Shown here: piece after piece, positions 1 to 64,000 of the stretch | How positions within the stretch are numbered: position 1 is the stretch's first letter | How the letters are laid out: every line of letters starts with the position of its first letter | NCBI RefSeq assembly: GCF_003334785.1 | Contig: NZ_QOWV01000012.1 | Direction: 5' to 3' (one strand) | Source: Escherichia coli | GTDB lineage: Bacteria > Pseudomonadota > Gammaproteobacteria > Enterobacterales > Enterobacteriaceae | Length of the DNA stretch: 64,000 nucleotides | Position numbers and translations under genes: made by a program | Notes under the pieces: model-generated | What the model saw: only the letters and a program-made list of their open reading frames with translations | Told to the model about the DNA's origin: nothing | Database searches by the model: none

Positions 1-536
1 AAGAGAAGTAGTTGGTGATGATGGCGCTACCGCTGGTTTGATATGCGGCGAAAATCACTTTATCGCGTTCGGTAATTTCACCTTCCTGCGCCAGCTCTTT
101 GGTCATACCGGCGGCGGCATCCGTGTTTTGCAGGTTAGCGATCAGCGCCAGCGAGCAGATCCCTGGAATGCCCAACAACGGTTTTAGCACAGGTGTCATT
201 AACTGCTGCGCGGCGCGTAATCCACCAAGACCATCGGTAATTGAAATAATCCCCAGAGAGAGAATGACTGACGGTGCCAGCTCCAGCGCAAAGAGAAAGC
301 CATCTTTAGCCCCCGCGCCACCCGCCCCGCGAAATGAGGTGGTGGCTCCATTCGCACCAGGCAGTTGCCCAAACGATCCGTTCAGAACGGAAAAATCAAA
401 AACGCGCCACCAACTGTCTGTCCCGGAAAAAACACCGGAAAAAAAGATTATGGTGAGAAAAAAAGCCAGATACCCTTTAATGCCCACTTTTTCTGTCGCC
501 AGCTCCCCGGCTACAGCATCCCCTTGTTGTGTCATA
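1..536 (-). CDS. yjiH: Inner-membrane protein YjiH, N-terminal part; gene runs off the window start (3' end not in window)
   Basis: Minus-strand reading frame open from the ATG at 536 to position 1 with no stop; translation begins MTQQGDAVAGELATEKVGIKGYLAFFLTIIFFSG, hydrophobic membrane-protein character. The plus-strand ORF 99-575 in the track is its antisense shadow. Confidence 0.7.
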
Positions 537-784
537 ACAATCCCCATTGTTTTTTTGTGTTTGTGTGTTGCTTGAGCCAGGAAAATTCCTGGAGCGGAAA
601 AACCTTATCAGCCATGTGGGTATGGGGAAAATGCAAGTATGTTTCTGGCTATGCGTTTTTTGCATAGCGGAAAAATTACGCTGTGTGGAAAAGGCTCTGC
701 GCAGGATTGAGTTGCAGAAAATTCATAAACCCAGTGACAATGACATCAGTAAATAAAAACAGAAAATCCAGGGACGAAAACGAG

Positions 785-1339
785 ATGGCAAAGTACAACG
801 AAAAAGAGCTGGCGGATACGAGCAAGTTTTTAAGTTTTGTCCTCCGACACAAACCGGAGGCGATTGGTATCGTACTTGACCGTGAAGGATGGGCGGATAT
901 CGATAAGCTTATACTCTGTGCCCAAAAAGCGGGCAAGCGGTTAACCCGTGCATTGCTGGATACCGTGGTCGCTACCAGTGATAAAAAACGTTTTAGTTAT
1001 TCCAGTGATGGTAGGTGCATCCGCGCGGTTCAGGGGCATTCGACTTCGCAGGTCGCTATTTCCTTTGTCGAAAAAACACCGCCACAGTTTCTCTACCACG
1101 GTACGGCAAGCCGTTTCCTTGATGAGATAAAAAAACAGGGGCTGATTGCAGGGGATCGTCATTACGTGCATCTCTCTGCTGATGAAGCAACGGCACGCAA
1201 AGTGGGAGCAAGACACGGATCGCCGGTTATCTTAACCGTCAAAGCACAGGAAATGGCGAAACGAGGTATCCCTTTCTGGCAAGCGGAAAACGGAGTCTGG
1301 CTGACATCAACGGTTGCGGTCGAATTTCTTGAGTGGTAA
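785..1339 (+). CDS. kptA: RNA 2'-phosphotransferase (Tpt1/KptA family)
   Basis: ORF 683-1339; internal ATG at 785 gives 184 aa starting [43 protein letters not shown], which matches KptA as I remember it. Confidence 0.85.
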
Positions 1340-1351
1340 GGGAAACACTCC

Positions 1352-2530
1352 TCATGAAGTGACCACTTGCAGCTTAAATAATTGTACTGTGCTGATAAGC
1401 GCAGCAATAAACAACGCCGCCGCGCCGCAGAGAGTGGCGCCGGCAAGCGCCGATGTTCCATTGCCGAGCATACTGGTCAGCGCCGGGCCGAGGATTTGTC
1501 CAATGCCGTAAATGAGCGTCACAAAGCCTAAAAGATTGAGATTTCCCGGAACGCTCAGTTGGCGGGCGATAGTCATCACCAGAGATGTCGTGCCCATAAA
1601 GGTACCGCCAAAACCGATACTACTAATGATAAGCAAGAGAGGAGAGTCGCTGGCGAGAGTAAGCAGCACACTGATAGCCTGCACCAGCAAATTCGCCGTC
1701 AGGCAAGGCAAAGCCCCCCAACGTTTTGCTGCCCATAGCCAGCCAAAGCAGCCTGGCACAATTGATAAGCCGACTAACGTCCAGAGATGGGCGGTTAACA
1801 ATGGTGAGCCTGCATCTTTCGCCATGAGCGGCAGGTAAGTCGCGACGATGATATAACCAAATCCCGCCAGGCCGTACAGAATAGCCAGTAACCACCAGCT
1901 CATTATCTGTTGCTCCGTTTTTGCCAATGGCATTGGTGCGATGGCGTGTTTTTTCGAGGGCATTAAAAGCGTAAGTGCAATCAGCATCATGCCAGAAAGC
2001 GCCCCGGCGCCTTGCCATAACGTTTGCGAGGATAAGGCAAAATGCAGGCCTGCCAGAACATATTCGTTGCCCAGTGCAATGCCAATGCCAACGCCAGAAA
2101 ACAAAGCTGCCAGCACAAAAGGATGGCGCGTGTGCTGCATAATCAGCGTCGAACCAAAAATCAGCATACCGGCGCTGGCGACACCCGCCAGGAAGCGAAT
2201 CAATAACACCAGAATAAATGGCGGCAACCATGCCATTGCGAGGATCAACAACCCGCTCGCCAGGGCAGAAACCAACAGAAATGGGCGCAGGCGCGACGGC
2301 TGGTGAAATGCGCCAAACGAAAATAGCAGACTGCCAGCCAGATACCCCGCATAGTTGCCGCTGGCAATCCACGAGAGCTGGCTAAATGAAAACGCCCCTT
2401 CCGCCATCATGACGGGCAACATAGGCGTATAAAGGAAGCGACCTAATCCCATACCTAAGGTCAGAACCAGCATCCCGAAAAGCGCGGTGCTGAAAGAAAA
2501 GCGTTCTACGGGATGCGAGGACGAAGGCAT
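1352..2530 (-). CDS. yjiJ: MFS-type membrane transporter YjiJ (392 aa)
   Basis: 392-aa ORF, strongly hydrophobic with many predicted TM segments; position between kptA and yjiK as in E. coli. Confidence 0.8.
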
Positions 2531-2597
2531 GTTTAACCTTGTATGTCATTTTTGTTGTTAACAAGTTAATAACAAAAAGGTGAAATATGCCAGCCTG

Positions 2598-5705
<3,108 letters not shown>

Positions 5706-5820
5706 GATTTTCCTTCCCCGTACCACGGGAGATAATGAAAAGAGGCCACATTATTACCATTCTTTTAGTGTGGTTTATTTGATCTCTCTCGCGGTTAGCC
5801 ACTTAGTTTTTCATGGATTT

Positions 5821-7101
5821 CTAAAAATTGCCGAGGGGGAACAAGGCCGGTAGCTGCGACAGCAAATATAAAATTAGCCCAATACAACCGCCGACCAGCG
5901 TACCGTTGACACGGATAAACTGCAGATCTTTGCCGATATTTAACTCGATTTGCCGCGACATATCCCGCGCATCCCAGCTTTTTACCGTGTCGCTGATATG
6001 GCGCGTCAGGAATGCGGAAAACTCAGGCGCGACGCGGTGCGCGGCTTGTTCCAGATGACCATTTAACGACGCCCGCAAGGCATCATCGGCAATTAACGTT
6101 TCGCCAAACCATTGACCCGCCCGCGCGATACGTTCTTTCACACGAGAATCTTCACTGTTGATATCCACTTTCAGCCATTCCCGTAAATCCCCCCACAATT
6201 CACTGAGATAGCGGTTAAAAGCTTCATCTTCTTTCAGATAACTTTTTACGGCATCGGCTCGCGCTGCCATTTCAGGATCGTTTTTCAACTTGTCGATCAG
6301 GGCAAAGGTGGCGCGATCAAATGCATGGCGGATCTGATGCGCACGATCGCGGCTGATATCATCAAGCAAAGAATTCACCGCGTCAGAAACCAACTCCGCG
6401 CTATGTTCGCCCAGCCATTCAGTAGGCAAAATTTTGGCTTTCAGCGGATGCTCGCTCTCCAGCCAGCGAACAATTTGCTGGGCAATAAACTTGCGCGATT
6501 TATCGCGCTGGAGAAGGGCGATCAACTGTGCGATCAGCGTATCCAGCAGCACCTGATGACGATTGTTTTTGGTCATACTCTCCAGCATCAACGCACTGGT
6601 TCCGGAAAGATCGACCTTATCAATCGCCCGATGGACCGCGCGCTTAAGCAGGCGCTGAATACGCGCATCATCGGTCAGTTCAAGAAAACCGCTCATGATC
6701 TGCAACAGATGCTGACCAACGCGGCGGGCGTTCTCCGGCTGACTAAACCAGTTGCCAATCAACAACGCCGGTTCGTGACGTCGAATCAATGCCACCAGCG
6801 ACTGGGTATCGAGAAATTTTTCCTGCACGAACTGACCGAGATTTTCGCCAATCCGGTCTTTATTACGCGGGATAATCGCCGTATGACGAGAAATGATCGG
6901 AATCGGCACGCGGCGAAACAGCGCCACCACCGCAAACCAGTCCGCCAGCGCGCCGACCATCGCCGCTTCAGCAATCGCCTTCACGCCGCTCACCCAAAAA
7001 TTGGGCGGCAAAAACAGCGTAACGACAAAGGTAGCAGCGGCGATAAGCAGTAAAGAGAGCGCCAACATTTTGGCGCGTCTGAGTTCAATGAGTTTATTCA
7101 T
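5821..7101 (-). CDS. yjiN: DUF445-family inner-membrane protein YjiN
   Basis: 426-aa ORF with N-terminal TM helices, conserved synteny between yjiM and mdtM. Confidence 0.75.
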
Positions 7102-7141
7102 AACGTTAAGAATAGAGCCTGACGGCAGGATCGCGCAAAAA

Positions 7142-8374
7142 TCACCGCTCCTCCGCCAGCTCGGCAGCCTGATGTTGGCGCACGCGATTGAGCAATCCTG
7201 CCAGGGTGAAAACGACGATAACGCCCGCCACGACGGCTAACAGATGAAACGGCAAGCGACCGCCGTTAAACCACAGCCAGCGGCCGATTTCGACCGAGAC
7301 AGACATCACCATCAGGATCACCATATTCAGCGATGCGGAGACGGTCCCTTTCGGTAAGTTATTGGAAAAAAGCGTAAAGCGGAATAAGGTCGGGAAGATC
7401 AAACCAATCCCGAAAGCATACAGACTGGTGCCCAGCACCGACCACAGCCAGACGTGCGGTGACAGCAGATTGCCGATAATCAACAGCGCGAGGCCGACCA
7501 GTTGAATGGGTACGGCACGCCAGATAAAGCGCGGTTCGGTCGGATCTTTAACGAAACGCGCCACGATGGCATTCGCGACAATCACCGCGCCGAACACCGG
7601 AACCTGTGTCCAGGCGAACTGCGAAGTTGTTAAGCCGCCCGCGTCGATCAGGATCACCGGCGAGACAGCCACCCAACTCATCATTGGGATATAGCTTAAA
7701 GAGATGGTTGCTGCGCCAAAGAGGAACAGCCGATTGCAAAAGACATTACGAAAATCGCGCAAGACGCTTTTGGCGCTAAATGGAACCGCGCCGCGCTTCA
7801 CCGTCTCTGGCATCGCCAGCAGTAAGCCAACAAATGAGATAAAACCCATAACCGCAATGATGGCAAAAAGGACTTTCCAGTGCACAAAGTGCATCAGAGC
7901 TGCGCCGGAAAGCGGGCCAATAATCGGCGCAATCAGTACGATGGAGGTGATAATCGCCATCAACTTAATCCCTTTTGTCTGTCCGAACGCCTCCTGCACC
8001 GTGACATAACCAACGGTAGCAATAAAACAGATACTGGTGCCCTGAATTGCACGCGCGATAAGAAACTGTGTCATAGACGTGGTGAACATTGTCGCAGCGC
8101 AGGCAAGGGTAAATATTAGCGCCCCGGTAATCAGCACCGGCCTGCGGCCAATCCTGTCGGAAAGTGGCCCCAGCAGCCACTGCAACGCCATACCGCCAGC
8201 GAGATAGAGACTGACGGCTGCCGGGGCCAGACTGACATCGGCATTAAAATCACGGACCACATTAATGATCCCCGGCTGGATCAGATCCGTCGACAGGTAC
8301 GCGGCAAAGTCATACAAAATCAACGCCATCGGGAAAAACAGCGTGGCGGCATGGCGGGCAAAAAAACGTGGCAT
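7142..8374 (-). CDS. mdtM: MFS multidrug efflux transporter MdtM
   Basis: ORF 7142-8383; ATG at 8374 gives 410 aa starting [26 protein letters not shown]; 12-TM MFS pattern. Confidence 0.85.
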
Positions 8375-8840
8375 AACAAACAACTCCTTGTCCGGAGAAC
8401 CCCAATGGGGAAAACGAAATTCAATACCGTCGGTAATGACGAAAGGCAGGCGAGAAGGACAAATGTACTGAATTTCATGTAATCAACCACTCTGCCTGTG
8501 AACACACAGACAGAGAAATACCTTCTGATTCCAGGTCAGAATGTATAACGATTACAAATAGTCATCAGCACATTACACCTCTTGAATTGATGGGTTGCAT
8601 AGAAAATATACACCTTAAGTGTAATTAAAATTTGCGGTTAATCAAAAGAGCGCGGTGGAAAGGGGAATATCTGCCGGGTACAGGAAATGTAAAACGCGAG
8701 CCTGTTTCCGGAAAAATGTATCGTTTGCAGACGAACAAAAATAGCCTGGAAAGCGCCTCGGGGAACGAGAAATTGCCGGGTGAGAATGGTTTTGTTAGTC
8801 GCTAAAGTCGGGCCATCTTATCAACAGGTGACGGATCGCC

Positions 8841-9785
8841 ATGACAAACTTCACGACCAGCACGCCGCATGACGCATTGTTTAAATCTTTTCTCACGCAT
8901 CCGGATACCGCGCGGGATTTTATGGAGATCCACTTACCTAAAGATTTACGTGAACTGTGCGATCTCGACAGCTTAAAACTTGAATCCGCCAGCTTTGTCG
9001 ATGAAAAATTGCGGGCGCTACATTCCGATATTCTGTGGTCGGTAAAGACCCGCGAAGGCGATGGCTATATTTATGTGGTGATTGAACATCAGAGCCGCGA
9101 GGATATTCATATGGCCTTTCGCCTGATGCGCTATTCTATGGCGGTGATGCAGCGCCATATCGAGCATGATAAACGCCAGCCGCTACCGCTGGTCATCCCG
9201 ATGCTGTTTTATCACGGTAGCCGTAGTCCTTACCCCTGGTCCCTGTGCTGGCTGGACGAATTTGCCGACCCGACTACCGCACGGAAAGTTTATACCGCCG
9301 CGTTCCCGCTGGTGGATGTCACTGTCGTGCCAGACGACGAGATTGTGCAGCACCGCAGAGTCGCTCTGTTGGAGTTGATCCAAAAGCATATTCGCCAGCG
9401 CGATCTGATGGAGCTTATCGATCAACTGGCAGTATTACTGGTTACAGGGTGCGCTAATGACAGCCAGATAACCGCGCTGTTAAATTACATTTTACTGACT
9501 GGCGATGAAGCGCGTTTTAAGGCGTTTATCAGCGAACTTACCAGGCGAATGCCACACCACAGGGAGCGAATAATGACAATTGCAGAGCGAATTCATAATG
9601 ATGGATGGCTGTTGGGAAGGGAGAAAGGGAAAGAAGAAGGGGAACAGCGCCTCCTCCGATTGTTGTTGCAGAATGGGGCAGATCCTGAATGGATACAAAA
9701 GATTACCGGACTTTCGGCAGAGCAAATGCAGGCATTAGAGCAGCCCTTGCCTGAAAGCAAGCGCGAACCATGGATCGAATACTAA
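8841..9785 (+). CDS. rpnD: Recombination-promoting nuclease RpnD (Rpn/YhgA-like, PDDEXK_7 family), intact
   Basis: 314-aa ORF; N-terminal HDALFKSFL...[10 protein letters not shown] motif characteristic of Rpn/transposase_31 proteins; location corresponds to yjiP/yjiQ. Confidence 0.75.
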
Positions 9786-9807
9786 TCAGAGGCTGATGAC
9801 AAACGCA

Positions 9808-9910
9808 AAGCAGCCTGATGTGCTACGCTTATCAGGTCTACATAACCCATTAAATATATTGAACTTTAAAAATTTTGTAGACCTGGTAAGGCGTTCACAT
9901 AGCATCCGGC
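9808..9910. repeat. Degenerate REP-like palindromic element
   Basis: Inverted repeats caggtctaca / tgtagacctg and REP-like ggtaaggcgttcacatagcatccggcat downstream of rpnD. Confidence 0.35.
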
Positions 9911-10027
9911 ATGAACAAAGCGCACTTTGCCTAAGCCATGCTGTAACGTGGCGATGACCCTGCAAAGATAAAACGAGTTACAGGCGATTCGTGAGAGTAA
10001 ATCAGGGGCCTCGGCACTAATTCGAAT

Positions 10028-11440
10028 TTATTCCATTGCCCGATACACGGCATCGCCAATTTGCTTTAGTGCTTCGCGATAGGTTTCGCTGAGCGGCAAA
10101 GCGCAGTTGATGCGCAGACAATTACGGTATTTGCCGGAAGCCGAGAAAATCGAGCCTGCTGCCACCTGGATTTTCATGCGGTACAGCTGCCGCGCGACGC
10201 AGACCATATCGACCTGTTCAGGCAATTCGATCCACAGTAAAAATCCGCCTTTCGGGCGCGTAATACAGATTTCGCAGGGAAAATATTCCCGTATCCAGCA
10301 GGTATAAAGCGCCAGATTGCGCTGATAAGTCTGCCGCATCCGCCGGATATGGCGATGATAGTGACCTTCCAGCACAAACGTTGCCGCCGCCATTTGCGTG
10401 GACGGCACATTAAAGCTGCTGATGGCGTATTTCATATGCATCAGTTTATCGTGATAACGCCCCGGTGCGACCCAACCCACGCGCAGGCCTGGTGCAATGC
10501 TTTTACTGAACGAGCTGCACAACAGCACTCGCCCGTCGATATCCCAGGAATGAATGGTCCGCGGGCGCGGATACTCCGTTGCCAGTTCGCCGTAGACATC
10601 ATCTTCAAAAATCACAATATCATGACGCTGAGCGAGAGAGAGAACGGCCCGTTTGCGCGCGTCCGGCATAATAAATCCCAGCGGATTATTACAGTTTGGC
10701 ACCAGAATGATGCCTTTAATCGGCCACTGTTCCAGCGCCAGTTCCAGCGCTTCAACGCTGATGCCAGTTTCTGGATCGGTTGGGATTTCAATCACTTTCA
10801 CGCCCATACCGCGCAGCATCTGCATCGAACCGTAATAACAGGGGGATTCGACCGCGACAATATCGCCCGGTTTACACACCGCCATTAACGCCAGCGACAT
10901 CGAGTTATGGCAGCCGCTGGTGATAATGATGTCATCGGCGGTGACCACCGAGCCGCTGTCGAGCATCAGGCGGGCAACCTGCTCACGCAATACCCGCTGA
11001 CCGGCTAACAAGTCATAACCGAGAACGGTTTGCAGATTATGCTGCACCACCCGGCTTAGCTCCCGCCACAGCGGTTTCAGGCTGGGCGTTTCGACATCCG
11101 GCGTGCTTTTGCTTAACGGAACAATGGAACTGTCGCTATGCGCTTCCAGCATATCCAGCACCTGATCCCACTGGGTAATTTCCACCGGACGCTGCACCGG
11201 ACGCGTCATTGGTGGCACTGGCGGCTGGGCTTTACGTTGTGCGACAAAATAACCCGAACGCGGCTGTGGGGTGATGAGCTTCATCGTCTCCAGCGTCTGA
11301 TACGCCTGCTGCACGGTGCTGATGCTGACGCCGTGCTTCTGGCTTAAGCTGCGCACCGACGGCAATTTCTCCCCGTGACGATACAGCCCTTGCTCAATCC
11401 GCTCGGCAAGTAGAGTCGCCAGATGTTGATAACGCGTCAT
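10028..11440 (-). CDS. yjiR: MocR-family (GntR HTH plus aminotransferase domain) transcriptional regulator YjiR
   Basis: 470-aa ORF; N-terminal winged-helix GntR motif (LPSVRSLSQKHGVSISTVQQAYQTLE) followed by a PLP-aminotransferase-like domain. Confidence 0.85.
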   Translation of the reverse strand: MTRYQHLATLLAERIEQGLYRHGEKLPSVRSLSQKHGVSISTVQQAYQTLETMKLITPQPRSGYFVAQRKAQPPVPPMTRPVQRPVEITQWDQVLDMLEAHSDSSIVPLSKSTPDVETPSLKPLWRELSRVVQHNLQTVLGYDLLAGQRVLREQVARLMLDSGSVVTADDIIITSGCHNSMSLALMAVCKPGDIVAVESPCYYGSMQMLRGMGVKVIEIPTDPETGISVEALELALEQWPIKGIILVPNCNNPLGFIMPDARKRAVLSLAQRHDIVIFEDDVYGELATEYPRPRTIHSWDIDGRVLLCSSFSKSIAPGLRVGWVAPGRYHDKLMHMKYAISSFNVPSTQMAAATFVLEGHYHRHIRRMRQTYQRNLALYTCWIREYFPCEICITRPKGGFLLWIELPEQVDMVCVARQLYRMKIQVAAGSIFSASGKYRNCLRINCALPLSETYREALKQIGDAVYRAME

Positions 11441-11616
11441 GCTGTATTCCTTATTTGGACCATACAGAGAGAAAAACCGGTACAGATGAGGCTAAAAAAC
11501 CGGATGCAGATGCTGTTTTAACCTGTCTGTATGTTAAATAAAACTAATATTTGCATCTGTATTGTGAACTGCCAGAAGACGGATGATGAAGCCTCTGAAA
11601 GATGAGGAGGCAGCAG

Positions 11617-11781
11617 ATGGAATTTCACGAAAACAAAGCCAAAACGCCGTTTATCGGCCTAGTGCAACTCTGGCAGGAGGTGAGGCGTTGGCGGCGGCAA
11701 ATGCAGACCCGACGAGTGTTACAGCAGATGAGTGATGAACGGTTGAGGGATATCGGGTTACGCAGGGAGGATGTGGAGTGA
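11617..11781 (+). CDS. yjiS: DUF1127 small protein YjiS (54 aa)
   Basis: ATG at 11617, TGA at 11779-11781; translation MEFHENKAKTPFIGLVQLWQEVRRWRRQMQTRRVLQQMSDERLRDIGLRREDVE read directly from the sequence; below the ORF-track size cut-off. Confidence 0.65.
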   Translation: MEFHENKAKTPFIGLVQLWQEVRRWRRQMQTRRVLQQMSDERLRDIGLRREDVE

Positions 11782-12277
11782 GGGGGGATATAAATTTATA
11801 TAATAAAACGTTTTTATGTTTTTAAATTAAGTTATAAAAATTTTCCCGAGACTATTCATCAATAGGTATGGAGTGTACAGGAATATCTTCTTCACTAACC
11901 TCTTTAAACTCATGTCGATAATGGTCAAAAAACGCACAGTGATTACTTGTGTTTTTTGACTGACTTTACAACTCTCATTATTCGCTATTGTGAAGTTTCT
12001 CTAATTGTTTTATATCCTGGAAAGTTAAATGTTAGTTACTGCATACTTTTTTATTTTTTGAGATTTATTTTCATTTGAAATTATAAAGTCAGGTGATAAA
12101 TGAGTTGTGATTAATAGATAGTTGATATCATTTTTATCTAAAATTGATTTATGGTGCCGACCTGAAAAATTAGCTATTGCCGCCTGATTAATTATACGAT
12201 ATTTTTAAAGGTTTTCTTTCAAATTAGAAATATTCTGGGGTTTTGTTTTTGTATCTTTTATCTCTAAGGAGCTTGCT

Positions 12278-15043
12278 TTGGGTCAATCAGAATACATTTC
12301 ATGGGTAAAATGTACTTCCTGGCTAAGTAACTTTGTGAATCTTAGAGGGTTGAGACAACCGGATGGCCGTCCTCTTTATGAATATCATGCAACCAATGAT
12401 GAATATAACCAATTAACGCAGCTACTCCGTGCAGTCGGTCAATCACAATCTAATATATGTAATAAGGACTTTGCTGCCTGTTTTGTTCTTTTTTGCTCTG
12501 AGTGGTACCGCAGGGATTATGAACGGCAATGCGGATGGACGTGGGACCCTATATATAAAAAAATAGGGATTTCATTTACCGCCACAGAGCTTGGTACCAT
12601 CGTACCGAAAGGGATGGACGATTACTGGCTGCGCCCAATTCGATTTTATGAATCTGAACGACGCAATTTTCTCGGAACATTATTCAGTGAAGGTGGTTTA
12701 CCTTTCCGGTTACTCAAAGAATCAGACAGTCGCTTTCTGGCTGTTTTCTCCAGGATCCTTGGACAATATGAGCAAGCAAAGCAGTCAGGTTTTTCTGCCC
12801 TTTCGCTGGCAAGAGCCGTCATAGAAAAATTAGCGCTGCCAACTGTTTTTAGCGAAGATACTTCTGTAGAACTTATCAGTCATATGGCTGATAACCTCAA
12901 TTCCTTAGTACTTACTCACAACCTAATAAATCACAAAGAACCAGTACAACAGCTTGATAAGGTTCACCCTACCTGGCGAAGCGAGTTTCCAATACCGTTA
13001 GATGATGAAACAGGAACGCATTTTTTGAATGGACTGCTATGCGCAGCCTCTGTAGAGGCTAAGCCTCGACTACAAAAAAATAAGAGTACGCGTTGCCAAT
13101 TCTATTGGTCAGAAAAGCATCCAGATGAGCTTAGGGCGATAGTATCTCTCCCTGACGAAGTTTCCTTTCCTGTAACAAGCGAGCCGTCAACTACGCGCTT
13201 TGAACTTGCCATTTGTGAAGATGGTGAGGAAGTCTCTGGCCTTGGGCCAGCTTATGCTTCCCTGGAAAACAGACAGGCAACAGTTCGATTACGTAAAAGC
13301 GAAGTGAGATTTGTCAGGCAAAATCCATCGGCAGGTTTGTCGTTAGTGGCTCGTGCTGGAGGGATGATTGTTGGGAGCATTAAACTTGATGACAGTGAAA
13401 TTGCCATTGGTGAGGTGCCGTTAACCTTCATCGTTGATGCAGATCAATGGCTGTTACAGGGACAGGCCTCCTGTAGTGTGCAAAGCAGCGATGTTCTGAT
13501 TGTGCTCCCTCGGGACAATAGTACTGTTGCTGGTTTTGATGGCCAATCGAGTGCAGTAAACGTATTAGGACTTGTCGCTATGACTCTGGCGGTTGCTCTG
13601 CGTCAGGCGCTAGCGGGCGTTCTGGGTATCTCCGGCGCAGAACTCGGCTATTCTGTACGCCCGGTCAGACTGGAGGATGGGCAATCGGTATTAGCCGTTC
13701 AGCTTTATGATGTGATCAGCGGTGGTGCAGGTTTTGCCTCCAGCGCACCGGTACACATTGAAGCTATTTTGCAGGGAATGGTGAAACAGTTAGGTTGCCG
13801 CCATTGTGATACTGCATGTAGTGAATGCCTGCTTGATTCCCAGACTCGCCACGATCACGATTTGCTGGATCGCAAAGCGGCGCTGGCCTGGCTTGGCGAT
13901 GACTTCACGTATTACATCGGTTTACCGGATGAAGAGACATTCTCGCTGCCGGATGCCCGCTACTGCCCTGGCGCTATTGGCGATACGATTCGCCGGGCGA
14001 TTAACGAAGGCGCTGAAAAGCTCACCCTGTGGATGACCGGCGCGCCCAATGAGTGGGATTTATACGCCCGTCAGTTCCGCGCGGCGGTTCAGAGCTATCG
14101 GCTAAAAGACAACGTCGAGGTCGATCTTGTTATACCTGCGGGAGTGGATGACCCGGATCTGTTGTATGAACTATCGCAATTTACTGCGCTGGGTGTGCGG
14201 CTGTGCCATGTTGAACAGGATCTGCAATTGCCGATCGTTGCCCAGGTTACCTTTGCCGATCGCGTGATGACGCTGGCTTCTCGCAGCCAGCAGGCAACGA
14301 TTCCGGGGCCGGAGTGGCACCTGAATGACGAACTGGTGGTGCGTAGTCTCGGTTATAAAACGGTAGAACTGAACGAGTTTATTCTGCCGGCTAAAGCCGC
14401 CAACGCTGTCGAGCGGGTCAAAGACATTCAGATCCACAAACAGTTGAATGGACCACTTTCGCAGTTTGGACAACGCTTCTGGGACGTGCTGTTTAACGAC
14501 CATGAAGAAGCACAGTCACTGATGAATAACACGCGAATTACCGGCGTTCACTATACCGATCGCTATCTGCAAAACCCGGTTGCGCTGGCGTTGTTGGGAT
14601 CAATTCTGAGACCGCTAAAAACAAAGCTGACCGATGGCGCTGAAGTGGCGCTGGATACGCTGTTTAAAGATAAAGATCGCCCCGGTAACCGGCCTTTCCA
14701 TGACTGGATGAGCATAGCGGATTTTCAGGATTTCGCTGATCAGTGGTTTGCTGCTGCGCTGGGCAGGCCGATAGAACTAACGGTGTTCGACTCGCCGCGC
14801 GATATCCCTCACCATCGTAAACTGACGGTGACTTTTGAGGATGGTCAGGTTTTGAAGATCCGCTTCGATCAGGGGATGGGCTACTGGCGTATCAACTTTG
14901 CATCGCAATGGCATTACTTTGACTTCCGCGATGACGTTTCTTTCCAGTTAGTCAAAATGGCTCAGGCCTGCAATGAAGGAAATGTGGCCAACAGCGAAGA
15001 GAGCTGGGCAACGGATGTGCTGGTGGAGGTGAGCGCCTCCTGA
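12278..15043 (+). CDS. Uncharacterised 921-aa protein in the immigration-control region; candidate single-gene defence / anti-MGE factor, function unknown
   Basis: Uninterrupted 2766-nt ORF; TTG start at 12278 preceded by AAGGAG 8 nt upstream; 0.5-kb AT-rich leader; intrinsic terminator immediately after the stop; CxxCx3CxxC motif at aa 507-517; no Walker A found by eye. It occupies the slot where K-12 has yjiT/yjiV/mcrC/mcrB. Confidence 0.7.
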
Positions 15044-15052
15044 TGATGTGCC

Positions 15053-15081
15053 GCTCCCGATGTGGTGTCGGGAGCGTTTTT
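15053..15081 (+). terminator. Rho-independent terminator after the 921-aa ORF
   Basis: gctcccga-tgtggtg-tcgggagc hairpin followed by gttttt, 10 nt after the TGA at 15041-15043. Confidence 0.6.
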
Positions 15082-15085
15082 CCAT

Positions 15086-15427
15086 TCAGGCAACTTTCTG
15101 TTTACCGGCAATCACCCCAATAAATTCCTGCACCTGCTTTTGTTTACGCGCCGACAGCTTGCACACCCTGCGCAGCGACTGCATCAGTTCGCTCTCTTCG
15201 GCGGCGGGTGGTTGAGCGGTGAGGACGATGCAGCCTTCCATCACTTTGACATCTACCGCCGTGCCGGTGGCAAAACCGGCGGCTTCCAGCCACTGACCTT
15301 TCAGGGTGATGGCGGGAATATGCGCGTGATCCGGGTAGCGGCTCGCATAACCGACGGTGACATGACGGTTATTTGCCGGAGAGACTTCTGCTTCGAACGG
15401 TTGTGCAATAGAATACGTGTCAGTCAT
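15086..15427 (-). CDS. symE: SOS-induced toxin-like protein SymE (type I toxin, AbrB/SpoVT fold)
   Basis: ORF 15086-15484; ATG at 15427 gives 113 aa starting [52 protein letters not shown], matching SymE. Confidence 0.85.
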
Positions 15428-15497
15428 AACTGCTATTCTCCGATAATAGTGATTGTGATGAGCGGTGCGGGTGTGTTGGCGCACATCCGCACCGCGC
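15421..15497 (+). ncRNA. symR: SymR antisense sRNA (cis-encoded antitoxin RNA of symE), approximate ends
   Basis: Established knowledge: SymR (~77 nt) is transcribed antisense across the symE RBS/start from a promoter inside symE. Sequence shows a TAGAAT -10 at 15409-15414 on the plus strand and a 9-bp stem hairpin (gcggtgcgg ... ccgcaccgc) ending at 15496. Confidence 0.45.
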
Positions 15498-15503
15498 TAA
15501 ATA

Positions 15504-15519
15504 CCTGGATATATCATCA
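15504..15519. promoter_or_regulatory. Candidate LexA box in the symE promoter
   Basis: CTGGATATATCATCAG fits CTG-N10-CAG with an AT-rich core, 77-92 nt upstream of the symE start; symE is known to be LexA-repressed. Confidence 0.45.
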
Positions 15520-15607
15520 GTAAATACAGGGAAAGTCCAGCTAAAAATAGAATAAAATGGTCAGTTCCTGGAATGATTTAAATATATTTATGTGAGTTAT
15601 GATTGGC

Positions 15608-15642
15608 GTGAAATAATAAAAGGCGCACCGGAAAGGTGCGCC
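15608..15642 (-). terminator. Rho-independent terminator of the hsdMS operon
   Basis: Minus strand: ggcgcacc-tttcc-ggtgcgcc hairpin followed by a T-rich run, just downstream of the hsdS stop. Confidence 0.6.
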
Positions 15643-15654
15643 AGAAAATAATGA

Positions 15655-16968
15655 TCAGGATTTTTTACGCGAGGCTTTTTTACCTCCGCTGGCTGCGCGT
15701 TCAGCTTTGATTTTTTCCAGCAACGCGGCGGCGCTGTTTTCTCCGCTGATTAATTCCGGGTTTTCGGCCCGCCACTGGGCGGTGAGTTCACCACGGAACG
15801 CTTTTGCCAGGATGGATTGCGTCAGGTTGTTAACGCGGGCTAAGGCGTTGTTGACCTGTTTTTCTATGGTGTCTGCGTAGGCGAAGAGCTGCTCGACGCG
15901 GCGAACGATTTCGTGTTGTTCGGGGAGTGGAGGAACAGTTATTGGGTATGCAATTAATTTCTGTGCATTAATATTTGATTGACTGACCCCATCAGATTTT
16001 ACTGAGTAGCAATATTGCCTCCCCAAAATGCTATTTAAATGGTAGTTAAGATAGTCAGGGTTTAAATCAGGTAAACATTGAACCCTAATCAAATAACCTG
16101 CATAAATAGCTGGTTGCTCTGATTTATATATGGCTGTTTTCCCGACAAGTTCAGGACTATTTGTACGATTGAATAATACATCATTGTACTCAAGTTTATA
16201 CTTTTCAATTTCTATGGTATCTGAAGTATAGACTAGATCCGTCCAGTCCAATTTTCCGCCCTGAAGATTGCCCATTCTTAATACAGGAATGAGTCCTTCT
16301 TTATTAGACTTAGATGACGTTCCATAACTTGGTTTTTTTATAAATTCCCCAAGTTTGCCTTCTATCCACCCAGACAGGCTCGAATTATCTCTCCAGTCTT
16401 CAGTTAGTTTTCCACTTACCGCGGCACCCAGCACCGCCTGACGAAAACGTTTCAGGATTTGTGGGATTTGCTCAAGACGTGCTTTGGTGCTCTCTACCTG
16501 CGCCAGCAGCGTATCGAGTTTTTCAGCGATGATTTTTTGTTCTGAAATTGGAGGAAGTTGTATTTCCCAAGCCTCCATTCCAGCTTTGGTAATATGTGGC
16601 ATTGCCACGCCGTGAGCCGATGCTTTAAGTGCCTCTGTAATATTCAATAATGCATAATAAGCAAATTGCTTATTAAGTGCAGGGGATGTTTCAATCTTCC
16701 AAATATGGTAGTGATAAATTAGTTTATGATCCCACTTCGACCAATATGGACCAAATGTTGCTGACCAAGCATATAGGAGATCATTTTTATAGCAATATTT
16801 ATCTTCCTGTAGCTCTAAGTTGGAATAAAACCATTTATTCCCTCCATTCAAATTTTGAATTCTGAGAATAGGAACACCTTCTGTGAGCATTTCTTCTTTC
16901 TTATATGCTCTGCCATTGATGAGGGTCAAAACATCACCCAACTGGCATATTTGCCAATTTTTACTCAT
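15655..16968 (-). CDS. hsdS: Type I restriction-modification specificity subunit HsdS (type IA / EcoKI family frame, non-EcoKI target-recognition domains)
   Basis: 437-aa ORF; central (LPPISEQKIIAEKLDTLLAQVESTKARLEQIPQILKRFRQAVL) and C-terminal (EQHEIVRRVEQLFAYADTIEKQVNNALARVNNLTQSILAKAFRGELTAQWRAENP) conserved regions match the EcoKI family; the two variable domains differ; ATGA overlap with hsdM. Confidence 0.9.
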   Translation of the reverse strand: MSKNWQICQLGDVLTLINGRAYKKEEMLTEGVPILRIQNLNGGNKWFYSNLELQEDKYCYKNDLLYAWSATFGPYWSKWDHKLIYHYHIWKIETSPALNKQFAYYALLNITEALKASAHGVAMPHITKAGMEAWEIQLPPISEQKIIAEKLDTLLAQVESTKARLEQIPQILKRFRQAVLGAAVSGKLTEDWRDNSSLSGWIEGKLGEFIKKPSYGTSSKSNKEGLIPVLRMGNLQGGKLDWTDLVYTSDTIEIEKYKLEYNDVLFNRTNSPELVGKTAIYKSEQPAIYAGYLIRVQCLPDLNPDYLNYHLNSILGRQYCYSVKSDGVSQSNINAQKLIAYPITVPPLPEQHEIVRRVEQLFAYADTIEKQVNNALARVNNLTQSILAKAFRGELTAQWRAENPELISGENSAAALLEKIKAERAASGGKKASRKKS

Positions 16969-18554
16969 TCCTTCACCCCACCAAACGCTTCTTCCAGCAA
17001 CTGACGCTGTGCATCCGCCTCATCGCTCGCCCCCAGTTCACGCATCAGCGCATCCAGTTCACCCAGCGCCTGTACCAGTTCGCCCATCGCTTCTGCCGCT
17101 AATACATCCGGCTCCGGCAGGTTGTCGGCGTCAATGCTGTCTTTATCTTTCAGCCAGGAGATATCCAGCGAATCGGATTTCGCGGAGCGGATCCACTCGC
17201 GGCTGAACTTGCGCCAGCGGCTGGTAGCCAGATGCTGATCGGTATTTTTGTTCTCTTCGCTGTCGGCAACTTCCGTCTCTTCGGCGTTAAAACTCCATTC
17301 CCCTTCAGTACGCGGGCTTAAGCCGTGGGGATCTTCGCCATACACGCGCTCAAACGGCTGCAAATGCTCGTCGGTAAACGGCGTGCGTTTACCAAAGCTC
17401 GGCATATTGGTCCGCAGGTCGTACACCCACACGTCGTCGGTGCAGTTCTTATCCTGATGCGGGTTCGCCACTGTGCCTTTGGTAAAGAACAGCACGTTGG
17501 TCTTCACGCCCTGCGCGTAAAAAATACCGGTCGGCAGACGCAGAATGGTGTGCAGATGACACTTATCCATCAGGTCACGACGGATGTCGGTGCCTTTGCC
17601 GCCTTCAAACAACACGTTATCTGGCACCACCACCGCCGCACGACCGCCGGGATGCAGCGTTTCGATAATATGCTGCATAAAGCACAGCTGTTTGTTGCTG
17701 GTCGGGTGAACAAAGGTGCGGGTAATGTTGGTGCCTGCGGCGCTGCCAAACGGCGGGTTAGTGGCGACAATATGCGCCTTCGGCAGGTTTTCACCGTCGC
17801 TGCCCAGGGTGTTGCCCAGACGGATTGCGCCGCCGTGGTCGAGGTTGCCTTCAATATCGTGCAGCAGGCAGTTCATCAGCGCCAGACGACGGGTGCCGGG
17901 CACCAGTTCGAGGCCGATAAACGCGCGGTGGATCTGGAAATCCTGTGTGTCGCCATCAAGGTCGTCCAGATCGTTAGTCTGCGACTTAACGTAGCGGTCG
18001 GCTTCAATCAAAAAGCCCGCCGTACCCGCTGCCGGGTCCTGCACCACTTCACGCGGCTGCGGTTTCAGCAGATGAATAATGGTTTTAATCAGCGGACGCG
18101 GGGTGAAGTACTGGCCCGCGCCAGACTTGGTTTCGTTCGCGTTCTTCTGCAACAGCCCTTCGTACATATCGCCGAAGTCATCGCGCGACTTACCGTGCGC
18201 ACCGTTGTACCAGTCCAGTGAATCCATATTGCTGACCAGTTCGGTCAACTGTTTTGGCTGGGTAATGGTGGTGTTGACGTTCTGGAACACCGCCTGCACC
18301 AGCTTTTGATTGTCGGCGCCCAGATGTACCAGCAGGTTACGGTAGAACTGCAACTGCTCCTGACCGATACGGGATTTCAGGTCGTCCCAGCGGTAGCCTT
18401 CCGGCAGGTATTCCGCTTCCTGTCTGGTTTCTTTACACATTTTCAAAAACAGCAGCGAGGCGAGTTCATTGACGTAGTTTTGATAGGAAACGCCGCCATC
18501 GCGCAGGTTGTCGCACAGCTTCCACAGCTTGGCGACCAGATCGTTATTGTTCAT
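16965..18554 (-). CDS. hsdM: Type I R-M DNA methyltransferase subunit HsdM (EcoKI-like, N6-adenine)
   Basis: 529 aa, MNNNDLVAKLWKLCDNLRDGGVSYQNYVNELASLLFLKMCKET..., NPPF catalytic motif present; near-identical to EcoKI HsdM as remembered. Confidence 0.95.
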   Translation of the reverse strand: MNNNDLVAKLWKLCDNLRDGGVSYQNYVNELASLLFLKMCKETRQEAEYLPEGYRWDDLKSRIGQEQLQFYRNLLVHLGADNQKLVQAVFQNVNTTITQPKQLTELVSNMDSLDWYNGAHGKSRDDFGDMYEGLLQKNANETKSGAGQYFTPRPLIKTIIHLLKPQPREVVQDPAAGTAGFLIEADRYVKSQTNDLDDLDGDTQDFQIHRAFIGLELVPGTRRLALMNCLLHDIEGNLDHGGAIRLGNTLGSDGENLPKAHIVATNPPFGSAAGTNITRTFVHPTSNKQLCFMQHIIETLHPGGRAAVVVPDNVLFEGGKGTDIRRDLMDKCHLHTILRLPTGIFYAQGVKTNVLFFTKGTVANPHQDKNCTDDVWVYDLRTNMPSFGKRTPFTDEHLQPFERVYGEDPHGLSPRTEGEWSFNAEETEVADSEENKNTDQHLATSRWRKFSREWIRSAKSDSLDISWLKDKDSIDADNLPEPDVLAAEAMGELVQALGELDALMRELGASDEADAQRQLLEEAFGGVKE

Positions 18555-18647
18555 TGTGAGTTCCGTAAATTAAGCAGCGGCCCAAATTTATTGGGCCGCA
18601 TAAGAATAAATTGCCGAGGGTAATATACACAAAATCATTCAGGTTGC

Positions 18648-18752
18648 ATCAAGGCGGCAAGTGAGTGAATCCCCGGGAGCGTACAGAAGTACGTGACCGG
18701 GGTGAACGAGCGCAGCCAACGCAGAGGCAGCCTGAAGGATGAAGTGTATACG
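18648..18752. repeat. ERIC/IRU (enterobacterial repetitive intergenic consensus) element
   Basis: aagtgagtgaatccccgggagcgtacagaagtacgtgaccggggtgaacgagcgcagccaacgcagaggcagcctgaaggatgaag matches the ERIC core in the hsdM-hsdR intergenic region. Confidence 0.6.
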
Positions 18753-18754
18753 TG

Positions 18755-21700
18755 TCAGGCCAGCTCGTCCCAGATATAATCGCTGAATTTATCGAGCAGG
18801 TTGTCGAGATTATCGTCAAAGGTTCTTTGCAGCATCGCCTTCCCGCCGCGACGGTGGAAGTTGCCGGTTTTGAAGACATCGTCGTCGAGCACCACTTTCT
18901 CTTTCAGCGCCTGTGCTAAACGATCGAGCCAGCTTAATTGCTCGCTGCTCCAGTCGTTTTCGCCCTTGATGCGCGTCAGCGCGTGATCGACACGTTCCTC
19001 AAACGGTTTCAGCGCATCGCCCACCGCAGCGCGGCGAATATGTCCAATCAACCGGGCGGCAATATCTTCATTACGCGTCTCTTTCCACGCTTTGCGCAGG
19101 GAAGATTCCTCAAAGTGCTGGCGGTCAAACCACTCCTGGAGTTCGACCAGCCCTTTACGGGTGAGATCGCGCGGGCGATTGATCACCGCCTGCAATGCCG
19201 GTTGCGCGTTCGGGGAACGTTGCACCAGCGAGTCAAAGGCTTCGAGGAAATCCTGCGGCGTGTCGTAATCACCGTACAGCGATTTTACGCTCAACACTTC
19301 ATCGTCGATATCGAGGAAGATCGGCGCATCATTCAGGTTATTGATATCAGTTTTCAGCTTTTCCAGGCGGGCGATAAAGCCAGGCAGCTTGTTAAAGACT
19401 TCGGCGCTCCAGTGCGGCCCTTTTTCCCGCAGGCGCGAGGCGAAGCCGTTAAAGCCCACCCCCGCCGCGTCCTGGCATAGCTCATCCAGACGACGCACCT
19501 GTTTATCTATCGTTTCGCTGCGGTCACGGTTAAACGTGGCCAGGCCGATGATGCGCTGGAGCTTCGCCACCAGTTGTTCATGGCTGTGCTCGGCAAAACT
19601 GCGGCCATCCGCTTCGGTGATTTTATAGGTTTCTGAATCGGTAATTTCGTTGACCAGCGTTTGCAGCTCCACCTTAGGACGCACCACCACCGGACGCATG
19701 GTGTCGACGCTCTCCAGCGTGCTGTATATATCGACGCAGTCGAAAATCTTAAAGCTGGTTTTATTCACGTCCGGGCACAAGCGCGTGGCGCGGCCTTTCA
19801 TCTGCTCGTACAGAATACGGCTGCGTACTTTACGCAGGAACACGATGTTACAGATCGACGGAATATCGACGCCGGTCGTCAGCAGGTCGACGGTTACCAC
19901 AATATTGGGCAGCCGCTCTTTATTGAAGCGGGTGATCATGGTCTGCACTTTGCGCGCGTCTTTATCGGCATCACCGGTGATCTTGATTATCGCGTCGTGC
20001 TCCAGTTGCGGATACTTTTTCTTGAACGCGGTACGCAACTCTTCCACCACCATATCGGCATGGGCATTGGTGACGCAGAAGACCAGCGTTTTTTGCGACC
20101 CGGTCGGGTCAAGGTAGTTGGTGAGTTCGTTACAGACGGCGCGGTTAAACGCCGGGATCACCAGGCCACGGTTAAAGTCGGCGACCTCAAAATCCTGATC
20201 GTCTTCCAGGGTGTCGTTGATTACTTCCCCCTGCGGGCTGATGCGCTCTACCTGTTCGCCTTTGGAGAGATAAACACCCTCCTGTGCGTTGCGGGTGGTG
20301 ATCTGAATTGGTGGATCCTGGTCGATCAGAAAACCGTCGATAACCGCGGTACGGTAGGTATAACGGTAAACCGGCTCGCCGAAAATCTGCACCGTATGCA
20401 ACGCCGGGGTGGCGGTGAGGGCGATTTTTATCGCATCGAAGTGATCGAGAATGCGACGGTAGGCAGAGACATAATCCAGCTGGCTGCGGAACTGTAGTTC
20501 GCCTTCGGTCTGCTCTTTATCGAGAATATAGCCGCGATGCGCTTCATCGACGACGATACAGTCGTAACGGGCCACCGGCATCGGTTCATCTGATTGCAGG
20601 GTGCGTTTCACCAGCGACTGTACGGTGGCAACGTGAATTTTGGTGCTGTCTTCCGGGAATTTATCCGTCAGCCCTTTAATGTCGAAAATGCTGTTGAAGG
20701 TGTCGCCGTTAATACGCGTATCTTCAAACGCCCCCAGCGCCTGCTCGCCAAGAGAACGGCGATCCACAAGGAAGAGAATGCGTTTAAAACGCTGGGACTG
20801 GATCAGGCGGAACATCATGGCAATTGCGGTGCGGGTTTTACCGGTACCGGTCGCCATCGCCAGCAGGATCTCTTGTTGACCCTTGACGATTGCCTTTTCC
20901 ACCGCGCGGACGGCATCTTCCTGATAATAACGCAGGCCCAGCTCGCTCATGCCGGGATTATCGGCAAACCACTGATTCTGTTTTTGCGGTTCGCTGCCGA
21001 GCATTTCCAGCAGCTCTTCCGGGCGATGCCACTCGGGTAAGGCTTTCGACATATTGCGGGTATCACGCACGTCGCGATACCAGATGCCACTTTTAGTCTT
21101 CATTGCTGCGCGGTATTCGCGCCCGTTGGTGGAGTAGCAGAAGGGGATTTTAAACCGTTGTTGGCCGCTGGAGTCCTGCCAGCTAGTTTCATACTCCGGC
21201 ACCGCTTCATGCACTTCATCCGGTGAGTAGTGCTCAAGCAAGGTTTCCCGCAGGAAGCCATTATCGAAGCATTTACTGTAGCGATACGACTCATTGAGCT
21301 TGCCGGGAACGTCGATATTTTTACGTTTCGCCTCTACCACCGCGATGGGTTTGAGGCCGACAAACAGCACATAATCCGCAAAGCCCTGTTTACCCGTTTC
21401 ATCTTTCCCGGTCGGCCATTCGGCAATGGCTTTATTGACGCCGGGTTCCGGGCGCGCGCCTTTGGAGAAGCGCAGGGTTTTGCTATCGGCCTGCCAGCCT
21501 GCTTTACGCAGTTGCGCATCAATCAGGAAGCGGCTCTCTTCTTCGCTAAGGTTGAGTGTGCGCTTGATGGCCTGATCGGTAATTTCTTTGTGGTAAGCCT
21601 TACGTTCCTGTTCAGTCTGTTTGGCCAGTTCCGCGTTCTTCTCGGCGAGCTGTGCTTCCAGCGCCGCAAGGCGAGCCTGGGTTTGCGCTTCTGTTTCCTG

Positions 21701-22267
21701 CTGTTTGCCTTCCAGAATAGCGATATAGCCGTTCAGGGCAACCAGCTTCTGCTGTTGCGCTTCGACTTCTGCCTGAGTCTGCGCTTTTTCTCGCACCTGC
21801 TGTTCAAGCTGTTGTTTTAGCGTCAGCACTTCCTGGTGATAGAGGTTCTCGCCACGTTCTGGTAACACAAACACCGGCACCGGGAAGTCATAATCTTTAG
21901 TGACCAGACGGTAGTACCAGACAGCCAGGCGGAACCCGAGTCGCAGGCACATCTGGGCATCGTCGAGATCGTTGTGATATTCGTGCACCGCCTGGTTACC
22001 AATGCGGCGTAATTTGTGAAATACAGAGAGAATGTTGTCATCAACGAAGGCGATTTTGCCGAGTTCGCGCAGGAGATCGTGTTGATTCTCACAAGGGGGG
22101 ATGTTGAGTAACAGACCAAGATGTTTCGCTGTGGCTTCGCCAAACATACGCATTTTAATTAGCGTCGTATTGGGATCATCCGGGTAGTTATTTTCCGCCG
22201 CACAGGCGATGGCATAAGTGAAGTCGTTGACGCCCTTCAGGAATTCGAAGTTGGATTTATTCATCAT
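18755..22267 (-). CDS. hsdR: Type I restriction enzyme R subunit HsdR (EcoKI-like helicase/endonuclease)
   Basis: 1170 aa starting MMNKSNFEFLKGVNDFTYAIACAAENNYPDD; SF2 helicase motifs (ATGTGKT, DEAH) present. Confidence 0.95.
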   Translation of the reverse strand: MMNKSNFEFLKGVNDFTYAIACAAENNYPDDPNTTLIKMRMFGEATAKHLGLLLNIPPCENQHDLLRELGKIAFVDDNILSVFHKLRRIGNQAVHEYHNDLDDAQMCLRLGFRLAVWYYRLVTKDYDFPVPVFVLPERGENLYHQEVLTLKQQLEQQVREKAQTQAEVEAQQQKLVALNGYIAILEGKQQETEAQTQARLAALEAQLAEKNAELAKQTEQERKAYHKEITDQAIKRTLNLSEEESRFLIDAQLRKAGWQADSKTLRFSKGARPEPGVNKAIAEWPTGKDETGKQGFADYVLFVGLKPIAVVEAKRKNIDVPGKLNESYRYSKCFDNGFLRETLLEHYSPDEVHEAVPEYETSWQDSSGQQRFKIPFCYSTNGREYRAAMKTKSGIWYRDVRDTRNMSKALPEWHRPEELLEMLGSEPQKQNQWFADNPGMSELGLRYYQEDAVRAVEKAIVKGQQEILLAMATGTGKTRTAIAMMFRLIQSQRFKRILFLVDRRSLGEQALGAFEDTRINGDTFNSIFDIKGLTDKFPEDSTKIHVATVQSLVKRTLQSDEPMPVARYDCIVVDEAHRGYILDKEQTEGELQFRSQLDYVSAYRRILDHFDAIKIALTATPALHTVQIFGEPVYRYTYRTAVIDGFLIDQDPPIQITTRNAQEGVYLSKGEQVERISPQGEVINDTLEDDQDFEVADFNRGLVIPAFNRAVCNELTNYLDPTGSQKTLVFCVTNAHADMVVEELRTAFKKKYPQLEHDAIIKITGDADKDARKVQTMITRFNKERLPNIVVTVDLLTTGVDIPSICNIVFLRKVRSRILYEQMKGRATRLCPDVNKTSFKIFDCVDIYSTLESVDTMRPVVVRPKVELQTLVNEITDSETYKITEADGRSFAEHSHEQLVAKLQRIIGLATFNRDRSETIDKQVRRLDELCQDAAGVGFNGFASRLREKGPHWSAEVFNKLPGFIARLEKLKTDINNLNDAPIFLDIDDEVLSVKSLYGDYDTPQDFLEAFDSLVQRSPNAQPALQAVINRPRDLTRKGLVELQEWFDRQHFEESSLRKAWKETRNEDIAARLIGHIRRAAVGDALKPFEERVDHALTRIKGENDWSSEQLSWLDRLAQALKEKVVLDDDVFKTGNFHRRGGKAMLQRTFDDNLDNLLDKFSDYIWDELA

Positions 22268-22454
22268 TGTTATTAATCCATTGCTGTGTGGGCCTGTCCA
22301 AATATTTAAGGCCCATAACGTCTTATCTTAGCTTTCTGTACCTTTCCGGACAATGACCGGAGTCACAGCAACTGACTCATTTCTAACGTGTTCGTCTATT
22401 TTGGTAGTGTTATAGTAGCCGAAAAACATCTACCTGATTCTGCAAGGATGTACT

Positions 22455-23369
22455 ATGACGGTTCCTACCTATGACAAATTTATTGAACCTGTTCTGCGTT
22501 ATCTGGCGACAAAACCGGAAGGTGCAGCCGCGCGTGATGTTCATGAGGCTGCCGCGGATGCATTAGGACTGGATGACAGCCAGCGAGCGAAAGTCATTAC
22601 CAGCGGACAACTTGTTTATAAAAATCGTGCAGGCTGGGCACATGACCGTTTAAAACGTGCCGGGTTGTCGCAAAGTTTGTCGCGTGGCAAATGGTGCCTG
22701 ACTCCTGCGGGTTTTGACTGGGTTGCGTCTCATCCCCAGCCAATGACGGAGCAGGAGACGAACCATCTGGCCTTCGATTTTGTGAATGTCAAACTTAAGT
22801 CACGGCCGGATGCCGTCGATTTAGATCCGAAAGCCGACTCTCCCGATCATGAAGAACTAGCAAAGAGCAGCCCGGACGATCGGTTAGATCAGGCGCTAAA
22901 AGAGCTTCGTGATGCGGTGGCTGATGAGGTTCTGGAAAACTTATTGCAGGTTTCTCCTTCGCGCTTTGAAGTCATTGTTCTGGATGTTTTGCATCGCCTG
23001 GGGTATGGCGGCCACCGTGATGATTTGCAGCGTGTTGGCGGTACTGGAGATGGTGGCATCGATGGTGTGATATCGCTTGATAAACTTGGCCTGGAGAAAG
23101 TTTATGTTCAGGCAAAACGTTGGCAGAACACTGTAGGCAGGCCAGAATTACAGGCATTTTACGGCGCACTGGCTGGGCAAAAGGCGAAACGTGGGGTGTT
23201 TATTACCACTTCTGGATTTACGTCTCAGGCGCGTGACTTTGCTCAATCCGTCGAGGGTATGGTGTTGGTTGATGGGGAACGCCTGGTGCACTTAATGATC
23301 GAAAACGAAGTAGGGGTTTCTTCACGTTTGTTGAAGGTGCCGAAACTGGATATGGACTATTTTGAGTGA
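22455..23369 (+). CDS. mrr: Mrr type IV restriction endonuclease (modified-DNA dependent)
   Basis: 304 aa starting MTVPTYDKFIEPVLRYLATKPEGAAARDVHEAAADALGLDD; divergent from hsdR as in the K-12 immigration-control region. Confidence 0.9.
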   Translation: MTVPTYDKFIEPVLRYLATKPEGAAARDVHEAAADALGLDDSQRAKVITSGQLVYKNRAGWAHDRLKRAGLSQSLSRGKWCLTPAGFDWVASHPQPMTEQETNHLAFDFVNVKLKSRPDAVDLDPKADSPDHEELAKSSPDDRLDQALKELRDAVADEVLENLLQVSPSRFEVIVLDVLHRLGYGGHRDDLQRVGGTGDGGIDGVISLDKLGLEKVYVQAKRWQNTVGRPELQAFYGALAGQKAKRGVFITTSGFTSQARDFAQSVEGMVLVDGERLVHLMIENEVGVSSRLLKVPKLDMDYFE

Positions 23370-23414
23370 AATATCAGGCCGGATGCGGCTGCGCCTTATC
23401 CGGCCCATAACCCC

Positions 23415-24371
23415 TTACTTCCTCAACCCCGCAAACGCCGCCCGAATCTCATCCTCCGGCAACTGAATCCCGATAAACACCATCGTGCTATGCGGTTTTT
23501 CATCGCCCCACGGTCTGTCCCAGTCGGCGCTGTAGAGGCGCTGGACGCCCTGGAACAGCAGGCGGTTAGCTTCGCCGTCAATCCACAGCATCCCTTTGTA
23601 ACGCAGCAGTTTATCCGCCGATTCCAGCAGCAGGTTTTCCATCACGCGGGAAACTTCGCTGATATCTACCGGGTAATCCAGTTCCACCACAATCGACGAA
23701 ATATCGTTTTGTTTATCCGCGATAAAGTGGAAACGCGGTTTGGTGCTGACGACGTTCTCTTCCAGCATAAAACCGTTGGTGTTGAACAGCAGGCCCAGGT
23801 CGATGTCGCCGTGGGTAACGGTGTAGACCGGTGCACGGGCGTTGATGCGCGCCAGGCGTTCGCGCAGTTTTTCTGCTTCGCCTGCGACGTCGGTTTTAGT
23901 CAGCAGAATACGGTCGGCGTAGCCAACCTGTGACTGGGCGATGGTGAACTGGTTCATCTGCTCATCGGCATGTACCGCATCCACCAGCGCAATCACGCCG
24001 TCCAGCAGGTAACGCTGGCATAAAATCTCATGGGAGAAAAAGGTCTGAATAATCGGGCCGGGATCGGCCATGCCGGTGCATTCAATGACCAGACGGTCGA
24101 ACTGAATATTGCCCTTGTCGAGATTATCCAGCAGGTCGAGTAGCGCGTCCTCCAGCTCGTTGGAGCGCGAACAGCAGATGCAGCCGTTGGTCAGCGTTTT
24201 GATCTGCGTGGCGCGGTCACCAATCAGTTGATCATCAACGGAGACTTCGCCGAATTCGTTTTCAATCACGGCAATCTTGTAGCCGTGTTGTTCGTTAAGA
24301 ATATGGCGCAGCAGGGTGGTTTTGCCCGCGCCTAAAAAACCGGTGAGTAGGGTAACTGCAATCGGGTTCAT
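23415..24371 (-). CDS. yjiA: COG0523/G3E-family P-loop GTPase YjiA (putative metal chaperone)
   Basis: ORF 23415-24455; ATG at 24371 gives 318 aa starting MNPIAVTLLTGFLGAGKTTLL (Walker A) with a CxCC motif (GCICCS). Confidence 0.85.
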   Translation of the reverse strand: MNPIAVTLLTGFLGAGKTTLLRHILNEQHGYKIAVIENEFGEVSVDDQLIGDRATQIKTLTNGCICCSRSNELEDALLDLLDNLDKGNIQFDRLVIECTGMADPGPIIQTFFSHEILCQRYLLDGVIALVDAVHADEQMNQFTIAQSQVGYADRILLTKTDVAGEAEKLRERLARINARAPVYTVTHGDIDLGLLFNTNGFMLEENVVSTKPRFHFIADKQNDISSIVVELDYPVDISEVSRVMENLLLESADKLLRYKGMLWIDGEANRLLFQGVQRLYSADWDRPWGDEKPHSTMVFIGIQLPEDEIRAAFAGLRK

Positions 24372-24381
24372 GCTCTCTCCA

Positions 24382-24585
24382 TTAACAACAGCGCATACCG
24401 CCTTTACCATCGCCGCCGTAGCGCGCGTTCTGGCGTTCGCGGAAGAATTCTTCATAGCTCATGTACGGCTTGTCGGGATGGTTGGTCTTCATATGCTCGA
24501 CGTAGTTGTCGTAGTCTGGAATGCCAATCAACATCTTCGCCGCCTGGCCGAGATATTTTTTTGCCTGTCCTAAGTTACCAAACAT
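24382..24585 (-). CDS. yjiX: DUF466 small protein YjiX (67 aa)
   Basis: 67-aa [61 protein letters not shown] immediately downstream of btsT. Confidence 0.75.
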
Positions 24586-24634
24586 AGTTCACTCTGATAA
24601 GAACAAAGCCCCGCCGAAGCGGGGCTAAACACGG

Positions 24635-26785
24635 TTAGTGGTGCGAAGAGATCTTCACGCCGCCTTCCGGGATTGGAACGTACGGTGTTTCTTTGTCAGT
24701 ACGTTTGTCGCTGTTACGCACCTTCAGCCAGGTTTTGAAACCGTAGAAGATGATGCTGTACACCACAATCAGGAACAGAATACTCAGGCCCGCGTTGGTG
24801 TAGTTGTTCACAACAATGTGGTTCATGTTGGCAATCTGCTGCGCCGTCAGGTCAGTACCGTTAGCAATCTTCTCTTTGTACTGGCTTGCCATGTAGAAGA
24901 AGCCTTCCATCTGTGGGTTGGTGCTGAACAGTTTCAGACCCAGTGCCCAGGTGGTGCAGATAAGCAGCCATACAGCCGGAACAACGGTAACCCAGATGTA
25001 TTGGGTGCGCTTCATCTTAATCAGCACAACGGTGCCCAGTACCAGCGCCACGGCTGCCAGCATCTGGTTGGAGATACCGAACAGCGGCCACAGGCTCTTA
25101 ACGCCGCCCAGCGGATCGACCACGCCCTGATACAGCAGGTAGCCCCACAGACCCACACAGCCCGCAGTACCGATGATACCGGCAACCAGAGAGTCGGTTT
25201 TTTTCAGGAACGGGATGAAGTTACCCAGCAGGTCTTGCAGCATAAAGCGGCCAGAACGGGTACCCGCATCCAGCGCGGTCAGGATGAACAGGGCTTCGAA
25301 CAGAATACCGAAGTGATACCAGAAGCCCATGTCAGCCATCGGCAGCACTTTGTGGAACACATGAGCGATACCTACCGCCAGCGTCGGCGCACCACCTGCA
25401 CGGTTCAGGACAGAAGGCTCACCAATGTCTTTCGCGGTTTGCAGGATCTGCTCTGGCGAAATCACGAAGCCCCAGGAGCTGACGGTTGCCGCCGCGTGTG
25501 CGGTAACGTCTTTCAGCTGCGCCATGATGATCGGCGCGTTCTCGCCACCCATTTCATGCAGGTTAGGCATGGTGATGCCAAGGCCAGCAGGCGGGGTATT
25601 CATCGCGAAGTAAAGACCCGGTTCGATGATGGACGCAGCAACCAGCGCCATAATCGCCACGAAGGACTCCATCAGCATTGCGCCGTAGCCAATGAAACGC
25701 GCGTCGGTTTCATTAGCCAGCAGTTTCGGCGTCGTACCGGAAGAGATCAGCGCGTGGAAGCCAGATACCGCACCACAGGCGATGGTGATGAACAGGAACG
25801 GGAACAGAGCGCCTTTCCACAGCGGGCCAGTACCGTCAATGTACTGGGTCATCGCAGGCATTTTCAGTTCCGGGTTCAGCACCACGATACCCAGCGCCAG
25901 GCCGACGATAACGCCGATTTTCAGGAAGGTTGCCAGATAGTCGCGCGGTGCGAGGATCAGCCACACCGGCAGCAGTGCGGAAACAAACGCATAGCCAATC
26001 AGCGCGAAGGTAATGGTGGTGTCTTTAAAGGTCAGTGCCGGACCCCAGTACGGATCGTGAGCAATCACGCCACCGAAGTAGATAGAGGCAACCAGCAGCA
26101 CGATACCAATGACAGAGACTTCACCCACACGCCCCGGACGGATAAAGCGCATGTAGATACCCATAAACAGCGCAATCGGTACGGTTGAGCAAACGGTGAA
26201 AACACCCCACGGGCTTTCGGCCAGGGCTTTAACCACAATCAGCGCCAGGACGGCAAGGATGATGATCATGATTAAGAAACAGCCAAACAGCGCGATAGTC
26301 CCCGGTACTGGTCCCATCTCTTCTTTGATCATCTCACCGAGAGATGCGCCGTTACGGCGAGAGGAGATAAACAGCACCATAAAGTCCTGTACCGCACCGG
26401 CCAGTACTACCCCCGCCAGCAGCCACAGCGTGCCAGGTAGGTAGCCCATCTGCGCGGCGAGAACCGGACCAACCAGCGGACCAGCACCGGCGATAGCGGC
26501 GAAGTGGTGACCAAACAACACGTAACGGTTGGTCGGAACGTAGTTCAGACCGTCGTTGTTAATAACCGCAGGCGTCGCGCGCGTGGGGTCGAGTTTCATC
26601 ACCTTCTGGGCGATGTACAAACTGTAGTAGCGATACGCCACCAGATACACCGACACAGAGGCGACCACGATCCACAGGGCGCTGACGTGCTCCCCCCGAC
26701 GTAATGCAACTACCGCGAGGCAGAATGCACCGATGATTCCGAGAATCACCCAGGGTATGTGCTTGAATAGTTTTTTCGTATCCAT
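24635..26785 (-). CDS. btsT: CstA-family pyruvate/H+ symporter BtsT (YjiY)
   Basis: ORF 24635-26800; ATG at 26785 gives 716 aa starting MDTKKLFKHIPWVILGIIGAFCLA; polytopic membrane protein. Confidence 0.9.
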   Translation of the reverse strand: MDTKKLFKHIPWVILGIIGAFCLAVVALRRGEHVSALWIVVASVSVYLVAYRYYSLYIAQKVMKLDPTRATPAVINNDGLNYVPTNRYVLFGHHFAAIAGAGPLVGPVLAAQMGYLPGTLWLLAGVVLAGAVQDFMVLFISSRRNGASLGEMIKEEMGPVPGTIALFGCFLIMIIILAVLALIVVKALAESPWGVFTVCSTVPIALFMGIYMRFIRPGRVGEVSVIGIVLLVASIYFGGVIAHDPYWGPALTFKDTTITFALIGYAFVSALLPVWLILAPRDYLATFLKIGVIVGLALGIVVLNPELKMPAMTQYIDGTGPLWKGALFPFLFITIACGAVSGFHALISSGTTPKLLANETDARFIGYGAMLMESFVAIMALVAASIIEPGLYFAMNTPPAGLGITMPNLHEMGGENAPIIMAQLKDVTAHAAATVSSWGFVISPEQILQTAKDIGEPSVLNRAGGAPTLAVGIAHVFHKVLPMADMGFWYHFGILFEALFILTALDAGTRSGRFMLQDLLGNFIPFLKKTDSLVAGIIGTAGCVGLWGYLLYQGVVDPLGGVKSLWPLFGISNQMLAAVALVLGTVVLIKMKRTQYIWVTVVPAVWLLICTTWALGLKLFSTNPQMEGFFYMASQYKEKIANGTDLTAQQIANMNHIVVNNYTNAGLSILFLIVVYSIIFYGFKTWLKVRNSDKRTDKETPYVPIPEGGVKISSHH

Positions 26786-26842
26786 AGTAAAACCTGGCAT
26801 TTTACTCGTCGTCTTTTGGCTTACAGGTGCGGCAGCTGCGTT

Positions 26843-26897
26843 CGTTCACCTCTGACACTTACTGTTGTAAGCTCCCGGGGATTCACTCACTTGCTGC
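26843..26897. repeat. Partial ERIC/IRU-like element, inverted relative to the copy at 18648-18752
   Basis: Reverse complement (ggcagcaagtgagtgaatccccgggagcttacaacagtaagtgtcagaggtgaacgaacgcagc) aligns with the ERIC copy at 18655-18715. Confidence 0.5.
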
Positions 26898-27135
26898 CTT
26901 CCTGCAAACCAAAATCCATAGAGTAATTTGTTAATCATAGGCCGAAGCCGTTCTAGGTTTGCGTTGCGTTTGAGGAGGTAAATTGACCGCTATCCTGCAG
27001 TGATGTTGCCAGAGATACGCGCGCGTAAAGTAAGGTAAATAACTGAGTGGTTATTTTAGGGATGTAAGCGGTCAGGAATGGCGGTGAGCGGTTGGGCAAG
27101 AATTATTCATCGGGTGGATATGTGATTGAGATCAC

Positions 27136-27171
27136 AATAAAAATGCCCCTTCGACGAATGCGTGAAGGGGC
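27136..27171 (-). terminator. Rho-independent terminator downstream of hpaC
   Basis: Minus strand: gccccttcacgcattcgtcgaaggggc hairpin followed by attttt, a few nt after the hpaC stop. Confidence 0.55.
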
Positions 27172-27177
27172 TGGAGC

Positions 27178-27690
27178 TTAAATCGCAGCTTCCATTTCCA
27201 GCATCACCGGATGGAAACGGCGTTTAAAGTAGATAAGTCCGTGACCTTCTGCACTGAGGATGATGTTTTTAATCTCCACCAGATACACCAGATGTGTGCC
27301 AATTGCCTGCACATCGCGGATCTCACCTTCAAGACTGGCCAGCGAACCTTTTAGCACCGGCTGCGCCAGCGGACCTTTTTGCCAGCATGAGAGGCTAAAA
27401 CGCTCTTCCATCGCCATGCCTGTCATGCCCGCGAAGTGGCGTGCCATCAGTTCCTGCTCATGGTTGAGGACGTTGACGCACAACTTGCCGTTGCCCTGAA
27501 AAACCGGGTTCATCGCACTGTTGGCGTTAATGCACACCATCAGCGACGGTGGTGTATCCGTGACCGAGCAGACAGCCGTTGCCGTAATCCCGCATTGTCC
27601 GGTGTCGCCCTCGGTGGTGATAATATTTACCGCTGCCGACAGGCTGGCCATCGCGTCACGAAAGCGCAGGCGTTGTTCATCTAATTGCAT
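27178..27690 (-). CDS. hpaC: 4-hydroxyphenylacetate 3-monooxygenase reductase component (flavin:NADH oxidoreductase)
   Basis: 170 aa, flavin-reductase-like; directly downstream of hpaB. Confidence 0.9.
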   Translation of the reverse strand: MQLDEQRLRFRDAMASLSAAVNIITTEGDTGQCGITATAVCSVTDTPPSLMVCINANSAMNPVFQGNGKLCVNVLNHEQELMARHFAGMTGMAMEERFSLSCWQKGPLAQPVLKGSLASLEGEIRDVQAIGTHLVYLVEIKNIILSAEGHGLIYFKRRFHPVMLEMEAAI

Positions 27691-27707
27691 CTTAACCTCC
27701 TGCTGCG

Positions 27708-29270
27708 TTATTTCAGCAGCTTATCCAGCATGTTGATATCGTCGTTGTTGTGCAGGTGCGGCACAGTCCAGCCGTTCTGGTCGTATTCCGACAGGCAGCG
27801 ATCAACCATCGCCATCATCTTGTCCATATTGCCGGAGCTTTGTGCCTGGCGCAGACACTGCAGGCGAATCTCATCCTGGCTACCGGAGTAGTTGATTTCA
27901 TACAGTTCGTGGCGACCACCAAACTCGCTGCCAATGGCGTCCCACATCAGTTTGAGGATCTTGATGCGCTGGACGTGATCCATACCATTCGAACCGCGCA
28001 CATACTTCGCCAGATACTGGTCGATCTGCGGATTGTTCAGGTCACGGGCACTGGAAGGGAGGTAGATCAGGCCACTGGTAACGTTGCGTTCGATAATGTT
28101 TTTGATCTTCGCGTAGGCCATTGGTGCCAGTACGCGATAGGTTTGCAGTGCGGCATGATCCGGTAAATAAGCCCCGTTGACCCACGGCGTCGCTTCAGAA
28201 CACATCGAGTCACTCAATGCCCAGAAGGTGTTGCGCCACGCCACCACTTCACCGAGATCGGCCTGCACACCACGGAACTCCAGGGTGCCGGTACATTCGA
28301 GTGATTTTTTCAGCAGTGCCGTAATGAAGTCGAGTTTCACTGCCAGGCGCACACAGGCTTGCAGCGGATACATACGGGCAAAACCGCCTTCCATCGTCCA
28401 GCGACGGCAGCGATCAAAATCGCGGTAGATCAGCACGTTTTCCCATGGGATCAGCACGTTATCCATCACCAGAATCGCATCATTCTCATCGAAGCGGCTG
28501 GAGAGCGGGTAGTCATACGGTGAGCCGGTAGCACCCGCGACCATCTCATAAGAGGCGCGGGAGATTAATTTCACGCCATCAGCATCCATTGGCGCAACGA
28601 ACATCAGCGCGAAGTCCGGGTTTTCGCCCATTACTTGTGCCGAGCCGAAGCCAACCATGTTGTAGTGAGTCAGCGCCGAGTTGGTGGCAACCACTTTCGC
28701 ACCGCTAACGATAATCCCGGCGTCAGTCTCTTTTTCCAGCTTGATGTAAACGTCTTTCACTTTATCGGTCGGCAAATGACGATCGATCGGTGGGTTAACA
28801 ATCGCGTGGTTAAAGTAGAGGCCAGTTTCCTGAATACGGGTATACCAGTTACGGGCGTTCTGCTCGAACTGACCGTAAAAGCCCGGATTCGCGCCCAGTG
28901 CGCAACCGAAAGCAGCTTTGTAGTCTGGGGTACGGCCCATCCAGCCATAGCTCAGGCGTGACCACTCAGCGATGGCGTCGCGTTGCTGGCGCAGGTCGTC
29001 GGCACTTTTCGCCACGCGGAAGAATTTATGGGTATAGCCGCCGCTGCCGGTGTCGGTGTTCCAACACAGAGAGTCCTGCATCTCCGGTTTGTGCAGCGCG
29101 TCGTACAGTTGGGCAACAGACGCTGCCGCATTACGAAATGCCGGATGAGTAGTGACGTCTTTCACTCGCTCGCCATAGATATAGATCTCGCGACCATCCT
29201 GCAGGCTTTTCAGATACTCTTCCCCGGTGAACGGACGTTGGGTACTGGCGCGGAAATCTTCTGGTTTCAT
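27708..29270 (-). CDS. hpaB: 4-hydroxyphenylacetate 3-monooxygenase oxygenase component
   Basis: 520 aa, MKPEDFRASTQRPFTGEEYLKSLQDGREIYIYGERVKDVTTHPAFRNAAASV..., two-component flavin-dependent monooxygenase. Confidence 0.9.
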   Translation of the reverse strand: MKPEDFRASTQRPFTGEEYLKSLQDGREIYIYGERVKDVTTHPAFRNAAASVAQLYDALHKPEMQDSLCWNTDTGSGGYTHKFFRVAKSADDLRQQRDAIAEWSRLSYGWMGRTPDYKAAFGCALGANPGFYGQFEQNARNWYTRIQETGLYFNHAIVNPPIDRHLPTDKVKDVYIKLEKETDAGIIVSGAKVVATNSALTHYNMVGFGSAQVMGENPDFALMFVAPMDADGVKLISRASYEMVAGATGSPYDYPLSSRFDENDAILVMDNVLIPWENVLIYRDFDRCRRWTMEGGFARMYPLQACVRLAVKLDFITALLKKSLECTGTLEFRGVQADLGEVVAWRNTFWALSDSMCSEATPWVNGAYLPDHAALQTYRVLAPMAYAKIKNIIERNVTSGLIYLPSSARDLNNPQIDQYLAKYVRGSNGMDHVQRIKILKLMWDAIGSEFGGRHELYEINYSGSQDEIRLQCLRQAQSSGNMDKMMAMVDRCLSEYDQNGWTVPHLHNNDDINMLDKLLK

Positions 29271-29520
29271 GTCGACCTCTACAGTATTAATCGGAATACG
29301 ATTGTTAATTTTGTGTGTTGTTTTTGTTATTCAATTGAAGCTTGCAGGGGCGATTACGGGAAGAGACTTTTGGGACAATGGCTGGTACTTTTCAGGTCGG
29401 GTACGGTTTTGTGATCGAGGTCGCTTTTAGCGATTTTTGACGTTACTAAATCCCCTTGCTCCAGGCGGAGAAAGGGGAATAGCAGGTGGTGCCTGGTTTC
29501 CCGTTAAGGCTAAGGGATTT

Positions 29521-30411
29521 TCACGTCACAGGTACTTTTTTGGCACGATAAGCACTGGGCGAGCAACCGACTAAGCGATAAAAAAAGCGCGCAAAATAAG
29601 CCGGATCCTTAAAACCGAGTTGCCAGGCAATATTGTTCACGGCGTTATCAGAAAACAGCAGCAGCCGCTTGGCTTCTCGCAGCTGCCTGTCGAAAATCAA
29701 CCGTTTTGGCGGACGGTTGGCAAAGCGACGGCAGATGTCCGTGAGTCGTGATTCGGTGATATGCAGTTCGTTAGCGTAATCCGGTACTGTCCAGTGCTGA
29801 TGAAAATGGCTTTCAATCAGCATATGAAAACGCTGGAACAGTTTTAATTCTCCGCGCATCCCGCTGGCGGCATGGTCGTCGAGTTTTGCGTTACGCAGCA
29901 GTAGGGTGAACACTGCCTGTGCCAGGAGCGTCAGGGTGTGTTCCCGTCCAGGCAGTTGTTCCACCGATTCCCGCTCTATCAGTTGCCAATAGTGTTCCAG
30001 CGCCGCCAGTTCGTCGGGTTTATCTGCCAGTGACAGGCAAATCCCCGGCAGGCCGAAGGTTTCCCGAGTGCCCGGATACAGAACTTCCAGCAGGGGCCAG
30101 ATCAGATCTTCCCGTACCGTCAACACATGACCGTCGGCGTCAGACTCCGTAATAAACGCATGAGGTACTGACGGCGGCGTCAGGACAAACAGGGGCGCTT
30201 CCACCGAGTAGCGATGATCGTCAAGCTGTAGCTCAATCTGTCCGCTATTGAGGAAATGCATCTGAAAGTACTGTTCGTGGCGATGTGGCAGCATATGGCG
30301 GCCAAAAAATGCCGCCATGCGGGCGAACGACTGATAATGCACATCGTCCGTACCCAGGCTTTCATCGTACTCTTTGCTGATATCAATATTGGCAATCTGA
30401 CGGTCACGCAT
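29521..30411 (-). CDS. hpaA: AraC/XylS-family activator of hpaBC
   Basis: 296 aa with C-terminal AraC-type HTH; upstream of hpaBC. Confidence 0.85.
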   Translation of the reverse strand: MRDRQIANIDISKEYDESLGTDDVHYQSFARMAAFFGRHMLPHRHEQYFQMHFLNSGQIELQLDDHRYSVEAPLFVLTPPSVPHAFITESDADGHVLTVREDLIWPLLEVLYPGTRETFGLPGICLSLADKPDELAALEHYWQLIERESVEQLPGREHTLTLLAQAVFTLLLRNAKLDDHAASGMRGELKLFQRFHMLIESHFHQHWTVPDYANELHITESRLTDICRRFANRPPKRLIFDRQLREAKRLLLFSDNAVNNIAWQLGFKDPAYFARFFYRLVGCSPSAYRAKKVPVT

Positions 30412-30420
30412 CGTCGTTCC

Positions 30421-31797
30421 TTACGGGGTCGCTCGCGGACGGGAGGACTGCATTGGAATCGCCCAGATAATCCCCGCACCAATCACCAGCAGCGCGGCAA
30501 CAAACCACAATCCACTGTTAAAGCTGCCGGTCAGATCTTTCAACCAGCCGATCATAAACGGACTTAATGCTGAACCAATGTTGCCAGTGGCGTTGATCAC
30601 CGCAATACCGATCGCTCGTGCCCGCAGGCTGATGGACTGATCCGGTGTTGTCCAGAAAATCGCCATTGCGCTGAATGATCCTGTCGAAGCCATAATGATC
30701 CCCAGCATCTGGATCATGTTGTGATCAGTTGCCGAAGCCAGTAACCAACCAGCGGCAGCGAACAAATAAGGAAGGGCGGTGTGATGCCTTCGTTCCTGGC
30801 GGTGATCTGAGTGACGGCTCCAGTAAATCATCCCGAGAATGGTACAAATCTGCGGTACGGCGGCCAGCAGGCCGATGGTGATATTACTGCTGCCCTGATT
30901 AAAGCTTTGCAGGATCTGCGGTGTCCAGATGCTGATCGCACTAAGTGTGTTGGTCAGGCAGAAATACGCCAGGGTATACATCATCACCACCGGAGTGAAG
31001 ATCTCCCGCCACATGCTGCGTTGTTGCATGGCGTGGTGGCTGATGGCTCCCTCTGGCTGAACCAGCGTCAGACGATCGTTATCCATCATCTCTTGCAGGC
31101 ATTTTTTGTCTTCTTTCGTCAGCCACTTAGCTTTGTCCGGTGAGTCATCAAGCCAGAACCACACCATGATGCCGAGTAATACCGACGGGAAGCCTTCCAG
31201 CAAAAACAGCCACTGCCAGCCTTTTAATGCCATTACGCCATCCAGCGACAAAATGTAGCCGGAAACGATCGATCCCAACGCTGTCGTTACCGGCATTGCC
31301 ACCATAAACAAGGCGTTGGCACGGGCGCGGAAATAGGCCGGAAACCAGAAGGTTAAATACAGCAGAATGCCAGGCAGAAAGCCGGCTTCGGTAATGCCAA
31401 CCAGTATACGCAGTACGTACAAGCTGGTGGGGCCAGTGGCAAACATGGTGGCAGTAGAGGCGATGCCCCAAAGCACCATGATGGTGGCGATCCAGCGCCG
31501 CGCACCGACAATACTCAGCATAATGTTGCTGGGAATGCCGAAGATGACATAAGCGGCGTAGAACAGGGTGGTGGCGAGGCCAAACATGGTGGCGCTCAGA
31601 CCGAGGTCGCGTCCCATCGTGAGTCCGGCAAAGCCGATGTTGATGCGATCAAGGAACGAGAAGATAAACAGCACGAACAGAAAGACGATCAGGCGGCGAA
31701 ACAGCTTCTTAATAACCGCCTGTTGTCCGGCAGTCAGCGCTTTATGCTGATTCGCCGGATCGATACTCTCCGGTATGGCAGGTGAGGTGTCGCTCAT
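30421..31797 (-). CDS. hpaX: 4-hydroxyphenylacetate MFS permease
   Basis: ORF 30421-31857; ATG at 31797 gives 458 aa starting MSDTSPAIPESIDP; 12-TM MFS pattern. Confidence 0.85.
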   Translation of the reverse strand: MSDTSPAIPESIDPANQHKALTAGQQAVIKKLFRRLIVFLFVLFIFSFLDRINIGFAGLTMGRDLGLSATMFGLATTLFYAAYVIFGIPSNIMLSIVGARRWIATIMVLWGIASTATMFATGPTSLYVLRILVGITEAGFLPGILLYLTFWFPAYFRARANALFMVAMPVTTALGSIVSGYILSLDGVMALKGWQWLFLLEGFPSVLLGIMVWFWLDDSPDKAKWLTKEDKKCLQEMMDNDRLTLVQPEGAISHHAMQQRSMWREIFTPVVMMYTLAYFCLTNTLSAISIWTPQILQSFNQGSSNITIGLLAAVPQICTILGMIYWSRHSDHRQERRHHTALPYLFAAAGWLLASATDHNMIQMLGIIMASTGSFSAMAIFWTTPDQSISLRARAIGIAVINATGNIGSALSPFMIGWLKDLTGSFNSGLWFVAALLVIGAGIIWAIPMQSSRPRATP

Positions 31798-31857
31798 TTT
31801 TCTTCCTCTAATGGGATTTTTGTAGGGTACGACAAGGTTTATGGCGGATGCGCACAA

Positions 31858-31970
<113 letters not shown>

Positions 31971-31971
31971 A

Positions 31972-32760
31972 TTAATACACGTCGGGCTTAATCGCTGTAG
32001 CCTGCGCACCAAACCGTGCTGCCAGCGCTTCGGCGGCGCGGGCGAGCAGGGTGGTGTCAACGCCGACGGCGACAAACAGCGCGCCCAGTTCCAGATAGCG
32101 TTTTGCCAGTTGCTCATTGGCGATCAGGATCCCCGGCGCTTTGCCCGCTTCGCGGATCTGCACGATCGCCTGCTCAATCGCGGCCTGTACTTCCGGGTGC
32201 TGAGGATTACCGGCATAACCCATATCGGCGCTCAGATCCGCCGGGCCGATAAACACGCCGTCGACCCCTTCCACGTCCAGAATCTGCGGTAAGTTCTTCA
32301 TTGCCTCACGCGTTTCGATCTGCACCAGCACGCACATTTGATCGTTGGCTTTTTGCAGGTAATCAGGAATACGATTCCAGCGCGAGGCTCGGGCCAGCGC
32401 ACTGCCCACACCGCGAATACCGGCGGGGGGATAACGGGTGGCGCGTACCGCTTCACGGGCTTCGTCAGCGTTTTGAACCATCGGCACCAGTAAGGTTTGT
32501 GTGCCGACATCCAGCAGTTGTTTGATTTGCACCGGATCGTTCCACGACGGACGTACCACCGGCTGGCTGGGGTAGGGCGCAATCGCCTGTAGCTGGGTGA
32601 GCACGGTTTGCACGTTATTCGGCGCGTGCTCACCGTCGATCAATAACCAGTCGAATCCTGCTCCGGCCAGTAACTCTGCGCTGTAGCTGCTACTTAGCCC
32701 CAGCCATAATCCGATCTGCGGGCGGCCTGCTTTCAGCGCCGCTTTAAAACTGTTTTCCAT
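31972..32760 (-). CDS. hpaI: 4-hydroxy-2-oxoheptane-1,7-dioate (HHED) aldolase
   Basis: ORF 31972-32901; ATG at 32760 gives 262 aa starting [26 protein letters not shown] (HpcH/HpaI aldolase family). Confidence 0.85.
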
Positions 32761-32770
32761 CGTTCTCTCC

Positions 32771-33574
32771 TTAAACAAAGCGGCAGCTAATGGAGCCCAT
32801 GTTGCCGTAATCGACGTGGAAGGTATCGCCCTTACGCGCCGGAACCGGGCGGGTGAACGAACCGCCGAGAATGATTTGCCCGGCTTCCAGTTGTACGTCA
32901 TACGGTGCGAGTTTGTTCGCCAGCCAGGCCACGCCGTTTGCCGGATGATTTAGCACACCAGCGGCGACGCCAGTTTCTTCAATCACGCCATTGCGATACA
33001 TCAGGGCGGAGATCCAACGCAGATCCAGTTCGTCTGGTTTGATCGGACGACCGCCGAGGATCACTCCGGCGTTGGCGGCGTTATCAGAAATGGTGTCGAA
33101 CACTTTGCGCGGGCGCTGGGTTTCCGGATCGATGTTGTGGCAGCGGGCGTCGATCAGCTCCAGCGCCGGGATCACGTAGTCCGTGGCGTTGTAGACGTCG
33201 AACAGCGTGCAGTTTGGCCCACGCAGCGGTTTTGCCAGCACAAAAGCCAGCTCCACTTCAATGCGCGGCACGATAAAGCGATCGGTCGGGATATCGCTGC
33301 CATCGTGGAAGAACATGTCGTCCAGCAATGCACCGTAATCTGGCTCGCTGATTTGTGAGCTGGCCTGCATCGCTTTCGAGGTCAGGCCGATTTTGTGGCC
33401 TTTCAGCGTGCGGCCTTCGGCGATTTTCAGTCGGACCCATTCGCGCTGTACGGCGTAGGCGTCTTCAATGGTGATCTCCGGGTAATCCAGCGAGATCGCG
33501 CGGATCTGTTCACGCTGTTTTTCTGCCTGATCCAGACGCTGGGCGATCAGGGTGTGGGTGTGTTTATCGAACAT
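32771..33574 (-). CDS. hpaH: 2-oxo-hept-4-ene-1,7-dioate hydratase
   Basis: ORF 32771-33592; ATG at 33574 gives 267 aa starting [26 protein letters not shown]. Confidence 0.85.
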
Positions 33575-33641
33575 AGCGATATCCTGTGGCATTGCCGGAT
33601 GCGGCTGCGCCTTATCATCCAGCCTGGAAGCTGGTGCAAAT

Positions 33642-34022
33642 TTATTTAAACAACGCGTGTACGTTGTTCTGTTTGAAATTCAACGTCGGGTGCAGCTCTG
33701 CAATCTCAAATGAAAGCGCCAGGTAACGGCTCTCCATCAGTGAGGCGAAGTGCGTTTTAATCAGATCAAACAGCATTTCGCCTACTTCCTGACGGCTTTC
33801 CAGACTGCGCCCGCTGCCGATTTTTAGCGTCATATGCACAAAGGCGTAATCGTGCTTGCCATCAGCCATTTGCCAGGTATCGATCCAGTGTGCCCGGCTA
33901 CGTATTCCCCCAAGCGGAAAAATCCCCGTCGCCGCCAGTGCGGTGTTAACACTGGCAAACAGCTCAGGTAAGCGGGCTTCTTGACGAATATTTTCAGTAC
34001 ATTCCACGATAAAGTGCGGCAT
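33642..34022 (-). CDS. hpaF: 5-carboxymethyl-2-hydroxymuconate isomerase
   Basis: 126 aa, [46 protein letters not shown]. Confidence 0.85.
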
Positions 34023-34031
34023 GGTTTTTCC

Positions 34032-34883
34032 TTACGCGGGAAGCGGGAAAACAGCGTTAACCTGACCAGTGCCAGAGCTTGGGAACAGCTCGGTAATAAA
34101 CTCCACCTTGCCGTCGTATTTATCCCAGCCGAGCATCCCCAGCAGCATCACCGTGTCGTGCATATTGCCTTCGCCGTAGCAGTAGTCGGCGTACTCCGGC
34201 AGCATATTGCAGAACTCTTTGAACTGGCCTTCGCGCCACAGCTTCACCACGCGCTCGTCCATCTGGCGGTCGAACTCGCGGGTGTAGCTGTTCATCCCTT
34301 CTTCTGCACGCTGATCGTCAATAAAGCGGTGCGATAACGAACCGCTGGCAAGGACCGCCACGGTGCCGTCGTACTGTTCGATCGCTTTCAGAATCGCTTC
34401 GCCCAGCTTGCGGCTGTCGGCAAAATCATGAACGGTACAGAATGCGGAGATGGAGACCACTTTGAAGTGCTTGTCTTCATTCATGTAGCGCATCGGCACC
34501 AGCGTGCCGTATTCCAGTTTCAGGCTGGGAATGTTGTGCGTTTTTGCCCGCACGCCGAGCTTTAAGGCTTCATCGGCAATTAGCTGCCCCAACTCCGGGT
34601 TGCCCTCGTAGTTGTAGGTCATGTCACGAATAAAATGCGGCAGCTCGTTACTGGTGTAGACGCCTTCAAAATGGTCTGCACAGTTGATGTGATAAGCACT
34701 GTTGACCAGCCAGTGGGTATCGAAAACGATAATGGTATCGACGCCCATTTCCCGGCAACGCTTGCTGATCTCTTTATGCCCGTCGATCGCACCCTGGCGG
34801 CAACCGTGGTTTTTCCCAGGCAGCTCAGAGAGATACATCGACGGTACGTGCGTGATCTTGGCGGCTAACGCTAACTTACCCAT
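34032..34883 (-). CDS. hpaD: 3,4-dihydroxyphenylacetate (homoprotocatechuate) 2,3-dioxygenase
   Basis: 283 aa extradiol dioxygenase, MGKLALAAKITHVPSMYLSELPGKNHGCRQGAIDGHKEI. Confidence 0.9.
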   Translation of the reverse strand: MGKLALAAKITHVPSMYLSELPGKNHGCRQGAIDGHKEISKRCREMGVDTIIVFDTHWLVNSAYHINCADHFEGVYTSNELPHFIRDMTYNYEGNPELGQLIADEALKLGVRAKTHNIPSLKLEYGTLVPMRYMNEDKHFKVVSISAFCTVHDFADSRKLGEAILKAIEQYDGTVAVLASGSLSHRFIDDQRAEEGMNSYTREFDRQMDERVVKLWREGQFKEFCNMLPEYADYCYGEGNMHDTVMLLGMLGWDKYDGKVEFITELFPSSGTGQVNAVFPLPA

Positions 34884-34884
34884 A

Positions 34885-36351
34885 TCAGACTCCCCATTTC
34901 GGAATTGGATGGTCGCCCATGGAAATGCAGACGTTCTTCATTTCCGCGAACACTTCGAAGCTGTACTCACCGCCTTCACGCCCGGTGCCGGAGGCTTTTA
35001 CGCCGCCAAATGGCTGGCGCAGGTCACGCACGTTCTGGGTGTTGACGAACACCATGCCAGCTTCAATGCCACGCGCCAGGCGTAACACTTTGCTGACATC
35101 CTGTGTCCAGATGTACGACGCGAGGCCGTACTCCACGTCGTTTGCCAGACGTAAGCCTTCGGCTTCGTCTTTAAACGGCAGCAGGCAGGCGACCGGCCCG
35201 AAAATCTCTTCCTGGGCAACGCGCATACGGTTATCTACGTCCGCCAGCACCGTTGGGCGCAGGAAGTTGCCGCCTTTCAGGTGTGCAGGCAGGTCAGACG
35301 GTTTATCCGGGCCGCCCGCCAGCAGGGTTGCGCCTTCTTCAATGCCGAGACGGATATAGCCGGAGACTTTATCCCAGTGTTGCTGGCTGATAAGCGCCCC
35401 AACCTGGGTATTCGGATCGTTCGGATCGCCCACGCGCAGACGGTTGGCGCGTTCGGCAAAGCGTTTAACGAATTCCGGGTAGATGCTTTGCTGAATAAAG
35501 ATGCGCGAACCGGCGGTGCAGCGCTCGCCGTTGATCGAGAAGATGGTGAACAGGGCGGCGTCCAGCGCGCGTTCAATATCGGCATCTTCAAAAATCAGCA
35601 CCGGCGATTTACCGCCCAGTTCCATGGAGTATTTTTTCAGCCCGGCGTTTTTCATGATGTTGCGCCCGGTGGCCGTACCGCCGGTGAACGACACGGCACG
35701 TACGTCATGATGACGAACCAGCGCATCGCCTGCGGTTGCGCCGTAGCCCTGTACCACGTTCAGCACGCCTGCCGGAATACCGGCTTCCAGCGCCAGCTCA
35801 CCCAGGCGGTCAGCGGTCAGCGGGGAGAGTTCCGACATTTTCAGTACCGCGGTATTGCCCAGCGCCAGACACGGCGCGACCTTCCATGTGGCGGTCATAA
35901 ACGGTACGTTCCACGGCGATACCAGCGCACAAACGCCCACCGGCTGCACCAGCGTGTAGTTGAGCATCTTGTCGTCAACCGGATAGGTCTTGCCGTTCAT
36001 CTGCTGGCAGACTTCCGCGAAAAATTCAAAGTTGTGGGAAGCGCGTGGGATCAACACATTTTTGGTCTGATGGATCGGCAGGCCGGTGTCCGCGGTTTCC
36101 ATCGCGGCGATCTCTGGCACGTTCTGGTCGATCAGATCGCCCAGACGGCGCATCAGGCGCGCACGCTCTTTCATCGGCAGATTGGCCCATTTCGGGAACG
36201 CCTCTTTCGCTGCCGCTACCGCCTGATTGATCTCCGCTTCACCGCCAGAGGCCACATCCGCCAGCACTTCACCCGTTGCCGGATTGGTGGTCTGAAAGTA
36301 GTCGTTACCTGCAACATTTTTGCCGTTGATCCAATGATTTACTTTTTTCAT
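34885..36351 (-). CDS. hpaE: 5-carboxymethyl-2-hydroxymuconate semialdehyde dehydrogenase
   Basis: 488-aa NAD-dependent aldehyde dehydrogenase, MKKVNHWINGKNVAGNDYFQTTNPATGEVLADVASGG. Confidence 0.9.
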   Translation of the reverse strand: MKKVNHWINGKNVAGNDYFQTTNPATGEVLADVASGGEAEINQAVAAAKEAFPKWANLPMKERARLMRRLGDLIDQNVPEIAAMETADTGLPIHQTKNVLIPRASHNFEFFAEVCQQMNGKTYPVDDKMLNYTLVQPVGVCALVSPWNVPFMTATWKVAPCLALGNTAVLKMSELSPLTADRLGELALEAGIPAGVLNVVQGYGATAGDALVRHHDVRAVSFTGGTATGRNIMKNAGLKKYSMELGGKSPVLIFEDADIERALDAALFTIFSINGERCTAGSRIFIQQSIYPEFVKRFAERANRLRVGDPNDPNTQVGALISQQHWDKVSGYIRLGIEEGATLLAGGPDKPSDLPAHLKGGNFLRPTVLADVDNRMRVAQEEIFGPVACLLPFKDEAEGLRLANDVEYGLASYIWTQDVSKVLRLARGIEAGMVFVNTQNVRDLRQPFGGVKASGTGREGGEYSFEVFAEMKNVCISMGDHPIPKWGV

Positions 36352-37637
36352 TTCGCTGTTTCCTCACTCACAATTCGGTTCACCAGGCAGCCCACGCCTT
36401 CTACTTCCACCACTACTTCATCGCCAGGCACCACGTCAGATAAGCCTTTTGGTGTGCCGGTGGCGATCATGTCGCCCGGATTCAGGGTCATAAATTCGCT
36501 TAAGTAGGCGATCAGGAAGGGCACGCTGAAGATCAGATCGGCGGTGGTGCCTTGCTGGCGTAACTCGCCGTTGACGAAGGTGCGAAGGGTCAGATTATGC
36601 GGGTCCGGGATCGCCTCTTTCGGCACGATGGTTGAAAGCATCGGCGTCAGTCCGTCGCGGCTTTTTACCCGCAGGTTAGGGCGGTAGTAGTTTTCCAGAT
36701 AGTCGCGAATGGCGTAGTCGTTACACACGGTGTAGCCCGCGACATAATCCATGGCATCGGCTTCGCTGACGTTACGCGCCTGTTTGCCAATAACTACCAC
36801 CAGCTCCGCTTCATAGTGCATGTATTCAATATTGTTTGGACGCACGGAGGTCTGGTTATCGCCAGTGAGGGTATTTGGCGCTTTCAGGAACACCAGCGGT
36901 TCTTCCGGTGGCTTAAATTCCAGTTCGCTGGCGTGGTCGGCGTAGTTCAGGCCGAGGGCAAACAGCGTGCCGTGCGGGTGTGGCTGCGTTGGGAAGCTCT
37001 TGCGCGTGGTCACTTCACGTTCGTCCACTACCGGATTTTCCAGCGGCGGGAAACCTTCTGCGAGAACACGAACGCGATCGCCTGGCTGTATTTCCACGCG
37101 CGCCTGTGGCGTGCCGAGCAGAATGGCATCGCCTGGATTCAGTGTGGCAAATTCGCTCAGGGCGCTCAGCAACTGCGCGGCGTTACGTTGTAAATCGGCG
37201 GTATTCCAGTGATCGGCAGGACGCCCGTTGATCTCGGTATAGATGGTCAGATTATCGACATTGCTGAGAGCCACGGTTTCGCCAATGGGGCAGAATCCAT
37301 CACGACATTTTGCTTTGATTGCCGGGCGGTAAAAGCTCTCTTCCGGCAGGCTGACGTCGTTAGCCAGCGCATATCCGGCGATGTACTCTGCCGCATCTTC
37401 TTCACGTACTTTCGTCGCCGTTTTTCCCACAATCAGCGCAACAGTCGCACCGCTCAGTACCTTTTCACCCTGTGGAAAGGGAATCGGTTCACCGCAACCA
37501 ATCACCGTATTGCGCGGTTTAATAAACCAGACCGCAGTTTTAGGCGGGGCTTTGTAGGGGGATTGCTGGAACGCTTCCTGCCATGCATCAAGTTGGCTGC
37601 GATGGTTCAACGCTACGGCGAAGATAGTGCCTTTCAT
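36348..37637 (-). CDS. hpaG: Bifunctional 2-hydroxyhepta-2,4-diene-1,7-dioate isomerase / 5-carboxymethyl-2-oxo-hex-3-ene-1,7-dioate decarboxylase
   Basis: ORF 36348-37643; ATG at 37637 (GAGGAG Shine-Dalgarno upstream) gives 429 aa; duplicated FAH-family domains. Confidence 0.85.
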   Translation of the reverse strand: MKGTIFAVALNHRSQLDAWQEAFQQSPYKAPPKTAVWFIKPRNTVIGCGEPIPFPQGEKVLSGATVALIVGKTATKVREEDAAEYIAGYALANDVSLPEESFYRPAIKAKCRDGFCPIGETVALSNVDNLTIYTEINGRPADHWNTADLQRNAAQLLSALSEFATLNPGDAILLGTPQARVEIQPGDRVRVLAEGFPPLENPVVDEREVTTRKSFPTQPHPHGTLFALGLNYADHASELEFKPPEEPLVFLKAPNTLTGDNQTSVRPNNIEYMHYEAELVVVIGKQARNVSEADAMDYVAGYTVCNDYAIRDYLENYYRPNLRVKSRDGLTPMLSTIVPKEAIPDPHNLTLRTFVNGELRQQGTTADLIFSVPFLIAYLSEFMTLNPGDMIATGTPKGLSDVVPGDEVVVEVEGVGCLVNRIVSEETAK

Positions 37638-37662
37638 TACCACTCCTCGGATTCGATCATCT

Positions 37663-37686
37663 TAATCATTAATATGTTAATGATTA
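37663..37686. promoter_or_regulatory. Perfect 10-bp inverted repeat (TAATCATTAA-tatg-TTAATGATTA), candidate HpaR operator in the hpaG promoter
   Basis: Palindrome seen directly, 26-49 nt upstream of the hpaG start in the hpaG-hpaR divergent region; HpaR is known to repress this promoter through palindromic operators. Confidence 0.4.
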
Positions 37687-37908
37687 CTTTTATTCCCGAT
37701 TGCGTAGTTTGGCAAAAGTAAGTGATGTAAATGTGATCTAATTAACAAACTATTTACATTTAAAGATAATAAAATATTAAATATCATTAAGTTAATAAAA
37801 TATCATCAATTTTGATAAAATCAGGAATTGCAGGGACAGCGCAGTCCCGGTAACGTGACGATTAACTGTTTCTATATTAATAATTTTGAATTTTTCAGGG
37901 GAAAGATA

Positions 37909-38355
37909 ATGCACGACTCTCTAACCATTGCGTTGCTCCAGGCGCGAGAAGCGGCGATGAGTTATTTTCGCCCAATCGTTAAACGGCATAATTTGACTGA
38001 GCAACAGTGGCGCATCGTGCGTATTCTGGCGGAAAGCCCATCAATGGATTTTCACGATCTGGCGTATCGTGCCTGCATTTTGCGCCCAAGCCTGACCGGG
38101 ATCCTTACGCGGATGGAACGCGACGGTTTAGTGTTGCGATTAAAGCCGATCAATGATCAGCGGAAGCTCTATATCTCGCTGACCAAAGAGGGGCAGGCGC
38201 TGTATAACCGCGCTCAGACACAGATTGAAGAAGCCTATCGGCAGATTGAAGCTCAGTTTACTGCCGAGAAAATGCAACTGTTAACCCATCTGTTAGAGGA
38301 ATTTATTGCTCTGGGCAATTCCCGACAAGAAGACATCCCGGGCGATAATGAATAA
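37909..38355 (+). CDS. hpaR: MarR-family repressor of the hpa meta-cleavage operon
   Basis: ORF 37828-38355; ATG at 37909 gives 148 aa starting MHDSLTIALLQAREAAMSYFRPIVKRHNLTEQQWRIVRILAESPSMDFHDLA (MarR winged helix). Confidence 0.85.
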   Translation: MHDSLTIALLQAREAAMSYFRPIVKRHNLTEQQWRIVRILAESPSMDFHDLAYRACILRPSLTGILTRMERDGLVLRLKPINDQRKLYISLTKEGQALYNRAQTQIEEAYRQIEAQFTAEKMQLLTHLLEEFIALGNSRQEDIPGDNE

Positions 38356-38473
38356 CTTTTTAGTATCTGATAACCAGCCCCTGGTTTTTCCATGGATGGC
38401 GGGTTACACCTTTTCATAAAGTTTTTGCTTTCCAGGCCGAAAATCTTGCATCGGTCCACAGGAAAGAGAAACC

Positions 38474-40138
38474 ATGTTAAAACGTATCAAGATCGTGACC
38501 AGCTTACTGCTGGTTTTGGCCGTTTTTGGCCTTTTACAACTGACATCAGGCGGTCTGTTCTTTAATGCCTTAAAGAATGACAAAGAAAATTTCACTGTTT
38601 TACAAACCATTCGCCAGCAGCAATCCACGCTGAATGGCAGCTGGGTCGCGTTGTTGCAGACGCGTAACACCCTCAACCGCGCGGGTATCCGCTACATGAT
38701 GGATCAGAATAATATTGGTAGCGGTTCAACCGTTGCTGAGCTGATGCAGAGTGCCAGTATTTCGCTGAAACAGGCGGAAAAAAACTGGGCGGATTACGAA
38801 GCGTTGCCGCGTGACCCGCGTCAGAGCACCGCCGCAGCGGCAGAGATCAAACGTAATTACGATATTTATCACAATGCGCTGGCGGAGCTGATCCAACTGT
38901 TAGGTGCAGGCAAAATCAACGAGTTCTTTGATCAGCCGACTCAGGGATATCAGGACGGTTTCGAGAAGCAGTATGTGGCTTACATGGAACAAAACGATCG
39001 GCTCCATGATATCGCCGTCAGCGATAACAATGCCTCCTACAGCCAGGCGATGTGGATTCTGGTGGGCGTGATGATCGTCGTACTGGCGGTCATCTTCGCC
39101 GTCTGGTTCGGTATTAAAGCCTCGCTGGTAGCGCCAATGAATCGCCTGATTGACAGCATTCGTCATATTGCAGGCGGCGATCTGGTGAAACCGATTGAGG
39201 TGGATGGCTCTAATGAGATGGGGCAACTGGCAGAGAGTTTGCGCCATATGCAGGGAGAGCTGATGCGTACCGTCGGTGATGTGCGCAACGGGGCCAATGC
39301 CATCTATAGCGGTGCCAGCGAAATCGCTACCGGCAATAACGATCTCTCTTCGCGCACCGAGCAACAGGCTGCTTCGCTGGAAGAGACGGCAGCCAGCATG
39401 GAGCAACTGACCGCAACGGTGAAACAGAACGCCGAGAATGCGCGCCAGGCCAGCCACCTGGCGTTAAGTGCTTCTGAAACGGCGCAACGCGGCGGCAAAG
39501 TGGTAGATAACGTGGTGCAGACTATGCGTGATATCTCCACCAGTTCGCAGAAAATCGCCGATATTATCAGCGTAATTGACGGCATTGCCTTCCAGACCAA
39601 TATTCTGGCTTTGAACGCGGCGGTTGAAGCAGCGCGTGCGGGTGAGCAAGGACGTGGTTTTGCGGTGGTTGCGGGAGAAGTGCGTAATCTGGCCCAGCGT
39701 AGCGCCCAGGCGGCTCGTGAAATTAAAAGCCTGATTGAAGACTCGGTGGGGAAAGTGGATGTTGGCTCTACGCTGGTCGAAAGCGCCGGGGAAACAATGG
39801 CGGAGATTGTCAGTGCTGTGACCCGCGTGACGGACATTATGGGCGAAATTGCTTCTGCTTCTGATGAGCAGAGCCGTGGTATCGATCAGGTTGGCTTAGC
39901 GGTTGCTGAGATGGACCGGGTAACTCAACAGAACGCCGCGCTGGTGGAAGAATCTGCCGCCGCCGCCGCCGCGCTGGAAGAGCAGGCCAGTCGCCTGACC
40001 GAAGCAGTGGCAGTGTTCCGGATTCAGCAACAGCAGCAACAGCAGCGTGAAACATCGGCTGTGGTAAAAAACGTGACGCCAGCTACGCCGCGTAAAATGG
40101 CAGTGGCAGATAGCGGGGAGAACTGGGAAACGTTTTAA
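38474..40138 (+). CDS. tsr: Methyl-accepting chemotaxis protein I (serine chemoreceptor)
   Basis: 554 aa, [57 protein letters not shown] ... C-terminal NWETF pentapeptide. Confidence 0.95.
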
Positions 40139-40144
40139 TCGCCA

Positions 40145-40177
40145 TAAAAATGCCCGATAAGCAAAATGTTATCGGGC
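40145..40177. terminator. Hairpin between convergent tsr and yjjL, probable bidirectional terminator
   Basis: gcccgataa-gcaaaatg-ttatcgggc 9-bp stem flanked by A/T runs. Confidence 0.5.
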
Positions 40178-40186
40178 ATAGGGAGT

Positions 40187-41548
40187 TTAATCTTTACGCG
40201 GGTCGTTGATCGGCTGACGAACCAGGAAGATGTACGCCAGTGCTCCCGCTGCGGTGACGCAACCGCAGATGATTAGTGCCAGACGGAATGAGTGGGTGGT
40301 ATCAACAATAAAACCAGTAATGATCGGCGCAAAAGAGGCGCAGATGAAGCTGGCAAAGTTCTGGATACTGCCCACCGACGCCGTCATGCGAGAAGCAACT
40401 GCGACGTGGATCAAGCCCCAGCAGGATGTTCCGGCAAAGTGAATACAGAACAGTGCCATGCCAATCAGCAGAACCGCCGTCATGGATGTTGTCGCTTGCG
40501 GTACGACCAGCGTAAAGGCGGCAGAACAGAACATCCCGGCAATAATGCAGATCTTACGGCTTTTAATCGGAGCCATTCCCCCTTTGACCAGCCAGTCAGT
40601 AACGTAACCGTTGACCAGCATCCCGGCAGCCCCAAACAGGAAAGGGATAGCCGCCATCAACCCTGTGCTTTTTAAATCCAGGTTATAGGCTGTTTGCAGG
40701 TAACCAGGAAGCCAGGCCAGATACAGCCACGCAGTGTAGTTGATGCCACTGAATCCGAGCATCATTCCCCACATTGTGCGGTTACGGAACAGGCTGCGCC
40801 ATTCGGCAAAACTGAGCGGATCTCGGCGGGCATTGACGCTACCTGCATTGAGATAAGCTTGTTCAACGGCAGTCAGTTCTACGTGCTCGCGGTTGCGATA
40901 GAGCATATACCAGCCAATGGCGAGAAAAATCCCCAGCACACCAATGGTAATAAACATCCCACGCCAGCCCATCACCAGCATCATCGCCGCCAGAATCGGT
41001 GGGCTTACGGCAACGCCAATGGTAGAAGCTGCGTTGAAGAAGCCCATCGGGCGTCCGCGCTCTTTGATGTTGAACCAGTCGTTAATGACTTTTACGCCAC
41101 ATGGGTTCATCGGCGCTTCACCAATCCCCATACCGATACGCACCAACACGAACTGCGTAAAGCTGTGCACCATGCCAGACATGGCCTGGAACAGTGACCA
41201 GAAGAACATCCCCAGTCCCAGCATCAGGCGTGGGCCTTTACGATCCAATAGTGGGCCGCAAGGAAGTTGCGCAATCCCGTAAGCGAGTGAAAACACGGAG
41301 AGCAAAGCGCCGATTTCGGTGGCACTTAATCCCAATTCTTCACGAATCGTTAAATTTGCTACCGACAGCGAACTGCGGTCGAGATAATTGATTACCGCCG
41401 CAAAAAATAATAACAACATGGCGGTGGTTTGAATGCGTTTAATTCGGGTACTGCGTTGAACTAATCCATCTGGTGGCACGGGAATATCTGCCGACGAAGA
41501 TGGAGTAAATGAAGAACGCGGATCGAGGGTGATATTTTCTTTTTCCAC
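40187..41548 (-). CDS. yjjL: MFS transporter YjjL (L-galactonate transporter LgoT)
   Basis: 453-aa polytopic MFS protein; synteny with yjjM/yjjN. Confidence 0.85.
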   Translation of the reverse strand: MEKENITLDPRSSFTPSSSADIPVPPDGLVQRSTRIKRIQTTAMLLLFFAAVINYLDRSSLSVANLTIREELGLSATEIGALLSVFSLAYGIAQLPCGPLLDRKGPRLMLGLGMFFWSLFQAMSGMVHSFTQFVLVRIGMGIGEAPMNPCGVKVINDWFNIKERGRPMGFFNAASTIGVAVSPPILAAMMLVMGWRGMFITIGVLGIFLAIGWYMLYRNREHVELTAVEQAYLNAGSVNARRDPLSFAEWRSLFRNRTMWGMMLGFSGINYTAWLYLAWLPGYLQTAYNLDLKSTGLMAAIPFLFGAAGMLVNGYVTDWLVKGGMAPIKSRKICIIAGMFCSAAFTLVVPQATTSMTAVLLIGMALFCIHFAGTSCWGLIHVAVASRMTASVGSIQNFASFICASFAPIITGFIVDTTHSFRLALIICGCVTAAGALAYIFLVRQPINDPRKD

Positions 41549-41762
41549 GCCGGACTCCTGTATTTATAATTTTAATTGTTTACGTAATTGTGCATTACGC
41601 AAGGTTGACATTAACGGCAGGTTAAAGTTTTAGGACTTTACTACCGCTCACAAAAACATTTTTAGTCGACTGATTGTGAGCATAGGTAAGCGGGAATTTC
41701 CCGGTATTTATCTTTTGATAAAACCGTGCACCCGCTAATAGTTTGCTGTTTTTAATCCGTAC

Positions 41763-42677
41763 TTAATGAGCATAACGCGTGTTCTCATTAATGGATCGAA
41801 TCATTGATTGTTTAGCTGAATTCAAATGGTTACGGAGCGCAAGGGTGGCATCAAGGTCACTGCGGCAAATCAGAGCGCTGAGAATGGTCATATGCTCATC
41901 GACGGCAATGATATTGCGCTGTTTAAGATCGCTTTCGTCCCATTGATAGTGAAAATGAAAGATGACTGAGATGATCTCAAGAGATTGATCAAAAAAGATA
42001 TTGTCGGCAGCTGAAAGCAGTAAGGAGTGAAAATCTCTGTCAAGTTGCGAGAACATGCGAAAGCTATTGCCGATGTTGTCACGCAGTAGCCGATGACGTT
42101 CGAGCATGGTTTTCGCCTGCAGCCAGCGGGGATCATGATCAGGCAGGTTGAGAAAGTGCTGAAGTGAATGTGTTTCGAGCATTTCGCGTAGTTCAAACAG
42201 CTGCTCGGCGTAGGATTGATCGAATTGCTTCATGCTCCACTGGCCGCGCTTTTCGCTTTGAATAAGATTATAACGGCCGAATTTTAAAAGATATTCTCTT
42301 ACTACAACCGGGCTGACACCCGCGGCCCGAGCCAGTTGCAGTTCAGAAAAAGTTTCCCCAGGGCGTAACTGGCGCTGGTTTATCATCGTGAAAAAAGCCT
42401 GCTCAAACACTTTGTTTTGTTCACTCATTGAAGCGGTAGTACAGGCGAAACCGTCATCATGGTCAGGTTTACGCGCAATCACATAGTCGTTTCCAACCTG
42501 CGTTAAGACGCCGCATTCGCGTAAGTGGCTGAGAATATGACGCACTGTAGTGCGGCTGATGTTGTACATTTCCGCCAGCGCACTTTGCGATGGAAGTGGG
42601 GAAGGGATATGACCCCGCGCCATATCATCAATGACCTGGTTAATCACATTGTGGCGTAAATTTTGTGAACGACTCAT
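41763..42677 (-). CDS. yjjM: GntR/FadR-type regulator YjjM (LgoR)
   Basis: 304 aa with N-terminal HTH (MYNISRTTVRHILSHLRECG). Confidence 0.85.
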   Translation of the reverse strand: MSRSQNLRHNVINQVIDDMARGHIPSPLPSQSALAEMYNISRTTVRHILSHLRECGVLTQVGNDYVIARKPDHDDGFACTTASMSEQNKVFEQAFFTMINQRQLRPGETFSELQLARAAGVSPVVVREYLLKFGRYNLIQSEKRGQWSMKQFDQSYAEQLFELREMLETHSLQHFLNLPDHDPRWLQAKTMLERHRLLRDNIGNSFRMFSQLDRDFHSLLLSAADNIFFDQSLEIISVIFHFHYQWDESDLKQRNIIAVDEHMTILSALICRSDLDATLALRNHLNSAKQSMIRSINENTRYAH

Positions 42678-42815
42678 ATTTTCCTCCTTGTGAGTCCATT
42701 AAAACCCGATTTAAAACATTTTTATGCGTGTGTTTTCACAAAACAGATTTTCCGTTCCGCTGCCATTTTTCATTTTCATTGATATCTAAGGCAACAAAAA
42801 ATGGAGAGCCGAATC

Positions 42816-43838
42816 ATGTCTACGATGAATGTTTTAATTTGCCAGCAGCCGAAAGAATTAGTCTGGAAACAACGCGAGATACCTATTCCGGGTGACAATG
42901 AAGCATTAATAAAAATTAAGTCTGTCGGGATTTGCGGTACCGATATTCATGCCTGGGGTGGAAATCAACCATTTTTTAGTTATCCACGTGTTTTAGGCCA
43001 TGAAATATGTGGGGAGATTGTTGGGCTGGGTAAAAATATTGCTGATCTTAAAAATGGTCAGCAAGTTGCTGTGATCCCTTATGTTGCCTGTCAGCAATGC
43101 CCGGCGTGTAAAAGCGGGCGTACCAATTGCTGTGAAAAAATTTCAGTCATTGGCGTGCATCAGGATGGCGGTTTTAGTGAGTATTTGAGCGTGCCGGTGG
43201 CGAACATTTTGCCCGCAGACGGTATTGACCCGCAGGCGGCCGCATTGATTGAACCTTTCGCTATTAGCGCTCATGCGGTGCGTCGCGCAGCCATTGCTCC
43301 CGGCGAGCAGGTGCTGGTGGTCGGGGCGGGGCCAATCGGTCTGGGCGCGGCGGCAATCGCTAAAGCTGATGGCGCACAGGTGGTGGTGGCGGATACCAGT
43401 CCAGCGCGCCGTGAACATGTGGCAACGCGTCTGGAGTTGCCCGTGCTGGACCCGTCAGCCGAAGATTTTGACGCGCAGCTGCGGGCGCAGTTTGGTGGTT
43501 CGCTGGCGCAGAAAGTGATCGACGCGACAGGTAATCAACATGCGATGAATAACACCGTGAATTTGATTCGTCACGGCGGCACGGTGGTATTTGTCGGCCT
43601 GTTTAAAGGTGAGTTGCAGTTCTCCGATCCGGAATTCCATAAAAAAGAAACGACGATGATGGGTAGCCGCAACGCCACGCCGGAAGATTTTGCTAAAGTC
43701 GGTCGACTGATGGCGGAAGGAAAAATCACTGCTGACATGATGTTAACCCATCGCTATCCGTTCGCCACGCTGGCAGAAACCTACGAGCGCGATGTGATTA
43801 ACAATCGTGAGTTGATTAAGGGTGTAATTACTTTCTGA
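42816..43838 (+). CDS. yjjN: Zn-dependent alcohol dehydrogenase family, L-galactonate 5-dehydrogenase YjjN (LgoD)
   Basis: ORF 42801-43838; ATG at 42816 gives 340 aa starting MSTMNVLICQQPKELVWKQREIPIP; GHE..CG Zn motif and GxGxxG Rossmann motif. Confidence 0.85.
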   Translation: MSTMNVLICQQPKELVWKQREIPIPGDNEALIKIKSVGICGTDIHAWGGNQPFFSYPRVLGHEICGEIVGLGKNIADLKNGQQVAVIPYVACQQCPACKSGRTNCCEKISVIGVHQDGGFSEYLSVPVANILPADGIDPQAAALIEPFAISAHAVRRAAIAPGEQVLVVGAGPIGLGAAAIAKADGAQVVVADTSPARREHVATRLELPVLDPSAEDFDAQLRAQFGGSLAQKVIDATGNQHAMNNTVNLIRHGGTVVFVGLFKGELQFSDPEFHKKETTMMGSRNATPEDFAKVGRLMAEGKITADMMLTHRYPFATLAETYERDVINNRELIKGVITF

Positions 43839-43865
43839 TAAGGCGAGATTATTAAAGTTGCCATG

Positions 43866-43900
43866 CAGCGTCCGGGGAAGTGTTGGGCGCTGTTTTTTTT
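43866..43900 (+). terminator. Rho-independent terminator after yjjN
   Basis: GC-rich hairpin followed by T8 (tgtttttttt at 43891-43900). Confidence 0.55.
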
Positions 43901-43977
43901 CTGTTTCTCAATGATGTTTTGTAGGCCGGAGAAGATGTGTAGGTCGCACCTTATGCGACCTACACATCAGTCAGAAA

Positions 43978-46269
43978 TTACCCTTCACGTTCCACAACTT
44001 TAATTTCCACCATGCCGATCCCGAGCTTACGCGGCGAGTGTCCGAGGATATTCCCTTCGTTGGTTGAGACAGGTTCCGGCGGCACAATTACCAGTGTGTC
44101 GGCATCGGTTGGGTTATCGAAATGCAGTGTGGTGGTGGTCACTTCATTGCCCAGCACAAGAGTTTGTTCTTCATTGCCTACGCGTACCGGAATAGGACGG
44201 CTGGCGTTATTGCCGTATGCTTTGGCGGTAATCACCAGGTCAAATTTCTTCGGCAGCGGATGCTTGTACTCGATTTTTACTTCATCGCCCAGCTGCGCGT
44301 TGGACCAGCGGCCCCACGACTCTGGACGGGAAATCCCACTAAACTGTTTCACCTCTTCTGGCGCACCGGCGACGTTGAAGATGAAACTGTCGGCTTTGTA
44401 GCGAATATCGTTATCAACAATTTTCAGCGTATCGACATTGCCTTTATAACGCGCCATGTCGATGACCGTATCTTTAAATGCCGTTTTGCCCTGCCATGTT
44501 GTTTTGTCAACATGCTGAACAATTTGCTGACCGCCAAGCTGCCCTTGCGAGACACACCAGTCGGTGGAGAGTGCCAGTTCCGGAGCCCAGAGTTGTGCCA
44601 TCTTATAGCAACGGTCAACCCAGACGAAATTGTCGCGTGGAGCGAAATCGGCCAGCTGGAAACGCAGCGGTGCTGAGTATTCGCTTTCCGGCAGCGGTTC
44701 CACGCGTTTGTCTGAAACCCGCAACAGCAGCGGCAAACGGAAATGGCTACCCGAGAAGGCAATTATGTTTTTCTGCTGGTCGATGGTGAACTCTTTCATC
44801 TCTTTAGGGAATTTCCACAGGCGGATGATATCCGGCTTCCACGCCAATGTTTTCTCTTTGATATTGAGGAAGATTTCCGACATTGACTGCCCGGATAAAC
44901 TGCTACGACCAAGTCCGAGATAGTTATCGCCACCGAGAATGTCCAGCACCGTCGCGCCGTTATCCATCGTGTTACGCTTCACTGCCAGCGTCTCTTGCTG
45001 CGGCTTGTCGCCACGAATGACAAAAAACAGGTTATTGCGATCCTGCTTATTGAGGTATTTCCACGCCGTGTTGTTCATCGCTAAATGGTCAGAAGAGACG
45101 ACGATGACGGTATCTTTAAACCACGGTGACGCTTTGATTTTGTTGATAAACGCCGCGATATTCTCCTGGCTGCAACTTACCGCGCTGAATGACTGGTTCG
45201 GCTTACCGTCAAGATCATATTTTTTGCGGTTACAGGTACGCGAGATAAAACCATCCGGGTGATGGGTATCGACTGTCAGGGTAAACAGTGAGAATCGCTG
45301 ACCTGAGCGGGAAAGCTCTTCAAACTTTTTCCACGCTTCATCGAGAACGGTATCGTCGTAGAATCCCCAGTCGTTGCGATAGTGCGGGTCGGCCACCACG
45401 CTTTTCAGCTCTTCTGAGCCGTATAAGTGGTCGAAGCCATGCGACTTCAGGAACACATCTTTACCGGCAAAACGCAGATTCGCGCCCTGCACGAAATAGT
45501 TCTGATAACCCGAGTTTTTCAGGATATCGCCCAGACAGATGTTCTGCGGGAAGAAGCTGGAGACAGAGGCGGAGGCGTTGCCTTCAAAGGGGGCAAACAG
45601 CGGTATGCCGCACTGAGAAGCCACCATGCCCGCAATCGTGTAATCCGTTCCTGGCAGCTGCTGCGTGTGGCTGAAATCCAGGCCTTCATTTTTCAACGCG
45701 CCCAGTTCAGGCGTGAGATCCGGGAAAGCTTCGTTATCAAAATAGGTCCGCTCGAGACTTTCGCCGTAGATATAAACCAGGTTGAGTTTCGGGTCAGGGA
45801 TAGTTTTCGACGGCTCTTTATAATAAGCCGCAAAGTCCGGGTCGCCATCGCGTGACTGGGATTTCACCAGTTCCGTTATCTGACGAAATGCCGGGCTGGC
45901 GTCCACCGAACCCAGCGCCAGTAAGAGCGCCAGCAGGCTGTAACCAAAATGGTGCGGATGATGGCGACGACGGCGCAGGATCCAGCCCAGCGCACCGAAC
46001 ACCGCTGTCAGCCCCAGCACAATGCCGATACCCGGCAGGATGTATTTGCTGACGCCAGCACCGGTCAGGCTGTTGGTTAAGGTATAGAGAACCGCGTCGT
46101 TAATACCAGCGCCAGTAAAATAGTCGCTGGCAAACAGGGTGATATTTAAAACGACAAATAGCCCCAGCACCGTTAATGTGGCTGCAAACCACCAGGTGTT
46201 ACGTCCCGCTTTCCATGCGTAAATCAGCACAGAGGCGAGAAAAAGGGCGAAAGAGAGTAGTTCTGACAA
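43978..46269 (-). CDS. opgB: Phosphoglycerol transferase I (osmoregulated periplasmic glucan biosynthesis)
   Basis: 763 aa, [38 protein letters not shown]..., sulfatase-like domain. Confidence 0.9.
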
Positions 46270-46522
46270 CGGGCGATCCTCACTAAACCGGGCCGTTTAG
46301 CCAACGTTTAAGCTTTTTGAGAAGCACAATGTAATGGCGTCGCCATATTGCTGCAATTCTAGTGTCAAAAAAATGCGATGTTGTTAGGAATTAGTTTATA
46401 AACAGACTTTTTTGATCGCGGTCGCTTCCCGTGTAACAGGGGGAAAACCGTCCAGGAGCAGGGAAAAGGGCAGGAGAGAGCCGCGTCAGCCGGGTAACAG
46501 CTAAAACGCGGCGTTTCGCGGT

Positions 46523-47020
46523 TCAGGAAATGAAGTTCAGCCCCTGCTTTAACACCAGATCGCAGGCTTTGGTTTTCACCTTTTCTGCCAGCGGAGTCGT
46601 TCCGATGTTATCCAGATTGAGTTGCTGACCATCTTTGGTTTTCAGCAAACCCTGAATGCCATCCAGATAGTTGGTGTCTTCTTTTTGTTCTTCACTGTTC
46701 AGGCCCAGCTTTTCCAGCACCTGGTTCTTGATGTTTTCGGCATCGGTTACCGACGCCAGCTTTTGCTTCGCGCAGTATTGCAGAATGCCTGCGGCGTTGT
46801 TCATGTTATCTGCGCTTAAGGCCTGGTTCCCGCTGCTAAGCAAGTTAGTTAATGACGCGAGCGACCAACCGCCTTCCTGTGTCGTGCTGTTTTGGTTGCC
46901 AAGTTCGCTGGCGGCGCTGGAGAGCGCATCTTTCCAGGACGCAGCATGCACCCCAGTGGAAATTAATGCGCTGGCGGCAATGGCACAGCACAGAAGATGT
47001 TTAACAGTTTTCATCATCAT
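46523..47020 (-). CDS. yjjA: DUF2501 secreted protein YjjA
   Basis: 165 aa with signal peptide (MMKTVKHLLCCAIAASALISTGVHA). Confidence 0.75.
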   Translation of the reverse strand: MMMKTVKHLLCCAIAASALISTGVHAASWKDALSSAASELGNQNSTTQEGGWSLASLTNLLSSGNQALSADNMNNAAGILQYCAKQKLASVTDAENIKNQVLEKLGLNSEEQKEDTNYLDGIQGLLKTKDGQQLNLDNIGTTPLAEKVKTKACDLVLKQGLNFIS

Positions 47021-47065
47021 TACTCAAGGTGGAATTGTGTCGCAGTATACCGCCAGAAACGGGGA

Positions 47066-47803
47066 TTAATACTCTTTACCTGTTACCCGGCTACGGTAGC
47101 TATCCCAGTTGAAGATCACCCACAAACTGTTACCCAGGCGCATACGGTCCATCACGCGTTCGCCCAGCAACTTGGTCATCTCTTCCATATTACTGTTGGT
47201 CAGCATCCCGGTTGGGCGTTTGGAAGAAGAGCGGCGATCGACGATCTGGTTGATGATCACTTTTTCGTATTTCGATTCGGTCTGCACGCCGATCTCATCG
47301 ATCACCAGCAGATCAACGTTGCTCAGATCGTTAAGCAGTTGTTCTTCGCTGGTACCGCTATTCCTGAAGGTATCTTTCATCGCCGACATAATATCGGCCA
47401 CGGTGATGATCAATACGGATTTACCGCGTAGCAGCAGCTCGTTGCAGATTGCCGCCGCCAGATGGTTTTTGCCGGTTCCTGGCTTACCAGAAAAGATGAA
47501 GCTGGCGATGTTGCCGTCAAACTCTTCGACATACTGGCGCGCTTTGCTTAACGCATTCATCTGCCCTTCACACTCAACGCGATAGTTCTCAAAGGAGCAG
47601 TTCTGATGCAGTGGACGAATACCGGAGCGGTTAAAGGTGCGCTGCATTTTCATCGCCCGATTTTCACGTTCGAGAGCGGCGGAGCGGATCGCCCCTTGTT
47701 CTTTCTGCCAGGCCAGTAGCTCTTCACCCGTTTTGAATGCAGGTTTGATATGGGCAGGCATCATTTTTTGCAGGCGTTGCATCAGGTCGCCAACGTTTTT
47801 CAT
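47066..47803 (-). CDS. dnaC: DNA replication helicase loader DnaC
   Basis: 245 aa, MKNVGDLMQRLQKMMPAHIKPAFKTGEELLAWQKEQ..., Walker A GKPGTGKNHLA. Confidence 0.95.
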   Translation of the reverse strand: MKNVGDLMQRLQKMMPAHIKPAFKTGEELLAWQKEQGAIRSAALERENRAMKMQRTFNRSGIRPLHQNCSFENYRVECEGQMNALSKARQYVEEFDGNIASFIFSGKPGTGKNHLAAAICNELLLRGKSVLIITVADIMSAMKDTFRNSGTSEEQLLNDLSNVDLLVIDEIGVQTESKYEKVIINQIVDRRSSSKRPTGMLTNSNMEEMTKLLGERVMDRMRLGNSLWVIFNWDSYRSRVTGKEY

Positions 47804-47805
47804 CG

Positions 47806-48345
47806 TTACCCTCTGAATCCTGGTGGAATTTGGCTGTCAGGTTCGCTGACCGTATTCACATCTCGTTTCGGCAGTCCGCCGTTGCTGGCACGACCGATTT
47901 GCAGGCTGCGCGCCAGTTTTTGTTGCCACTGCACATGGTGAAAGACTTTACCTTCCGCCTGCCAGTAGGCAATGAATGAGGCCAGTTCTTCGGTGGTCAC
48001 CGGCTCTCTTAGCGCCACGCCCCATAGCGCCGCCAGGCGGATAAAGTCGGCATCGGGTTGCCAGTCCGGATACATGGCGAATTTCCCCATGGGGACAGCA
48101 ACGGGAGCGGCTTGCGGTTCCTGATAGAGTTGATCGTCCAGAGCGACATCGCTTCCCGGACGCGCCAGCTTTTCTTCCAGCGCCAGCAGTTCAGCCAGGC
48201 GTGCAGGCGTGACGGCATAAAACGCCGGGGCATTGTTAGCAAATACGGCAACCACACCGCCTTCAGCTTTTGCCAGAACGGTTTGGTGATCGTGTACCAG
48301 GGCGTCAATACCAACGACGTCCGGGGTCAAAACTCTGGAAGACAT
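47806..48345 (-). CDS. dnaT: Primosomal protein DnaT
   Basis: ORF 47806-48357; ATG at 48345 gives 179 aa starting [30 protein letters not shown]; 2 nt upstream of dnaC. Confidence 0.9.
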
Positions 48346-48451
48346 ACTGTTTCTCAAATATGGAACGATGAACGAGAAGGGAGATAACTTTTATAGTAAC
48401 ACACGGAGGAGAGGAGGCTGTCTCTCATCCGTGTGCTTAAGCGAGGCAATT

Positions 48452-48925
48452 TTATACGCGAGGGCGCTTGCGGTACAACCATAATCCAGGAATGGAAAGA
48501 CCGATGGATAACGCACCAACAATCGATGAAGCTGTAAGAAAGTTGGTTAACAGGGTAATCATCAACGGTTCGCTGTAACCTAACTGGCTGATTTTTACCG
48601 CCGAAATCATTGCGGTATAAGCCGATATGCCCGGGAACATAGGGATAACGGCCGCCACGGTAAACACTTTCGGATGCGCCAGATACCAGCGCGACCATTG
48701 AATACCAATGGTGCCGACCAGCATAGAAGCCATAAAAGTTGACCACTCAATATTCAGCCCGCTGGTCATTAAGATCATTCGTGAACCATGGCCAATCGCG
48801 CCAAGCAGCGCACACCAGCGTAACGCCCGCACGGGAACGTTGAACACCATCGCAAAGCCGACCGCTGGAATGGCGGCGAGGATCATATCCTGCGCCAATG
48901 CAAACAGAAACTCGATCACACCCAT
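48452..48925 (-). CDS. yjjB: ThrE-family exporter small subunit YjjB
   Basis: ORF 48452-48940; ATG at 48925 gives 157 aa starting [31 protein letters not shown]. Confidence 0.8.
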
Positions 48926-49686
48926 CCGCGTAGCCCCCAAATCGTCAGTGCCATCACTACGCCGACGCAGGTAGCCAGCGTCAGCAGACTGGCGATCGCC
49001 CAGCGTGCCAGTCCGGTATTGATGTGGCCTTTAAACATATCGGCGACGGCATTAATCAACGGAAAGCCCGGCACCAGCAGCAGAACGCTGGCGGCCATCG
49101 CAATGGTGGGTGTATCGCTGAAAGTGGGGAGTTGCAAAAGCAATCCGGAAATGGTGGTGGCGGCGAAAGCGGTAAGGCAAAAGTTGATCTGTGGATGAAG
49201 ATGACGTTGTGCCAGCAGCTGGCGGATATACATCGCGGTCGTACTGGCAAAGAAGGTGATGACGGCACCATCCCAGCCACCGTTATTGAGTTTACAGAAA
49301 CAGGCGCAAGAAAGGCCAACCATTAAGGCTACCAGCCATCTTGGGTAACGTAATGGCTGAATTTGGCTAAATCGTTTCTCTACGCCTTTGTAATCCAGCA
49401 GATGATGCTCCGCAAGAATCACAATGTGCTGGACTTCAGTCACCACATGCATATTAATGCCGCGATCGTGATTTTTTCGTGTCGATGTCAGGCATTGCCC
49501 ATCTTTAATAGTTGTCAGCACTATGGCGTTCGAAGAGATAGAACTTTCGACGCTGTCCATTCCCAACGCCCGACCCAGTCGTGAGGAAAGCTCATCAACC
49601 AACGCGCTTTCCGCACCATGTTGCAAAAGAAATAATCCACACTGGATACAAAGCCGCGTTACGGCTCGCTGTTGCTCAGTTTGCAT
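48916..49686 (-). CDS. yjjP: ThrE-family exporter large subunit YjjP (succinate exporter component)
   Basis: ORF 48916-49749; ATG at 49686 gives 256 aa starting [32 protein letters not shown]; 10-nt overlap with yjjB. Confidence 0.8.
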
Positions 49687-50306
49687 AACTCGCCCTTTGT
49701 CATAGACGTGCTGCGTATTGTTCAGATAATGAGAATCCATTTGTATCATGAAGCACGGTTGTTTTGCGGTAGGTTAAGATCAAAATTGCGCTGATTAATC
49801 CTGGTTATCGGGACAAGCTCGGTGATAAAAAGCGAATTATCTCTCGCCGCAAACAAACTATCACATGAATATTATCACTATAATGAATTTATTGTTTTAG
49901 CCTTTACGGGTCAGGATAATAGATAGCTGGGCGCGTTTTTTAGTGTTAACAAGTTAAAATCATCAGATTTTATTGAATAAATATTGATTGTGTGATTCCC
50001 GCATTCTGCGGGAAGGGATATCATTTAATTATAAATTAAATGAATGTGATTTCTGTTTTTCATTAAGTATTCCTAACAACTTAATGTAGATATTTTAAAT
50101 GTCTCCAGGCTATTTCACCAGGTTATCATTTGATGCTAACCTTCTGACACATGCAGTGGAGTTGTTGTGCAGCAGGAGTATGCTGATATGAAAGTGAATG
50201 CTAAGGATAATTTATTCGCTTAATCTATTAATTTGCTGGAAACATTTAAGGAATGAATATCCTGAATAAACCATCATAATTTTTAGACAGTGGATGTGGA
50301 GGAAAT

Positions 50307-51032
50307 ATGTTGCCAGGATGCTGCAAAAATGGAATTGTTATCAGTAAAATACCTGTTATGCAAGCAGGGTTAAAAGAGGTCATGAGGACTCACTTCCCTG
50401 AATATGAAATAATATCCAGCGCCTCTGCGGAGGACCTTACCTTATTACAATTACGTCGTTCCGGATTAGTCATTGCTGATTTAGCCGGTGAAAGTGAAGA
50501 TCCACGTTCTGTTTGTGAACATTATTATTCTTTAATCTCACAATATCGGGAAATTCACTGGGTTTTCATGGTGTCACGCTCCTGGTATTCCCAGGCAGTA
50601 GAACTGCTCATGTGCCCTACGGCGACGTTATTGTCTGATGTTGAACCCATTGAGAATCTGGTCAAGACCGTACGTTCCGGCAATACGCACGCAGAGCGTA
50701 TCAGCGCCATGCTGACCTCTCCGGCAATGACTGAAACTCATGATTTTAGCTATCGCTCCGTCATTCTCACTCTTTCAGAGCGCAAGGTACTGCGGCTATT
50801 AGGTAAAGGATGGGGCATCAACCAGATAGCTTCATTGCTTAAGAAAAGTAATAAAACTATCAGCGCCCAAAAAAACAGTGCGATGCGTCGACTGGCAATT
50901 CACAGCAACGCTGAAATGTATGCATGGATAAATAGCGCGCAGGGTGCAAGAGAACTTAACTTGCCTTCTGTTTATGGAGATGCCGCAGAATGGAACACAG
51001 CCGAATTAAGAAGAGAAATGTCGCACTCATAG
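50307..51032 (+). CDS. yjjQ: LuxR/FixJ-family transcriptional regulator YjjQ
   Basis: 241 aa with C-terminal LuxR-type HTH; AT-rich H-NS-type upstream region. Confidence 0.8.
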
Positions 51033-51667
51033 AAAAATGCGTCATGAGTAGTATCGGTATTGAGAGTTTATTCAGAAAGTTTGCGGGCAACCCTTATAAG
51101 CTCCATACCTATACCAGTCAGGAGTCATTTCAGGATGCCATGTCGCGGATCTCGTTTGCGGCGGTCATTTTTTCTTTTTCTGCCATGAGAAGTGAGCGCA
51201 GAGAGGGATTATCTTGCCTGACTGAACTGGCGATTAAGTTTCCGCGTACCCGGCGTTTAGTTATTGCGGATGATGATATTGAAGCTCGGCTGATTGGTTC
51301 ATTGTCGCCATCACCGCTGGACGGTGTATTAAGTAAAGCGTCAACGCTGGAGATTTTTCATCAGGAACTCTTTTTGTCATTAAATGGTGTACGTCAGGCG
51401 ACCGACCGACTGAACAATCAGTGGTACATTAACCAAAGCCGGACGCTAAGCCCGACGGAGAGAGAAATATTGCGCTTTATGTCGCGTGGCTACTCAATGA
51501 CACAAATTGCCGAGCAGCTTAAACGCAATATCAAAACGATCCGCGCGCATAAATTTAATGTGATGTCGAAACTGGGCGTCAGTTCTGATGCAGGATTGTT
51601 GGAGGCCGCAGATATTCTGTTATGTATGCGGCATTGCGAAGCAAGTAATGTGTTGCATCCCTATTAA
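50990..51667 (+). CDS. bglJ: LuxR-family transcriptional activator BglJ (RcsB partner)
   Basis: 225 aa with C-terminal LuxR HTH ([45 protein letters not shown]); 43-nt overlap with yjjQ. Confidence 0.85.
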
Positions 51668-51704
51668 TCCGCATGATGCCGGGTTTACTTCCCCGGCAGT
51701 GCTT

Positions 51705-52493
51705 TCATTTCAGCGTACAATCGCCACATTGCTGCACATCCGGTAAGCGATAACGCTGGCAGCAAGTGCGGCGCACCAGCAGGCCGTCGCGCAGTACCAC
51801 GGTACGCCAGAGTGGATTATCTTCACCGTTCGTGAGCGTTTTCTCAAAAAAGATGGCATGGCGCAGCGATTCAACCGTCGCCTCGCCGAGCAGTTGCTTC
51901 ATCTCAGTGAGATACCAGTTGATCAAATAACCGGTATTACTCCAGATAAGTTTGCCGTTGATCTCTCCGGTCGCTTCTAGTGCCTGCACAACCGGAACCA
52001 GCGCCTGGCTGATTAACGTTTCCATTCGCTGCTGCGGCGAATGTGGTGTTGCGTTTTTATCGTCACACACATCGACCCAGAAACAGGCGGCACGGCCGGT
52101 TTCGTGAAACTCAGCATGGAAATGTTCCGGCGACACATCTAATGCTTTTTCCTGCGTCAGTAGCGCCAGCATTAATGGTGGCACCATCAGGCCGATATAC
52201 CATTGTGCCCATAGTGAGATCAGCGGTTTGTTCTCGCGGATCATCGTTGGTTGGTTGCGATAGATATGATCGGAATAGACCGCGAGTAGAGAACTTAGCG
52301 CATTCGGTGATGACCATTGCGCCAGCGTCATGGCGTTAAGCGGAGCGGGTTCATCCAGGCGGATAAACTCCAGCAAATGTTCACGATGTTCGGCGATCGT
52401 CGCACGTACGGCTTGTGCAAGCCCAGCATCCTGTGGCTGGAGATGCGTTCGCCAGATGATATCTTCATAGAGCGGTGCGGAACGATAGGCCAT
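51705..52493 (-). CDS. fhuF: Ferric-siderophore reductase FhuF (2Fe-2S)
   Basis: 262 aa with C-terminal C-C-x10-C-x2-C cluster motif (CCQRYRLPDVQQCGDC). Confidence 0.9.
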   Translation of the reverse strand: MAYRSAPLYEDIIWRTHLQPQDAGLAQAVRATIAEHREHLLEFIRLDEPAPLNAMTLAQWSSPNALSSLLAVYSDHIYRNQPTMIRENKPLISLWAQWYIGLMVPPLMLALLTQEKALDVSPEHFHAEFHETGRAACFWVDVCDDKNATPHSPQQRMETLISQALVPVVQALEATGEINGKLIWSNTGYLINWYLTEMKQLLGEATVESLRHAIFFEKTLTNGEDNPLWRTVVLRDGLLVRRTCCQRYRLPDVQQCGDCTLK

Positions 52494-52494
52494 A

Positions 52495-52633
52495 ATCGTG
52501 ATAGTAATCTAAATGATAATGATTGCTAATCCTAGCGATAGGTTTACCCGATAGCAAGGGATTTCTCTGGCTTGCAAATGATAAAAATTATCATATGATA
52601 TTGGTTATCATTATCAATGAAAGAGATGAAACC
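52495..52633. promoter_or_regulatory. fhuF-yjjZ divergent promoter region with multiple Fur boxes
   Basis: aaatgataatgattgctaatc and gcaaatgataaaaattatcat / gttatcattatcaat match the Fur consensus GATAATGATAATCATTATC. Confidence 0.55.
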
Positions 52634-52870
52634 ATGTTGCAACGTACGCTGGGCAGTGGCTGGGGAGTGTTGCTGCCGGGATTGCTGATTGCAGGGCTGA
52701 TGTATGCGGATTTATCGCCGGATCAGTGGCGGATTGTCATTCTGATGGGATTAGTATTGACGCCGGTGATGCTGTATCACAAACAGTTACGGCATTACGT
52801 TTTGCTACCATCGTGCCTGGCGCTTATTGCTGCCATCATGCTGATGATAATGAATTTGAATCAGGGATGA
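52634..52870 (+). CDS. yjjZ: Small inner-membrane protein YjjZ (78 aa), Fur-regulated
   Basis: ORF 52523-52870; ATG at 52634 gives 78 aa starting MLQRTLGSGWGVLLPGLLIAGLMYADLSPDQWRIV. Confidence 0.7.
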   Translation: MLQRTLGSGWGVLLPGLLIAGLMYADLSPDQWRIVILMGLVLTPVMLYHKQLRHYVLLPSCLALIAAIMLMIMNLNQG

Positions 52871-52908
52871 AAAATCAAGGAAGAAACAAGAAAGGAAGTA
52901 AAGATAAT

Positions 52909-52995
52909 TGGTGCGAGGGGGGGGACTTGAACCCCCACGTCCGTAAGGACACTAACACCTGAAGCTAGCGCGTCTACCAATTCCGCCACCTTCGC
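52909..52995 (-). tRNA. leuV: tRNA-Leu (anticodon CAG), single copy
   Basis: Minus strand reads GCGAAGGTGGCGGAATTGGTAGACGCGCTAGCTTCAGGTGTTAGTGTCCTTACGGACGTGGGGGTTCAAGTCCCCCCCCTCGCACCA, 87 nt with encoded CCA; cloverleaf and long variable arm typical of tRNA-Leu. Confidence 0.9.
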
Positions 52996-53029
52996 ATACC
53001 ATCAATTCTTAAAAAGAATTGCTACCACG

Positions 53030-53070
53030 GAGGCGCATTCTAGTGGTTTTCAGCTTTTCGTCAATAGTTA
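53030..53070 (-). promoter_or_regulatory. Sigma-70 promoter for the tRNA-Leu gene
   Basis: Minus strand: TTGACG -35, 16-17 bp spacer, TAGAAT -10, followed by a GC-rich discriminator (gcgcctcc) typical of stringently controlled stable-RNA promoters. Confidence 0.45.
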
Positions 53071-53114
53071 ATTATCGCCGGAGGTGTAATTGCTGAAAAA
53101 ATGTCCATCAGGAA

Positions 53115-53292
<178 letters not shown>

Positions 53293-53303
53293 CGGCGAGA
53301 TAA

Positions 53304-54335
53304 TTAACCTTTCTTCGCCTGGCGGGTCATAATGGCGCGATACACCTTGAAACGCCCGGTTTGCGCAATCACTTCATGGAAGCCAAATGTCTCATCCAGC
53401 ACGTCCGGGTAAGGCAGGAAGGCGTTCGCTACAATTCGCAGCTCGCCGCCGCTATTAAGATGACGCACCGCGCCGCGAATCAGCGTTTGCGCCGCATCCA
53501 GGCTGGTTTGCATCCCATCGTGGAACGGCGGGTTGGAGATGATCATATCAAAACGACCTTTCACCTCGGAAAAGACGTTGCTGGCAAAGACTTCACCTTC
53601 AACACCGTTGGCCGCAAGTGTTGCGCGGCTGGCTTCTACCGCTGGCGCAGAGACATCGCACAAGGTGAGACGAATTTTCGGCGAATGGCGCGCAAAGGCA
53701 ACTGAAAGCACACCCGCGCCACAGCCGACATCCAGCACTTTACCTTTCGTGTGCGGGGTTAACGTCGAGAGCAGCAACTGGCTACCGACATCCAGACCGT
53801 CGCGGCTAAACACGCCAGGCAGCGTTTTGACCGTCAGGCCATCGACGCTGTATTCGCCCCAGAATTTATCGGCATCAAATACCGGCTGTTTTTCCAGACG
53901 ACCAAAATAGAGGCCACAGCGACGAGCGCTGTCGACTTTATTCAACGGCGCATAATCTGCCAGCATCTGCTCGGCGCTGCGCACGCCGCTGCGGTTCTCG
54001 CCAACGACAAAAATATCTGTCCCCACTGGCAGCAGAGAAAGTAAATTCATCAACTGGAACTGGGCTTCCGGTTTGTTCTTCGGCCAGTAGTAAATCAGCG
54101 TATCGCAATCTGCGACGTCATCCACCGTGGCGACCAGACTGAAACGGGCGTTATCCCCCATCTGGCGGCTTAATACCTGCCAGTGGTGGAATTGCTGGGT
54201 ATGAGCACGGCTGGCCGCGGTATCTAAACGCGCGGGCAGGTCATCCTGTAAGTCTCCGGCAAACAGAATACGGCTTTGTTCGAAATCATCACTGTGACGC
54301 AGCAAGACTTCACTTGCCGGGGTAAATGCAGACAT
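53304..54335 (-). CDS. rsmC: 16S rRNA m2G1207 methyltransferase RsmC
   Basis: 343 aa, [38 protein letters not shown]; SAM-binding motif [12 protein letters not shown]. Confidence 0.9.
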
Positions 54336-54437
54336 GGAATGCTCCTCAATTGATACTGGCGGCGATTATAGCCATATGTTGGCGCGGTATCGACGAATTT
54401 GCTATATTTGCGCCCCTGACAACAGGAGCGATTCGCT

Positions 54438-54851
54438 ATGACATCCCGACGAGACTGGCAGTTACAGCAACTGGGCATTACCCAGTGGTCGCTGCGTCGC
54501 CCTGGCGCGTTGCAGGGGGAGATTGCCATTGCGATCCCGGCACACGTCCGTCTGGTGATGGTGGCAAACGATCTTCCCGCCCTGACCGATCCTTTAGTGA
54601 GCGATGTTCTGCGCGCATTAACCGTCAGCCCCGATCAAGTGCTGCAACTGACGCCAGAAAAAATCGCGATGCTGCCGCAAGGCAGTCGCTGCAACAGCTG
54701 GCGGTTGGGTACTGACGAACCGCTATCACTGGAAGGCGCTCAGGTGGCATCACCGGCGCTCACCGAATTACGGGCAAACCCAACGGCACGCGCCGCGTTA
54801 TGGCAACAAATTTGCACATATGAACACGATTTCTTCCCTCGAAACGACTGA
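54438..54851 (+). CDS. holD: DNA polymerase III psi subunit
   Basis: 137 aa, MTSRRDWQLQQLGITQWSLRRPGALQGEIAIAIPAHVRLVMVANDLP. Confidence 0.9.
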   Translation: MTSRRDWQLQQLGITQWSLRRPGALQGEIAIAIPAHVRLVMVANDLPALTDPLVSDVLRALTVSPDQVLQLTPEKIAMLPQGSRCNSWRLGTDEPLSLEGAQVASPALTELRANPTARAALWQQICTYEHDFFPRND

Positions 54852-55266
54852 TTTACCGGCGGCTTACCACATTGAACAACGCGCCCACGCCTTTCCGTGG
54901 AGTGAAAAAACCTTTGCCAGCAACCAGGGCGAGCGTTATCTCAACTTTCAGTTAACGCAAAACGGCAAAATGGCGGCGTTTGCGATTACGCAAGTGGTGC
55001 TGGATGAAGCTACATTGTTCAATATTGCGGTCGATCCTGACTATCAGCGTCAGGGATTGGGAAGGGTGCTGCTGGAACATCTGATCGACGAACTGGAAAA
55101 ACGCGGCGTGGCGACACTATGGCTGGAAGTCCGTGCCTCAAATGCTGCCGCCATTGCCCTGTACGAAAGTTTAGGCTTTAACGAGGCGACGATTCGCCGC
55201 AATTACTACCCCACCACGGACGGTCGCGAAGACGCCATCATCATGGCGTTGCCAATCAGTATGTAA
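54820..55266 (+). CDS. rimI: Ribosomal protein S18 alanine N-acetyltransferase RimI
   Basis: 148-aa GNAT acetyltransferase, [36 protein letters not shown]; overlaps the holD 3' end. Confidence 0.9.
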
Positions 55267-55280
55267 GACAAGGTGGAATA

Positions 55281-55958
55281 ATGAAGTGGGACTGGATTTT
55301 CTTTGATGCCGATGAAACGCTGTTTACCTTTGACTCATTCACCGGCCTGCAGCGGATGTTTCTTGATTACAGCGTCACCTTTACCGCTGAAGATTTTCAG
55401 GACTATCAGGCCGTTAACAAGCCACTGTGGGTGGATTATCAAAACGGCGCGATCACTTCATTACAGCTTCAGCACGGGCGTTTTGAGAGCTGGGCCGAAC
55501 GGCTGAAAGTTGAAGCAGGCTTGCTTAACGATGCCTTTATTAATGCGATGGCGGAAATCTGCACGCCGCTGCCGGGCGCGGTTTCTCTGCTTAACGCCAT
55601 TCGTGGCAACGCCAAAATCGGCATCATCACCAACGGCTTTAGCGCCTTGCAGCAAGTGCGTCTGGAACGCACGGGCCTGCGTGATTACTTCGATTTGCTG
55701 GTGATTTCCGAAGAAGTTGGCGTTGCCAAACCGAATAAGAAAATTTTCGATTATGCGCTGGAACAGGCGGGCAATCCTGACCGTTCACGCGTGCTGATGG
55801 TTGGCGACACTGCCGAGTCCGATATTCTCGGTGGCATCAACGCCGGGCTTGCGACCTGCTGGCTGAATGCGCACCATCGCGAGCAACCAGAAGGCATCGC
55901 GCCCACCTGGACCGTTTCTTCGTTGCACGAACTGGAGCAGCTCCTGTGTAAACACTGA
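55281..55958 (+). CDS. yjjG: HAD-family pyrimidine 5'-nucleotidase YjjG
   Basis: 225 aa with the HAD motif I DxDxT at the N-terminus ([10 protein letters not shown]). Confidence 0.9.
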
Positions 55959-56048
55959 TTGCCTCCCCCCCGTTGATGGGTAAAATAGCCGCAATTTTTC
56001 GTTTTCAACAAGCGCGGCGCGATGCCGCTTACTCAAGAAGAAAGAATT

Positions 56049-57638
56049 ATGACGTTGTCTCCTTATTTGCAAGAGGTGGCGAAGCGCCGCACTTTTGCCA
56101 TTATTTCTCACCCGGATGCCGGTAAGACTACCATCACCGAGAAGGTGCTGCTGTTCGGACAGGCCATTCAGACCGCCGGTACAGTAAAAGGCCGTGGTTC
56201 CAACCAGCACGCTAAGTCGGACTGGATGGAGATGGAAAAGCAGCGTGGGATCTCCATTACTACGTCTGTGATGCAGTTTCCGTATCACGATTGCCTGGTT
56301 AACCTGCTCGACACCCCGGGGCACGAAGACTTCTCGGAAGATACCTATCGTACCCTGACGGCGGTGGACTGCTGCCTGATGGTTATCGACGCTGCAAAAG
56401 GTGTTGAAGATCGTACCCGTAAGCTGATGGAAGTTACCCGTCTGCGCGACACGCCGATCCTCACCTTTATGAACAAACTTGACCGTGATATCCGCGACCC
56501 GATGGAACTGCTCGATGAAGTTGAGAACGAGCTGAAAATCGGCTGCGCACCGATCACCTGGCCGATCGGCTGCGGCAAGCTGTTTAAAGGCGTTTACCAC
56601 CTTTATAAAGACGAAACCTATCTCTATCAGAGCGGTAAAGGCCACACCATTCAGGAAGTCCGCATTGTTAAAGGGCTGAATAACCCGGATCTCGATGCAG
56701 CGGTCGGTGAAGATCTGGCACAGCAGCTGCGTGACGAACTGGAACTGGTGAAAGGCGCGTCTAATGAGTTCGACAAAGAGCTGTTCCTTGCGGGCGAAAT
56801 CACTCCGGTATTCTTCGGTACTGCGCTGGGTAACTTCGGTGTCGATCATATGCTGGATGGCCTGGTGGAGTGGGCTCCTGCGCCGATGCCGCGTCAGACT
56901 GATACCCGTACCGTAGAGGCGAGCGAAGACAAATTTACCGGCTTCGTATTTAAAATTCAGGCCAACATGGACCCGAAACACCGCGACCGCGTGGCGTTTA
57001 TGCGCGTGGTATCCGGTAAATATGAAAAAGGCATGAAGCTGCGCCAGGTGCGCACTGCGAAAGATGTGGTGATCTCCGACGCGCTGACCTTTATGGCAGG
57101 TGACCGTTCGCACGTTGAAGAAGCATATCCGGGCGATATCCTCGGCCTGCACAACCACGGCACCATTCAGATTGGCGACACCTTTACCCAGGGTGAGATG
57201 ATGAAGTTCACCGGTATTCCGAACTTCGCGCCAGAACTGTTCCGTCGCATCCGCCTGAAAGATCCGCTGAAGCAAAAACAGCTGCTCAAAGGGCTGGTAC
57301 AGCTTTCCGAAGAGGGCGCGGTGCAGGTGTTCCGTCCAATCTCCAACAACGATCTGATCGTTGGTGCGGTTGGTGTGCTGCAGTTTGATGTGGTGGTATC
57401 GCGCCTGAAGAGCGAATACAACGTTGAAGCAGTATATGAATCAGTCAACGTTGCCACCGCCCGCTGGGTAGAATGTGCAGACGCGAAGAAATTCGAAGAG
57501 TTCAAGCGTAAGAACGAAAGCCAACTGGCGCTTGATGGCGGCGATAACCTCGCTTACATCGCTACCAGCATGGTCAACCTGCGCCTGGCGCAGGAACGTT
57601 ATCCGGACGTTCAGTTCCACCAGACCCGCGAGCATTAA
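56049..57638 (+). CDS. prfC: Peptide chain release factor 3 (RF3, translational GTPase)
   Basis: ORF 56022-57638; ATG at 56049 gives 529 aa starting [37 protein letters not shown] (G1 motif), DTPGH G3 motif. Confidence 0.95.
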
Positions 57639-58030
57639 TTCTTGCCTCCAGGGCGCGGTAGCCGCTGCGCCCTGTCAATTTCCCTTCCTTATTAGCCGCT
57701 TACGGAATGTTCTTAAAACATTCACTTTTGCTTATGTTTTCGATGATATCCCGAGCGGTTTCAAAATTGTGATCTATATTTAACAAAGTAATGACATTTC
57801 TGACGGCGTTAAATACCGTTCAATGCGTAGATATCAGTATCTAAAGCCGTAGATTGTCATTCTACCGATATTAATAACTGATTCAGAGGCTGTAATGGTC
57901 GTTATTCATCACCCATCGCTTTTGTGATGGCGACCATTGACTTCTGTAGAGGGTGAAGTCTCTCCCTATTCAGCAATGCAACCTCGTGTTGCCAGGCTCA
58001 AATTACGAGCAAACTTACAGGAATAAATCG

Positions 58031-58636
58031 ATGACTATGACAAGACTGAAGATTTCGAAAACTCTGCTGGCTGTAATGTTGACCTCTGCCGTCGCGACAG
58101 GCTCTGCCTACGCGGAAAACAACGCGCAGACTACCAATGAAAGCGCAGGGCAAAAAGTCGATAGCTCTATGAATAAAGTCGGTAATTTCATGGATGACAG
58201 CGCCATCACCGCGAAAGTGAAGGCGGCCCTGGTGGATCATGACAACATCAAGAGCACCGATATCTCTGTCAAAACCGATCAAAAAGTCGTGACCCTGAGC
58301 GGTTTCGTTGAAAGCCAGGCTCAGGCCGAAGAGGCAGTGAAAGTGGCGAAAGGCGTTGAAGGGGTGACCTCTGTCAGCGACAAACTGCACGTTCGCGACG
58401 CTAAAGAAGGCTCGGTGAAGGGCTACGCGGGTGACACCGCCACCACCAGTGAAATCAAAGCCAAACTGCTGGCGGACGATATCGTCCCTTCCCGTCATGT
58501 GAAAGTTGAAACCACCGATGGCGTGGTTCAGCTCTCCGGTACCGTAGATTCTCAGGCACAAAGTGACCGTGCTGAAAGTATCGCCAAAGCGGTAGATGGT
58601 GTGAAAAGCGTTAAAAATGATCTGAAAACTAAGTAA
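58031..58636 (+). CDS. osmY: Osmotically inducible periplasmic protein OsmY (two BON domains)
   Basis: ORF 57953-58636; ATG at 58031 gives 201 aa starting [28 protein letters not shown] (signal peptide). Confidence 0.9.
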
Positions 58637-58762
58637 TTCGTCGTAATTCGTCCTCCCGAACTTTGTCGGGAGGCGCGATGTGCACCACACTAAAAATATC
58701 GCATTGAGTGATTTTCACGCTCATATCAAGCGGTGACATTAACTATGGTAAAGGAGACGCTT

Positions 58763-58924
58763 ATGTTTCGTTGGGGCATCATATTTCTGGTTATCGCGTT
58801 AATCGCCGCCGCACTTGGGTTTGGTGGTCTGGCCGGTACCGCTGCAGGCGCAGCTAAAATTGTCTTTGTCGTCGGGATTATTCTGTTCCTGGTGAGTTTG
58901 TTCATGGGCCGAAAACGACCCTAG
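58763..58924 (+). CDS. ytjA: DUF1328 small membrane protein YtjA (53 aa)
   Basis: ATG at 58763 preceded by AAGGAG; [53 protein letters not shown]. Confidence 0.7.
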
Positions 58925-59045
58925 ATTTCAGACCATTAAGAAAATTTTATCCAAAGCCAGTCCAGCGGACTGGCTTTTGCGGTTTTAGCGAATAATAAAT
59001 TGCGTTACTTTGTCATTCTTTCACAACAAAAACAGGAAGGCAGAG

Positions 59046-60119
59046 GTGGGGCAGCGAATACCTGTAACGCTTGGTAATATTGCGCCGTTGTCGCTAAGGC
59101 CGTTCCAGCCTGGACGAATAGCTCTGGTGTGCGAAGGCGGCGGACAGCGTGGAATTTTCACGGCTGGCGTGCTGGATGAGTTTATGCGCGCGCAGTTTAA
59201 TCCTTTCGATCTTTATCTCGGCACATCTGCCGGGGCGCAGAACCTCTCGGCGTTTATCTGTAATCAGCCCGGTTACGCGCGCAAAGTCATCATGCGCTAT
59301 ACCACAAAACGCGAATTTTTCGATCCATTGCGCTTTGTCCGTGGAGGAAATCTTATCGATCTCGACTGGCTGGTGGAGGCCACCGCAAGCCAGATGCCGT
59401 TGCAAATGGATACCGCCGCGCGGTTGTTTGACAGCGGCAAATCGTTTTATATGTGCGCCTGTCGTCAGGATGACTACGCGCCTAATTACTTTTTACCAAC
59501 CAAACAAAACTGGCTGGATGTGATTCGCGCCTCCAGTGCGATACCTGGCTTTTATCGTAGCGGAGTGTCGCTGGAAGGCATTAACTACCTGGATGGCGGG
59601 ATCAGTGATGCGATTCCGGTTAAAGAGGCGGCAAGGCAGGGCGCTAAAACGTTGGTCGTCATCCGCACTGTGCCGTCACAAATGTACTACACGCCGCAGT
59701 GGTTCAAACGCATGGAACGCTGGCTGGGTGACAGTAGCCTGCAGCCGCTGGTCAATCTGGTGCAGCATCATGAAACCAGCTATCGTGACATTCAGCAATT
59801 TATTGAGAAACCACCGGGCAAGCTGCGGATATTCGAAATTTATCCACCGAAACCATTACATAGTATCGCGCTTGGCAGTCGGATTCCGGCGCTGCGTGAA
59901 GACTATAAACTTGGGCGTTTATGCGGTCGTTATTTCCTCGCCACGGTTGGCAAGCTATTAACTGAAAAAGCGCCGCTTACCCGCCATCTGGTGCCAGTGG
60001 TGACGCCGGAATCGATCGTTATTCCGCCTGCGCCAGTCGCCAACGATACGCTGGTTGCCGAAGTGAGCGATGCTCCGCAGGCGAACGACCCGACATTTAA
60101 CAATGAGGATCTGGCTTGA
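59046..60119 (+). CDS. yjjU: Patatin-like phospholipase family protein YjjU
   Basis: ORF 59010-60119; probable GTG start at 59046 (AGGAAGG Shine-Dalgarno upstream) gives 357 aa; GGGQRG oxyanion motif and GTSAG serine lipase motif. Confidence 0.75.
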   Translation: MGQRIPVTLGNIAPLSLRPFQPGRIALVCEGGGQRGIFTAGVLDEFMRAQFNPFDLYLGTSAGAQNLSAFICNQPGYARKVIMRYTTKREFFDPLRFVRGGNLIDLDWLVEATASQMPLQMDTAARLFDSGKSFYMCACRQDDYAPNYFLPTKQNWLDVIRASSAIPGFYRSGVSLEGINYLDGGISDAIPVKEAARQGAKTLVVIRTVPSQMYYTPQWFKRMERWLGDSSLQPLVNLVQHHETSYRDIQQFIEKPPGKLRIFEIYPPKPLHSIALGSRIPALREDYKLGRLCGRYFLATVGKLLTEKAPLTRHLVPVVTPESIVIPPAPVANDTLVAEVSDAPQANDPTFNNEDLA

Positions 60120-60898
60120 TTTGCCGTTTTATCGATACCCACTGCCATTTTGATTTCCCGCCGTTTAGTGGCGATGAAGAGGCCAGCCTGCAACGCGCGG
60201 CACAAGCGGGCGTAGGCAAGATCATTGTTCCGGCGACAGAGGCGGAAAATTTTGCCCGCGTGCAGGCGTTAGCGGAAAAATATCAACCGCTGTATGCCGC
60301 ATTGGGGTTGCATCCGGGGATGTTGGAAAAACATAGCGATGTGTCTCTTGATCAGCTACAGCAGGCGCTGGAAAGGCGTCCGGCGAAGGTGGTGGCGGTG
60401 GGGGAGATCGGTCTGGATCTCTTCGGCGACGATCCGCAATTTGAGAGGCAGCAGTGGTTACTCGACGAACAACTGAAACTGGCGAAACTCTACGATCTGC
60501 CGGTGATCCTGCATTCACGGCGCACACACGACAAACTGGCGATGCATCTTAAACGCCACGATTTGCCGCGTGCTGGTGTTGTCCACGGATTTTCTGGCAG
60601 CCAGCAACAGGCTGAACGGTTTGTACAGCTGGGCTACAAAATCGGCGTAGGCGGTACTATCACCTATCCACGCGCCAGTAAAACCCGCGATGTCATCGCA
60701 AAATTACCGCTGGCATCGTTGTTGCTGGAAACCGACGCGCCGGATATGCCGCTCAACGGCTTTCAGGGGCAGCCTAACCGACCGGAACAGGCTGTGCGGG
60801 TGTTTGACGTGCTTTGCGAGTTGCGCCCGGAACCAGAAGATGAGATTGCCGAAGTGTTGCTTAATAATACGTATGCGTTGTTTAGCGTTAGTGGGTAG
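60116..60898 (+). CDS. yjjV: TatD-family metal-dependent deoxyribonuclease YjjV
   Basis: 260 aa, MICRFIDTHCHFDFPPF (TatD HxH motif); ATGA overlap with yjjU. Confidence 0.85.
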   Translation: MICRFIDTHCHFDFPPFSGDEEASLQRAAQAGVGKIIVPATEAENFARVQALAEKYQPLYAALGLHPGMLEKHSDVSLDQLQQALERRPAKVVAVGEIGLDLFGDDPQFERQQWLLDEQLKLAKLYDLPVILHSRRTHDKLAMHLKRHDLPRAGVVHGFSGSQQQAERFVQLGYKIGVGGTITYPRASKTRDVIAKLPLASLLLETDAPDMPLNGFQGQPNRPEQAVRVFDVLCELRPEPEDEIAEVLLNNTYALFSVSG

Positions 60899-60902
60899 TT
60901 TA

Positions 60903-61414
<512 letters not shown>

Positions 61415-61415
<1 letters not shown>

Positions 61416-62278
61416 CACAAATACAGCGCCGGAAATATCAACCGGCCCACCCCGCGCACCTTTAATGCATCAGCCAACGGCTCAACGTCTTCCGGCGTGG
61501 CGCTCGCCCAGCTTTGCGCCTCGCCATACACGCCGTGGGCATGAAACGCGTTCAGGCGTACCGGAACATCGCCAAGTCCCTTGATAAACGCCGCCAGTTC
61601 TTCGATGTGTTGCAAATAATCCACCTGGCCAGGGATTACCAGCAAACGCAGTTCCGCCAGCTTGCCGCGCTCTGCCAGCAAACAGATGCTGCGCTTAATC
61701 TGCTGATTATCGCGTCCGGTTAATTGTTGATGACATTCGCTACCCCATGCTTTGAGATCGAGCATTGCGCCGTCACACACCGGGAGTAATTTTTCCCAGC
61801 CGGTTTCGCTCAACATGCCGTTACTGTCCACCAGACAGGTGAGATGGCGCAGTTGCGGATCGTTTTTGATAGCAGTAAACAGCGCCACTACAAACGGCAG
61901 TTGGGTCGTGGCTTCGCCGCCGCTTACCGTTATCCCTTCAATAAACAGCACCGCTTTGCGGACATGGCTAAGCACTTCGTCCACGCTCATGGATTGCGCC
62001 ATCGGCGTGGCATGTTGCGGACACCTCTTCAGGCAGGTATCACACTGCTCGCAGACCGCAGCGTTCCACACCACTTTGCCGTCAACAATCTGCAACGCCT
62101 GATGCGGACACTGTGGCACGCACTCTCCGCAATGATTACAGCGCCCCATCGTCCACGGATTGTGACAGTTTTTGCAGCGCAGATTGCAGCCCTGCAAAAA
62201 CAGAGCCAGACGACTGCCTGGCCCGTCAACGCAGGAGAAGGGGATAATCTTACTGACTAAAGCGCATCTGCTGTTCAT
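61415..62278 (-). CDS. yjjW: Glycyl-radical enzyme activating protein (radical SAM) YjjW
   Basis: 287 aa with Cys-rich radical-SAM/ferredoxin-like motifs ([30 protein letters not shown]). Confidence 0.85.
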
Positions 62279-63800
62279 GGCTTATCACGCGCGGCTGGCG
62301 TTCCAGAATACGAGTGTTGCGTGCGGCTTCTTCGCCCAGCCAGGTGGTGTTGGTGCGTGAACCTTCGGCGCGATATTTTTCTAAATCCGACAAACGCACC
62401 ATATAACCGGTAACGCGAACCAGATCGTTACCGCTGACATTGGCGGTAAATTCACGCATTCCGGCTTTAAAGGCACCGAGGCAAAGCTGTACCAGCGCCT
62501 GCGGATTACGTTTGATGGTTTCGTCGAGCGTCAGAATGTCGCTGATGCCGGAATAATAATAAGCATGATGCGGGGCGACAGTTTGCAGATGGGTGATCGG
62601 ATCTGGCTCATCGCCATAGGGTAAACGCGCGCCCGGCGTGGTGCCGATATCGGAACTGATCCCCGACTGTGCGTGTAACATGGCGCGTTTTTGCCAGCCA
62701 TATTTCACGGGGGTATTGGCGACAAACTCCGCCAGTTGCGCGCTGATGCGATAACCCACTTCATTTGCGGCGGCTTCTTTACCGTAGCGCGCGGCAATCC
62801 CTTCTTTCTCACACAGCAAGTTAACCGCTTCCGCCAGCCCATACATGCCAAACATTGGCACAAAACGTTCAGGGTTAATCAGCCCTTCTTTCACCAGGAA
62901 GCTATTCTCAAAGAAGTGTGATTGTTGATAGAGGAATTCACACCGCGCATCGATGATGGCGATCTGCTGCTGGCAGTAGTGCGGTAGAGTGCGCGTAAAG
63001 AAGTCATCCAGCGATTCGCTGCGCTCGGCAATGGCTTTCAGGTTAAGGCGTACCAGCGTGCTGCCACCACCCGCCAGCGGCAGTGAGTTGTAACAGCTCA
63101 CAATCCCGTAGCCCCCTTTTGTGAAAATTTTATCATGCACCGGACCGTTGGCGATGTGCGGTTTGCTACATTCACAGATGTTCTTCGCCACTTCCAGCAG
63201 TAGGTCATCAGGGGTGATTTCAGGATCGTAGATAAAGGTCAGGTTCGGTGAAACCTGCTTCAACTCTGCGTCTGCACGTAAGATTGCACGGGTAATGGGC
63301 GAATCAGACGGGCCGATATTGGCGTGCATAAAGGCGTCTGGCAGGGTTCTGTCGAGGTAACGCCAGAAACGTTTTATTCGAATATCGATCTCGTCTTGTG
63401 TTAGAATTCTAACATACGGTTGCAACAACGCATCCAGTTGCCCCAGGTAGACCGGCATCGATGTGACCGACGGTACGTGGTGGTAAAGAATGGTCAGCAG
63501 AGAGAGTGCGTCATCAAGATCTTTCGCGCCTTCCAGCTCCAGCCATTCGGAACCGTTCGCCAGAAAACGGGCGTAATCGGGTAAGACATAGCGCGGTTTG
63601 TACGGCGCATGACCTTCAAACATATCGCAGATTACACCCTCATCCAGCGCACGGCGGGCTTCGGCAGGCAGCTGCGGATAAGGCAGATTGTTTTCTGCTT
63701 CAAGTGCCAGAAAATGGCGCTTCTGCTCCGGGCTAAGCACTGGGCTGGTGACAATTTGCTGGCAACGTTGTTGCAGTGCATTTTCATCAGAAGTGGGCAT
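62250..63800 (-). CDS. yjjI: Glycyl-radical-enzyme-like protein YjjI (DUF3029)
   Basis: 516 aa, [45 protein letters not shown]; 29-nt overlap with the yjjW start. Confidence 0.85.
63399..63414. promoter_or_regulatory. Perfect DeoR-operator palindrome TGTTAGAATTCTAACA (probably a distal deo operator) inside yjjI
   Basis: 16-bp perfect palindrome identical to the DeoR operator consensus; the deo operon begins just beyond the window end and is known to use operators extending into yjjI. Confidence 0.5.
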
Positions 63801-64000
63801 CTTCTTTTCCTTTTATGCCGAAGGTGATGCGCCATTGTAAGAAGTTTCGTGATGTTCACTTTGATCCTGATGCGTTTGCCACCACTGACGCATTCATTTG
63901 AAAGTGAATTATTTGAACCAGATCGCATTACAGTGATGCAAACTTGTAAGTAGATTTCCTTAATTGTGATGTATATCGAAGTGTGTTGCGGAGTAGATGT

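Follow-up and report, generated by a model that had tools for sequence, protein, structure and literature searches.

The stretch of DNA analysed here, referred to below as the window, comprises 64,000 nucleotides of an Escherichia coli genome (contig NZ_QOWV01000012.1). A Rpn-family gene, yjiR, yjiS, a long open reading frame (ORF), symE with SymR, hsdS, hsdM and hsdR follow one another in that order (Table 1). The ORF, at positions 12278–15043, is one open frame of 921 codons in which residues 1–432 of DruH are joined to residues 1626–2114 of DruE. Its TTG start at 12278 is also the start in RefSeq, and the intact druH of the reference locus L003 begins at the equivalent position. RefSeq names the product (L001 3779–6544) a 'STY4851/ECs_5259 family protein', without a pseudogene flag, and the DruE tail makes up 53% of it; relatives with the identical junction are variously annotated as carrying two partial pseudogenes. 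A plus-strand ORF at 15062–15523, which has no family match and overlaps both symE and SymR, is treated as spurious. We also note that the Rpn-family recombination-promoting nuclease gene at 8841–9785 (plus strand) is intact, with 314 codons, whereas its K-12 counterpart yjiP/yjiQ is interrupted by a stop and counts as a pseudogene; yjiP has been linked to recA-independent recombination at the immigration-control locus (PMC4498929).

Table 1. Features of the yjiS–symE interval in window coordinates. L003 is the intact reference genome (NZ_CM196106), L006 is strain 120899 (NZ_CP025916) and L007 is an empty-site genome.
Feature	Position	Strand	Remarks and evidence
yjiS (DUF1127)	11617–11781	+	last conserved gene on the left; RefSeq annotation of an essentially identical strain
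druHE operon leader, 496 bp	11782–12277	+	contiguous with druH in L003; absent from empty-site L007
sigma-70 promoter TTGAGA-18-TATAAA	12058–12087	+	exact match to the promoter of the K-12 yjiS>yjiT spacer
Shine-Dalgarno AAGGAG (12266–12271), 6-nt spacer, TTG start (12278–12280)	12266–12280	+	sequence
druH' (yjiT'), codons 1–432 of 1096	12278–13573	+	PADLOC, NCBIfam, comparison with L003
deletion junction 13573/13574	13572–13574	+	three-way alignment and BLAST coordinates
'druE (yjiV-type helicase gene), codons 1626–2114 and stop	13574–15043	+	PADLOC, comparison with L003 and L006
MrfA-type zinc-binding (MZB/DUF1998) domain from DruE, residues 438–518	13589–13831	+	Pfam PF09369
symE	15086–15427	-	first conserved gene right of the slot; annotation and BLAST
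SymR antisense RNA (symE antitoxin)	15422–15498	+	Rfam RF01809, 89.5 bits against a gathering score of 61

The two halves of the ORF are identified by separate profiles, both of Druantia type III. Residues 1–437 match positions 1–437 of the 1100 in the PADLOC profile DruH3 (PDLC00049; E = 3.5e-214, 711.8 bits), and residues 432–918 match positions 1564–2054 of the 2055 in DruE3 (PDLC00037; E = 1.7e-129, 431.9 bits). In addition, the NCBIfam family YjiT_fam (STY4851/ECs_5259) covers residues 15–431 with its positions 1–417 of 1090 (E = 1.5e-150). The sole Pfam match is the MrfA zinc-binding domain PF09369 at residues 438–518 (E = 1.7e-8), in which the cysteine motifs CRHC...CSEC are present. 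The gene, labelled an orphan in an earlier reading made from the letters alone (the sequence-only reading), is by these profile matches the N-terminus of DruH (residues 1–432) followed by the C-terminus of DruE (residues 433–921). Compared with the proteins of the intact locus, the first part is 97.5% identical to DruH 1–435 of L003 and the second 98.4% identical to its DruE 1625–2114.

The base composition changes abruptly along the leader and the ORF. The leader (11782–12277) has 28.0% GC and contains the lowest 500-bp value of the 64-kb window (28.2%), for which the mean of the 500-bp values is 51.8% with a standard deviation of 5.1%. Sliding windows trace a trough of 28–32% at 11750–12350, a level of 41–48% up to about 13550, and one of 51–59% up to about 15500, the last taking in the rest of the ORF (to 15043) and symE. 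The break reported by the sequence-only reading is thus real, with its three levels lying where that reading had placed them: the estimate of 28–30% for the leader agrees with the measurement, the step itself stands, and the by-eye values for the ORF prove slightly low for the 5' part (about 40%, against 44.3% measured over 12278–13500) and slightly off for the GC-normal part from about 13500 (about 55%, against 53.5% over 13501–15043). GC at the third codon position differs between the two parts as well. Divided at the deletion junction, the druH part (12278–13573) has 44.4% GC and a GC3 of 36%, and the druE part (13574–15043) has 53.8% GC and a GC3 of 58%; for comparison, GC3 is 60–69% in neighbouring core genes and 38% in hsdS. 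The single maximum-likelihood change point within the ORF is position 13449, with a 2-lnL support interval of 12960–13608 that includes the junction 13573/13574, and its log-likelihood gain of 12.4 was not reached in any of 200 shuffles, the largest of which gave 12.06.

A second internal GC break of the region is formed by hsdS (15655–16968, minus strand), which has 41.9% GC and the low GC3 given above beside hsdM and hsdR at 54–56% GC, and which fits a swappable specificity subunit. All strains of the window type, and L006 as well, share one HsdS protein (WP_000042302.1).

The origin of the ORF becomes apparent from a megablast search of a 4.1-kb query against 5,426 complete E. coli genomes. 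The intact reference L003 carries, in order, yjiS, yjiT/druH (1096 aa), a DEAD/DEAH helicase gene/druE (2114 aa), mcrC, mcrB and symE. Window positions 11500–13573 correspond to L003 14001–16075 with 96.9% DNA identity, and positions 13568–15082 to L003 22953–24468 with 97.5%. Missing from the window is L003 16076–22957, a segment of 6,882 bp (3 × 2294) that runs from druH codon 433 to druE codon 1625; because its length is a multiple of three, the frame stays open across the join. The join falls at a codon boundary, with CTT (DruH codon 432) before it and GTC (DruE codon 1626) after it, and lies at an exact microhomology of 2 bp (TT, 13572–13573) within an imperfect one, GGA(C)TT. No insertion sequence (IS) element is found at the join, and the short microhomology without one points to illegitimate recombination or replication slippage. 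What gave rise to the chimera is an internal deletion of 6,882 bp between the adjacent druH and druE genes of one accessory operon.

The same comparison accounts for the GC profile. In L003 the leader has 28.6% GC, druH 45.2% (44.4% in its first 1.3 kb) and druE 51.1% overall, with dips to 44–47% and a final 1.5 kb of 53.8%. The intact operon already grades from AT-rich to GC-normal, and the deletion joins its two ends, thus producing a step in the window. The step in the ORF very probably marks the deletion seam, with a decayed remnant of a known defence system left behind. In the course of events that we propose, the slot between yjiS and symE would formerly have held a complete Druantia type III operon, comprising the AT-rich leader with its promoter, druH, and a druE encoding a YprA/MrfA-like SF2 helicase of 2114 aa. 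A single illegitimate-recombination event at the 2-bp microhomology would then have removed 6,882 bp; the loss, being in frame, would have left a single 921-codon DruH(1–432)::DruE(1626–2114) frame and would have brought the GC extremes of the operon (28% in the leader, 45% in druH and 54% at the 3' end of druE) into the abutment seen as a step.

The K-12 yjiT'/yjiV' remnant occupies the same slot, has the same leader and promoter, is about 97% identical and likewise consists of pieces of druH and druE left by deletion. However, relative to the intact operon it carries two other deletions instead of the one in the window. The first, by BLAST coordinates, spans L003 16289–19305 (about 3.0 kb; ~3,022 bp), with a 5-bp overlap at its junction (L002 8285–8289, in K-12 locus coordinates); the second spans L003 21456–23639, with its junction at L002 10434/10435. 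Since the length of the first is not a multiple of three, K-12, unlike the window, is without an open fusion frame. K-12 further differs by an internal stop and adjacent mcrBC, and it keeps a helicase part that the window lacks. In turn, it lacks the counterpart of window 13573–14255, so that the decay in K-12 is independent; as the window retains this segment, derivation of its allele from the K-12 allele is rejected.

We next consider where the variable cassette begins and ends, a point on which the sequence-only reading was specific. It had placed the cassette border inside the gene, and proposed that a horizontally acquired, AT-rich N-terminal module had arrived with its promoter and become attached to a C-terminal module conserved by descent. 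The chimera itself is borne out, with its seam marked by the GC step, and a real step in both GC and GC3 within an ORF of a known hypervariable region speaks in favour of such a graft. The flanks, however, tell otherwise. The left conserved flank ends at about 11787, 6 bp past the yjiS stop, and the right one resumes at the symE stop (15086–15090), both outside the ORF. Most of the 5,426 genomes match the query just over yjiS (to 11781–11787), over symE (from 15086–15090), or over both. In empty-site genomes yjiS is joined directly to symE, within about 790 bp, and in others the interval is filled by GmrSD (DUF262/DUF1524) genes. Between its conserved flanks the slot thus holds nothing, GmrSD, druHE with or without mcrBC, or remnants, as is characteristic of a variable cassette of the immigration-control region, and published genetics place yjiT inside the proximal border of that region (PMC4498929). 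The supposed core module is no less accessory than the 5' half: just 649 of the 5,426 genomes (~12%) have a match to either side of the junction, and the deleted segment has any match in 627, covering at least 80% of its length in 232 of those. Both halves being accessory and the flanks being conserved only beyond the gene, the variable slot takes in the leader together with the entire ORF. Alignment across genomes, which had been suggested as a check, places the start of synteny outside the gene instead of within it. Nor is the N-terminal part foreign to the C-terminal one, since both are collinear with one intact two-gene operon and have diverged from it to a similar degree (96.9% and 97.5% identity). 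A graft with the border inside the gene is therefore highly improbable, and there is next to no chance that the junction is an artefact of assembly or sequencing: no point in favour of an artefact was found, the identical junction occurs in eight independent complete genomes from various hosts and countries, and it recurs in further strains with IS insertions beside it.

The mcrBC genes are absent from the window, and the sequence 3' of druE runs directly up to the symE stop codon (15083–15090). A 2.6-kb mcrCB block sits at exactly that point in L003 (24469–27074) and in K-12, and its position looks like a second, separate cassette slot.

The age of the deletion can be gauged from strain 120899 (L006). 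Its SymE, HsdS and HsdM proteins are the same as in window-type strains, its full-length druE lies directly beside symE without mcrBC, and it is 99.9% identical in DNA to window 13568–15600. The deletion is thus recent, and the ancestor was already without mcrBC. For the same reason, loss of mcrBC in the event that produced the deletion is rejected. The 5' end of druH in this enterotoxigenic (ETEC) strain is truncated beside an IS621 transposase gene (L006 2200–5118), and upstream of it lie msrA and tamA where yjiS would be expected; this implies a rearrangement associated with an IS, one end of which falls within druH.

The fusion allele itself continues to decay. The same junction is present, with 100% identity over 300 bp, in the eight complete genomes mentioned above, and the 4.1-kb query is matched over 80% or more of its length in 22 genomes. 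Beyond the clean carriers, the fusion in those examined holds IS insertions, and elements of the IS600, IS30 and IS3 families lie inside it in the relatives L004 and L005. The exact 921-aa protein is found on 27 contigs in public databases, and close variants on dozens more; the copies are 99.9–100% identical, which leaves no power for dN/dS. Further decay alleles are seen in E. coli B-type strains, in XJ34, in EC24 and in the IS621-truncated druH of L006. The fusion thus has the marks of a gene remnant, with essential parts missing and further disruption in relatives of the same haplotype.

What the deletion removed can be read against the intact proteins. The fusion is without 61% of DruH, retaining residues 1–432 of 1096 where a full-length protein has about 1,100, and without 77% of DruE, the helicase core included. 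The Walker A motif TGSGKT (residues 127–132) and the DEAH motif (264–267) of intact DruE are both in the deleted segment, and the DruE part of the fusion starts at residue 1626, beyond any SF2 helicase core. According to a structural and genetic study of an E. coli DruHE system, defence depends on the helicase core and on the PD dimerisation subdomain, the C-terminal PLD-like domains of DruE are without an HKD motif and dispensable, and the ssDNA-binding residues of DruH lie in Ig5 and the C-terminal domain, at 670–1067 of the studied orthologue (10.64898/2026.05.12.722862). Another preprint ascribes nuclease activity to the last PLD domain of DruE, with R1258 in its catalytic pocket (PMC13192584). 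We note that these two 2026 preprints conflict over the C-terminal PLD domains, and that the fusion retains exactly the disputed region. The domain map is that of ATCC 8739 DruHE, and its residue-level transfer to this locus is approximate and by homology; the ATCC 8739 protein, whose Walker A motif is at 117–122 instead of 127–132, is apparently another orthologue. The fusion retains the N-terminal part of DruH, the zinc-binding module of DruE and the C-terminal PLD-like region. Gone are both helicase ATPase motifs and, on this map, the would-be cap and dimerisation region and the part of DruH that would carry the ssDNA-binding site.

Taken together, these losses suggest that the fusion is most likely a non-functional remnant which, on balance, is unable to work as a Druantia system and is in all likelihood inert, though some residual activity is conceivable. 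The counterpoint is that the frame is open at the junction, and that the promoter, Shine-Dalgarno sequence and start codon are intact; the fusion may be transcribed from the native promoter unless it is silenced by H-NS. One could accordingly regard the in-frame fusion as a functional new gene under selection, which might serve as a regulator or decoy or as a minimal nuclease that combines the N-domain of DruH with the zinc module and the PLD domain. This we consider very unlikely, even though all 921 codons stand open behind native expression signals, the fusion occurs in several lineages and sources, and one group claims nuclease activity for the retained PLD domain (PMC13192584). A random deletion is in frame one third of the time, which makes the open frame weak evidence; the allele is so young (99.9% identity to an intact relative) that selection has had no time to show; and strains of the same haplotype tolerate IS insertions in the fusion. 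As for the nuclease, R1258 of the PLD pocket would be among the deleted residues (its numbering, taken from another orthologue, is approximate), the other group finds the PLD domains dispensable and without a catalytic motif, and a search of the intact DruE sequence for H.K....D found none. There is some possibility that the fusion is selectively retained, given the 27 contigs and the dozens of close variants. It is very unlikely, though, that it is expressed and active, be it as a helicase-less nuclease or sensor or as a partner with a dominant-negative effect on Druantia or on related YprA systems; if it were, the locus would be no debris but a case of domain shuffling tried out by nature within a defence hotspot.

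The leader deserves separate mention. A genomic SELEX study lists the K-12 yjiS>yjiT spacer as a site of the RpoD holoenzyme, with the promoter TTGAGA-18-TATAAA, and marks it as containing an H-NS site (PMC3946193). A direct pattern search finds this promoter in the window as a single exact match, at 12058–12087, where none is expected by chance. A simple promoter scan reported instead one weak site (12115–12144), no better than in shuffles, and did not report TTGAGA-18-TATAAA. No intrinsic terminator is predicted 3' of yjiS. The high-affinity H-NS 10-mer TCGATAAATT has just one match with at most two mismatches in the leader, at 11793–11802, which is uninformative. With AT-richness and the promoter overlapping in the leader, its silencing by H-NS in this strain is plausible, and it is reasonable to apply the H-NS idea to the native leader of a Druantia operon and not to a graft. 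The second-lowest GC stretch of the window, at 33–35%, is likewise intergenic (49700–50300), separating the divergent ORFs 48916–49749 (minus strand) and 50307–51032 (plus strand). Judged by its position, this stretch is presumably the yjjP/yjjQ-bglJ spacer. The yjjP/yjjQ-bglJ spacer is also marked as bound by H-NS in the genomic SELEX study (PMC3946193).

In sum, the ORF is what a recent in-frame deletion has left of a known defence system, at a locus already known to be hypervariable. Its significance lies mainly in annotation and bookkeeping, and it raises no new biological question: a protein named 'STY4851/ECs_5259 family protein' is a chimera of the two genes of Druantia III, which defence-system finders should class as a remnant. 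The locus further provides a clean and datable case of how defence operons of the immigration-control region decay, lineage by lineage, via independent deletions and IS hits, and it demonstrates that a GC step within a gene can mark a deletion seam instead of a border of horizontal transfer.

Among known systems, the closest is Druantia type III (DruH–DruE, studied from ATCC 8739 and EDL933), whose DruH3 and DruE3 profiles are matched by the two halves of the ORF. In the same slot the intact system is a two-gene druH–druE operon behind an AT-rich leader, whereas in the window a single fused ORF without the helicase core takes the place of separate adjacent genes; from the position of its Walker A motif, the copy in the immigration-control region is apparently not the orthologue that has been studied. 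With the YprA/MrfA-family helicases that carry a DUF1998/MZB module (DISARM DrmB, Dpd and Druantia), the fusion shares the MZB domain, but here the module is stranded, without a helicase domain. Finally, the leader, with its 28% GC, resembles the AT-rich accessory promoters bound by H-NS, its K-12 counterpart being listed as a constitutive promoter bound by RpoD that overlaps an H-NS SELEX site.

Follow-up and report, generated by a model that had tools for sequence, protein, structure and literature searches.

Between yjiS and symE, the immigration-control region of Escherichia coli analysed here carries a reading frame with four closely spaced cysteines, and the question raised by this locus is what the cysteine cluster represents and whether the protein that holds it still works. 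The initial annotation had regarded the cluster as the signature of a treble-clef or Zn-ribbon nucleic-acid-binding module, as found in DUF1998 or HNH-type domains, in an orphan protein. The ORF at positions 12278-15043 is the only long one at the motif site in the window (the whole stretch of DNA that was analysed, 64 kb in length); this and all other features given below lie on the plus strand. The comparisons presented here identify the cluster as the MZB zinc motif of the Druantia type III protein DruE, and they make it very probable that it is left as a relic in a non-defensive, deletion-fused ORF without the helicase motor. The motif, the role of zinc and the need for the motif in Druantia defence have already been described in structural work from 2025-2026, and it is well known that defence genes decay in the immigration-control region of E. 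coli. Little in the present result is biologically new.

The cysteine cluster and its domain

Bases 13796-13828 read TGC CGC CAT TGT GAT ACT GCA TGT AGT GAA TGC, in frame with the 12278-15043 ORF, and translate as [11 protein letters not shown], corresponding to residues 507-517 of 921. The sequence and the frame of the cluster were as initially described, and so was its proximity to an RHDHD stretch, placed within 15 residues of the motif. RHDHD occupies residues 524-528, starting seven residues past the motif, with six residues separating its Arg from the last motif Cys. The remark that the protein has few other Cys holds well mainly for the C-terminal half, in which there are three others; the whole protein contains 16 Cys (1.7%), 12 of them outside the motif. 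Residues 1-432 contain nine Cys and residues 433-921 the other seven.

The Pfam search reported a single domain in the ORF, MZB (MrfA Zn-binding, formerly DUF1998; PF09369), at residues 438-518 (positions 13589-13831), with an E value of 1.7e-8, a score of 35.5 bits and coverage of model positions 2-80 of 80. Cryo-EM structures exist for a DruE homologue (PDB 9TU7-9TUC) and for DruH (9TUD). In the alignment to chain 9tu7_Y, C507, C510, C514 and C517 corresponded to chain residues 1685, 1687, 1691 and 1694, and His525 (positions 13850-13852), the first His of RHDHD, corresponded to 1702. After subtraction of a 4-residue tag offset, these are the native residues C1681, C1683, C1687, C1690 and H1698 of EDL933 DruE. 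The four Cys have been named as the MZB zinc-binding motif of that protein; the variants C1681A/C1683A, C1687A/C1690A and C1681G/C1683G/C1687G lose phage protection, duplex unwinding requires the MZB, and H1698 forms, together with W1480, a clamp sandwiching a base of the tracking strand (bioRxiv 10.64898/2026.05.13.724758). According to Bell et al. (PMC12458937), a DUF1998 cluster of 4 cysteines is characteristic of the YprA family as a whole. The AF2 model of residues 433-921, built with a 35-sequence alignment, had a mean pLDDT of 91.8 and was consistent with the published MZB-PLD1-PLD2 architecture; its MZB region had the fold of the MrfA and DrmB DUF1998 domains. Judged by the HMM match, the ligand register, conservation and the predicted fold, the four Cys belong to an MZB/DUF1998 domain, and the initial DUF1998 guess was borne out both by the Pfam match and by the alignment with the DruE zinc ligands.

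In intact DruE, a YprA/MrfA-like SF2 helicase of Druantia type III, the MZB is made rigid by a structural Zn2+ bound at the Cys4 motif, and the MZB and the OB/Zn domain together form a lid closing over the RecA1/RecA2 motor. The aromatic residue eight positions past the last Cys (His525 here) stacks against a tracking-strand base, and in the intact protein the motif is required for duplex unwinding and phage defence. The proposed zinc module was partly right: the cluster corresponds to a Cys4 zinc site in a module that handles nucleic acid, but not to an independent Zn-ribbon DNA-binding module. Rather than standing alone, it forms a knuckle within the MZB domain, an alpha/beta domain that acts as the lid of a helicase core. 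Nor is the motif the only concrete functional hint in the protein, as two PLD-like domains come after it.

Two other readings of the cluster were weighed against this assignment. Four Cys fell within 11 residues in 1165 of 200,000 random placements of 16 Cys in 921 positions (0.6%), and such clusters were present in three other stop-free stretches of the 64-kb window, as would suit a chance or compositional feature with no metal role. Conservation refuted this reading, whose probability we put at next to nil. Among 132 cluster representatives of diverse homologues, with 25-99% identity to the window fragment, Cys occupied the four motif columns in 131, 132, 131 and 132 sequences, and the motif Cys align with experimentally observed zinc ligands. 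The first pair was spaced as CxxxC in 90 representatives, CxC in 14, CxxC in 11 and CxxxxC in 10, and the second pair was CxxC, three residues beyond the first, in nearly all the sequences in which the motif was found. The cluster is no chance feature, and its conservation is more decisive than the random-placement figure. Alternatively, the cluster and RHDHD could together make up an HNH-type or stand-alone Zn-ribbon or treble-clef nuclease or DNA-binding module of an orphan protein, and the Cys spacing with His and Asp nearby does bear a superficial likeness to HNH or Zn-finger signatures. However, no HNH profile matched the ORF in Pfam, which gave MZB only; the fold matches the DUF1998 domains of MrfA and DrmB; and the protein has strong family assignments (DruH, DruE and YjiT_fam). 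The columns of D526, H527 and D528 are variable among the 132 homologues, so RHDHD is no catalytic motif. Only its first His is semi-conserved (H in 48, F in 43 and Y in 8 of 132, that is, Phe or Tyr in 51), and this aromatic column fits a stacking residue rather than a catalytic His. An HNH or Zn-ribbon module is considered highly unlikely, and the MZB zinc motif of DruE remains the preferred reading.

Origin of the host ORF by an internal deletion

The protein was no orphan. In the PADLOC search, residues 1-437 matched positions 1-437 of 1100 of the DruH profile (E 3.5e-214), and residues 432-918 matched positions 1564-2054 of 2055, the last quarter, of the DruE profile (E 1.7e-129). NCBIfam YjiT_fam ("STY4851/ECs_5259 family protein", which is also the RefSeq name of the ORF) matched residues 15-431, and the DruH fragment matched the DruH structure 9tud with an E value of 1.1e-19. 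A PHROGs search with both halves of the ORF returned no match. The host protein joins, in frame, residues 1-432 of DruH/YjiT to residues 1626-2114 of DruE. That the ORF is a deletion chimera without the helicase had escaped the initial annotation. Its first part, the N-terminal fragment of the 1096-residue DruH, spans positions 12278-13573, and its second part ends with the two PLD-like domains, PLD1 and PLD2 (positions 13955-15040), in which the conserved residues of the pocket are retained (D761/R762/Y763 and H845/R847, numbered as in the ORF). The C-terminal domains had the PLD fold. The canonical PLD motif HxK(x)4D was absent; the sequence [11 protein letters not shown] instead has an invariant H and R (HxR), and both DRY and HxR of the pocket are invariant among the homologues. 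The MZB domain as delimited by Pfam and both PLD-like domains are complete, and were predicted with high confidence.

The ancestor of this chimera was identified in strain CT02, in which the same site between yjiS and symE is occupied by intact yjiT/druH (1096 aa) and druE, encoding a 2114-aa DEAD/DEAH helicase. The YjiS, SymE and HsdS proteins of CT02 are identical to those around the fused ORF in strain MS 124-1. In a base-by-base comparison, the window ORF was found to equal the 9,648-bp operon of CT02 minus 6,882 bp. These 6,882 bp amount to 2,294 codons, which places the deletion in frame, as is expected of one random deletion in three. The junction lies at positions 13572-13573 and shows a 2-bp microhomology (TT at both breakpoints), typical of illegitimate recombination; the left breakpoint follows DruH codon 432 (Leu432), and the right one precedes DruE codon 1626 (Val1626). 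Outside the deletion, the window ORF differed from CT02 by one nucleotide in 2,766 nt, a private substitution (nt 554 C>T, S185L) absent from both CT02 and MS 124-1, and the MS 124-1 allele was identical to the CT02 ancestor across the 2,766 nt. The flanks of the window matched CT02 at 3799 of 3800 and 9999 of 10000 positions. Given these flanks and the one substitution in the ORF, the deletion is, on the evidence of sequence identity, very recent.

The loss covers residues 433-1096 of DruH, the spacer between the two genes and residues 1-1625 of DruE. RecA1/RecA2, dZBD, DBD, DD, eWH and OBZ are all missing from the remnant, among them the motor, the OB/Zn domain and the domains for DNA-duplex binding and dimerisation, and the structural OB-CON-MZB canopy has lost its N-terminal portion. 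The Cys pairs at 459-501, 599, 1429-1453 and 1541 (CT02 numbering) were deleted, leaving only those at 1700/1707. DruE has thereby lost four of its five zinc motifs; the one in the window corresponds to C1700, C1703, C1707 and C1710 of the uninterrupted protein in CT02. Neither DruH nor DruE is complete, and the locus is therefore no longer a Druantia type III system, although the order and orientation of druH directly upstream of druE have been kept in the one fused ORF. A YprA-like SF2 helicase core, encoded in CT02, is found neither in the ORF nor next to it; the neighbours at the window locus are yjiS and symE, neither of them a helicase partner. The wider gene order is that of the immigration-control region, namely yjiR, yjiS, the ORF, symE/symR, hsdS, hsdM, hsdR and mrr.

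The native Shine-Dalgarno sequence, start codon and terminator were kept. The Shine-Dalgarno sequence, AAGGAG (positions 12266-12271), stands 6 nt 5' of the TTG start (12278-12280), and the PGAP annotation places the identical TTG start in MS 124-1 and in CT02. A terminator-like hairpin followed by a T run is located downstream of the ORF (positions 15052-15076). As the ORF is intact and in frame and has kept a strong Shine-Dalgarno sequence and terminator, it may well be expressed, although the region upstream of it is rich in A and T and may be subject to silencing by H-NS. The remnant may still fold, and if it does, the zinc site may form. The 6,882-bp in-frame deletion removed both RecA domains and the four other zinc motifs and joined the remaining halves as one 921-aa ORF; on the reading proposed here, the product would be a very recent pseudogene-like remnant, open only by the chance of an in-frame deletion.

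Spread of the allele and its present function

Among 5,426 complete E. coli genomes, 673 contained any part of the locus, and no more than 232 of these 673 had kept at least 80% of it. The window junction was present in 21 complete genomes. Thirteen of these junction carriers have in common an IS3 insertion 11 nt past the junction, the allele of NCTC9038 carries an ISEc52 insertion, and an IS600/IS30 insertion at approximately nt 738 of the allele was found in NCTC9100 and in the genome of a chicken isolate, which is also one of the 13 IS3 carriers. Since the 13 genomes with the same IS3 insertion look like one clonal group, disruption by IS elements was counted as at least three separate events, and not as 16 of 21 carriers. 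The ORF was annotated by PGAP as an intact protein in MS 124-1 and as two pseudogene pieces in strain E423. The exact 921-aa protein occurred on 551 contigs. Two variants were recorded besides, the S185L variant of the window (WP_212667808.1) on 27 contigs and another on 38; the allele is not rare, and it is common in some lineage. Other alleles of the locus show further internal deletions, and only the 3' third is kept in B/BL21. Repeated in-frame fusions (P0013, P0025, P0046) were considered as a sign of selection and rejected, because the protein search detects in-frame fusions only. With only 0-2 substitutions since the deletion, the sequences carry no signal of selection on the fused ORF in either direction.

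The activity of the remnant can be gauged from published variants. DruE(1570-2104), which extends approximately 38 residues further N-terminally than the DruE part of the window, showed no unwinding and was among the truncation variants that failed to restore protection, and the PLDs of EDL933 DruE were found to be dispensable (bioRxiv 10.64898/2026.05.13.724758). In Pseudomonas aeruginosa PaDruE, in contrast, the pocket residues DRY/HxR are needed for defence, and the PLD nuclease depends on ATP hydrolysis by the helicase, as E266Q abolishes it (bioRxiv 10.64898/2026.05.13.724313). The published studies thus disagree on the PLD activity of DruE. By analogy, the published truncations predict no phage protection by the remnant. 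Since the motor has been lost, DruE(1570-2104) is inactive and the PaDruE nuclease needs ATP hydrolysis, we infer that the ORF can neither unwind DNA nor provide Druantia defence.

These data also bear on whether the chimera works as a new protein, built of the DruH N-terminal region, the MZB remnant and the PLD1/PLD2 module. Such a protein could cleave or bind DNA without a helicase, or it could modulate another defence system or serve as its decoy. In favour of this, the frame is open, with the Shine-Dalgarno sequence, start and terminator kept; the MZB and both PLD-like domains are complete; the pocket that matters in PaDruE is invariant; and the fusion protein is found on more than 600 contigs. 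However, one third of random deletions would leave the frame open in any case, and the identity of the MS 124-1 allele with its ancestor over 2,766 nt makes the open frame uninformative on selection. The allele has been disrupted by IS elements in at least three separate events, DruE(1570-2104) showed activity neither in vitro nor in vivo, the PaDruE nuclease stops without helicase ATP hydrolysis, and EDL933 DruE does without its PLDs. A working new protein is in our judgement improbable, and so is a chimera that is expressed with a new helicase-independent role. Such a role might be that of a single-chain protein in which the Zn-stabilised MZB remnant links the PLD pocket to the DruH N-terminal region, or that of a partner that interferes with a second Druantia, Zorya or ARMADA system of the same cell. 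A recent relic without a part in defence is the most likely status of the ORF.

The result is of value for annotation. RefSeq proteins such as WP_206746689.1 and WP_212667808.1 are named as an intact 'STY4851/ECs_5259 family protein', yet they are DruH'-'DruE deletion chimeras without the helicase. Such chimeras could be miscounted by defence-system finders, and readers could take them for orphans. The intact operon of CT02 and the deleted one of MS 124-1 also provide a near-isogenic natural contrast for the Druantia III of the immigration-control region.

Comparison with known systems

The closest described counterpart is DruE of EDL933/ATCC8739 Druantia III-A (PDB 9TU7-9TUC; bioRxiv 10.64898/2026.05.13.724758 and 10.64898/2026.05.12.722862; PMC13192584), which has the homologous MZB zinc motif. 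The four Cys and the clamp His are in register, the MZB-PLD1-PLD2 order is the same, and the intact DruE of CT02 aligned with the EDL933-type DruE over residues 5-2089 with an E value of 0. In contrast to EDL933 DruE, no more than the C-terminal 489 residues of the protein are left in the window, where they are joined to a fragment of DruH, and the first Cys pair is CxxC in the window and CxC in EDL933. The two also belong to different lineages, that of the immigration-control region (yjiT) and that of O-island 172, which are set apart by their best-matching PADLOC models (PDLC00037 versus PDLC00036).

More distant likenesses were found in Bacillus subtilis MrfA/YprA (PDB 6ZNP), the founding member of Pfam MZB/DUF1998, whose fold is the one predicted here, and in DISARM DrmB (PDB 7S9W), at a sequence identity of 14-19%. 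The MrfA domain lies in cis to its helicase core and that of DrmB acts in trans with DrmA, whereas the window locus has no helicase partner.

The nearest parallel for the decay of the locus is provided by the yjiT/yjiV pseudogene fragments of K-12, situated at the same locus between yjiS and the restriction genes. In K-12, mcrBC lies downstream, which is not the case in the window. Internal deletions have worn down one and the same ancestral druH-druE operon at both loci. What K-12 retains of it are three pieces, nt 1-1509, 4527-6676 and 8861-9648 of the ancestor, so that the MZB Cys cluster (nt 8401-8433 of the ancestor) is gone there, whereas the different, single deletion of the window has spared it.

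Pocket residues and cysteine groups of the fused ORF

The part of the 921-aa druH'-'druE fusion that derives from the DruE C-terminus retains the residues of a PLD-like pocket. The D-R-Y residues (ORF aa 761-763; window 14558-14566, plus strand) and the H-x-R residues (ORF aa 845-847; window 14810-14818, plus strand) were invariant in the homologues, and their counterparts in P. aeruginosa DruE are D1917/R1918/Y1919 and H1999/R2001, respectively. The published evidence regarding the need for these domains in DruE is conflicting. Defence by the P. aeruginosa protein was reported to require D1917/R1918/Y1919 and H1999/R2001 (bioRxiv 10.64898/2026.05.13.724313), whereas two E. coli studies described the PLD domains as dispensable or as lacking HxK(x)4D (one of them bioRxiv 10.64898/2026.05.13.724758).

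Besides the Cys4 motif of the MZB domain, the ORF carries a looser second cysteine group, C61, C68, C73 and C85 (ORF aa 61-85; window 12458-12532, plus strand), located in the DruH N-terminal part. Alignment with the solved DruH homologue 9tud placed no cysteine opposite these four residues, and the group is therefore probably not a metal site. Four cysteines within 11 residues also occur in three further stretches of the window that are 100 aa or longer and contain no stop codon, one on the plus strand at about 28962 and two on the minus strand (offsets 1720 and 19239 from the start of the reverse complement).

Erosion and annotation of the druH-druE locus

In the immigration-control region, the druH-druE operon has been worn down by many differing internal deletions across E. 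coli, and at least 80% of the locus was kept in only 232 of the 673 carrier genomes. The operon is reduced to three retained pieces in K-12, and its 3' third alone remains in B/BL21. Other in-frame fusion proteins from this locus (P0013, P0025 and P0046) illustrate the variety of junctions: in P0013, DruE is joined from approximately residue 525 to approximately residue 1750, and in P0046 an internal part of DruH is joined to PLD2.

The fused ORF itself (window 12278-15043; positions 3079-5844 of the MS 124-1 locus and 379-3144 of the E423 locus) is labelled inconsistently by RefSeq. It is annotated as an intact 'STY4851/ECs_5259 family protein' in some genomes (WP_206746689.1, WP_212667808.1), while in E423 it appears as two pseudogene fragments, namely yjiT without its C-terminus and a DUF1998 protein without its N-terminus.

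Genomic surroundings of the remnant

An AT-rich stretch (11790-12600) extends from upstream of the ORF across its 5' end, with a GC content of 34% in 12000-12599 versus about 52% nearby. Such a composition would fit a horizontal origin of the DNA and a possible role of H-NS in silencing it. The upstream promoter scan returned a single sigma-70-like site, which was weak (12115-12144).

Further away, the only tRNA gene found in the 64-kb window was tRNA-Leu(CAG) (52909-52995, minus strand), near the position of which K-12 presumably carries the three-gene leuQPV cluster. Four matches to naRNA4 (CssrE, REP-type) were arranged in tandem at 60995-61376 with a spacing of 101 bp, and a fifth copy was located at 53143-53225; one naRNA4 match scored on the opposite strand as well.

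Two neighbouring loci differed from K-12. The window copy of the gene encoding an Rpn-family recombination-promoting nuclease (8841-9785; 314 aa, WP_000181156.1 in matching genomes) is intact, whereas the annotation of its K-12 counterpart shows an internal stop. Comparison of window 15043-15700 with positions 6943-9424 of the K-12 locus placed symE/symR directly after the Druantia remnant (symR RNA, 15422-15498). In K-12, mcrC-mcrB lie just downstream of the remnant, but the window lacks them.

Follow-up and report, generated by a model that had tools for sequence, protein, structure and literature searches.

An intact symE/symR module without mcrBC in a natural Escherichia coli strain

We analysed a stretch of 64,000 nt of Escherichia coli DNA (GCF_003334785.1, NZ_QOWV01000012.1), referred to in the following as the window. 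Hardly any doubt remains that the region of the window comprising symE, symR and the upstream SOS box is the orthologue of the K-12 symE-symR locus, most likely working as described for K-12. The initial annotation had read the region as an intact symE/symR architecture retained in spite of the loss of mcrBC, and by Rfam, NCBIfam, alignment with K-12 b4347/b4625 and cross-species covariation, all of which agree on the SymR architecture, this central reading is correct. The elements are those of K-12 in sequence, SymR has a covarying and strand-specific structure, SymE is under purifying selection, and mcrBC is absent.

Results

symE is intact and under purifying selection

15086..15427, minus strand: symE coding sequence, 113 aa and TGA stop (ORF table)
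15438..15441, minus strand: symE Shine-Dalgarno GGAG, 10 nt upstream of the ATG, within the stretch complementary to SymR (read from the sequence)

On the minus strand symE starts with ATG (15427..15425) and stops with TGA (15088..15086). Direct alignment with K-12 SymE is gap-free, with 107 of 113 residues identical and six amino acid changes, and the NCBIfam equivalog model NF010128 ('endoribonuclease SymE') gives 218.6 bits, the cut-off being 132, with profile positions 1-112 of 113 aligned to residues 1-112. The intact SymE of 113 aa postulated in the initial annotation is thus confirmed and, judged by its intact ORF and an equivalog score above the cut-off, the protein is a member of the SymE family (AbrB superfamily). 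None of the PADLOC models matches SymE. We rejected a GTG-extended ORF of 132 aa (15086..15484) as SymE, since the family profile starts at residue 1 of the 113-aa form, and a plus-strand ORF of 153 aa (15062..15523), which is simply the antisense of symE, was rejected as a gene.

The dN/dS ratio of symE versus other alleles is 0.16-0.33, and this ratio, found despite a dS of ~0.2 versus K-12, indicates that SymE is under purifying selection. The dS value (15089..15427) is high for two E. coli strains, which fits the position of symE in a region known as a polymorphism hot spot (PMC12707154).

Several further observations concern the symE gene and its annotation. At other E. coli loci (L005 6980..7318, L006 6980..7318 and L007 6959..7297) the cassette boundary lies within the last ~8 symE codons, the resulting SymE having 112 aa and the C-terminus ...GVISSKTPR, and in strain ZYB62 symE overlaps with a truncated DruH gene, and SymE has a novel tail there. 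Pipeline-annotated RefSeq records with the window allele (L001, L046) list symE with no symR feature, and the product is named 'endoribonuclease SymE', whereas the curated K-12 record (L003) contains symR and describes SymE as a nucleoid-associated protein.

SymR covers the ribosome binding site and the start of symE

15422..15498, plus strand: symR, 77-nt cis-antisense RNA (Rfam RF01809 and K-12 alignment)
15423..15459, plus strand: SymR hairpin 1, 7+7 bp, 7-nt loop CUCCGAU (Rfam consensus structure and MFE agree)
15462..15476 paired with 15481..15495, plus strand: SymR hairpin 2 (3' stem-loop), 15 bp, loop UUGG (Rfam, MFE)

The Rfam model RF01809 (symR) matches the strand opposite symE over model positions 1-77 of 77 with 89.5 bits (gathering score 61, E 3.6e-17). 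The comparison with K-12 symR suggested in the initial annotation gave an alignment of this plus-strand region to K-12 b4625 with 72 of 77 nt identical. SymR extends over the initial 6 nt of the symE ORF as well as the Shine-Dalgarno sequence and ~70 nt of the 5' UTR, and the K-12 RefSeq record has symR (b4625) at exactly the homologous position, with a 6-nt overlap with symE (b4347). The ~77-nt antisense RNA proposed to lie over the ribosome binding site and start of symE is therefore found at full length, covering ATG (15425..15427) and GGAG (15438..15441), and its complementarity to the symE Shine-Dalgarno sequence and start codon is perfect, as follows from the overlap. By every defining feature that can be tested on sequence, the window SymR belongs to the SymR RNA family (RF01809). 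Two weak Rfam hits, TarB (located at the hsdS terminator) and snR107 (E 0.36 and 0.95), were dismissed as they are far below the gathering scores.

SymR is predicted to fold into two hairpins with an MFE of -39.1 kcal/mol (z = -5.07), a value matched by none of 200 shuffles. In hairpin 1 the anti-Shine-Dalgarno sequence CUCC lies in the loop. The 3' hairpin described in the initial annotation is present, but its stem comprises 15 bp rather than 9 bp and ends at 15495, not at 15496. It is directly followed by CUAAAUACC (15496..15504) with no U-run, and the terminator scan did not call it an intrinsic terminator. The LexA box described below begins 7 nt beyond the SymR 3' end.

Compared with K-12, the window SymR carries five substitutions, three in the loop of hairpin 1, one in the linker and one in the 3' stem. 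Those in the loop change the Shine-Dalgarno context, which is AUCGGAG in the window and CCUGGAG in K-12, whereas the A-to-G exchange in the 3' stem converts an A.C mismatch of K-12 into a G-C pair.

Promoter elements and the LexA box

15409..15414, plus strand: symR -10 element TAGAAT, inside symE codons 5-7, 7 nt upstream of the SymR 5' end, identical in K-12
15505..15520, either strand: LexA-type SOS box CTGGATATATCATCAG on the plus strand, CTGATGATATATCCAG on the symE strand, CTG-N10-CAG (K-12 alignment)
15534..15539, minus strand: probable symE promoter -35 element TGGACT, 17-nt spacer to the putative -10 TGATAT (15516..15511) in the LexA box

A TAGAAT -10 element within the first symE codons had been part of the original proposal. 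It was recovered at 15409..15414, is identical in K-12, and occurs as TAGAAT or TACAAT in 40 of the 41 orthologues aligned below. A simple sigma-70 scan of 14900..15750 called no promoter on either strand, as both -35 elements are weak, so that the promoter assignments rest on the identity to K-12, where two point mutations in the symR -10 element abolish SymR (PMC1891008). With the symR -10 identical to K-12 and such weak -35 elements, we rejected the negative scan as evidence against the promoters. The sequence AAGTCCA downstream of the LexA box is kept in nearly all cross-species loci.

The candidate LexA box upstream of symE, also proposed initially, was corroborated. Its positional homologue in K-12 is CTGTATATATCATCAG, with 15 of 16 bases identical, and CTG-N10-CAG is found at the same distance in 38 of 41 orthologues. 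The bare pattern is not significant in the window (22 matches versus 14.4 expected), so its weight comes from the conserved position. The single difference lies beside the CTG half-site, the window having CTGG and K-12 CTGT (T to G), and could weaken LexA binding. The CTGG variant is common in E. coli and also present in O157:H7, 23CRST050, Nord8, 120899 and E. whittamii; it is thus no peculiarity of the window strain, and we rejected it as a distinguishing mark of a degenerate site. For K-12 symE (yjiW) a LexA site in the promoter and inducibility by mitomycin C are described in PMC1891008, which cites Fernandez De Henestrosa 2000 for LexA binding and DNA-damage induction. From the 16-bp CTG-N10-CAG palindrome and its putative overlap with the promoter -10 element we infer that symE of the window belongs to the LexA (SOS) regulon.

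The structure of SymR covaries across species

One genome per species was scanned with a degenerate pattern derived from SymR hairpin 1, resulting in 38 loci from about 30 species of Enterobacterales, among them members of Citrobacter, Enterobacter, Klebsiella, Raoultella, Kluyvera, Kosakonia, Leclercia, Lelliottia and Pantoea as well as Escherichia whittamii. In all 38 loci the 77-nt stretch begins with AGTCAT, the complement of the start codon, and a SymE-like ORF starts opposite the RNA. The Rfam gathering score was passed by all 17 loci tested, with the same ends and 74-94 bits.

Pairs were counted over the two-hairpin structure in an alignment of 41 distinct SymR sequences. Standard pairs occupy 97.3% of the cells, and double-sided changes occur at 10 pairs, nine of which are located in the 15-pair stem of the 3' hairpin. 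The observed values for pairing and covariation were reached by 0 of 500 shuffles, and sliding the partners by 1-3 columns as a control reduced pairing to 25-53%. In hairpin 1, 97.4% of the cells are paired and most pairs are invariant, a conservation that is partly imposed by the search pattern as well as by the start codon and the Shine-Dalgarno sequence on the other strand.

Reading the same pairs on both strands gave 97.3% standard pairs for SymR versus 77.0% for the symE mRNA, and 255 versus 14 G.U pairs. Moreover, the mirror of hairpin 1 is absent from the predicted fold of the symE mRNA leader. The excess of pairing on the SymR strand, together with the missing hairpin 1 mirror, indicates that the structure is selected in SymR.

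In some loci the SymE ORF is truncated while the symR opposite is intact, namely in Pantoea persica (L009, 42 aa), Pseudocitrobacter vendiensis (L043, 30 aa), Leclercia adecarboxylata (L038, 83 aa) and L018 (95 aa), with symR of L018 and L038 both scoring above the Rfam gathering score. The antisense RNA may outlast the gene for the SymE protein. Two diverged symE/symR copies per genome were found in Raoultella planticola (L033 and L034, on the same contig) and Pantoea gossypiicola (L039 and L040). The 3' hairpins of the paired copies differ in sequence, and within the DNA available type I genes lie beside one copy per pair only (L034 and L039).

mcrBC is absent and the module is sharply bounded

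15083..15089, either strand: junction replacing K-12 mcrC-mcrB, 7 bp instead of 2,606 bp (blastn collinearity)
15052..15076, plus strand: terminator-like hairpin and T5 ending the convergent upstream ORF, 9 nt from the symE stop (terminator scan)
15622..15642, minus strand: intrinsic-terminator-like hairpin and U-run after hsdS (terminator scan)
15655..16968, minus strand: hsdS, type IA (ORF table)

The lack of mcrBC stated in the initial annotation holds for the whole window, as neither tblastn with K-12 McrB and McrC nor blastn with mcrBC DNA gave a match anywhere in the 64 kb. Window positions 14256..15082 are collinear with K-12 (L002) 8566..9394, the 3' end of the yjiV pseudogene, and collinearity resumes at window position 15090, corresponding to 12001 of the K-12 locus (symE). 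The terminator hairpin at 15052..15076 is also carried by K-12 (L002 ~9360-9386) and, being common to both, forms the left border of the mcrBC slot, which on the right is bounded by the symE stop codon. Between the window and K-12 the last three symE codons differ, but only synonymously. On the other side, the hairpin at 15622..15642 separates the hsd operon from the symE promoter. The homology breakpoints of the module are the symE stop (15086) and ~15558, about 38 nt upstream of the LexA box.

Both neighbours of the module have features of their own. The 921-aa ORF adjoining symE (12278..15043, plus strand) is an in-frame fusion with a junction at ~13568..13572. Its first ~437 aa correspond to DruH/YjiT (PADLOC DruH3, E 3.5e-214; NCBIfam YjiT_fam) and its last ~490 aa to the C-terminus of the 2,114-aa DruE3 helicase (PADLOC DruE3 positions 1564-2054 of 2055), so that the ORF is what a deletion has left of a Druantia system of type III; RefSeq annotates it in strain LR-64-2 as an intact 'STY4851/ECs_5259 family protein'. 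In strain 120899 DruE is intact and DruH is N-terminally truncated next to IS621. There the Druantia-symE-hsd block (L001 10729..13647) lies beside msrA/tamAB with IS621 at the join, whereas the block of the window lies beside yjiS/yjiR, an arrangement that suggests an IS-associated rearrangement. On the promoter side, hsdM and hsdR are 96% identical to K-12, and in hsdS similarity to K-12 DNA is confined to the two ends and the centre (15655..15921, 16393..16542 and 16963 onwards). Since neither target-recognition region is related to EcoKI, a different type I specificity is expected in the window strain.

The module is a polymorphic hinge between two cassettes

We surveyed 5,426 complete E. 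coli genomes using the symE/symR block of ~475 bp as query. Any match to the block was found in 2,873 genomes (53%), and in 2,860 genomes the block is covered to at least 80%, being more than 90% identical while both flanks are replaced. Blastn with 11-base words returned the same 2,873 genomes as megablast and revealed no divergent symE in the megablast-negative genomes, so that the absence from 47% of the genomes is real. The K-12-type mcrB-symE junction occurs in 590 of the 5,426 genomes and the helicase-symE junction of the window in 60. Since the block is present in 2,873 genomes and the K-12 junction in only 590, the module is independent of mcrBC. The yjiA/yjiX genes, which belong to the true frame of the locus, are present in 5,383 of the 5,426 genomes (99%).

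At its 3' side the module is followed by mcrBC, GmrSD, a Druantia III remnant or directly by yjiS, and the hsd system on the promoter side is of type IA, IB or ID. These flanks are freely combined, as in O157:H7 (GmrSD and IB), strain A_5 (GmrSD and IA), K-12 (mcrBC and IA) and Nord8 (none and ID). Among the about 2,872 symE-bearing genomes the promoter-side junction is of type IA in 915, of type ID in 967 and of type IB in at least 326, the latter count being too low because hsdS varies. The minimal locus of one inspected genome contains neither hsd nor symE. Several complete genomes, for instance LR-64-2, NCTC9087 and MS 124-1, carry the configuration of the window with 100% identity.

These data modify the initial view that the module belongs to the conserved frame of the locus rather than to a variable cassette. 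Independence from mcrBC stands, but the module itself is a presence/absence polymorphism (53% versus 99% for yjiA/yjiX), and its absence from 47% of the genomes makes it a hinge, not fixed frame. A more fitting description is that of a hinge accompanying type I hsd systems and lying between two independently varying cassettes. A review from 2025 lists symE symR among the toxin-antitoxin systems accompanying the three type I families of the region, and McrBC was found in only 6% of 9,040 such loci (PMC12707154).

Discussion

Drawing on the K-12 experiments for SymR transcription, LexA binding, repression of translation, Lon turnover and toxicity, we infer the following mode of action for the module. 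LexA on the box at 15505..15520, overlapping the symE promoter, would allow symE transcription only after DNA damage. The symR promoter, with its -10 element in symE codons 5-7, would constitutively give rise to a stable 77-nt SymR; in K-12, cloning and detection of the 77-nt RNA have been described (Kawano et al. 2007, PMC1891008), and it is characterised as constitutive, very stable and in about 10-fold excess over symE mRNA (PMC1891008). SymR is perfectly complementary to the symE start codon, the Shine-Dalgarno sequence and nearly the whole 5' UTR, and the loop of hairpin 1, exposing the anti-Shine-Dalgarno sequence, would probably make the first contact with symE mRNA, CUCCGAU in this loop suggesting that pairing starts there. 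A full SymR:symE duplex would then block ribosome binding and lower the mRNA level; in K-12, SymR pairing reduces SymE protein by a factor of more than 7 and the mRNA by a factor of about 3 (PMC1891008). Residual SymE would be removed by Lon, which degrades the K-12 protein (PMC1891008).

SymE is a protein of the AbrB/MazE fold that is toxic if over-produced and was first interpreted as an RNase (PMC1891008). According to Thompson et al. 2022, as reported in PMC11894785, SymE has no RNase activity and binds DNA non-specifically, condensing the nucleoid, and its physiological status as a 'toxin' is disputed (PMC11894785). Growth inhibition, DNA binding and nucleoid condensation are known for the K-12 protein and may be expected of the window SymE by analogy. 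A stable RNA and a labile protein, as reported for K-12 (PMC1891008), are the reverse of a typical type I toxin-antitoxin pair, so that 'TA-like', the wording of the initial annotation, is the right term.

The K-12 pair symE (yjiW, b4347)/symR (ryjC, b4625) of Kawano et al. 2007 occupies the same chromosomal position downstream of hsdS. K-12 and the window have in common the symR -10 element, the 6-nt ORF overlap, the two-hairpin fold and the place of the LexA box. They differ in the 3' neighbour, which is a Druantia III remnant in the window and mcrBC in K-12, and the hairpin that K-12 has downstream of symE is absent from the window. Other LexA-repressed toxin genes whose translation is blocked by a small RNA, as in symE/symR, are tisB/istR-1 and hokE (see also PMC1891008). 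Their toxins are small hydrophobic membrane peptides, whereas SymE is a soluble AbrB-fold protein of 113 aa, and IstR-1 is encoded divergently and is no true overlapping antisense RNA. Unlike the antitoxin RNAs of such pairs, which are labile, SymR is a stable RNA that outnumbers the mRNA about 10-fold (PMC1891008). With the MazE/AbrB-fold antitoxins SymE has in common the swapped-hairpin AbrB fold and, as reported later, DNA binding (PMC1891008; PMC11894785). However, MazE is an antitoxin and a sequence-specific repressor, whereas SymE is the growth-inhibiting partner and, in the case of the K-12 protein, binds DNA without sequence preference.

Against this reading of the locus as a working orthologue of the K-12 pair, the module might be an inert relic of a K-12-type region, its sequence kept only because it lies between other genes. 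The 47% of complete E. coli genomes without the module would be in line with this, as would the truncated SymE beside an intact symR in L009, L043 and L038. Kawano et al. assayed the growth of a symER deletion after DNA damage (PMC1891008, Fig. 7B). An inert relic is very improbable, however, in view of an intact ORF with a dN/dS of 0.16-0.33 at a dS of about 0.2, the preservation of all regulatory elements, the compensatory changes in the SymR 3' hairpin and a block more than 90% identical in 2,860 genomes with both flanks replaced. We regard it as next to impossible that the hairpins are a cis-regulatory structure of the 5' UTR in the symE mRNA leader with no separate antisense RNA. Any hairpin has a mirror on the other strand, and that of hairpin 2 is indeed predicted in the leader (z -3.12), but the mirror of hairpin 1 is absent from the mRNA fold, both the pairing (97.3% versus 77.0%) and the G.U pairs (255 versus 14) favour the SymR strand, the -10 hexamer is retained with the correct spacing, and in K-12 the 77-nt RNA itself was cloned and detected (PMC1891008).

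A wider reading sees symE/symR as part of a mobile type I hsd cassette, moving with and perhaps stabilising the upstream hsd system. Wherever symE was inspected in E. coli, it directly follows a type I operon read in the same direction, this place being taken by the unrelated families IA, IB and ID (915, at least 326 and 967 of about 2,872 symE-bearing genomes). The one minimal locus inspected without hsd is also without symE, and hsd adjoins the promoter in about 15 of the 38 cross-species loci. The block is, however, more than 90% identical across unrelated hsd genes, with homology breaking off about 38 nt upstream of the LexA box, so that it is not co-inherited with any one hsd family, and at least 20 cross-species loci contain no type I genes in the available DNA (9-11 kb in L020, L036 and L044). 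Membership in such a cassette thus appears rather unlikely, if worth keeping in mind. The three hsd families upstream, the hsd-less locus without symE and the homology breakpoint between the cassettes led us to propose, as a decidedly speculative and improbable extension, that symE/symR is a functional partner of the type I systems of the region, with the conserved 475-bp block possibly also serving as a recombination anchor for cassette exchange. If this were true, a nucleoid-condensing SymE induced by SOS could shield the chromosome in the course of restriction alleviation or self-restriction, or it could keep the hsd locus stable.

The orthologue of the K-12 pair identified here is already known as a system, having been characterised since 2007 and having a family in Rfam and an equivalog in NCBIfam, and it is ordinary for a natural strain variant to lack mcrBC and carry intact symE/symR. 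The importance of the finding beyond annotation is therefore small, the setting of the pair in the immigration control region with type I and type IV systems being covered by the 2025 review. For annotation it is useful, as the pipeline records of this allele are without symR and still term SymE an endoribonuclease. As a hinge that cleanly divides two defence cassettes varying independently of each other, the module could aid the modelling of island reshuffling.

Follow-up and report, generated by a model that had tools for sequence, protein, structure and literature searches.

Which DNA sequence does a type I restriction-modification (R-M) system recognize when its specificity subunit differs from that of EcoKI in both target-recognition domains (TRDs), and how would such a subunit have come about? 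We address this question for the hsd genes carried on a 64,000-nucleotide stretch of Escherichia coli DNA (contig NZ_QOWV01000012.1 of RefSeq assembly GCF_003334785.1; hereafter the window). From the analysis set out below we are highly confident that these genes form the chromosomal hsdR-hsdM-hsdS locus of E. coli and encode a type IA (EcoKI-family) R-M system with a mosaic hsdS gene and a predicted target that ends in CTTC.

Type I enzymes exist in two forms, M2S1 (methyltransferase) and R2M2S1 (endonuclease), and each TRD of the S subunit reads one half of a bipartite site. At hemimethylated sites one adenine is methylated in each half-site, and at unmethylated sites the endonuclease undertakes ATP-driven translocation and cleaves at a distance. 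The system encoded in the window would form the same M2S1 and R2M2S1 complexes from the products of the genes listed here.

15622-15642, minus strand: terminator-like hairpin 13 nt past the hsdS stop, with an 8-bp stem (7 GC pairs) and then TTTTATTATT
15655-16968, minus strand: hsdS, 437-aa specificity subunit with an ATG start (WP_000042302.1)
16965-18554, minus strand: hsdM, ORF for the 529-aa m6A methyltransferase subunit (WP_001063214.1 in identical loci)
18240-18338, minus strand: polymorphic patch of hsdM (aa 73-105), E. coli B (EcoBI) haplotype
18755-22267, minus strand: hsdR, ORF for the 1170-aa restriction/translocase subunit (WP_000981384.1 in identical loci)

The gene order, mrr-hsdR-hsdM-hsdS-symE, agrees with that of K-12 and UTI89; the site is the allelic ‘immigration control region’ beside mrr, with the hsdR / hsdM-hsdS layout of the family, and a divergent 304-aa ORF (22455-23369) lies beyond hsdR. 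As in K-12, the start of hsdS overlaps the stop of hsdM by 4 bp (ATGA), with GAAGGA just before it; through this overlap hsdS is translationally coupled to hsdM, and the GC-rich, terminator-like hairpin with its T-run would close the hsdM-hsdS transcription unit. A sigma-70 promoter scan of the locus returned fewer matches than shuffled sequence and was not used. Identity reaches 100% over window positions 11400-16968 in NCTC9087, LR-64-2 and MS 124-1, and on identical E. coli DNA the RefSeq labels read restriction endonuclease subunit S, hsdM, hsdR and mrr.

An earlier note on this DNA had called HsdM and HsdR essentially EcoKI-like, and the alignments bear this out. HsdR is identical to EcoKI HsdR at 1154 of 1170 residues (98.6%) and to EcoUTI89I HsdR at 99.4%, and it scores 1741 bits against the NCBIfam equivalog NF008521 (cut-off 729). 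HsdM shares 513 of 529 residues with EcoKI HsdM (97.0%), is 96.8% identical to EcoUTI89I HsdM and differs from E. coli B (BL21) HsdM at only 6 residues. The differences from EcoKI HsdM are clustered: 10 of the 16 fall in the aa 73-105 patch, where 29 nucleotide differences occur in one 150-nt bin, and the hsdM segment at 18230-18440 is 97.2% identical to BL21/B strains, with no amino acid difference from BL21 HsdM in the patch. Because the patch is the E. coli B haplotype, hsdM itself is a mosaic, overall nearer to B-type HsdM than to that of EcoKI. Both subunits are thus closely related to those of EcoKI (HsdM also to that of EcoBI), as expected of type IA; the classical definition of a type I family, as given in the Loenen review (PMC3874165), is by genetic complementation and antibody cross-reaction.

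The surroundings of the locus differ from K-12 on the downstream side. Directly downstream of hsdS, as in K-12, is symE (~15086-15427, minus strand; NCBIfam NF010128, 217.8 bits), with the SymR antitoxin sRNA (15422-15498, plus strand; Rfam RF01809, 89.5 bits) antisense to its 5' end; together they form a type I toxin-antitoxin pair. Across 12278-15523 mcrBC, which lies downstream of hsdS in K-12, is missing, and symE abuts an intact 921-aa STY4851/ECs_5259 (YjiT-family) ORF at 12278-15043, whereas K-12 has yjiT, a yjiV pseudogene, mcrC and mcrB at the same place. UMNF18, which has the same hsdS as the window, has mdtM closer in; as far as these comparisons indicate, variation downstream of hsdS is independent of which hsdS allele is present. 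A strongly AT-rich stretch at 11800-12300, with GC of 0.26-0.30 (window mean 0.52), separates yjiS from the 921-aa ORF. Elsewhere the window holds four tandem naRNA4/CssrE repeats (Rfam RF02564) ~101 nt apart at 60995-61376, an isolated copy at 53143-53225, and one tRNA gene at 52912-52995 (minus strand). In NCTC9087 an hpa (4-hydroxyphenylacetate) catabolic cluster follows btsT (L005 35779-45569), where K-12 has tsr; by colinear offset it would correspond to approximately 27180-36970 of the window, colinearity having been seen through mrr.

The HsdS protein comprises two Methylase_S domains (Pfam; aa 3-169 and aa 200-376), and its gene can be divided as follows.

15658-15924, minus strand: C-terminal conserved region (aa 349-437), GC 0.551
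15925-16398, minus strand: TRD2 (aa 191-348), GC 0.365, an EcoUTI89I/Eco646I-type domain
16399-16551, minus strand: central conserved region (aa 140-190), GC 0.484, site of the TRD1/TRD2 recombination junction
16552-16962, minus strand: TRD1 (aa 3-139), GC 0.372

This order of TRD1, first conserved region (CR1), TRD2 and second conserved region (CR2), with the central and C-terminal sequences of the family, is that of a type IA specificity subunit. Aligned with EcoKI HsdS, the protein is identical in 204 of 464 columns (44.0%), and the identity is unevenly distributed: counted on the alignment, ~44/48 residues match in the central region (aa 143-190; ~92%) and ~87/89 in the C-terminal region (aa 349-437; ~98%), while TRD2 reaches only ~28% and TRD1 showed no significant similarity to EcoKI TRD1, either by phmmer against PDB sequences or by pairwise alignment. 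In the phmmer search EcoKI HsdS (2y7c) aligned from aa 118 onward only, with TRD2 weakly matched, and the PDB chains found matched conserved helices or TRD2 only. The earlier note had stated that the EcoKI-family central and C-terminal segments are kept, that both variable regions differ from those of EcoKI, that the protein has 437 aa rather than 464 and that the variable-domain DNA is AT-richer. Each of these statements holds: the ORF spans exactly 15655-16968, neither TRD matches EcoKI HsdS at high identity, and GC is ~0.37 in the variable domains against 0.48-0.56 in the conserved parts and hsdM (hsdM 0.563; hsdR 0.541; whole window 0.518).

Against the NCBIfam equivalog NF007278 the protein scores 593.7 bits over aa 3-437 (cut-off 662), a shortfall that the divergent TRDs would explain. 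It is because of this sub-threshold score that RefSeq applies the generic name ‘restriction endonuclease subunit S’, unlike the UTI89 and K-12 alleles, which are named hsdS; surveys that rely on annotation can overlook hsdS alleles through differences in name of this kind.

We found that TRD2 has a characterized counterpart. Its DNA (15934-16401) is present in 279 of 5426 complete E. coli genomes, at ≥99% identity in the 55 that carry this allele and at 97.9% nucleotide identity in the other 224, UTI89 included. Within TRD2 the window and UTI89 proteins differ only by I202R, and across HsdS aa 140-437 synonymous codon differences outnumber non-synonymous ones by 26 to 6. By this comparison TRD2 is not new and belongs to an enzyme already studied: EcoUTI89I, an isoschizomer of Eco646I, with the motif 5'-CCA(N7)CTTC-3' established by SMRT sequencing, by loss of the motif on deletion of hsdSMR and by transformation assays (PMC8287963); the same motif is given for Eco646I in a table of the Loenen review (PMC3874165). 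Among the other domains compared, TRD2 is nearest to EcoKI TRD2 and BsaXI TRD2 (each ~28% identical), and the TRD1 of UTI89 falls in a different TRD subfamily from these three.

TRD1 has a much narrower distribution and remote relatives. Its DNA occurs in 58 of the 5426 complete E. coli genomes, always at the hsd locus; 55 of the 58 carry the full allele (at least 80% coverage), and among E. coli complete genomes TRD1 is confined to this allele, the next-best DNA match in the 5426 being 74% over 90 nt. AR_0369, with 90% TRD1 coverage, at first seemed to be another recombinant and is in fact an IS1 truncation. Sequence comparison revealed no significant similarity to UTI89 TRD1. Among the domains compared the best match is EcoBI TRD1, aligned over its full length at a distance (local alignment score 131), and so low a similarity does not allow the EcoBI TRD1 specificity (TGA) to be transferred. 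A protein search with TRD1 listed only uncharacterized S subunits, at no more than 92% identity, so that a half-site was not assignable by homology; this word-index search is ill-suited to a lone domain, as the listed matches were all shorter than ~250 aa and did not include the complete 437-aa HsdS. A 92%-identical TRD1 is found in P0137 and in a protein cluster with a member from Leclercia adecarboxylata; more remote homologues, 50-65% identical, bear the names of Bradyrhizobium, Virgibacillus, Bacteroidales and further taxa. These outside relatives, together with the low GC of TRD1, point to a module that may have been imported from outside E. coli.

Comparison of hsdS alleles indicates how the two domains could have come to be joined. 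The modules are combined as follows, with letters for the domain types.

Window allele: TRD1 w, TRD2 u
UTI89 allele: TRD1 u, TRD2 u
PE15 allele (E. coli): TRD1 u, TRD2 p (a third TRD2)
P0137 allele: TRD1 w-like (92% identical), TRD2 of a fourth type

P0137 is a 470-aa HsdS with EcoKI-family conserved regions, and its sources are Logan and ENA (metagenome/sequencing-run) assemblies only. More genomes carry UTI89 TRD1 (243) than UTI89-type TRD2 (224), and further TRD partners must therefore exist. A 60-nt identity profile shifts sharply where hsdM meets hsdS and again on either side of the central conserved region; central-region DNA is 93-98% identical to K-12/UTI89, and in the adjoining TRD1 identity falls to 8-45%. 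The stretch EQKIIAEKLDTLLAQV... in the central region is common to EcoKI, EcoUTI89I, PE15, EcoBI and P0137.

Read at the level of sequence, this comparison of alleles shows directly a modular exchange of TRDs at the conserved regions. Since the TRDs occur in other combinations and the breakpoints lie at the borders of the conserved regions, the window allele arose by homologous recombination there, between hsdS alleles, so that in one mosaic gene TRD1 (window type) is followed by the central conserved region, TRD2 (EcoUTI89I/Eco646I type) and the C-terminal conserved region. The earlier note had proposed shuffling at conserved repeats, and of this proposal the shuffling stands, on the modules of the window, UTI89, PE15 and P0137, and the repeats do not, because no internal direct repeat was found within hsdS; the homology for recombination lies between alleles and not within the gene. 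According to the Loenen review (PMC3874165), the D1 and D2 helices of type IA subunits share little sequence similarity, and in StySB/StySP hybrids crossing-over was demonstrated experimentally within the sequence for the first conserved helix.

What, then, would the enzyme recognize? Both TRDs are unlike those of EcoKI and the enzyme is therefore not expected to be an EcoKI isoschizomer; the specificity other than AAC(N6)GTGC that the earlier note had predicted is thereby supported by the protein comparison. Likewise, TRD1 is unlike the TRD1 of EcoUTI89I (TRD2 matches bar one residue), and an Eco646I/EcoUTI89I isoschizomer is therefore not expected either. We consider it likely that TRD2 reads the CTTC half (GAAG on the complementary strand) of CCA(N7)CTTC. 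In the converse assignment TRD2 would read CCA (TGG), UTI89 TRD1 would read GAAG, and the window target would be [TRD1 half]-N-TGG; it gains some ground from the S subunit, whose domains bind in inverted orientation such that neither half is in principle reserved for one TRD, and from the motif itself, whose written orientation is a convention and whose halves are mapped to TRDs neither in PMC8287963 nor in PMC3874165. We nevertheless regard that assignment as improbable. In type IA hybrids, as the Loenen review (PMC3874165) describes them, recognition of the 5' trinucleotide lies with the N-terminal TRD and that of the 3' half with the C-terminal TRD, and this holds for the N-terminal TRD of every type IA enzyme with halves mapped in this way; moreover, the window TRD2 groups with EcoKI TRD2 (GTGC/GCAC) and BsaXI TRD2 (CTCC/GGAG, assigned to S.BsaXI TRD2 by TRD deletion and duplication experiments; PMC9159934), both readers of 4-bp half-sites, and the three would all read G-N-A-N on the methylated strand, although at ~28% identity the support from this grouping is weak. 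UTI89 TRD1 belongs to a different TRD subfamily. With CTTC assigned to TRD2, the predicted target would be 5'-[TRD1 half-site]-N(5-7)-CTTC-3'. For the spacer, we infer that the value of 8 tabulated for the type IA enzymes StyLTIII, StySPI and EcoDI in the Loenen review (PMC3874165) is the number of bp between the two methylated adenines; such a spacing agrees with CCA(N7)CTTC provided that methylation falls on the adenine facing the first T of CTTC, and a spacing of ~8 bp therefore gives N5, N6 or N7, according to the position of the adenine in the TRD1 half. That the combination of this TRD1 with the Eco646I TRD2 constitutes a new prototype specificity, XXX(N5-7)CTTC, belonging to no named type I enzyme and with a TRD1 recently imported from an outside species, is a tentative reading, one possibility to which we give limited weight. 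A full-text literature search found no published motif for this allele, nor any methylome or restriction study of a strain that carries it; UTI89/Eco646I, Aeromonas veronii GTA(N8)CTTC (an unrelated organism) and arbitrary-PCR primers were set aside as literature candidates, as were methylomes of the ST131 strain EC958, where the locus beside mrr has an HsdR 92% identical to StySBLI; none of these concerns a strain with the window allele.

Whether the predicted target would be methylated and restricted depends on an intact enzyme, and we infer that the enzyme is active as an R-M system. The hsd loci are often inactivated, and hsdS has been interrupted independently by IS elements in AR_0369 (IS1, this allele), strain 67-1 (IS3) and BL21-AI (IS1, E. 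coli B hsdS; the three inactivated copies lie at L004 4001-5118, L007 2501-5153 and L008 4973-7173); among the 58 TRD1 genomes the disrupted copies identified are AR_0369 and FDAARGOS_1337, where two S-subunit pieces are annotated. In addition, the window HsdR carries 7 substitutions relative to the proven-active EcoUTI89I HsdR. A silent remnant of this sort, with an incompatible TRD pair or an inactivating HsdR substitution and hence neither restriction nor methylation, is nonetheless very unlikely: the hsdR, hsdM and hsdS ORFs are all full length, HsdM and HsdR share 97-99% of their residues with enzymes known to be active, the ATGA coupling and the terminator are intact, the 26 to 6 excess of synonymous changes relative to UTI89 speaks against decay, and the hsdS DNA is 100% identical in 55/5426 complete genomes from human, pig, poultry, cattle and environmental isolates, with the exact protein WP_000042302.1 on at least 1000 contigs. 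The invariance of the allele in those 55 genomes also bears on phase variation. Phase-variable type I systems with shuffling TRDs are known in other bacteria, yet an invertible or slipped-strand hsdS that switches specificity within a clone is scarcely conceivable here, as no inverted repeats were found within or flanking hsdS, no second or silent hsdS cassette is present, no simple-sequence repeat tracts were found, the neighbours named in NCTC9087 (symE, the YjiT-family gene and hsdM) include no recombinase, and the closely related UTI89 locus is described as non-phase-variable (PMC8287963).

Set beside the named systems, the window locus shares with EcoKI, the hsdRMS system of E. coli K-12 and type IA prototype with the target AAC(N6)GTGC, the chromosomal position between mrr and symE, the gene order and the ATGA overlap; it differs in a TRD1 unrelated at sequence level, in TRD2 and in the N-terminal motif MSAGKLPEGW of EcoKI HsdS, in place of which the window protein has MSKNWQ. 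With EcoUTI89I/Eco646I it has in common TRD2 (I202R apart), the conserved regions and the locus, but TRD1 is entirely different and only one half-site, predicted to be CTTC, would be shared. EcoBI (E. coli B, type IA, TGA(N8)TGCT) supplies the closest HsdM, including the aa 73-105 patch; the two TRD1s can be aligned from end to end and are distantly related within a single TRD subfamily, and both proteins are without the MSAGKLPEGW N-terminus, whereas the TRD1 similarity is only distant and TRD2 differs. The type IA precedent for a new specificity by crossing-over in the central region is provided by StySQ and StySJ, recombinants of Salmonella StySB and StySP (PMC3874165); those hybrids were made in the laboratory, while the window allele is a natural and widely distributed recombinant.

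That the ‘immigration control region’ of E. coli holds hsdS alleles whose AT-rich TRDs have been exchanged is textbook knowledge, presented in the Loenen review (PMC3874165), and the present case falls within the ordinary variation among hsd alleles, its exact protein being already annotated and catalogued. Its significance is practical. The allele predicts which DNA would be restricted when plasmids or phages enter the E. coli lineages that carry it, which are fairly common and include ETEC, porcine and avian strains, and it predicts the m6A motif that may be expected in the methylomes of carrier strains. It also adds to the natural cases of altered specificity through exchange of TRDs at hsd, by a mechanism that was established decades ago.

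Follow-up and report, generated by a model that had tools for sequence, protein, structure and literature searches.

Gene Context of the hsdM–btsT Region

The 64,000-nucleotide stretch of Escherichia coli DNA analyzed here (referred to as the window) contains, in this order, the genes hsdM, hsdR, mrr, yjiA, yjiX and btsT, followed by hpaC, as deduced from its list of open reading frames and from the genome of E. coli E2 (NZ_CP104509), which is 100% identical and annotated in RefSeq. Around the segment hsdR-mrr-yjiA-yjiX-btsT, two ERIC sequences are located 8.05 kb apart in opposite orientation, designated ERIC-A and ERIC-B in the following (Table 1). The preliminary description of the region had correctly recognized this arrangement.

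Table 1. Features of the hsdM–btsT region (positions within the window).
Feature	Position	Strand	Remarks
Terminator-like GC-rich hairpin with T-rich tail	18577–18599	-	between ERIC-A and hsdM ATG (18554); terminator scan
ERIC-A	18623–18746	+ (Rfam model orientation)	full-length ERIC/IRU, 124 nt, between hsdR stop codon and hsdM
Perfect core, ERIC-A side	18657–18680		GCAAGTGAGTGAATCCCCGGGAGC; 24 nt, conserved ERIC core; exhaustive exact-match search
Bracketed segment	18755–26785		hsdR to btsT
hsdR	18755–22267	-	
mrr	22455–23369	+	
yjiA	23415–24371	-	
yjiX	24382–24585	-	
btsT	24635–26785	-	
ERIC-B	26805–26923	-	full-length, more diverged ERIC, 119 nt, btsT leader
Perfect core, ERIC-B side	26871–26894		24 nt, reverse complement of ERIC-A side; exhaustive exact-match search
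BtsR (YehT) box, candidate	27044–27072	-	ACCGCTTA-N13-ACCACTCA; marks btsT promoter upstream of ERIC-B

Upstream of ERIC-B, a perfect match to the motif ACCRCTYA-N13-ACCRCTYA was found (0.29 matches expected in the window at up to two mismatches). This motif reportedly originates from work by Kraxenberger et al. in 2012, and we take the matching stretch to be the BtsR (YehT) binding box. ERIC-B is thus placed between this box and the SD-like CAGG and ATG of btsT. Transcription of btsT has been described to be under BtsS/BtsR and CRP control, and CsrA, a further regulator of the gene, represses it post-transcriptionally (PMC7730263). A promoter scan of the minus strand revealed no sigma-70-like site for hsdM within positions 18450–18900 and none for btsT; for the latter gene this result carries no information, since its transcription requires the activator BtsR. 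ERIC-filled and ERIC-empty alleles alike contain the terminator-like hairpin, in which the stem base is conserved and the loop varies; ERIC-A accordingly lies between the stop codon of hsdR and a possible structure at the hsdR 3′ end. Furthermore, REP/naRNA4 copies, representing a family separate from ERIC, were noticed in the window at approximately 53143 and at 60995–61376.

Similarity and Family Assignment of the Two Copies

A repeat search of the window identified inverted arms at 18644–18748 and 26803–26907, each 105 nt in length, 75% complementary (79 of 105 positions identical without gaps) and separated by 8054 nt. The best local alignment comprises 62 identities over 73 nt (84.9%), whereas over the full length 88 of 127 positions of the global alignment are identical (69% overall). 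Accordingly, the two sequences are reverse complements of each other as initially described, and their similarity is not as low as the less than about 80% identity over fewer than 30 bp that had been named as speaking against such a pair. The inverted pair reached a local score of 91, compared to a mean of 15.7 and a maximum of 29 for shuffled sequences, and blastn of the two copies yielded an E-value of 3e-18. Chance similarity is ruled out by the Gumbel p-value of approximately 1e-15, corrected for the whole search space of 9.5 kb × 9.5 kb. In direct orientation, the alignment scored only 14, equivalent to no similarity, and therefore the opposite orientation of the copies is well defined and not feigned by self-palindromy. 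The longest exact run common to both copies is the 24-nt core, followed by one of 9 nt in the exhaustive search; the core is also unchanged among unrelated ERIC copies.

Judged by their sequences, both copies are ordinary members of the known ERIC/IRU family of miniature mobile elements. These elements of the Enterobacteriaceae, also named RU-1, were reportedly described by Sharples and Lloyd in 1990, by Hulton, Higgins and Sharp in 1991 and by Wilson and Sharp in 2006. Family members measure approximately 127 bp, carry terminal inverted repeats (TIRs) with TA at their termini and are accompanied by a target-site duplication (PMC2229807, PMC3184786). Both copies align end to end, on opposite strands, to one covariance model, giving lengths of 124 nt for ERIC-A and 119 nt for ERIC-B. 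The binding sites of the ERIC1R and ERIC2 primers, which were designed from the conserved central core of the family and whose sequences were checked against published literature, lie back to back on opposite strands and diverge in both copies, with three mismatches each in ERIC-A, and with two (ERIC1R) and five (ERIC2) mismatches in ERIC-B. Moreover, the core AAGTGAGTGAATCCC is invariant across five copies from four loci. Each copy is an imperfect palindrome of approximately 120 nt with TIRs, with z-scores of the hairpin minimum free energy (MFE) between -4.6 and -7.3, and the consensus hairpin calculated by RNAalifold from seven copies comprises 38 pairs, of which 12 feature compensatory double changes. 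TA was found at both ends of both copies, and single TA dinucleotides in the empty alleles. Using ERIC-A as query, a median of 13 places (range 3–20) per E. coli genome was detected. Further ERIC copies were observed at puuR-puuC and inside one of the rpn genes.

Neither copy is marked in the RefSeq annotation, including that of NC_000913.3. The earlier statement that the gene annotation leaves this structure unexplained is right to that extent, but the structure is accounted for by a repeat family of 1990–91. Among the full texts searched, no relevant publication linked ERIC to hsdR, hsdM or yjiY/btsT.

Insertion Sites and Distribution among E. coli Genomes

ERIC-A had been located at 18648–18752; the element is indeed there, but its true span is shifted slightly to the left. 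Its end lies less than 10 nt from the hsdR stop codon (18755–18757), and the element is bounded by TATA/TATA, leaving its exact end ambiguous by about 2 nt. The plus sign in Table 1 denotes the direction of the Rfam model, whereas the element would be transcribed together with hsdR from the minus strand. The filled allele reads AA-TA-[ERIC]-TA-CGTG versus GA-TA-CGTG with a single TA in the empty allele of strain wlxctx60; filled and empty alleles differ in length by 124 bp. In K-12, ERIC-A is identical.

ERIC-B is flanked by TA at 26803–26804 and 26924–26925, and its 3′ end (in btsT sense) is followed by the btsT ATG (26785) 19 nt downstream. Its filled allele has the form GGCAT..-TA-[ERIC]-TA-.. 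versus a single TA in the empty allele, which is 123 bp shorter and occurs in K-12 and approximately 3300 other genomes. This difference, together with the end-to-end alignment to the covariance model despite diverged outer arms, rules out the earlier view of a partial copy of about 55 bp; the element is complete. In E. albertii as well as in Escherichia sp. E1V33, the corresponding site holds an orthologue of ERIC-B. As judged from this shared site in E. albertii, ERIC-B is old. The E. coli and E. albertii elements are identical at 117 of 119 positions and conserved as much as the adjacent coding sequence, which may leave room for some selected role. The window's own ERIC-B carries two derived, strain-specific changes that weaken its stem.

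Among complete E. coli genomes, ERIC-A is present in 894 of 938 EcoKI-type hsd loci, and ERIC-B in 2063 of 5384 btsT leaders (38%), the remaining 62%, including K-12, being empty. Both sites are filled in approximately 264 genomes (2964 places minus 2700 records), representing about 5% of E. coli. The probability of ERIC-B in the presence of ERIC-A is 30%, compared to 38% overall, and the presence of one element is statistically independent of that of the other. Different combinations were encountered in individual strains, namely ERIC-A alone in K-12, UTI89 and an O6:H16 strain, both elements in STEC346, E2 and 120899, and neither in wlxctx60. With 13–25 copies per 5 Mb, chance alone would give each genome 0.13–0.5 inverted ERIC pairs spaced no more than 8.3 kb apart.

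Proposed Origin and Predicted RNA Structures

Based on these results, two independent ERIC insertions are proposed, the inverted arrangement of which is incidental, with no action as a pair, no inversion of the segment and effects confined to the surroundings in cis (probability of roughly 90%). The target of ERIC-A would have been a TA directly behind the stop codon of hsdR, and ERIC-B would have entered, in a separate event, a TA located 19 nt before the btsT ATG. The copies are mutually reverse-complementary because both belong to one family and are oppositely oriented. Considering their positions, both elements most probably lie in transcribed stretches. The transcripts of the adjacent genes, both read from the minus strand, would include the respective element, which would fold onto itself into a hairpin of approximately 120 nt, the ERIC-A RNA within the hsdR 3′ untranslated or hsdR-hsdM intercistronic region and the ERIC-B RNA within the btsT 5′ leader. 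Any function of each element is probably local and in cis; the hairpins could have modest effects on how the mRNA is processed or how stable it is, as ERICs do in Yersinia.

The RNA structures anticipated earlier for the hsdR 3′ UTR and the btsT 5′ leader find support in folding predictions, since the predicted hairpins are far more stable than those of shuffled sequences. For ERIC-A, -56.1 kcal/mol (z -7.3) was calculated for the plus strand and -42.1 kcal/mol (z -4.6) for the minus strand, and the ERIC-B hairpin in btsT sense reached -48.4 kcal/mol (z -5.5). In the predicted fold of the btsT leader, ERIC-B represents an autonomous module. The predicted unpaired probabilities of the SD and AUG are the same in filled and in K-12 empty leaders; hence, occlusion of the btsT ribosome site by ERIC-B is unsupported.

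Alternative Interpretations

A tentative extension is that ERIC-B represents a cis-regulatory polymorphism changing the stability, processing or translation of the btsT mRNA in the 38% of E. coli carrying it; this is possible, yet clearly on the unlikely side. In agreement with such a role, ERIC-B follows the BtsR box and precedes the SD-like CAGG, forms a strong predicted hairpin in sense orientation and is conserved at its site in E. albertii; the orientation-dependent change of mRNA levels by Yersinia ERICs likewise fits. Conceivable routes are added GGA motifs for CsrA, the known post-transcriptional repressor of btsT, entry sites for RNase E/III, or the disappearance of the ACA that K-12 has at -17. 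A MazF cut at this position has been listed for K-12 yjiY (PMC5001579), and the corresponding ACA is missing from the filled allele. However, the insertion leaves the predicted SD/AUG accessibility unaltered, the majority of strains lack the element, among them K-12, in which btsT regulation was worked out, and the two stem-weakening changes in the window's copy are as expected under neutral drift.

Pairing of the two RNAs in trans appears very improbable. With both elements transcribed from the minus strand, the copy in the hsdR 3′ UTR would be complementary to that in the btsT leader and form with it an RNase III substrate linking the expression of the restriction enzyme and of the pyruvate transporter. 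Its energetic basis would be the cofold of both RNAs, predicted at -129.8 kcal/mol versus -90.5 kcal/mol for two separate hairpins, with a duplex including the 24-bp perfect core. Nevertheless, each RNA would be kinetically trapped in its own co-transcriptional hairpin, the complementarity is that of the common family core and would hold for any two opposite ERICs, and the two copies, which are statistically independent in their presence, coincide in only about 264 of 5426 genomes. With equally little probability, a predicted hsdR-btsT ERIC duplex of approximately 100 bp, processed by RNase III, would constitute an accidental regulatory link between the restriction enzyme mRNA and that of the pyruvate transporter in about 5% of strains.

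Inversion, an idea of the preliminary description, would have the 8-kb segment hsdR-mrr-yjiA-yjiX-btsT flipped by homologous recombination at the ERIC pair and would separate btsT from the promoter that BtsR activates. In its favour, the inverted similarity of the copies is genuine and of high significance, and their 24-nt perfect core is about as long as the shortest stretch needed for RecA-dependent recombination in E. coli, a minimum (MEPS) reportedly determined by Shen and Huang in 1986 as approximately 23–27 bp. On the other hand, identity amounts to 75–85% only, just one perfect run is as long as the MEPS limit, and mismatch repair strongly suppresses recombination between sequences of such divergence. 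Moreover, btsT would lose its promoter, which would then point antisense into hsdR. The survey for an inverted segment decided this question at the assembly level. For the left and the right junction expected after inversion, chimeric queries of 700 + 700 nt whose crossover was set inside the 24-nt core were searched against 5426 complete E. coli genomes, a match being defined by at least 80% query coverage. For either junction no such place was found (left 0/5426, right 0/5426; consensus assemblies would miss rare inversions in subpopulations), although approximately 264 of these genomes hold both copies. In agreement with this, the region 18000–27500 is collinear in 935 genomes. Inversion mediated by the repeats is thus hardly probable.

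Least probable of all is a composite MITE-bounded mobile unit (like TIME-COMPs) moving the hsdR-to-btsT block with the ERICs as its ends: inverted terminal copies of one MITE family do surround a block of defence genes in a known hypervariable region, but this reading is ruled out by the separate TA duplication and empty-site allele of each ERIC and by their independent distribution, and furthermore btsT-yjiX-yjiA are core genes that practically every genome has as one copy, the variable region stops at yjiA/mrr (query position ~5416) and not at ERIC-B, and the block was not found at a second location (median of one place per genome).

Significance of the ERIC Pair

With two independent insertions as the preferred explanation, the pair is of little importance beyond correct annotation; it represents an incidental by-product of dispersed repeats and not an inversion switch in the immigration-control region. 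The K-12 btsT (yjiY) leader is not species-wide, since 38% of complete E. coli genomes as well as E. albertii carry a 119-nt hairpin at this place, and the transfer of btsT promoter or leader constructs from strain to strain should allow for ERIC-B. At both sites, filled alleles with TA duplication are cleanly told apart from empty ones, which makes the sites handy markers of ERIC mobility and of band differences in ERIC-PCR. If trans-pairing took place, oppositely oriented transcribed MITE copies would form a network of mutual antisense RNAs, while in a milder version ERIC-B alone would be a common natural 5′-UTR variant tuning btsT expression.

Comparison with Known Systems

Inverted repeats within a Type I R-M locus are also known from hsdS shufflons and Type I R-M ‘epigenetic invertons’ (e.g., PMC7672463). 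In these systems, long near-perfect repeats flank the target-recognition domains of hsdS, a site-specific recombinase is encoded adjacently and both orientations occur in natural populations. In contrast, the ERIC pair consists of diverged MITE copies (24 nt as maximum perfect run) around hsdR and four unrelated genes, only one orientation was observed in the 5426 genomes, and no invertase gene was found among the annotated genes hsdSMR, mrr, yjiA, yjiX, btsT and hpaCBA in and beside the block.

The Rfam database contains no ERIC family; both copies yielded sub-threshold matches to RF02818 (V_AS5, Vibrio RNA AS5) only, covering all 129 model positions with the same long-hairpin architecture. 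Membership is ruled out by scores of 44.9 bits for ERIC-A and 28.2 bits for ERIC-B versus a gathering score of 96, and Vibrio RNA AS5 itself is probably an ERIC-type transcript. Correia/NEMIS of Neisseria, RUP of S. pneumoniae and REP/BIME are likewise small, non-autonomous palindromic repeats, co-transcribed as stem-loops affecting mRNA. Correia and RUP are TA-flanked as ERIC is, yet none of these families shows a sequence relationship to ERIC-A or ERIC-B.

A closer parallel is provided by the ERICs of Yersinia, which De Gregorio et al. are said to have described in 2005 as orientation-dependent mRNA stability elements. The Yersinia copies resemble those of the window in lying beside a stop codon (as ERIC-A) or inside a leader (as ERIC-B), in their potential for RNA hairpins and in the TA duplication on insertion. 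Compared with the ERIC/IRU family as a whole, ERIC-B stands out by its diverged outer arms and its two stem-weakening changes. There is no essential difference from the family: intergenic location in probably transcribed regions and presence or absence from strain to strain are alike, and the pair is an ordinary case of repeats already known since 1990–91.

Two ERIC elements in inverted orientation flank the hsdR-btsT block

The region comprising the hsd genes and btsT (yjiY) is 100% identical to the corresponding region of E. coli strain E2 (NZ_CP104509). In the preliminary description, two ERIC-like sequences were proposed to be reverse complements of each other at a distance of approximately 8.1 kb, and this was confirmed. 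A single outstanding inverted repeat was returned by the repeat finder (105 nt, 75% complementary, 8054 nt apart). Alignment of the copy between hsdR and hsdM (ERIC-A) with that in the btsT leader (ERIC-B) yielded 62/73 identities (84.9%) in the best local alignment, i.e., more than about 80% identity over more than 30 bp, as well as 79/105 identities ungapped and 88/127 over the full length. The local score of 91 compares with a shuffle mean of 15.7 and a shuffle maximum of 29 (p ~1e-15, Gumbel fit, corrected for the whole 9.5-kb search space). In direct orientation, alignment of both copies revealed no similarity (score 14), showing that the opposite orientation is genuine and not a by-product of each element's palindromy. 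At a density of 13-25 copies per 5 Mb, chance alone should produce 0.13-0.5 inverted pairs within 8.3 kb in each genome, so that the arrangement needs no special explanation.

Positions of the ERIC copies and associated features (L-numbers denote comparison loci from other genomes)
Feature	Sequence	Position	Strand	Remark
hsdS, hsdM, hsdR (all -), mrr (+), yjiA, yjiX, btsT (-), then hpaC/hpaB	window	18000-27500		gene order from annotation
ERIC-A	window	18623-18746	+	
ERIC-B	window	26805-26923	-	
Inverted repeat	window	18644-18748; 26803-26907		
Longest perfect identity	window	18657-18680; 26871-26894		24 nt
TA flanking ERIC-B	window	26803-26804; 26924-26925		
Divergent stretch beside ERIC-B	window; K-12 (L002)	26926-26945; ~11300-11320		
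Site of the K-12 MazF ACA	window	26801-26804		GAGUAAAAUGCC
btsT ATG	window	26785		
Presumed BtsR/YehT box	window	27044-27072	-	
Synteny break	window	~27091-27135		just upstream of the BtsR box
hsdR stop codon	window	18755-18757		
Terminator-like hairpin	window	18599-18577	-	GC-rich
Sigma-70-like match	window	18752-18780	+	GTGTCA-17-TATAAT, 10/12, consensus match only
Ordinary Rfam features	window	15422-15498; 52912-52995; 53143-53293; 60912-61376		last: tandem array, four to five REP-type units
btsT and leader	E. albertii NBRC 107761 (L013)	~6392-8838		
puuR-puuC ERIC	E. coli MSB1_9D (L012)	1501-1623		
ERIC in Rpn-family pseudogene	E. coli O6:H16 2014EL-1346-6 (L008)	790-908		gene halves 340-789 and 915-1409
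yjiX-btsT spacer	UTI89 (L009)	15187-15305		

The btsT-side copy, previously taken for a partial element of about 55 bp, is a complete element of 119 nt with diverged outer arms that aligns to the model from end to end. The structure, which the gene annotation had been noted not to explain, is of an already known kind, the ERIC/IRU family described since 1990-91, whose members are left unmarked in RefSeq annotation including NC_000913.3, which accounts for the earlier impression. ERIC-A and ERIC-B match positions 1-129 of the Rfam covariance model V_AS5 on opposite strands with 44.9 and 28.2 bits, respectively; as both fall short of the family threshold of 96, the scores indicate a common architecture only and not membership in the Rfam family. 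The ERIC core, from which the standard PCR primers ERIC1R and ERIC2 derive, is present in both copies. The primer sites (sequences as published, occurring together in 233 papers) are directly adjacent and point away from each other; ERIC-A deviates from the primers at 3+3 positions and ERIC-B at 2+5, and the strands of the two sites are exchanged from one copy to the other. Each copy is predicted to fold into a hairpin of about 120 nt (-42 to -56 kcal/mol; z -4.6 to -7.3 against dinucleotide shuffles), except for the ERIC-B antisense strand (z -1.9). Among the 38 pairs of the consensus hairpin derived from seven aligned copies (four loci), 12 feature compensatory double changes, e.g., CAC/GTG to CTC/GAG and CAGG/CCTG to TTGG/CCAA to CAAG/CTTG.

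Using ERIC-A as query, a median of 13 related places (range 3-20) was found per complete E. coli genome. A copy between puuR and puuC of strain MSB1_9D is 85% identical to ERIC-A, has its terminal-stem variant (TACAC...GTGTA) and may be its closest subfamily relative. Another copy (81% identical to ERIC-A) in the O6:H16 strain 2014EL-1346-6 splits a pseudogene of a recombination-promoting nuclease exactly and is an insertion within a coding sequence. Further Rfam matches in the window, unrelated to ERICs, comprise the SymR antitoxin RNA opposite symE (89.5 bits), a tRNA (- strand) and REP-type naRNA4/CssrE units. In the literature searched, from which the catalogue of Wilson and Sharp (2006) was absent, no mention of an ERIC at yjiY/btsT or hsdM was found.

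Independent occurrence of both copies

Both sites exist in filled and empty states. ERIC-A is present in 894 of the 938 genomes possessing the hsdM-hsdR junction of this hsd type, including K-12, where all 124 nt are identical; about 40 genomes, e.g., wlxctx60, have an empty site and a span shortened by 124 bp. A single TA in the empty allele corresponds to TA-[ERIC]-TA in the filled one. The ERIC-B site is filled in 2063 of 5384 complete genomes and empty in the remainder, including K-12, whose btsT leader is 123 bp shorter; here also, TA occurs on both sides in filled and once in empty alleles. A chimeric query of both blocks (E <= 1e-120, a cut-off passed by uninterrupted sites alone) matched 2964 places in 2700 records, corresponding to approximately 264 genomes with both copies. 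Accordingly, ERIC-B accompanies ERIC-A in 30% of cases compared with 38% overall, and the presence of both is roughly independent. In spot checks, STEC346 contained both copies, UTI89, an O6:H16 strain and K-12 ERIC-A only, and wlxctx60 neither.

Escherichia albertii NBRC 107761 and Escherichia sp. E1V33 were found to carry ERIC-B at this same site before btsT when species-representative genomes were searched with an ERIC-B-specific arm sequence; their element shares 117/119 nt with the window copy. The latter carries two derived substitutions, GTGTCAGAGG in place of GTGACAGGGG, weakening its stem. The genome-wide identity of E. coli and E. albertii is around 90%; since btsT and its leader are 97% identical over 2.4 kb, strong conservation or inter-species recombination is suggested. 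In the BtsR box of E. albertii NBRC 107761, the spacer is 12 nt instead of 13. Furthermore, filled and empty alleles differ by about 40% in the roughly 14-20 nt that immediately precede the ERIC-B insertion point in btsT sense (TATGATTAACAAAT vs. AACTATTAATCAA), the remaining leader being approximately 97% identical; old divergence sheltered by the neighboring indel is one possible source, a footprint left by insertion or excision another.

ERIC-B in the btsT leader

Expression of btsT depends on BtsS/BtsR and CRP, and CsrA represses the gene post-transcriptionally (PMC7730263). Upstream of btsT, a perfect ACCRCTYA-N13-ACCRCTYA repeat was found (with up to 2 mismatches allowed, chance would give 0.29 matches). 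The BtsR/YehT box reportedly is this direct repeat, a motif attributed to Kraxenberger et al. in 2012, and the match is taken here to be that box. ERIC-B lies between this box and the btsT ATG, the insertion point preceding the ATG by 19 nt and an SD-like CAGG by about 6 nt; by position, it almost certainly belongs to the btsT 5' leader.

Whether ERIC-B represents a regulatory polymorphism of btsT appears doubtful, albeit conceivable. It introduces three GGA motifs into the leader, is conserved in E. albertii and abolishes the ACA 17 nt before the start codon (-17), where MazF cleavage is listed for K-12 yjiY (PMC5001579). However, the majority of strains lack ERIC-B, and the window copy shows stem decay. 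Moreover, folding of the filled and the K-12 empty leader predicts an autonomous hairpin module with the same unpaired probabilities of SD and AUG, i.e., equal accessibility of the ribosome-binding site. Of mild use is the observation that 38% of E. coli have a btsT leader distinguished from the K-12 one by a 119-nt hairpin.

The K-12 MazF ACA coincides in part with the TA target of ERIC-B and is missing from the filled allele. Beyond the synteny break, btsT is neighbored by hpaC (window, strain 488, STEC346), tsr (K-12, UTI89, O104:H4, Nord1), an amino-acid deaminase gene (D10) or an NAD(P)/FAD oxidoreductase gene (O6:H16). The yjiX-btsT spacer of UTI89 comprises 118 bp vs. 50 bp in the window, K-12 and other strains, owing to an extra insertion of about 68 bp.

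ERIC-A between hsdR and hsdM

ERIC-A ends less than 10 nt from the hsdR stop codon and is followed on the - strand by a terminator-like hairpin 22 nt before the hsdM ATG, present in filled and empty alleles. Given both features, ERIC-A most plausibly belongs to the hsdR 3' untranslated or intercistronic RNA. The hairpin is a candidate hsdR terminator or hsdM 5' structure. Across four alleles (window, K-12, STEC346, wlxctx60), its 7-bp GC stem base is invariant, and the upper stem and loop vary. In K-12, nine pairs are preserved only by G-U wobbles in the - strand RNA, suggesting that the hairpin functions as an RNA of hsdR/hsdM sense. The promoter scan found no - strand sigma-70-like site for hsdM. 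The best such match in the region begins at the edge of ERIC-A and the hsdR stop and is directed antisense into the hsdR 3' end.

Inversion, interaction and comparison with known systems

Most likely, both ERICs are passenger hairpins that may each mildly change mRNA decay or processing in cis and would not interact with each other. For Yersinia ERICs, orientation-dependent changes of mRNA decay or processing are described (De Gregorio et al. 2005, as reported in a citing paper).

Inversion mediated by the pair, as initially suggested, was not corroborated. In E. coli, perfect identity over about 23-27 bp is required for RecA-dependent exchange, which increases with length above that, and mismatch repair suppresses exchange between sequences that are 15-25% diverged. 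Given a longest perfect run of 24 nt (next run 9 nt), exchange between the copies should be very rare. Both predicted post-inversion junctions (700 nt on each side) were compared with all 5426 complete genomes, none of which had a place covering at least 80% of either query; every genome featured just the two parental halves on opposite strands, and in 935 the entire block was collinear with the window. Within this sample, no such inversion exists, be it as a polymorphism or as a switch; assemblies being consensus sequences, the search speaks to these and not to rare subpopulations. As deduced from the sequence, inversion would strip btsT of its promoter and turn the latter antisense into hsdR. 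Even as a rare event rather than a feature, it is considered highly improbable. Equally improbable is pairing in trans of the hsdR 3' ERIC-A with the btsT leader ERIC-B: it is thermodynamically favored (-129.8 vs. -90.5 kcal/mol), but the hairpins constitute a kinetic trap, any two opposed ERICs would pair likewise, and only about 5% of genomes contain both. A composite transposon bounded by ERIC-A and ERIC-B as MITE ends is scarcely credible, as ERIC-A and ERIC-B each possess a separate TA duplication and empty site and the hypervariable region stops at yjiA/mrr, not at ERIC-B.

Invertible segments occur in nature in both orientations and possess long near-perfect repeats and an adjacent recombinase, features in which the ERIC-bracketed block differs from them. 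Published ERIC/IRU elements comprise about 127 bp with terminal inverted repeats, a target-site duplication, 5'-TA-3' at both termini and long stem-loop transcripts (PMC2229807, PMC3184786). ERIC-A and ERIC-B agree with this family in every defining feature put to the test, co-transcription being deduced from their position.

Follow-up and report, generated by a model that had tools for sequence, protein, structure and literature searches.

Was a gene cluster that is present in some strains of Escherichia coli and absent from strain K-12 gained by the former or lost by the latter? The hpa locus, a set of 11 genes for catabolism of 4-hydroxyphenylacetate (4-HPA) lying between btsT and tsr, raises this question, and we examined it in a stretch of 64,000 nucleotides from the E. 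coli contig NZ_QOWV01000012.1 (hereafter, the window). A sequence-only reading had taken the cluster to be a metabolic island inserted in a B/C/W-like lineage. We consider it very probable instead that positions 27178-38355 hold the canonical E. coli hpa (homoprotocatechuate meta-cleavage) cluster at its ancestral btsT-tsr position, and that K-12 represents a loss. The literature already describes the cluster, notes that K-12 lacks it and puts forward the loss hypothesis: E. coli B, C and W use HPA for growth and K-12 does not (PMC7201708; PMC3446290), and K-12 was already proposed probably to have lost the cluster (PMC7201708). As a discovery the result has little importance; its value is corrective, because a presence/absence difference from K-12 is not in itself evidence of insertion. 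We found no literature that treats hpa jointly with btsT and tsr.

Ten open reading frames on the minus strand and one on the plus strand lie where they had been placed earlier in the window (Table 1), and the claim that the gene set is intact was borne out. All 11 Hpa proteins are full length, each is matched from end to end by its own NCBIfam equivalog model with a score that exceeds the curated cut-off, and there is no internal stop in any of the 11 genes. The RefSeq annotation of strain E2, which is 100% identical to the window over positions 26000-39200, has the same 11 genes and marks none of them as a pseudogene. For hpaX, hpaI, hpaH, hpaG and hpaR, the true starts fall inside the longest open reading frames. 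The organisation–hpaR divergent from hpaGEDFHI, then hpaX-hpaA and hpaBC, all between btsT and tsr–is annotated alike in E2 and in KO11FL, a derivative of E. coli W. On the left flank, the btsT product scores 1012 bits against the CstA-family model NF011590, under its cut-off of 1188, which is what the BtsT paralogue should give.

Table 1. Positions in the window of the hpa genes, their flanking genes and the sequence elements within and beside the cluster.
Feature	Position	Strand	Description
btsT (yjiY)	24635-26785	-	pyruvate/H+ symporter, left flank; RefSeq annotation of strain E2
ERIC-like imperfect palindrome	26801-26930		130 bp, between btsT promoter region and btsT start codon
Conserved btsT upstream (promoter) region	26931-27140	-	common to all four alleles; 93% identical to K-12
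Intrinsic terminator after hpaC	27145-27171	-	stem GCCCCTTC...GAAGGGGC, then minus-strand T-run 27138-27144
hpaC	27178-27690	-	flavin reductase component of 4-HPA 3-monooxygenase; NF012030, 384 bits (cut-off 315), residues 1-170 of 170
hpaB	27708-29270	-	oxygenase component of 4-HPA 3-monooxygenase; TIGR02310, 1109 bits (cut-off 885); Arg379
hpaA-hpaB intergenic region	29271-29520	-	expected location of hpaBC promoter (role from published model, sequence read only)
hpaA	29521-30411	-	AraC-family activator; TIGR02297, 385 bits (cut-off 275)
hpaX	30421-31797	-	MFS 4-HPA permease, 458 aa from RefSeq start; TIGR02332, 890 bits (cut-off 615)
REP cluster (BIME-like), hpaX-hpaI gap	31856-31970		units ~31856-31871 (weak), 31894-31927, inverted 31942-31970
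hpaI	31972-32760	-	4-hydroxy-2-oxoheptanedioate aldolase; TIGR02311, 433 bits (cut-off 369)
hpaH	32771-33574	-	2-oxo-hept-4-ene-1,7-dioate hydratase; TIGR02312, 465 bits (cut-off 352)
hpaF	33642-34022	-	5-carboxymethyl-2-hydroxymuconate isomerase; NF011605, 264 bits (cut-off 215)
hpaD	34032-34883	-	3,4-dihydroxyphenylacetate 2,3-dioxygenase; TIGR02298, 549 bits (cut-off 316)
hpaE	34885-36351	-	CHMS dehydrogenase; TIGR02299, 739 bits (cut-off 638)
hpaG	36348-37637	-	bifunctional isomerase/decarboxylase; NF011750, 978 bits (cut-off 811)
Divergent hpaG/hpaR control region	37638-37908		AT-rich, GC 0.43-0.47; sigma-70-like hexamers
Palindrome upstream of hpaG	37663-37686		perfect 10+10, 4-nt spacer: TAATCATTAA-TATG-TTAATGATTA; 26 bp from hpaG
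hpaR	37909-38355	+	MarR-family repressor; TIGR02337, 198 bits (cut-off 121); start from E2 RefSeq annotation
Sigma-28-type promoter-like element of tsr	38417-38443	+	TAAAGTTT-N11-GCCGAAAA
tsr	38474-40138	+	serine chemoreceptor, right flank; NF011615, 1222 bits

By the published model of the pathway, HpaX would bring 4-HPA or 3-HPA into the cell, and HpaBC, a two-component flavin monooxygenase, would hydroxylate either of them to 3,4-dihydroxyphenylacetate. HpaD would then open the ring, and HpaE, HpaF, HpaG, HpaH and HpaI would take the ring-opened product to pyruvate and succinic semialdehyde. In the same model hpaBC would be activated by HpaA, and hpaGEDFHI would be repressed by HpaR through a palindrome just upstream of hpaG. 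Residue 379 of HpaB is Arg in the window, the variant that permits use of both 3-HPA and 4-HPA (PMC7201708), and because of this residue the source strain is predicted to grow on both isomers as sole carbon source.

The REP elements, the terminator after hpaC and the palindrome before hpaG, all noticed in the sequence-only reading, proved to be real by repeat counts, folding and a palindrome search. The REP unit at 31894-31927 belongs to a dispersed family with seven copies in the 64-kb window (none expected by chance), and further copies there are matched by the REP-derived Rfam model naRNA4. The bulge and loop of the hpaC terminator kept it out of the results of a consensus scan, but folding recovered it (hairpin and T-run, -18.2 kcal/mol, z = -3.1). 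The palindrome is probably the HpaR operator of the hpaG promoter: it includes the motif TTAA-N4-TTAA, which has been described for HpaR sites (PMC7180172), and the core CATTAA-N4-TTAATG occurs at the equivalent site before hpaG in 41 of the 80 related loci that we fetched, from Escherichia to Serratia. The hpaG/hpaR region also has a CRP-like match with one mismatch (37732-37747), although such matches are no more numerous across the window than chance would give.

K-12 does lack the cluster, as had been claimed: in MG1655 the gap between btsT and tsr is 377 bp and contains no hpa genes. The absence of flanking mobility genes was likewise confirmed, since the flanks as annotated in E2 contain no integrase or transposase; we also found no tRNA or att target at the site, and no att-like direct repeats at the junctions. 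In base composition the cluster resembles its surroundings, with a GC content of 0.544 where the flanks have 0.534 and 0.509 and the window as a whole has 0.518. GC3 values are 0.56-0.71 for the hpa genes and 0.58-0.69 for the flanking genes.

Outside E. coli, the same site is occupied. We found the gene order tsr-hpaR-GEDFHI-X-A-BC-btsT-yjiX in Pseudocitrobacter, Enterobacter, Lelliottia and Citrobacter, and the hpaC-btsT adjacency also in Klebsiella and Raoultella. Nucleotide identity to these outgroups is 74-90% for the hpa genes, and the range for the flanks overlaps with it (79-88%). A divergent Escherichia lineage (L007) is collinear with the window from hpaB through tsr, lgoT and lgoR, with 91.6% nucleotide identity over 13 kb. 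The shared site in outgroups, a GC content like that of the flanks and the lack of mobility genes and direct repeats together indicate that the cluster is most likely ancestral between btsT and tsr; the outgroup synteny makes the K-12 state most likely a derived loss. Some results argue against this explanation, among them the unrelated filler in K-12 and the exchange between genera described below; moreover, no E. albertii or E. fergusonii locus is among the 80 best HpaH relatives, so hpa is patchy across Escherichia.

Within the species, 2065 of 5426 complete E. coli genomes (38%) carry the cluster. Strains with and without it are commonly placed in one and the same phylogroup. Identity among E. 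coli clusters is 97.8-99.3%, the same as in the flanks. A plasmid search gave no E. coli record that credibly holds the cluster: its four hits are very large and non-mobilizable (0.37-4.8 Mb) and are most likely mislabelled chromosomal sequence. The cluster therefore does not mark a "B/C/W lineage": it is present in 38% of complete genomes, and the hpaF allele in the window differs from that of W and C.

The statement that the cluster fills the interval between btsT and tsr holds, but its junctions are not at gene ends and K-12 is not a clean empty site. The variable segment begins immediately to the right of a CRP-like site (27121-27136) and reaches about 38414, where it adjoins a putative sigma-28-like promoter of tsr. 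In an alignment of the four alleles found at this site with L007, the right boundary common to all alleles starts at about 38415. On the left, the perfect CRP-consensus sequence TGTGATTGAGATCACA closes the conserved btsT upstream region; no other stretch of the window fits TGTGA-N6-TCACA perfectly, its counterpart in the other alleles falls at the aligned position, and we call it CRP-like only from its position and its conservation between alleles. In K-12 the place of the variable segment is taken by an unrelated AT-rich filler of about 80-130 bp. A short-word BLAST search of this filler (intergenic positions ~184-316) against the window and 85 loci found no hpa remnant, its sole match being the CRP-site portion (Klebsiella, E = 0.7). 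Since the filler has no detectable homologue in the hpa allele or in the outgroups, the loss was not a simple deletion.

The four alleles are hpa, the empty allele, a five-gene cluster whose annotation names amidohydrolase, deaminase and transporter genes, and an O157-type open reading frame of 180 aa that matched no NCBIfam family. The conserved btsT upstream region is also shared by the five-gene and O157-type alleles, and the stem sequence of the hpaC terminator also ends the five-gene allele. The empty allele has the same structure in K-12 and HUSEC2011 (99.7% identity); its identity of only 90-95% in 712 genomes suggests that it may be old. The history that we propose is that the cluster together with its terminator would have been lost from K-12 and from roughly half of the E. 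coli genomes, with the AT-rich sequence in their place, and that the two minority alleles would hold other cargo between the same two boundaries.

The window also contains an ERIC-like element that is absent from K-12, the other alleles and the outgroups. It folds as a long hairpin (-53.2 kcal/mol, z = -6.4) and has one mismatch to the ERIC1R primer core; megablast found no further copies, as expected for diverged copies. The element is present in 2062 genomes, compared to 2065 that are hpa-positive, and is almost confined to the latter.

The hpaF gene comes in two alleles that differ by about 20% and have nearly equal frequencies, and the W/C type resembles Pseudocitrobacter. The allele in the window has 80% nucleotide and 84% amino acid identity to that of W; the structure of E. 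coli C HpaF in PDB entry 1OTG is of the other allele, as in W. The identity of W-type hpaF is 93% to Pseudocitrobacter but 80% to the allele in the window, and in Pseudocitrobacter the central hpaI-hpaE region has 90-99% identity to E. coli as against 79-87% in the flanks. Exchange of hpaF and the central region between genera means that part of the history of the cluster is not vertical.

An island of 11 kb inserted horizontally into a B/C/W-like ancestor, with K-12 keeping the original empty site, would agree with the sharp boundaries and with presence and absence both being common in E. coli, where 62% of complete genomes are without the cluster. We regard it as extremely unlikely. The synteny in several other genera and in the divergent Escherichia lineage largely refutes it, the composition is native and the divergence of the cluster matches that of its flanks, an integrase, tRNA gene or direct repeat is missing from the site, K-12 has filler rather than a clean junction, and the carriers are not one lineage, the hpaF allele in the window being unlike that of W and C.

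An ancestral cluster in Enterobacteriaceae could also have been lost early in Escherichia or E. coli and regained from a related enterobacterium by homologous recombination through the btsT and tsr flanks. The missing E. albertii and E. fergusonii, the clear exchange between genera (W-type hpaF and the Pseudocitrobacter hpaI-hpaE region) and the restriction of the ERIC insertion to the hpa haplotype, which implies that the two haplotypes rarely recombine with each other, all speak for such a history, but the Pseudocitrobacter exchange could equally have run outward from E. coli. Moreover, the diversity of the cluster within E. coli (~2%) equals that of the flanks, L007 keeps a steady identity over the cluster and right flank, as vertical descent expects, and we found no donor that has both flanks and a cluster close to that of E. 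coli. We therefore consider regain very unlikely, and retain the reading of an ancestral cluster lost from K-12.

Beyond the loss itself, we tentatively suggest, with confidence a little short of even, that btsT-tsr is a four-allele cassette-exchange site bounded by the CRP-like site of btsT and the -35 element of the tsr sigma-28 promoter, with the terminator stem as a possible recombination anchor shared by the hpa and five-gene alleles, and that the two hpaF alleles, one of them shared with Pseudocitrobacter, reflect recombination between genera in an otherwise vertical operon. The four alleles with fixed boundaries, the hpa-linked ERIC element and the Pseudocitrobacter-shared hpaF are small leads for the population genomics of E. 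coli accessory loci.

Compared to known systems, the cluster is like genomic or metabolic islands in its variable presence within a species and its sharp boundaries, and unlike them in that it lacks an integrase, a tRNA target and direct repeats, does not deviate in composition and has the same site filled in outgroups. The hpa clusters of Klebsiella, Enterobacter, Citrobacter and Pseudocitrobacter have the same order, btsT beside hpaC and a conserved operator core, and in the motile genera among them tsr is beside hpaR, as in the window. They differ from it in their 74-90% nucleotide identity and in a btsT leader without the ERIC element, and some have a diverged hpaX (~70% amino acid identity) or hpaG. 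In Salmonella arizonae, hpaBC is relocated beside hpaR, and the flanks contain neither btsT nor tsr. The cluster of E. coli W (with equivalents hpc/hpa in C and B) agrees with that of the window in its 11 genes, their order and their orientation, and is flanked by btsT and tsr, with REP elements between hpaX and hpaI and the HpaR palindrome before hpaG, as in the window. Nucleotide identity to W and KO11FL is 96-99% except at hpaF: the region at about 33300-34060, comprising hpaF and the adjoining ends of hpaH and hpaD, is only 70-88% identical to W, and the hpaH-hpaF spacer is 67 bp in the window and 110 bp in W. Beside yjiA, W has a penicillin G acylase gene, whereas the source genome of the window has mrr.

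The 4-hydroxyphenylacetate (HPA) catabolic cluster of this stretch consists of ten open reading frames on the minus strand and one on the plus strand, and the sequence-only reading was right that it is complete and intact between btsT and tsr. HpaC, B, A, X, I, H, F, D, E, G and R each score above the curated cut-off of their own NCBIfam equivalog model from end to end, and all 11 genes have ordinary start and stop codons and no internal stops. The region 26000-39200 is 100% identical to the poultry strain E. coli E2 (NZ_CP104509), whose RefSeq annotation has the same 11 genes between btsT and tsr, none of them marked as a pseudogene, with yjiX, yjiA and mrr on the left and lgoT and lgoR on the right. 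Gene identities come from our analysis, and biochemistry and regulation from the literature: HpaX would import the substrate, HpaBC would hydroxylate 4-HPA or 3-HPA to homoprotocatechuate, and HpaD, E, F, G, H and I would take this by meta-cleavage to pyruvate and succinic semialdehyde, with HpaA predicted to activate hpaBC and HpaR to repress the hpaG operon. Residue 379 of HpaB is Arg, the variant with which both 3-HPA and 4-HPA can be used for growth (PMC7201708).

The cluster had been read as a metabolic island inserted at this site. We used HpaH to search one genome for each bacterial species, and mapped the window proteins onto the best 80 loci with their 10-kb flanks. The order tsr-hpaR-hpaGEDFHI-hpaX-hpaA-hpaBC-btsT-yjiX is found in Pseudocitrobacter (L006, L008), Enterobacter (L034, L036, L045, L047), Lelliottia (L040) and Citrobacter (L050), and hpaC adjoins btsT in Klebsiella, Raoultella and further Citrobacter. 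The cluster is also joined to tsr, lgoT and lgoR as in the window in L007, a locus labeled E. coli SCPM-O-B-8794 that the collection treats as representing a species of its own and is probably from a cryptic Escherichia species filed as E. coli (91.6% identity over a collinear 13 kb; Tsr 94% at the amino acid level). Compared with the outgroups, the cluster is 74-90% identical in nucleotides, close to the 79-88% of the flanking genes yjiA, btsT and tsr, and its GC content is likewise close to that of the flanks (0.544 against 0.534 and 0.509, with overlapping GC3 ranges). The annotated flanks contain no mobility genes, as the sequence-only reading had said, and we found no tRNA gene at the btsT-tsr site, no direct repeats flanking the cluster, and no credible plasmid copy of hpa in E. 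coli. Because of this combination of outgroup synteny, flank-like identity and composition, and lack of mobility features, the most parsimonious explanation is an ancestral cluster at the btsT-tsr site and its loss from the K-12-type allele; insertion of an island is unsupported.

Among 5426 complete E. coli genomes, with those matching at least 80% of a 13.2-kb query scored as hpa-positive, four alleles at the site together account for 5374 genomes (99%) and have their left and right boundaries in common. The five-gene allele is annotated as an amino acid deaminase, an N-acyl-D-amino-acid deacylase family protein, RidA, a sodium:solute symporter and a MurR/RpiR regulator, and the ORF of the O157-type allele matched no NCBIfam family. 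K-12 and HUSEC2011 share 99.7% identity in the K-12-type junction, and in 712 genomes the identity is only 90-95%, so at the sequence level this junction looks like a single old allele rather than the product of repeated deletions. Compared with window positions 27121-27171, the five-gene allele (L004, about 1500-1560) retains the hpaC terminator stem, ATGCCCCTTCG...CGAAGGGGC, around another loop, and the breakpoint between the hpa and five-gene cassettes therefore lies inside the hairpin. The proposed origin of the window in a B/C/W-like lineage is not a valid deduction, since strains usually placed in phylogroup A occur among both hpa carriers (B derivatives) and non-carriers (K-12), and so do strains usually placed in B1 (W and O111 among the carriers, HUSEC2011 among the non-carriers).

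Features of the window and of compared loci (L numbers); positions are in the window unless a locus is named
Feature	Location	Details
hpa cluster	btsT-tsr site, 27178-38355	2065 genomes
K-12-type junction	btsT-tsr site	2752 genomes
Five-gene cluster	btsT-tsr site, L004 1287-7442	194 genomes
O157-type segment	btsT-tsr site, L005 1287-2349	363 genomes; 180-aa ORF
ERIC-like segment	26801-26930	130 bp
Second ERIC-core match	18665-18684 (-)	2 mismatches
CRP-consensus site	27121-27136	TGTGATTGAGATCACA
hpaC terminator hairpin	27145-27171
REP unit	31894-31927	inverted partner at 31942-31970
Palindrome before hpaG	37663-37686	10+10
Element at right border	38417-38443	TAAAGTTT-N11-GCCGAAAA
SymR antitoxin RNA	15422-15498 (+)	89.5 bits
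tRNA gene	52912-52995 (-)
REP tandem arrays, about 101-bp spacing	60995-61376; 53140-53284	Rfam naRNA4 (CssrE), four matches in the first array and one in the second
Penicillin G acylase gene	L086 6870-9410	E. coli W (KO11FL)
mrr	L002 1-370	strain E2

K-12 lacks the cluster and has btsT adjoining tsr, as stated earlier: MG1655 has no hpa genes and a btsT-tsr gap of 377 bp. Alignment to K-12, which had been suggested for defining the junctions, does yield homology borders, but they are not at the gene ends and the K-12 site is not a clean empty site. By BLAST and alignment, homology is continuous from btsT up to position 26800, is interrupted by the ERIC-like segment (missing from K-12), restarts at 26931-27091 (93% identity), and is traceable through the perfect CRP-consensus site. 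On the right it restarts at about 38415, exactly at an element that presumably fits the sigma-28 consensus. The true variable segment is therefore approximately 27140-38414. Between the two borders K-12 has about 80-130 bp of AT-rich sequence, for which neither the hpa allele nor any outgroup has a detectable counterpart.

The ERIC-like segment lies in the btsT leader, with the promoter region on one side and the start codon on the other; its predicted fold is a long, imperfect hairpin (z = -6.4), and it differs at a single position from the core of the ERIC1R primer. It is present in 2062 of the 5426 genomes, nearly exactly the hpa-positive set, and absent from K-12, the other alleles and the outgroup genera. 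In hpa-positive strains it may alter the structure or stability of btsT mRNA. At the edge of the insertion, an in-frame ATG at 26800 (26786-26800) would extend btsT by 5 codons, to 721 aa instead of 716 aa.

Three smaller elements named in the sequence-only reading were all recovered. The REP unit inside the cluster, one of an inverted pair, belongs to a family with seven copies in the window and none in shuffled sequences. Six bases past the hpaC stop, folding finds a G+C-rich hairpin followed by a T-run; as hpaC and btsT are both transcribed leftward, this terminator probably blocks read-through into the btsT promoter. The putative operator is a perfect palindrome 26 bp upstream of hpaG that includes TTAA-N4-TTAA, the motif reported for HpaR sites (PMC7180172). 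Of the best 80 HpaH-related loci, 41, ranging from Escherichia to Serratia, have its core, CATTAA-N4-TTAATG, in the corresponding position before hpaG, a strong phylogenetic footprint.

The cluster is 96-99% identical to that of E. coli W outside a block at approximately 33300-34060, comprising hpaF and the adjoining ends of hpaH and hpaD, where nucleotide identity drops to 70-88% (hpaF itself, 80%, and 84% in amino acids). Judged from sequence, this block exists in E. coli as two deeply diverged alleles. The window type (about 1084 genomes) is internally diverse and 96% identical to L007; the W type (about 987 genomes, with identity to W of 99% or more in 929) has 93% identity to Pseudocitrobacter and includes the solved HpaF of E. 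coli C (PDB 1OTG). In both Pseudocitrobacter loci, over the equivalent of 32000-38320, the central hpa genes are 90-99% identical to E. coli in nucleotide sequence, compared to only 79-87% for btsT, yjiA and tsr. In P. vendiensis (L006) this holds for hpaI-hpaE, and HpaH and HpaE have 100% amino acid identity. This excess over the flanks suggests that the two genera have exchanged the meta-cleavage operon.

The hpa cluster is a textbook cluster and already known. Its loss in K-12 was proposed in PMC7201708, which cites a 2001 review; HPA supports growth of strains B, C and W and not of K-12 (PMC7201708), and hpa is listed among the differences between B and K-12 (PMC3446290). Minor leads come from the allele structure of the btsT-tsr site and from the mosaic at hpaF. 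A second strain difference lies a few kilobases left of the hpa site: E. coli W has a penicillin G acylase gene directly beside yjiA, whereas strain E2, and hence the window, has mrr at that position instead.
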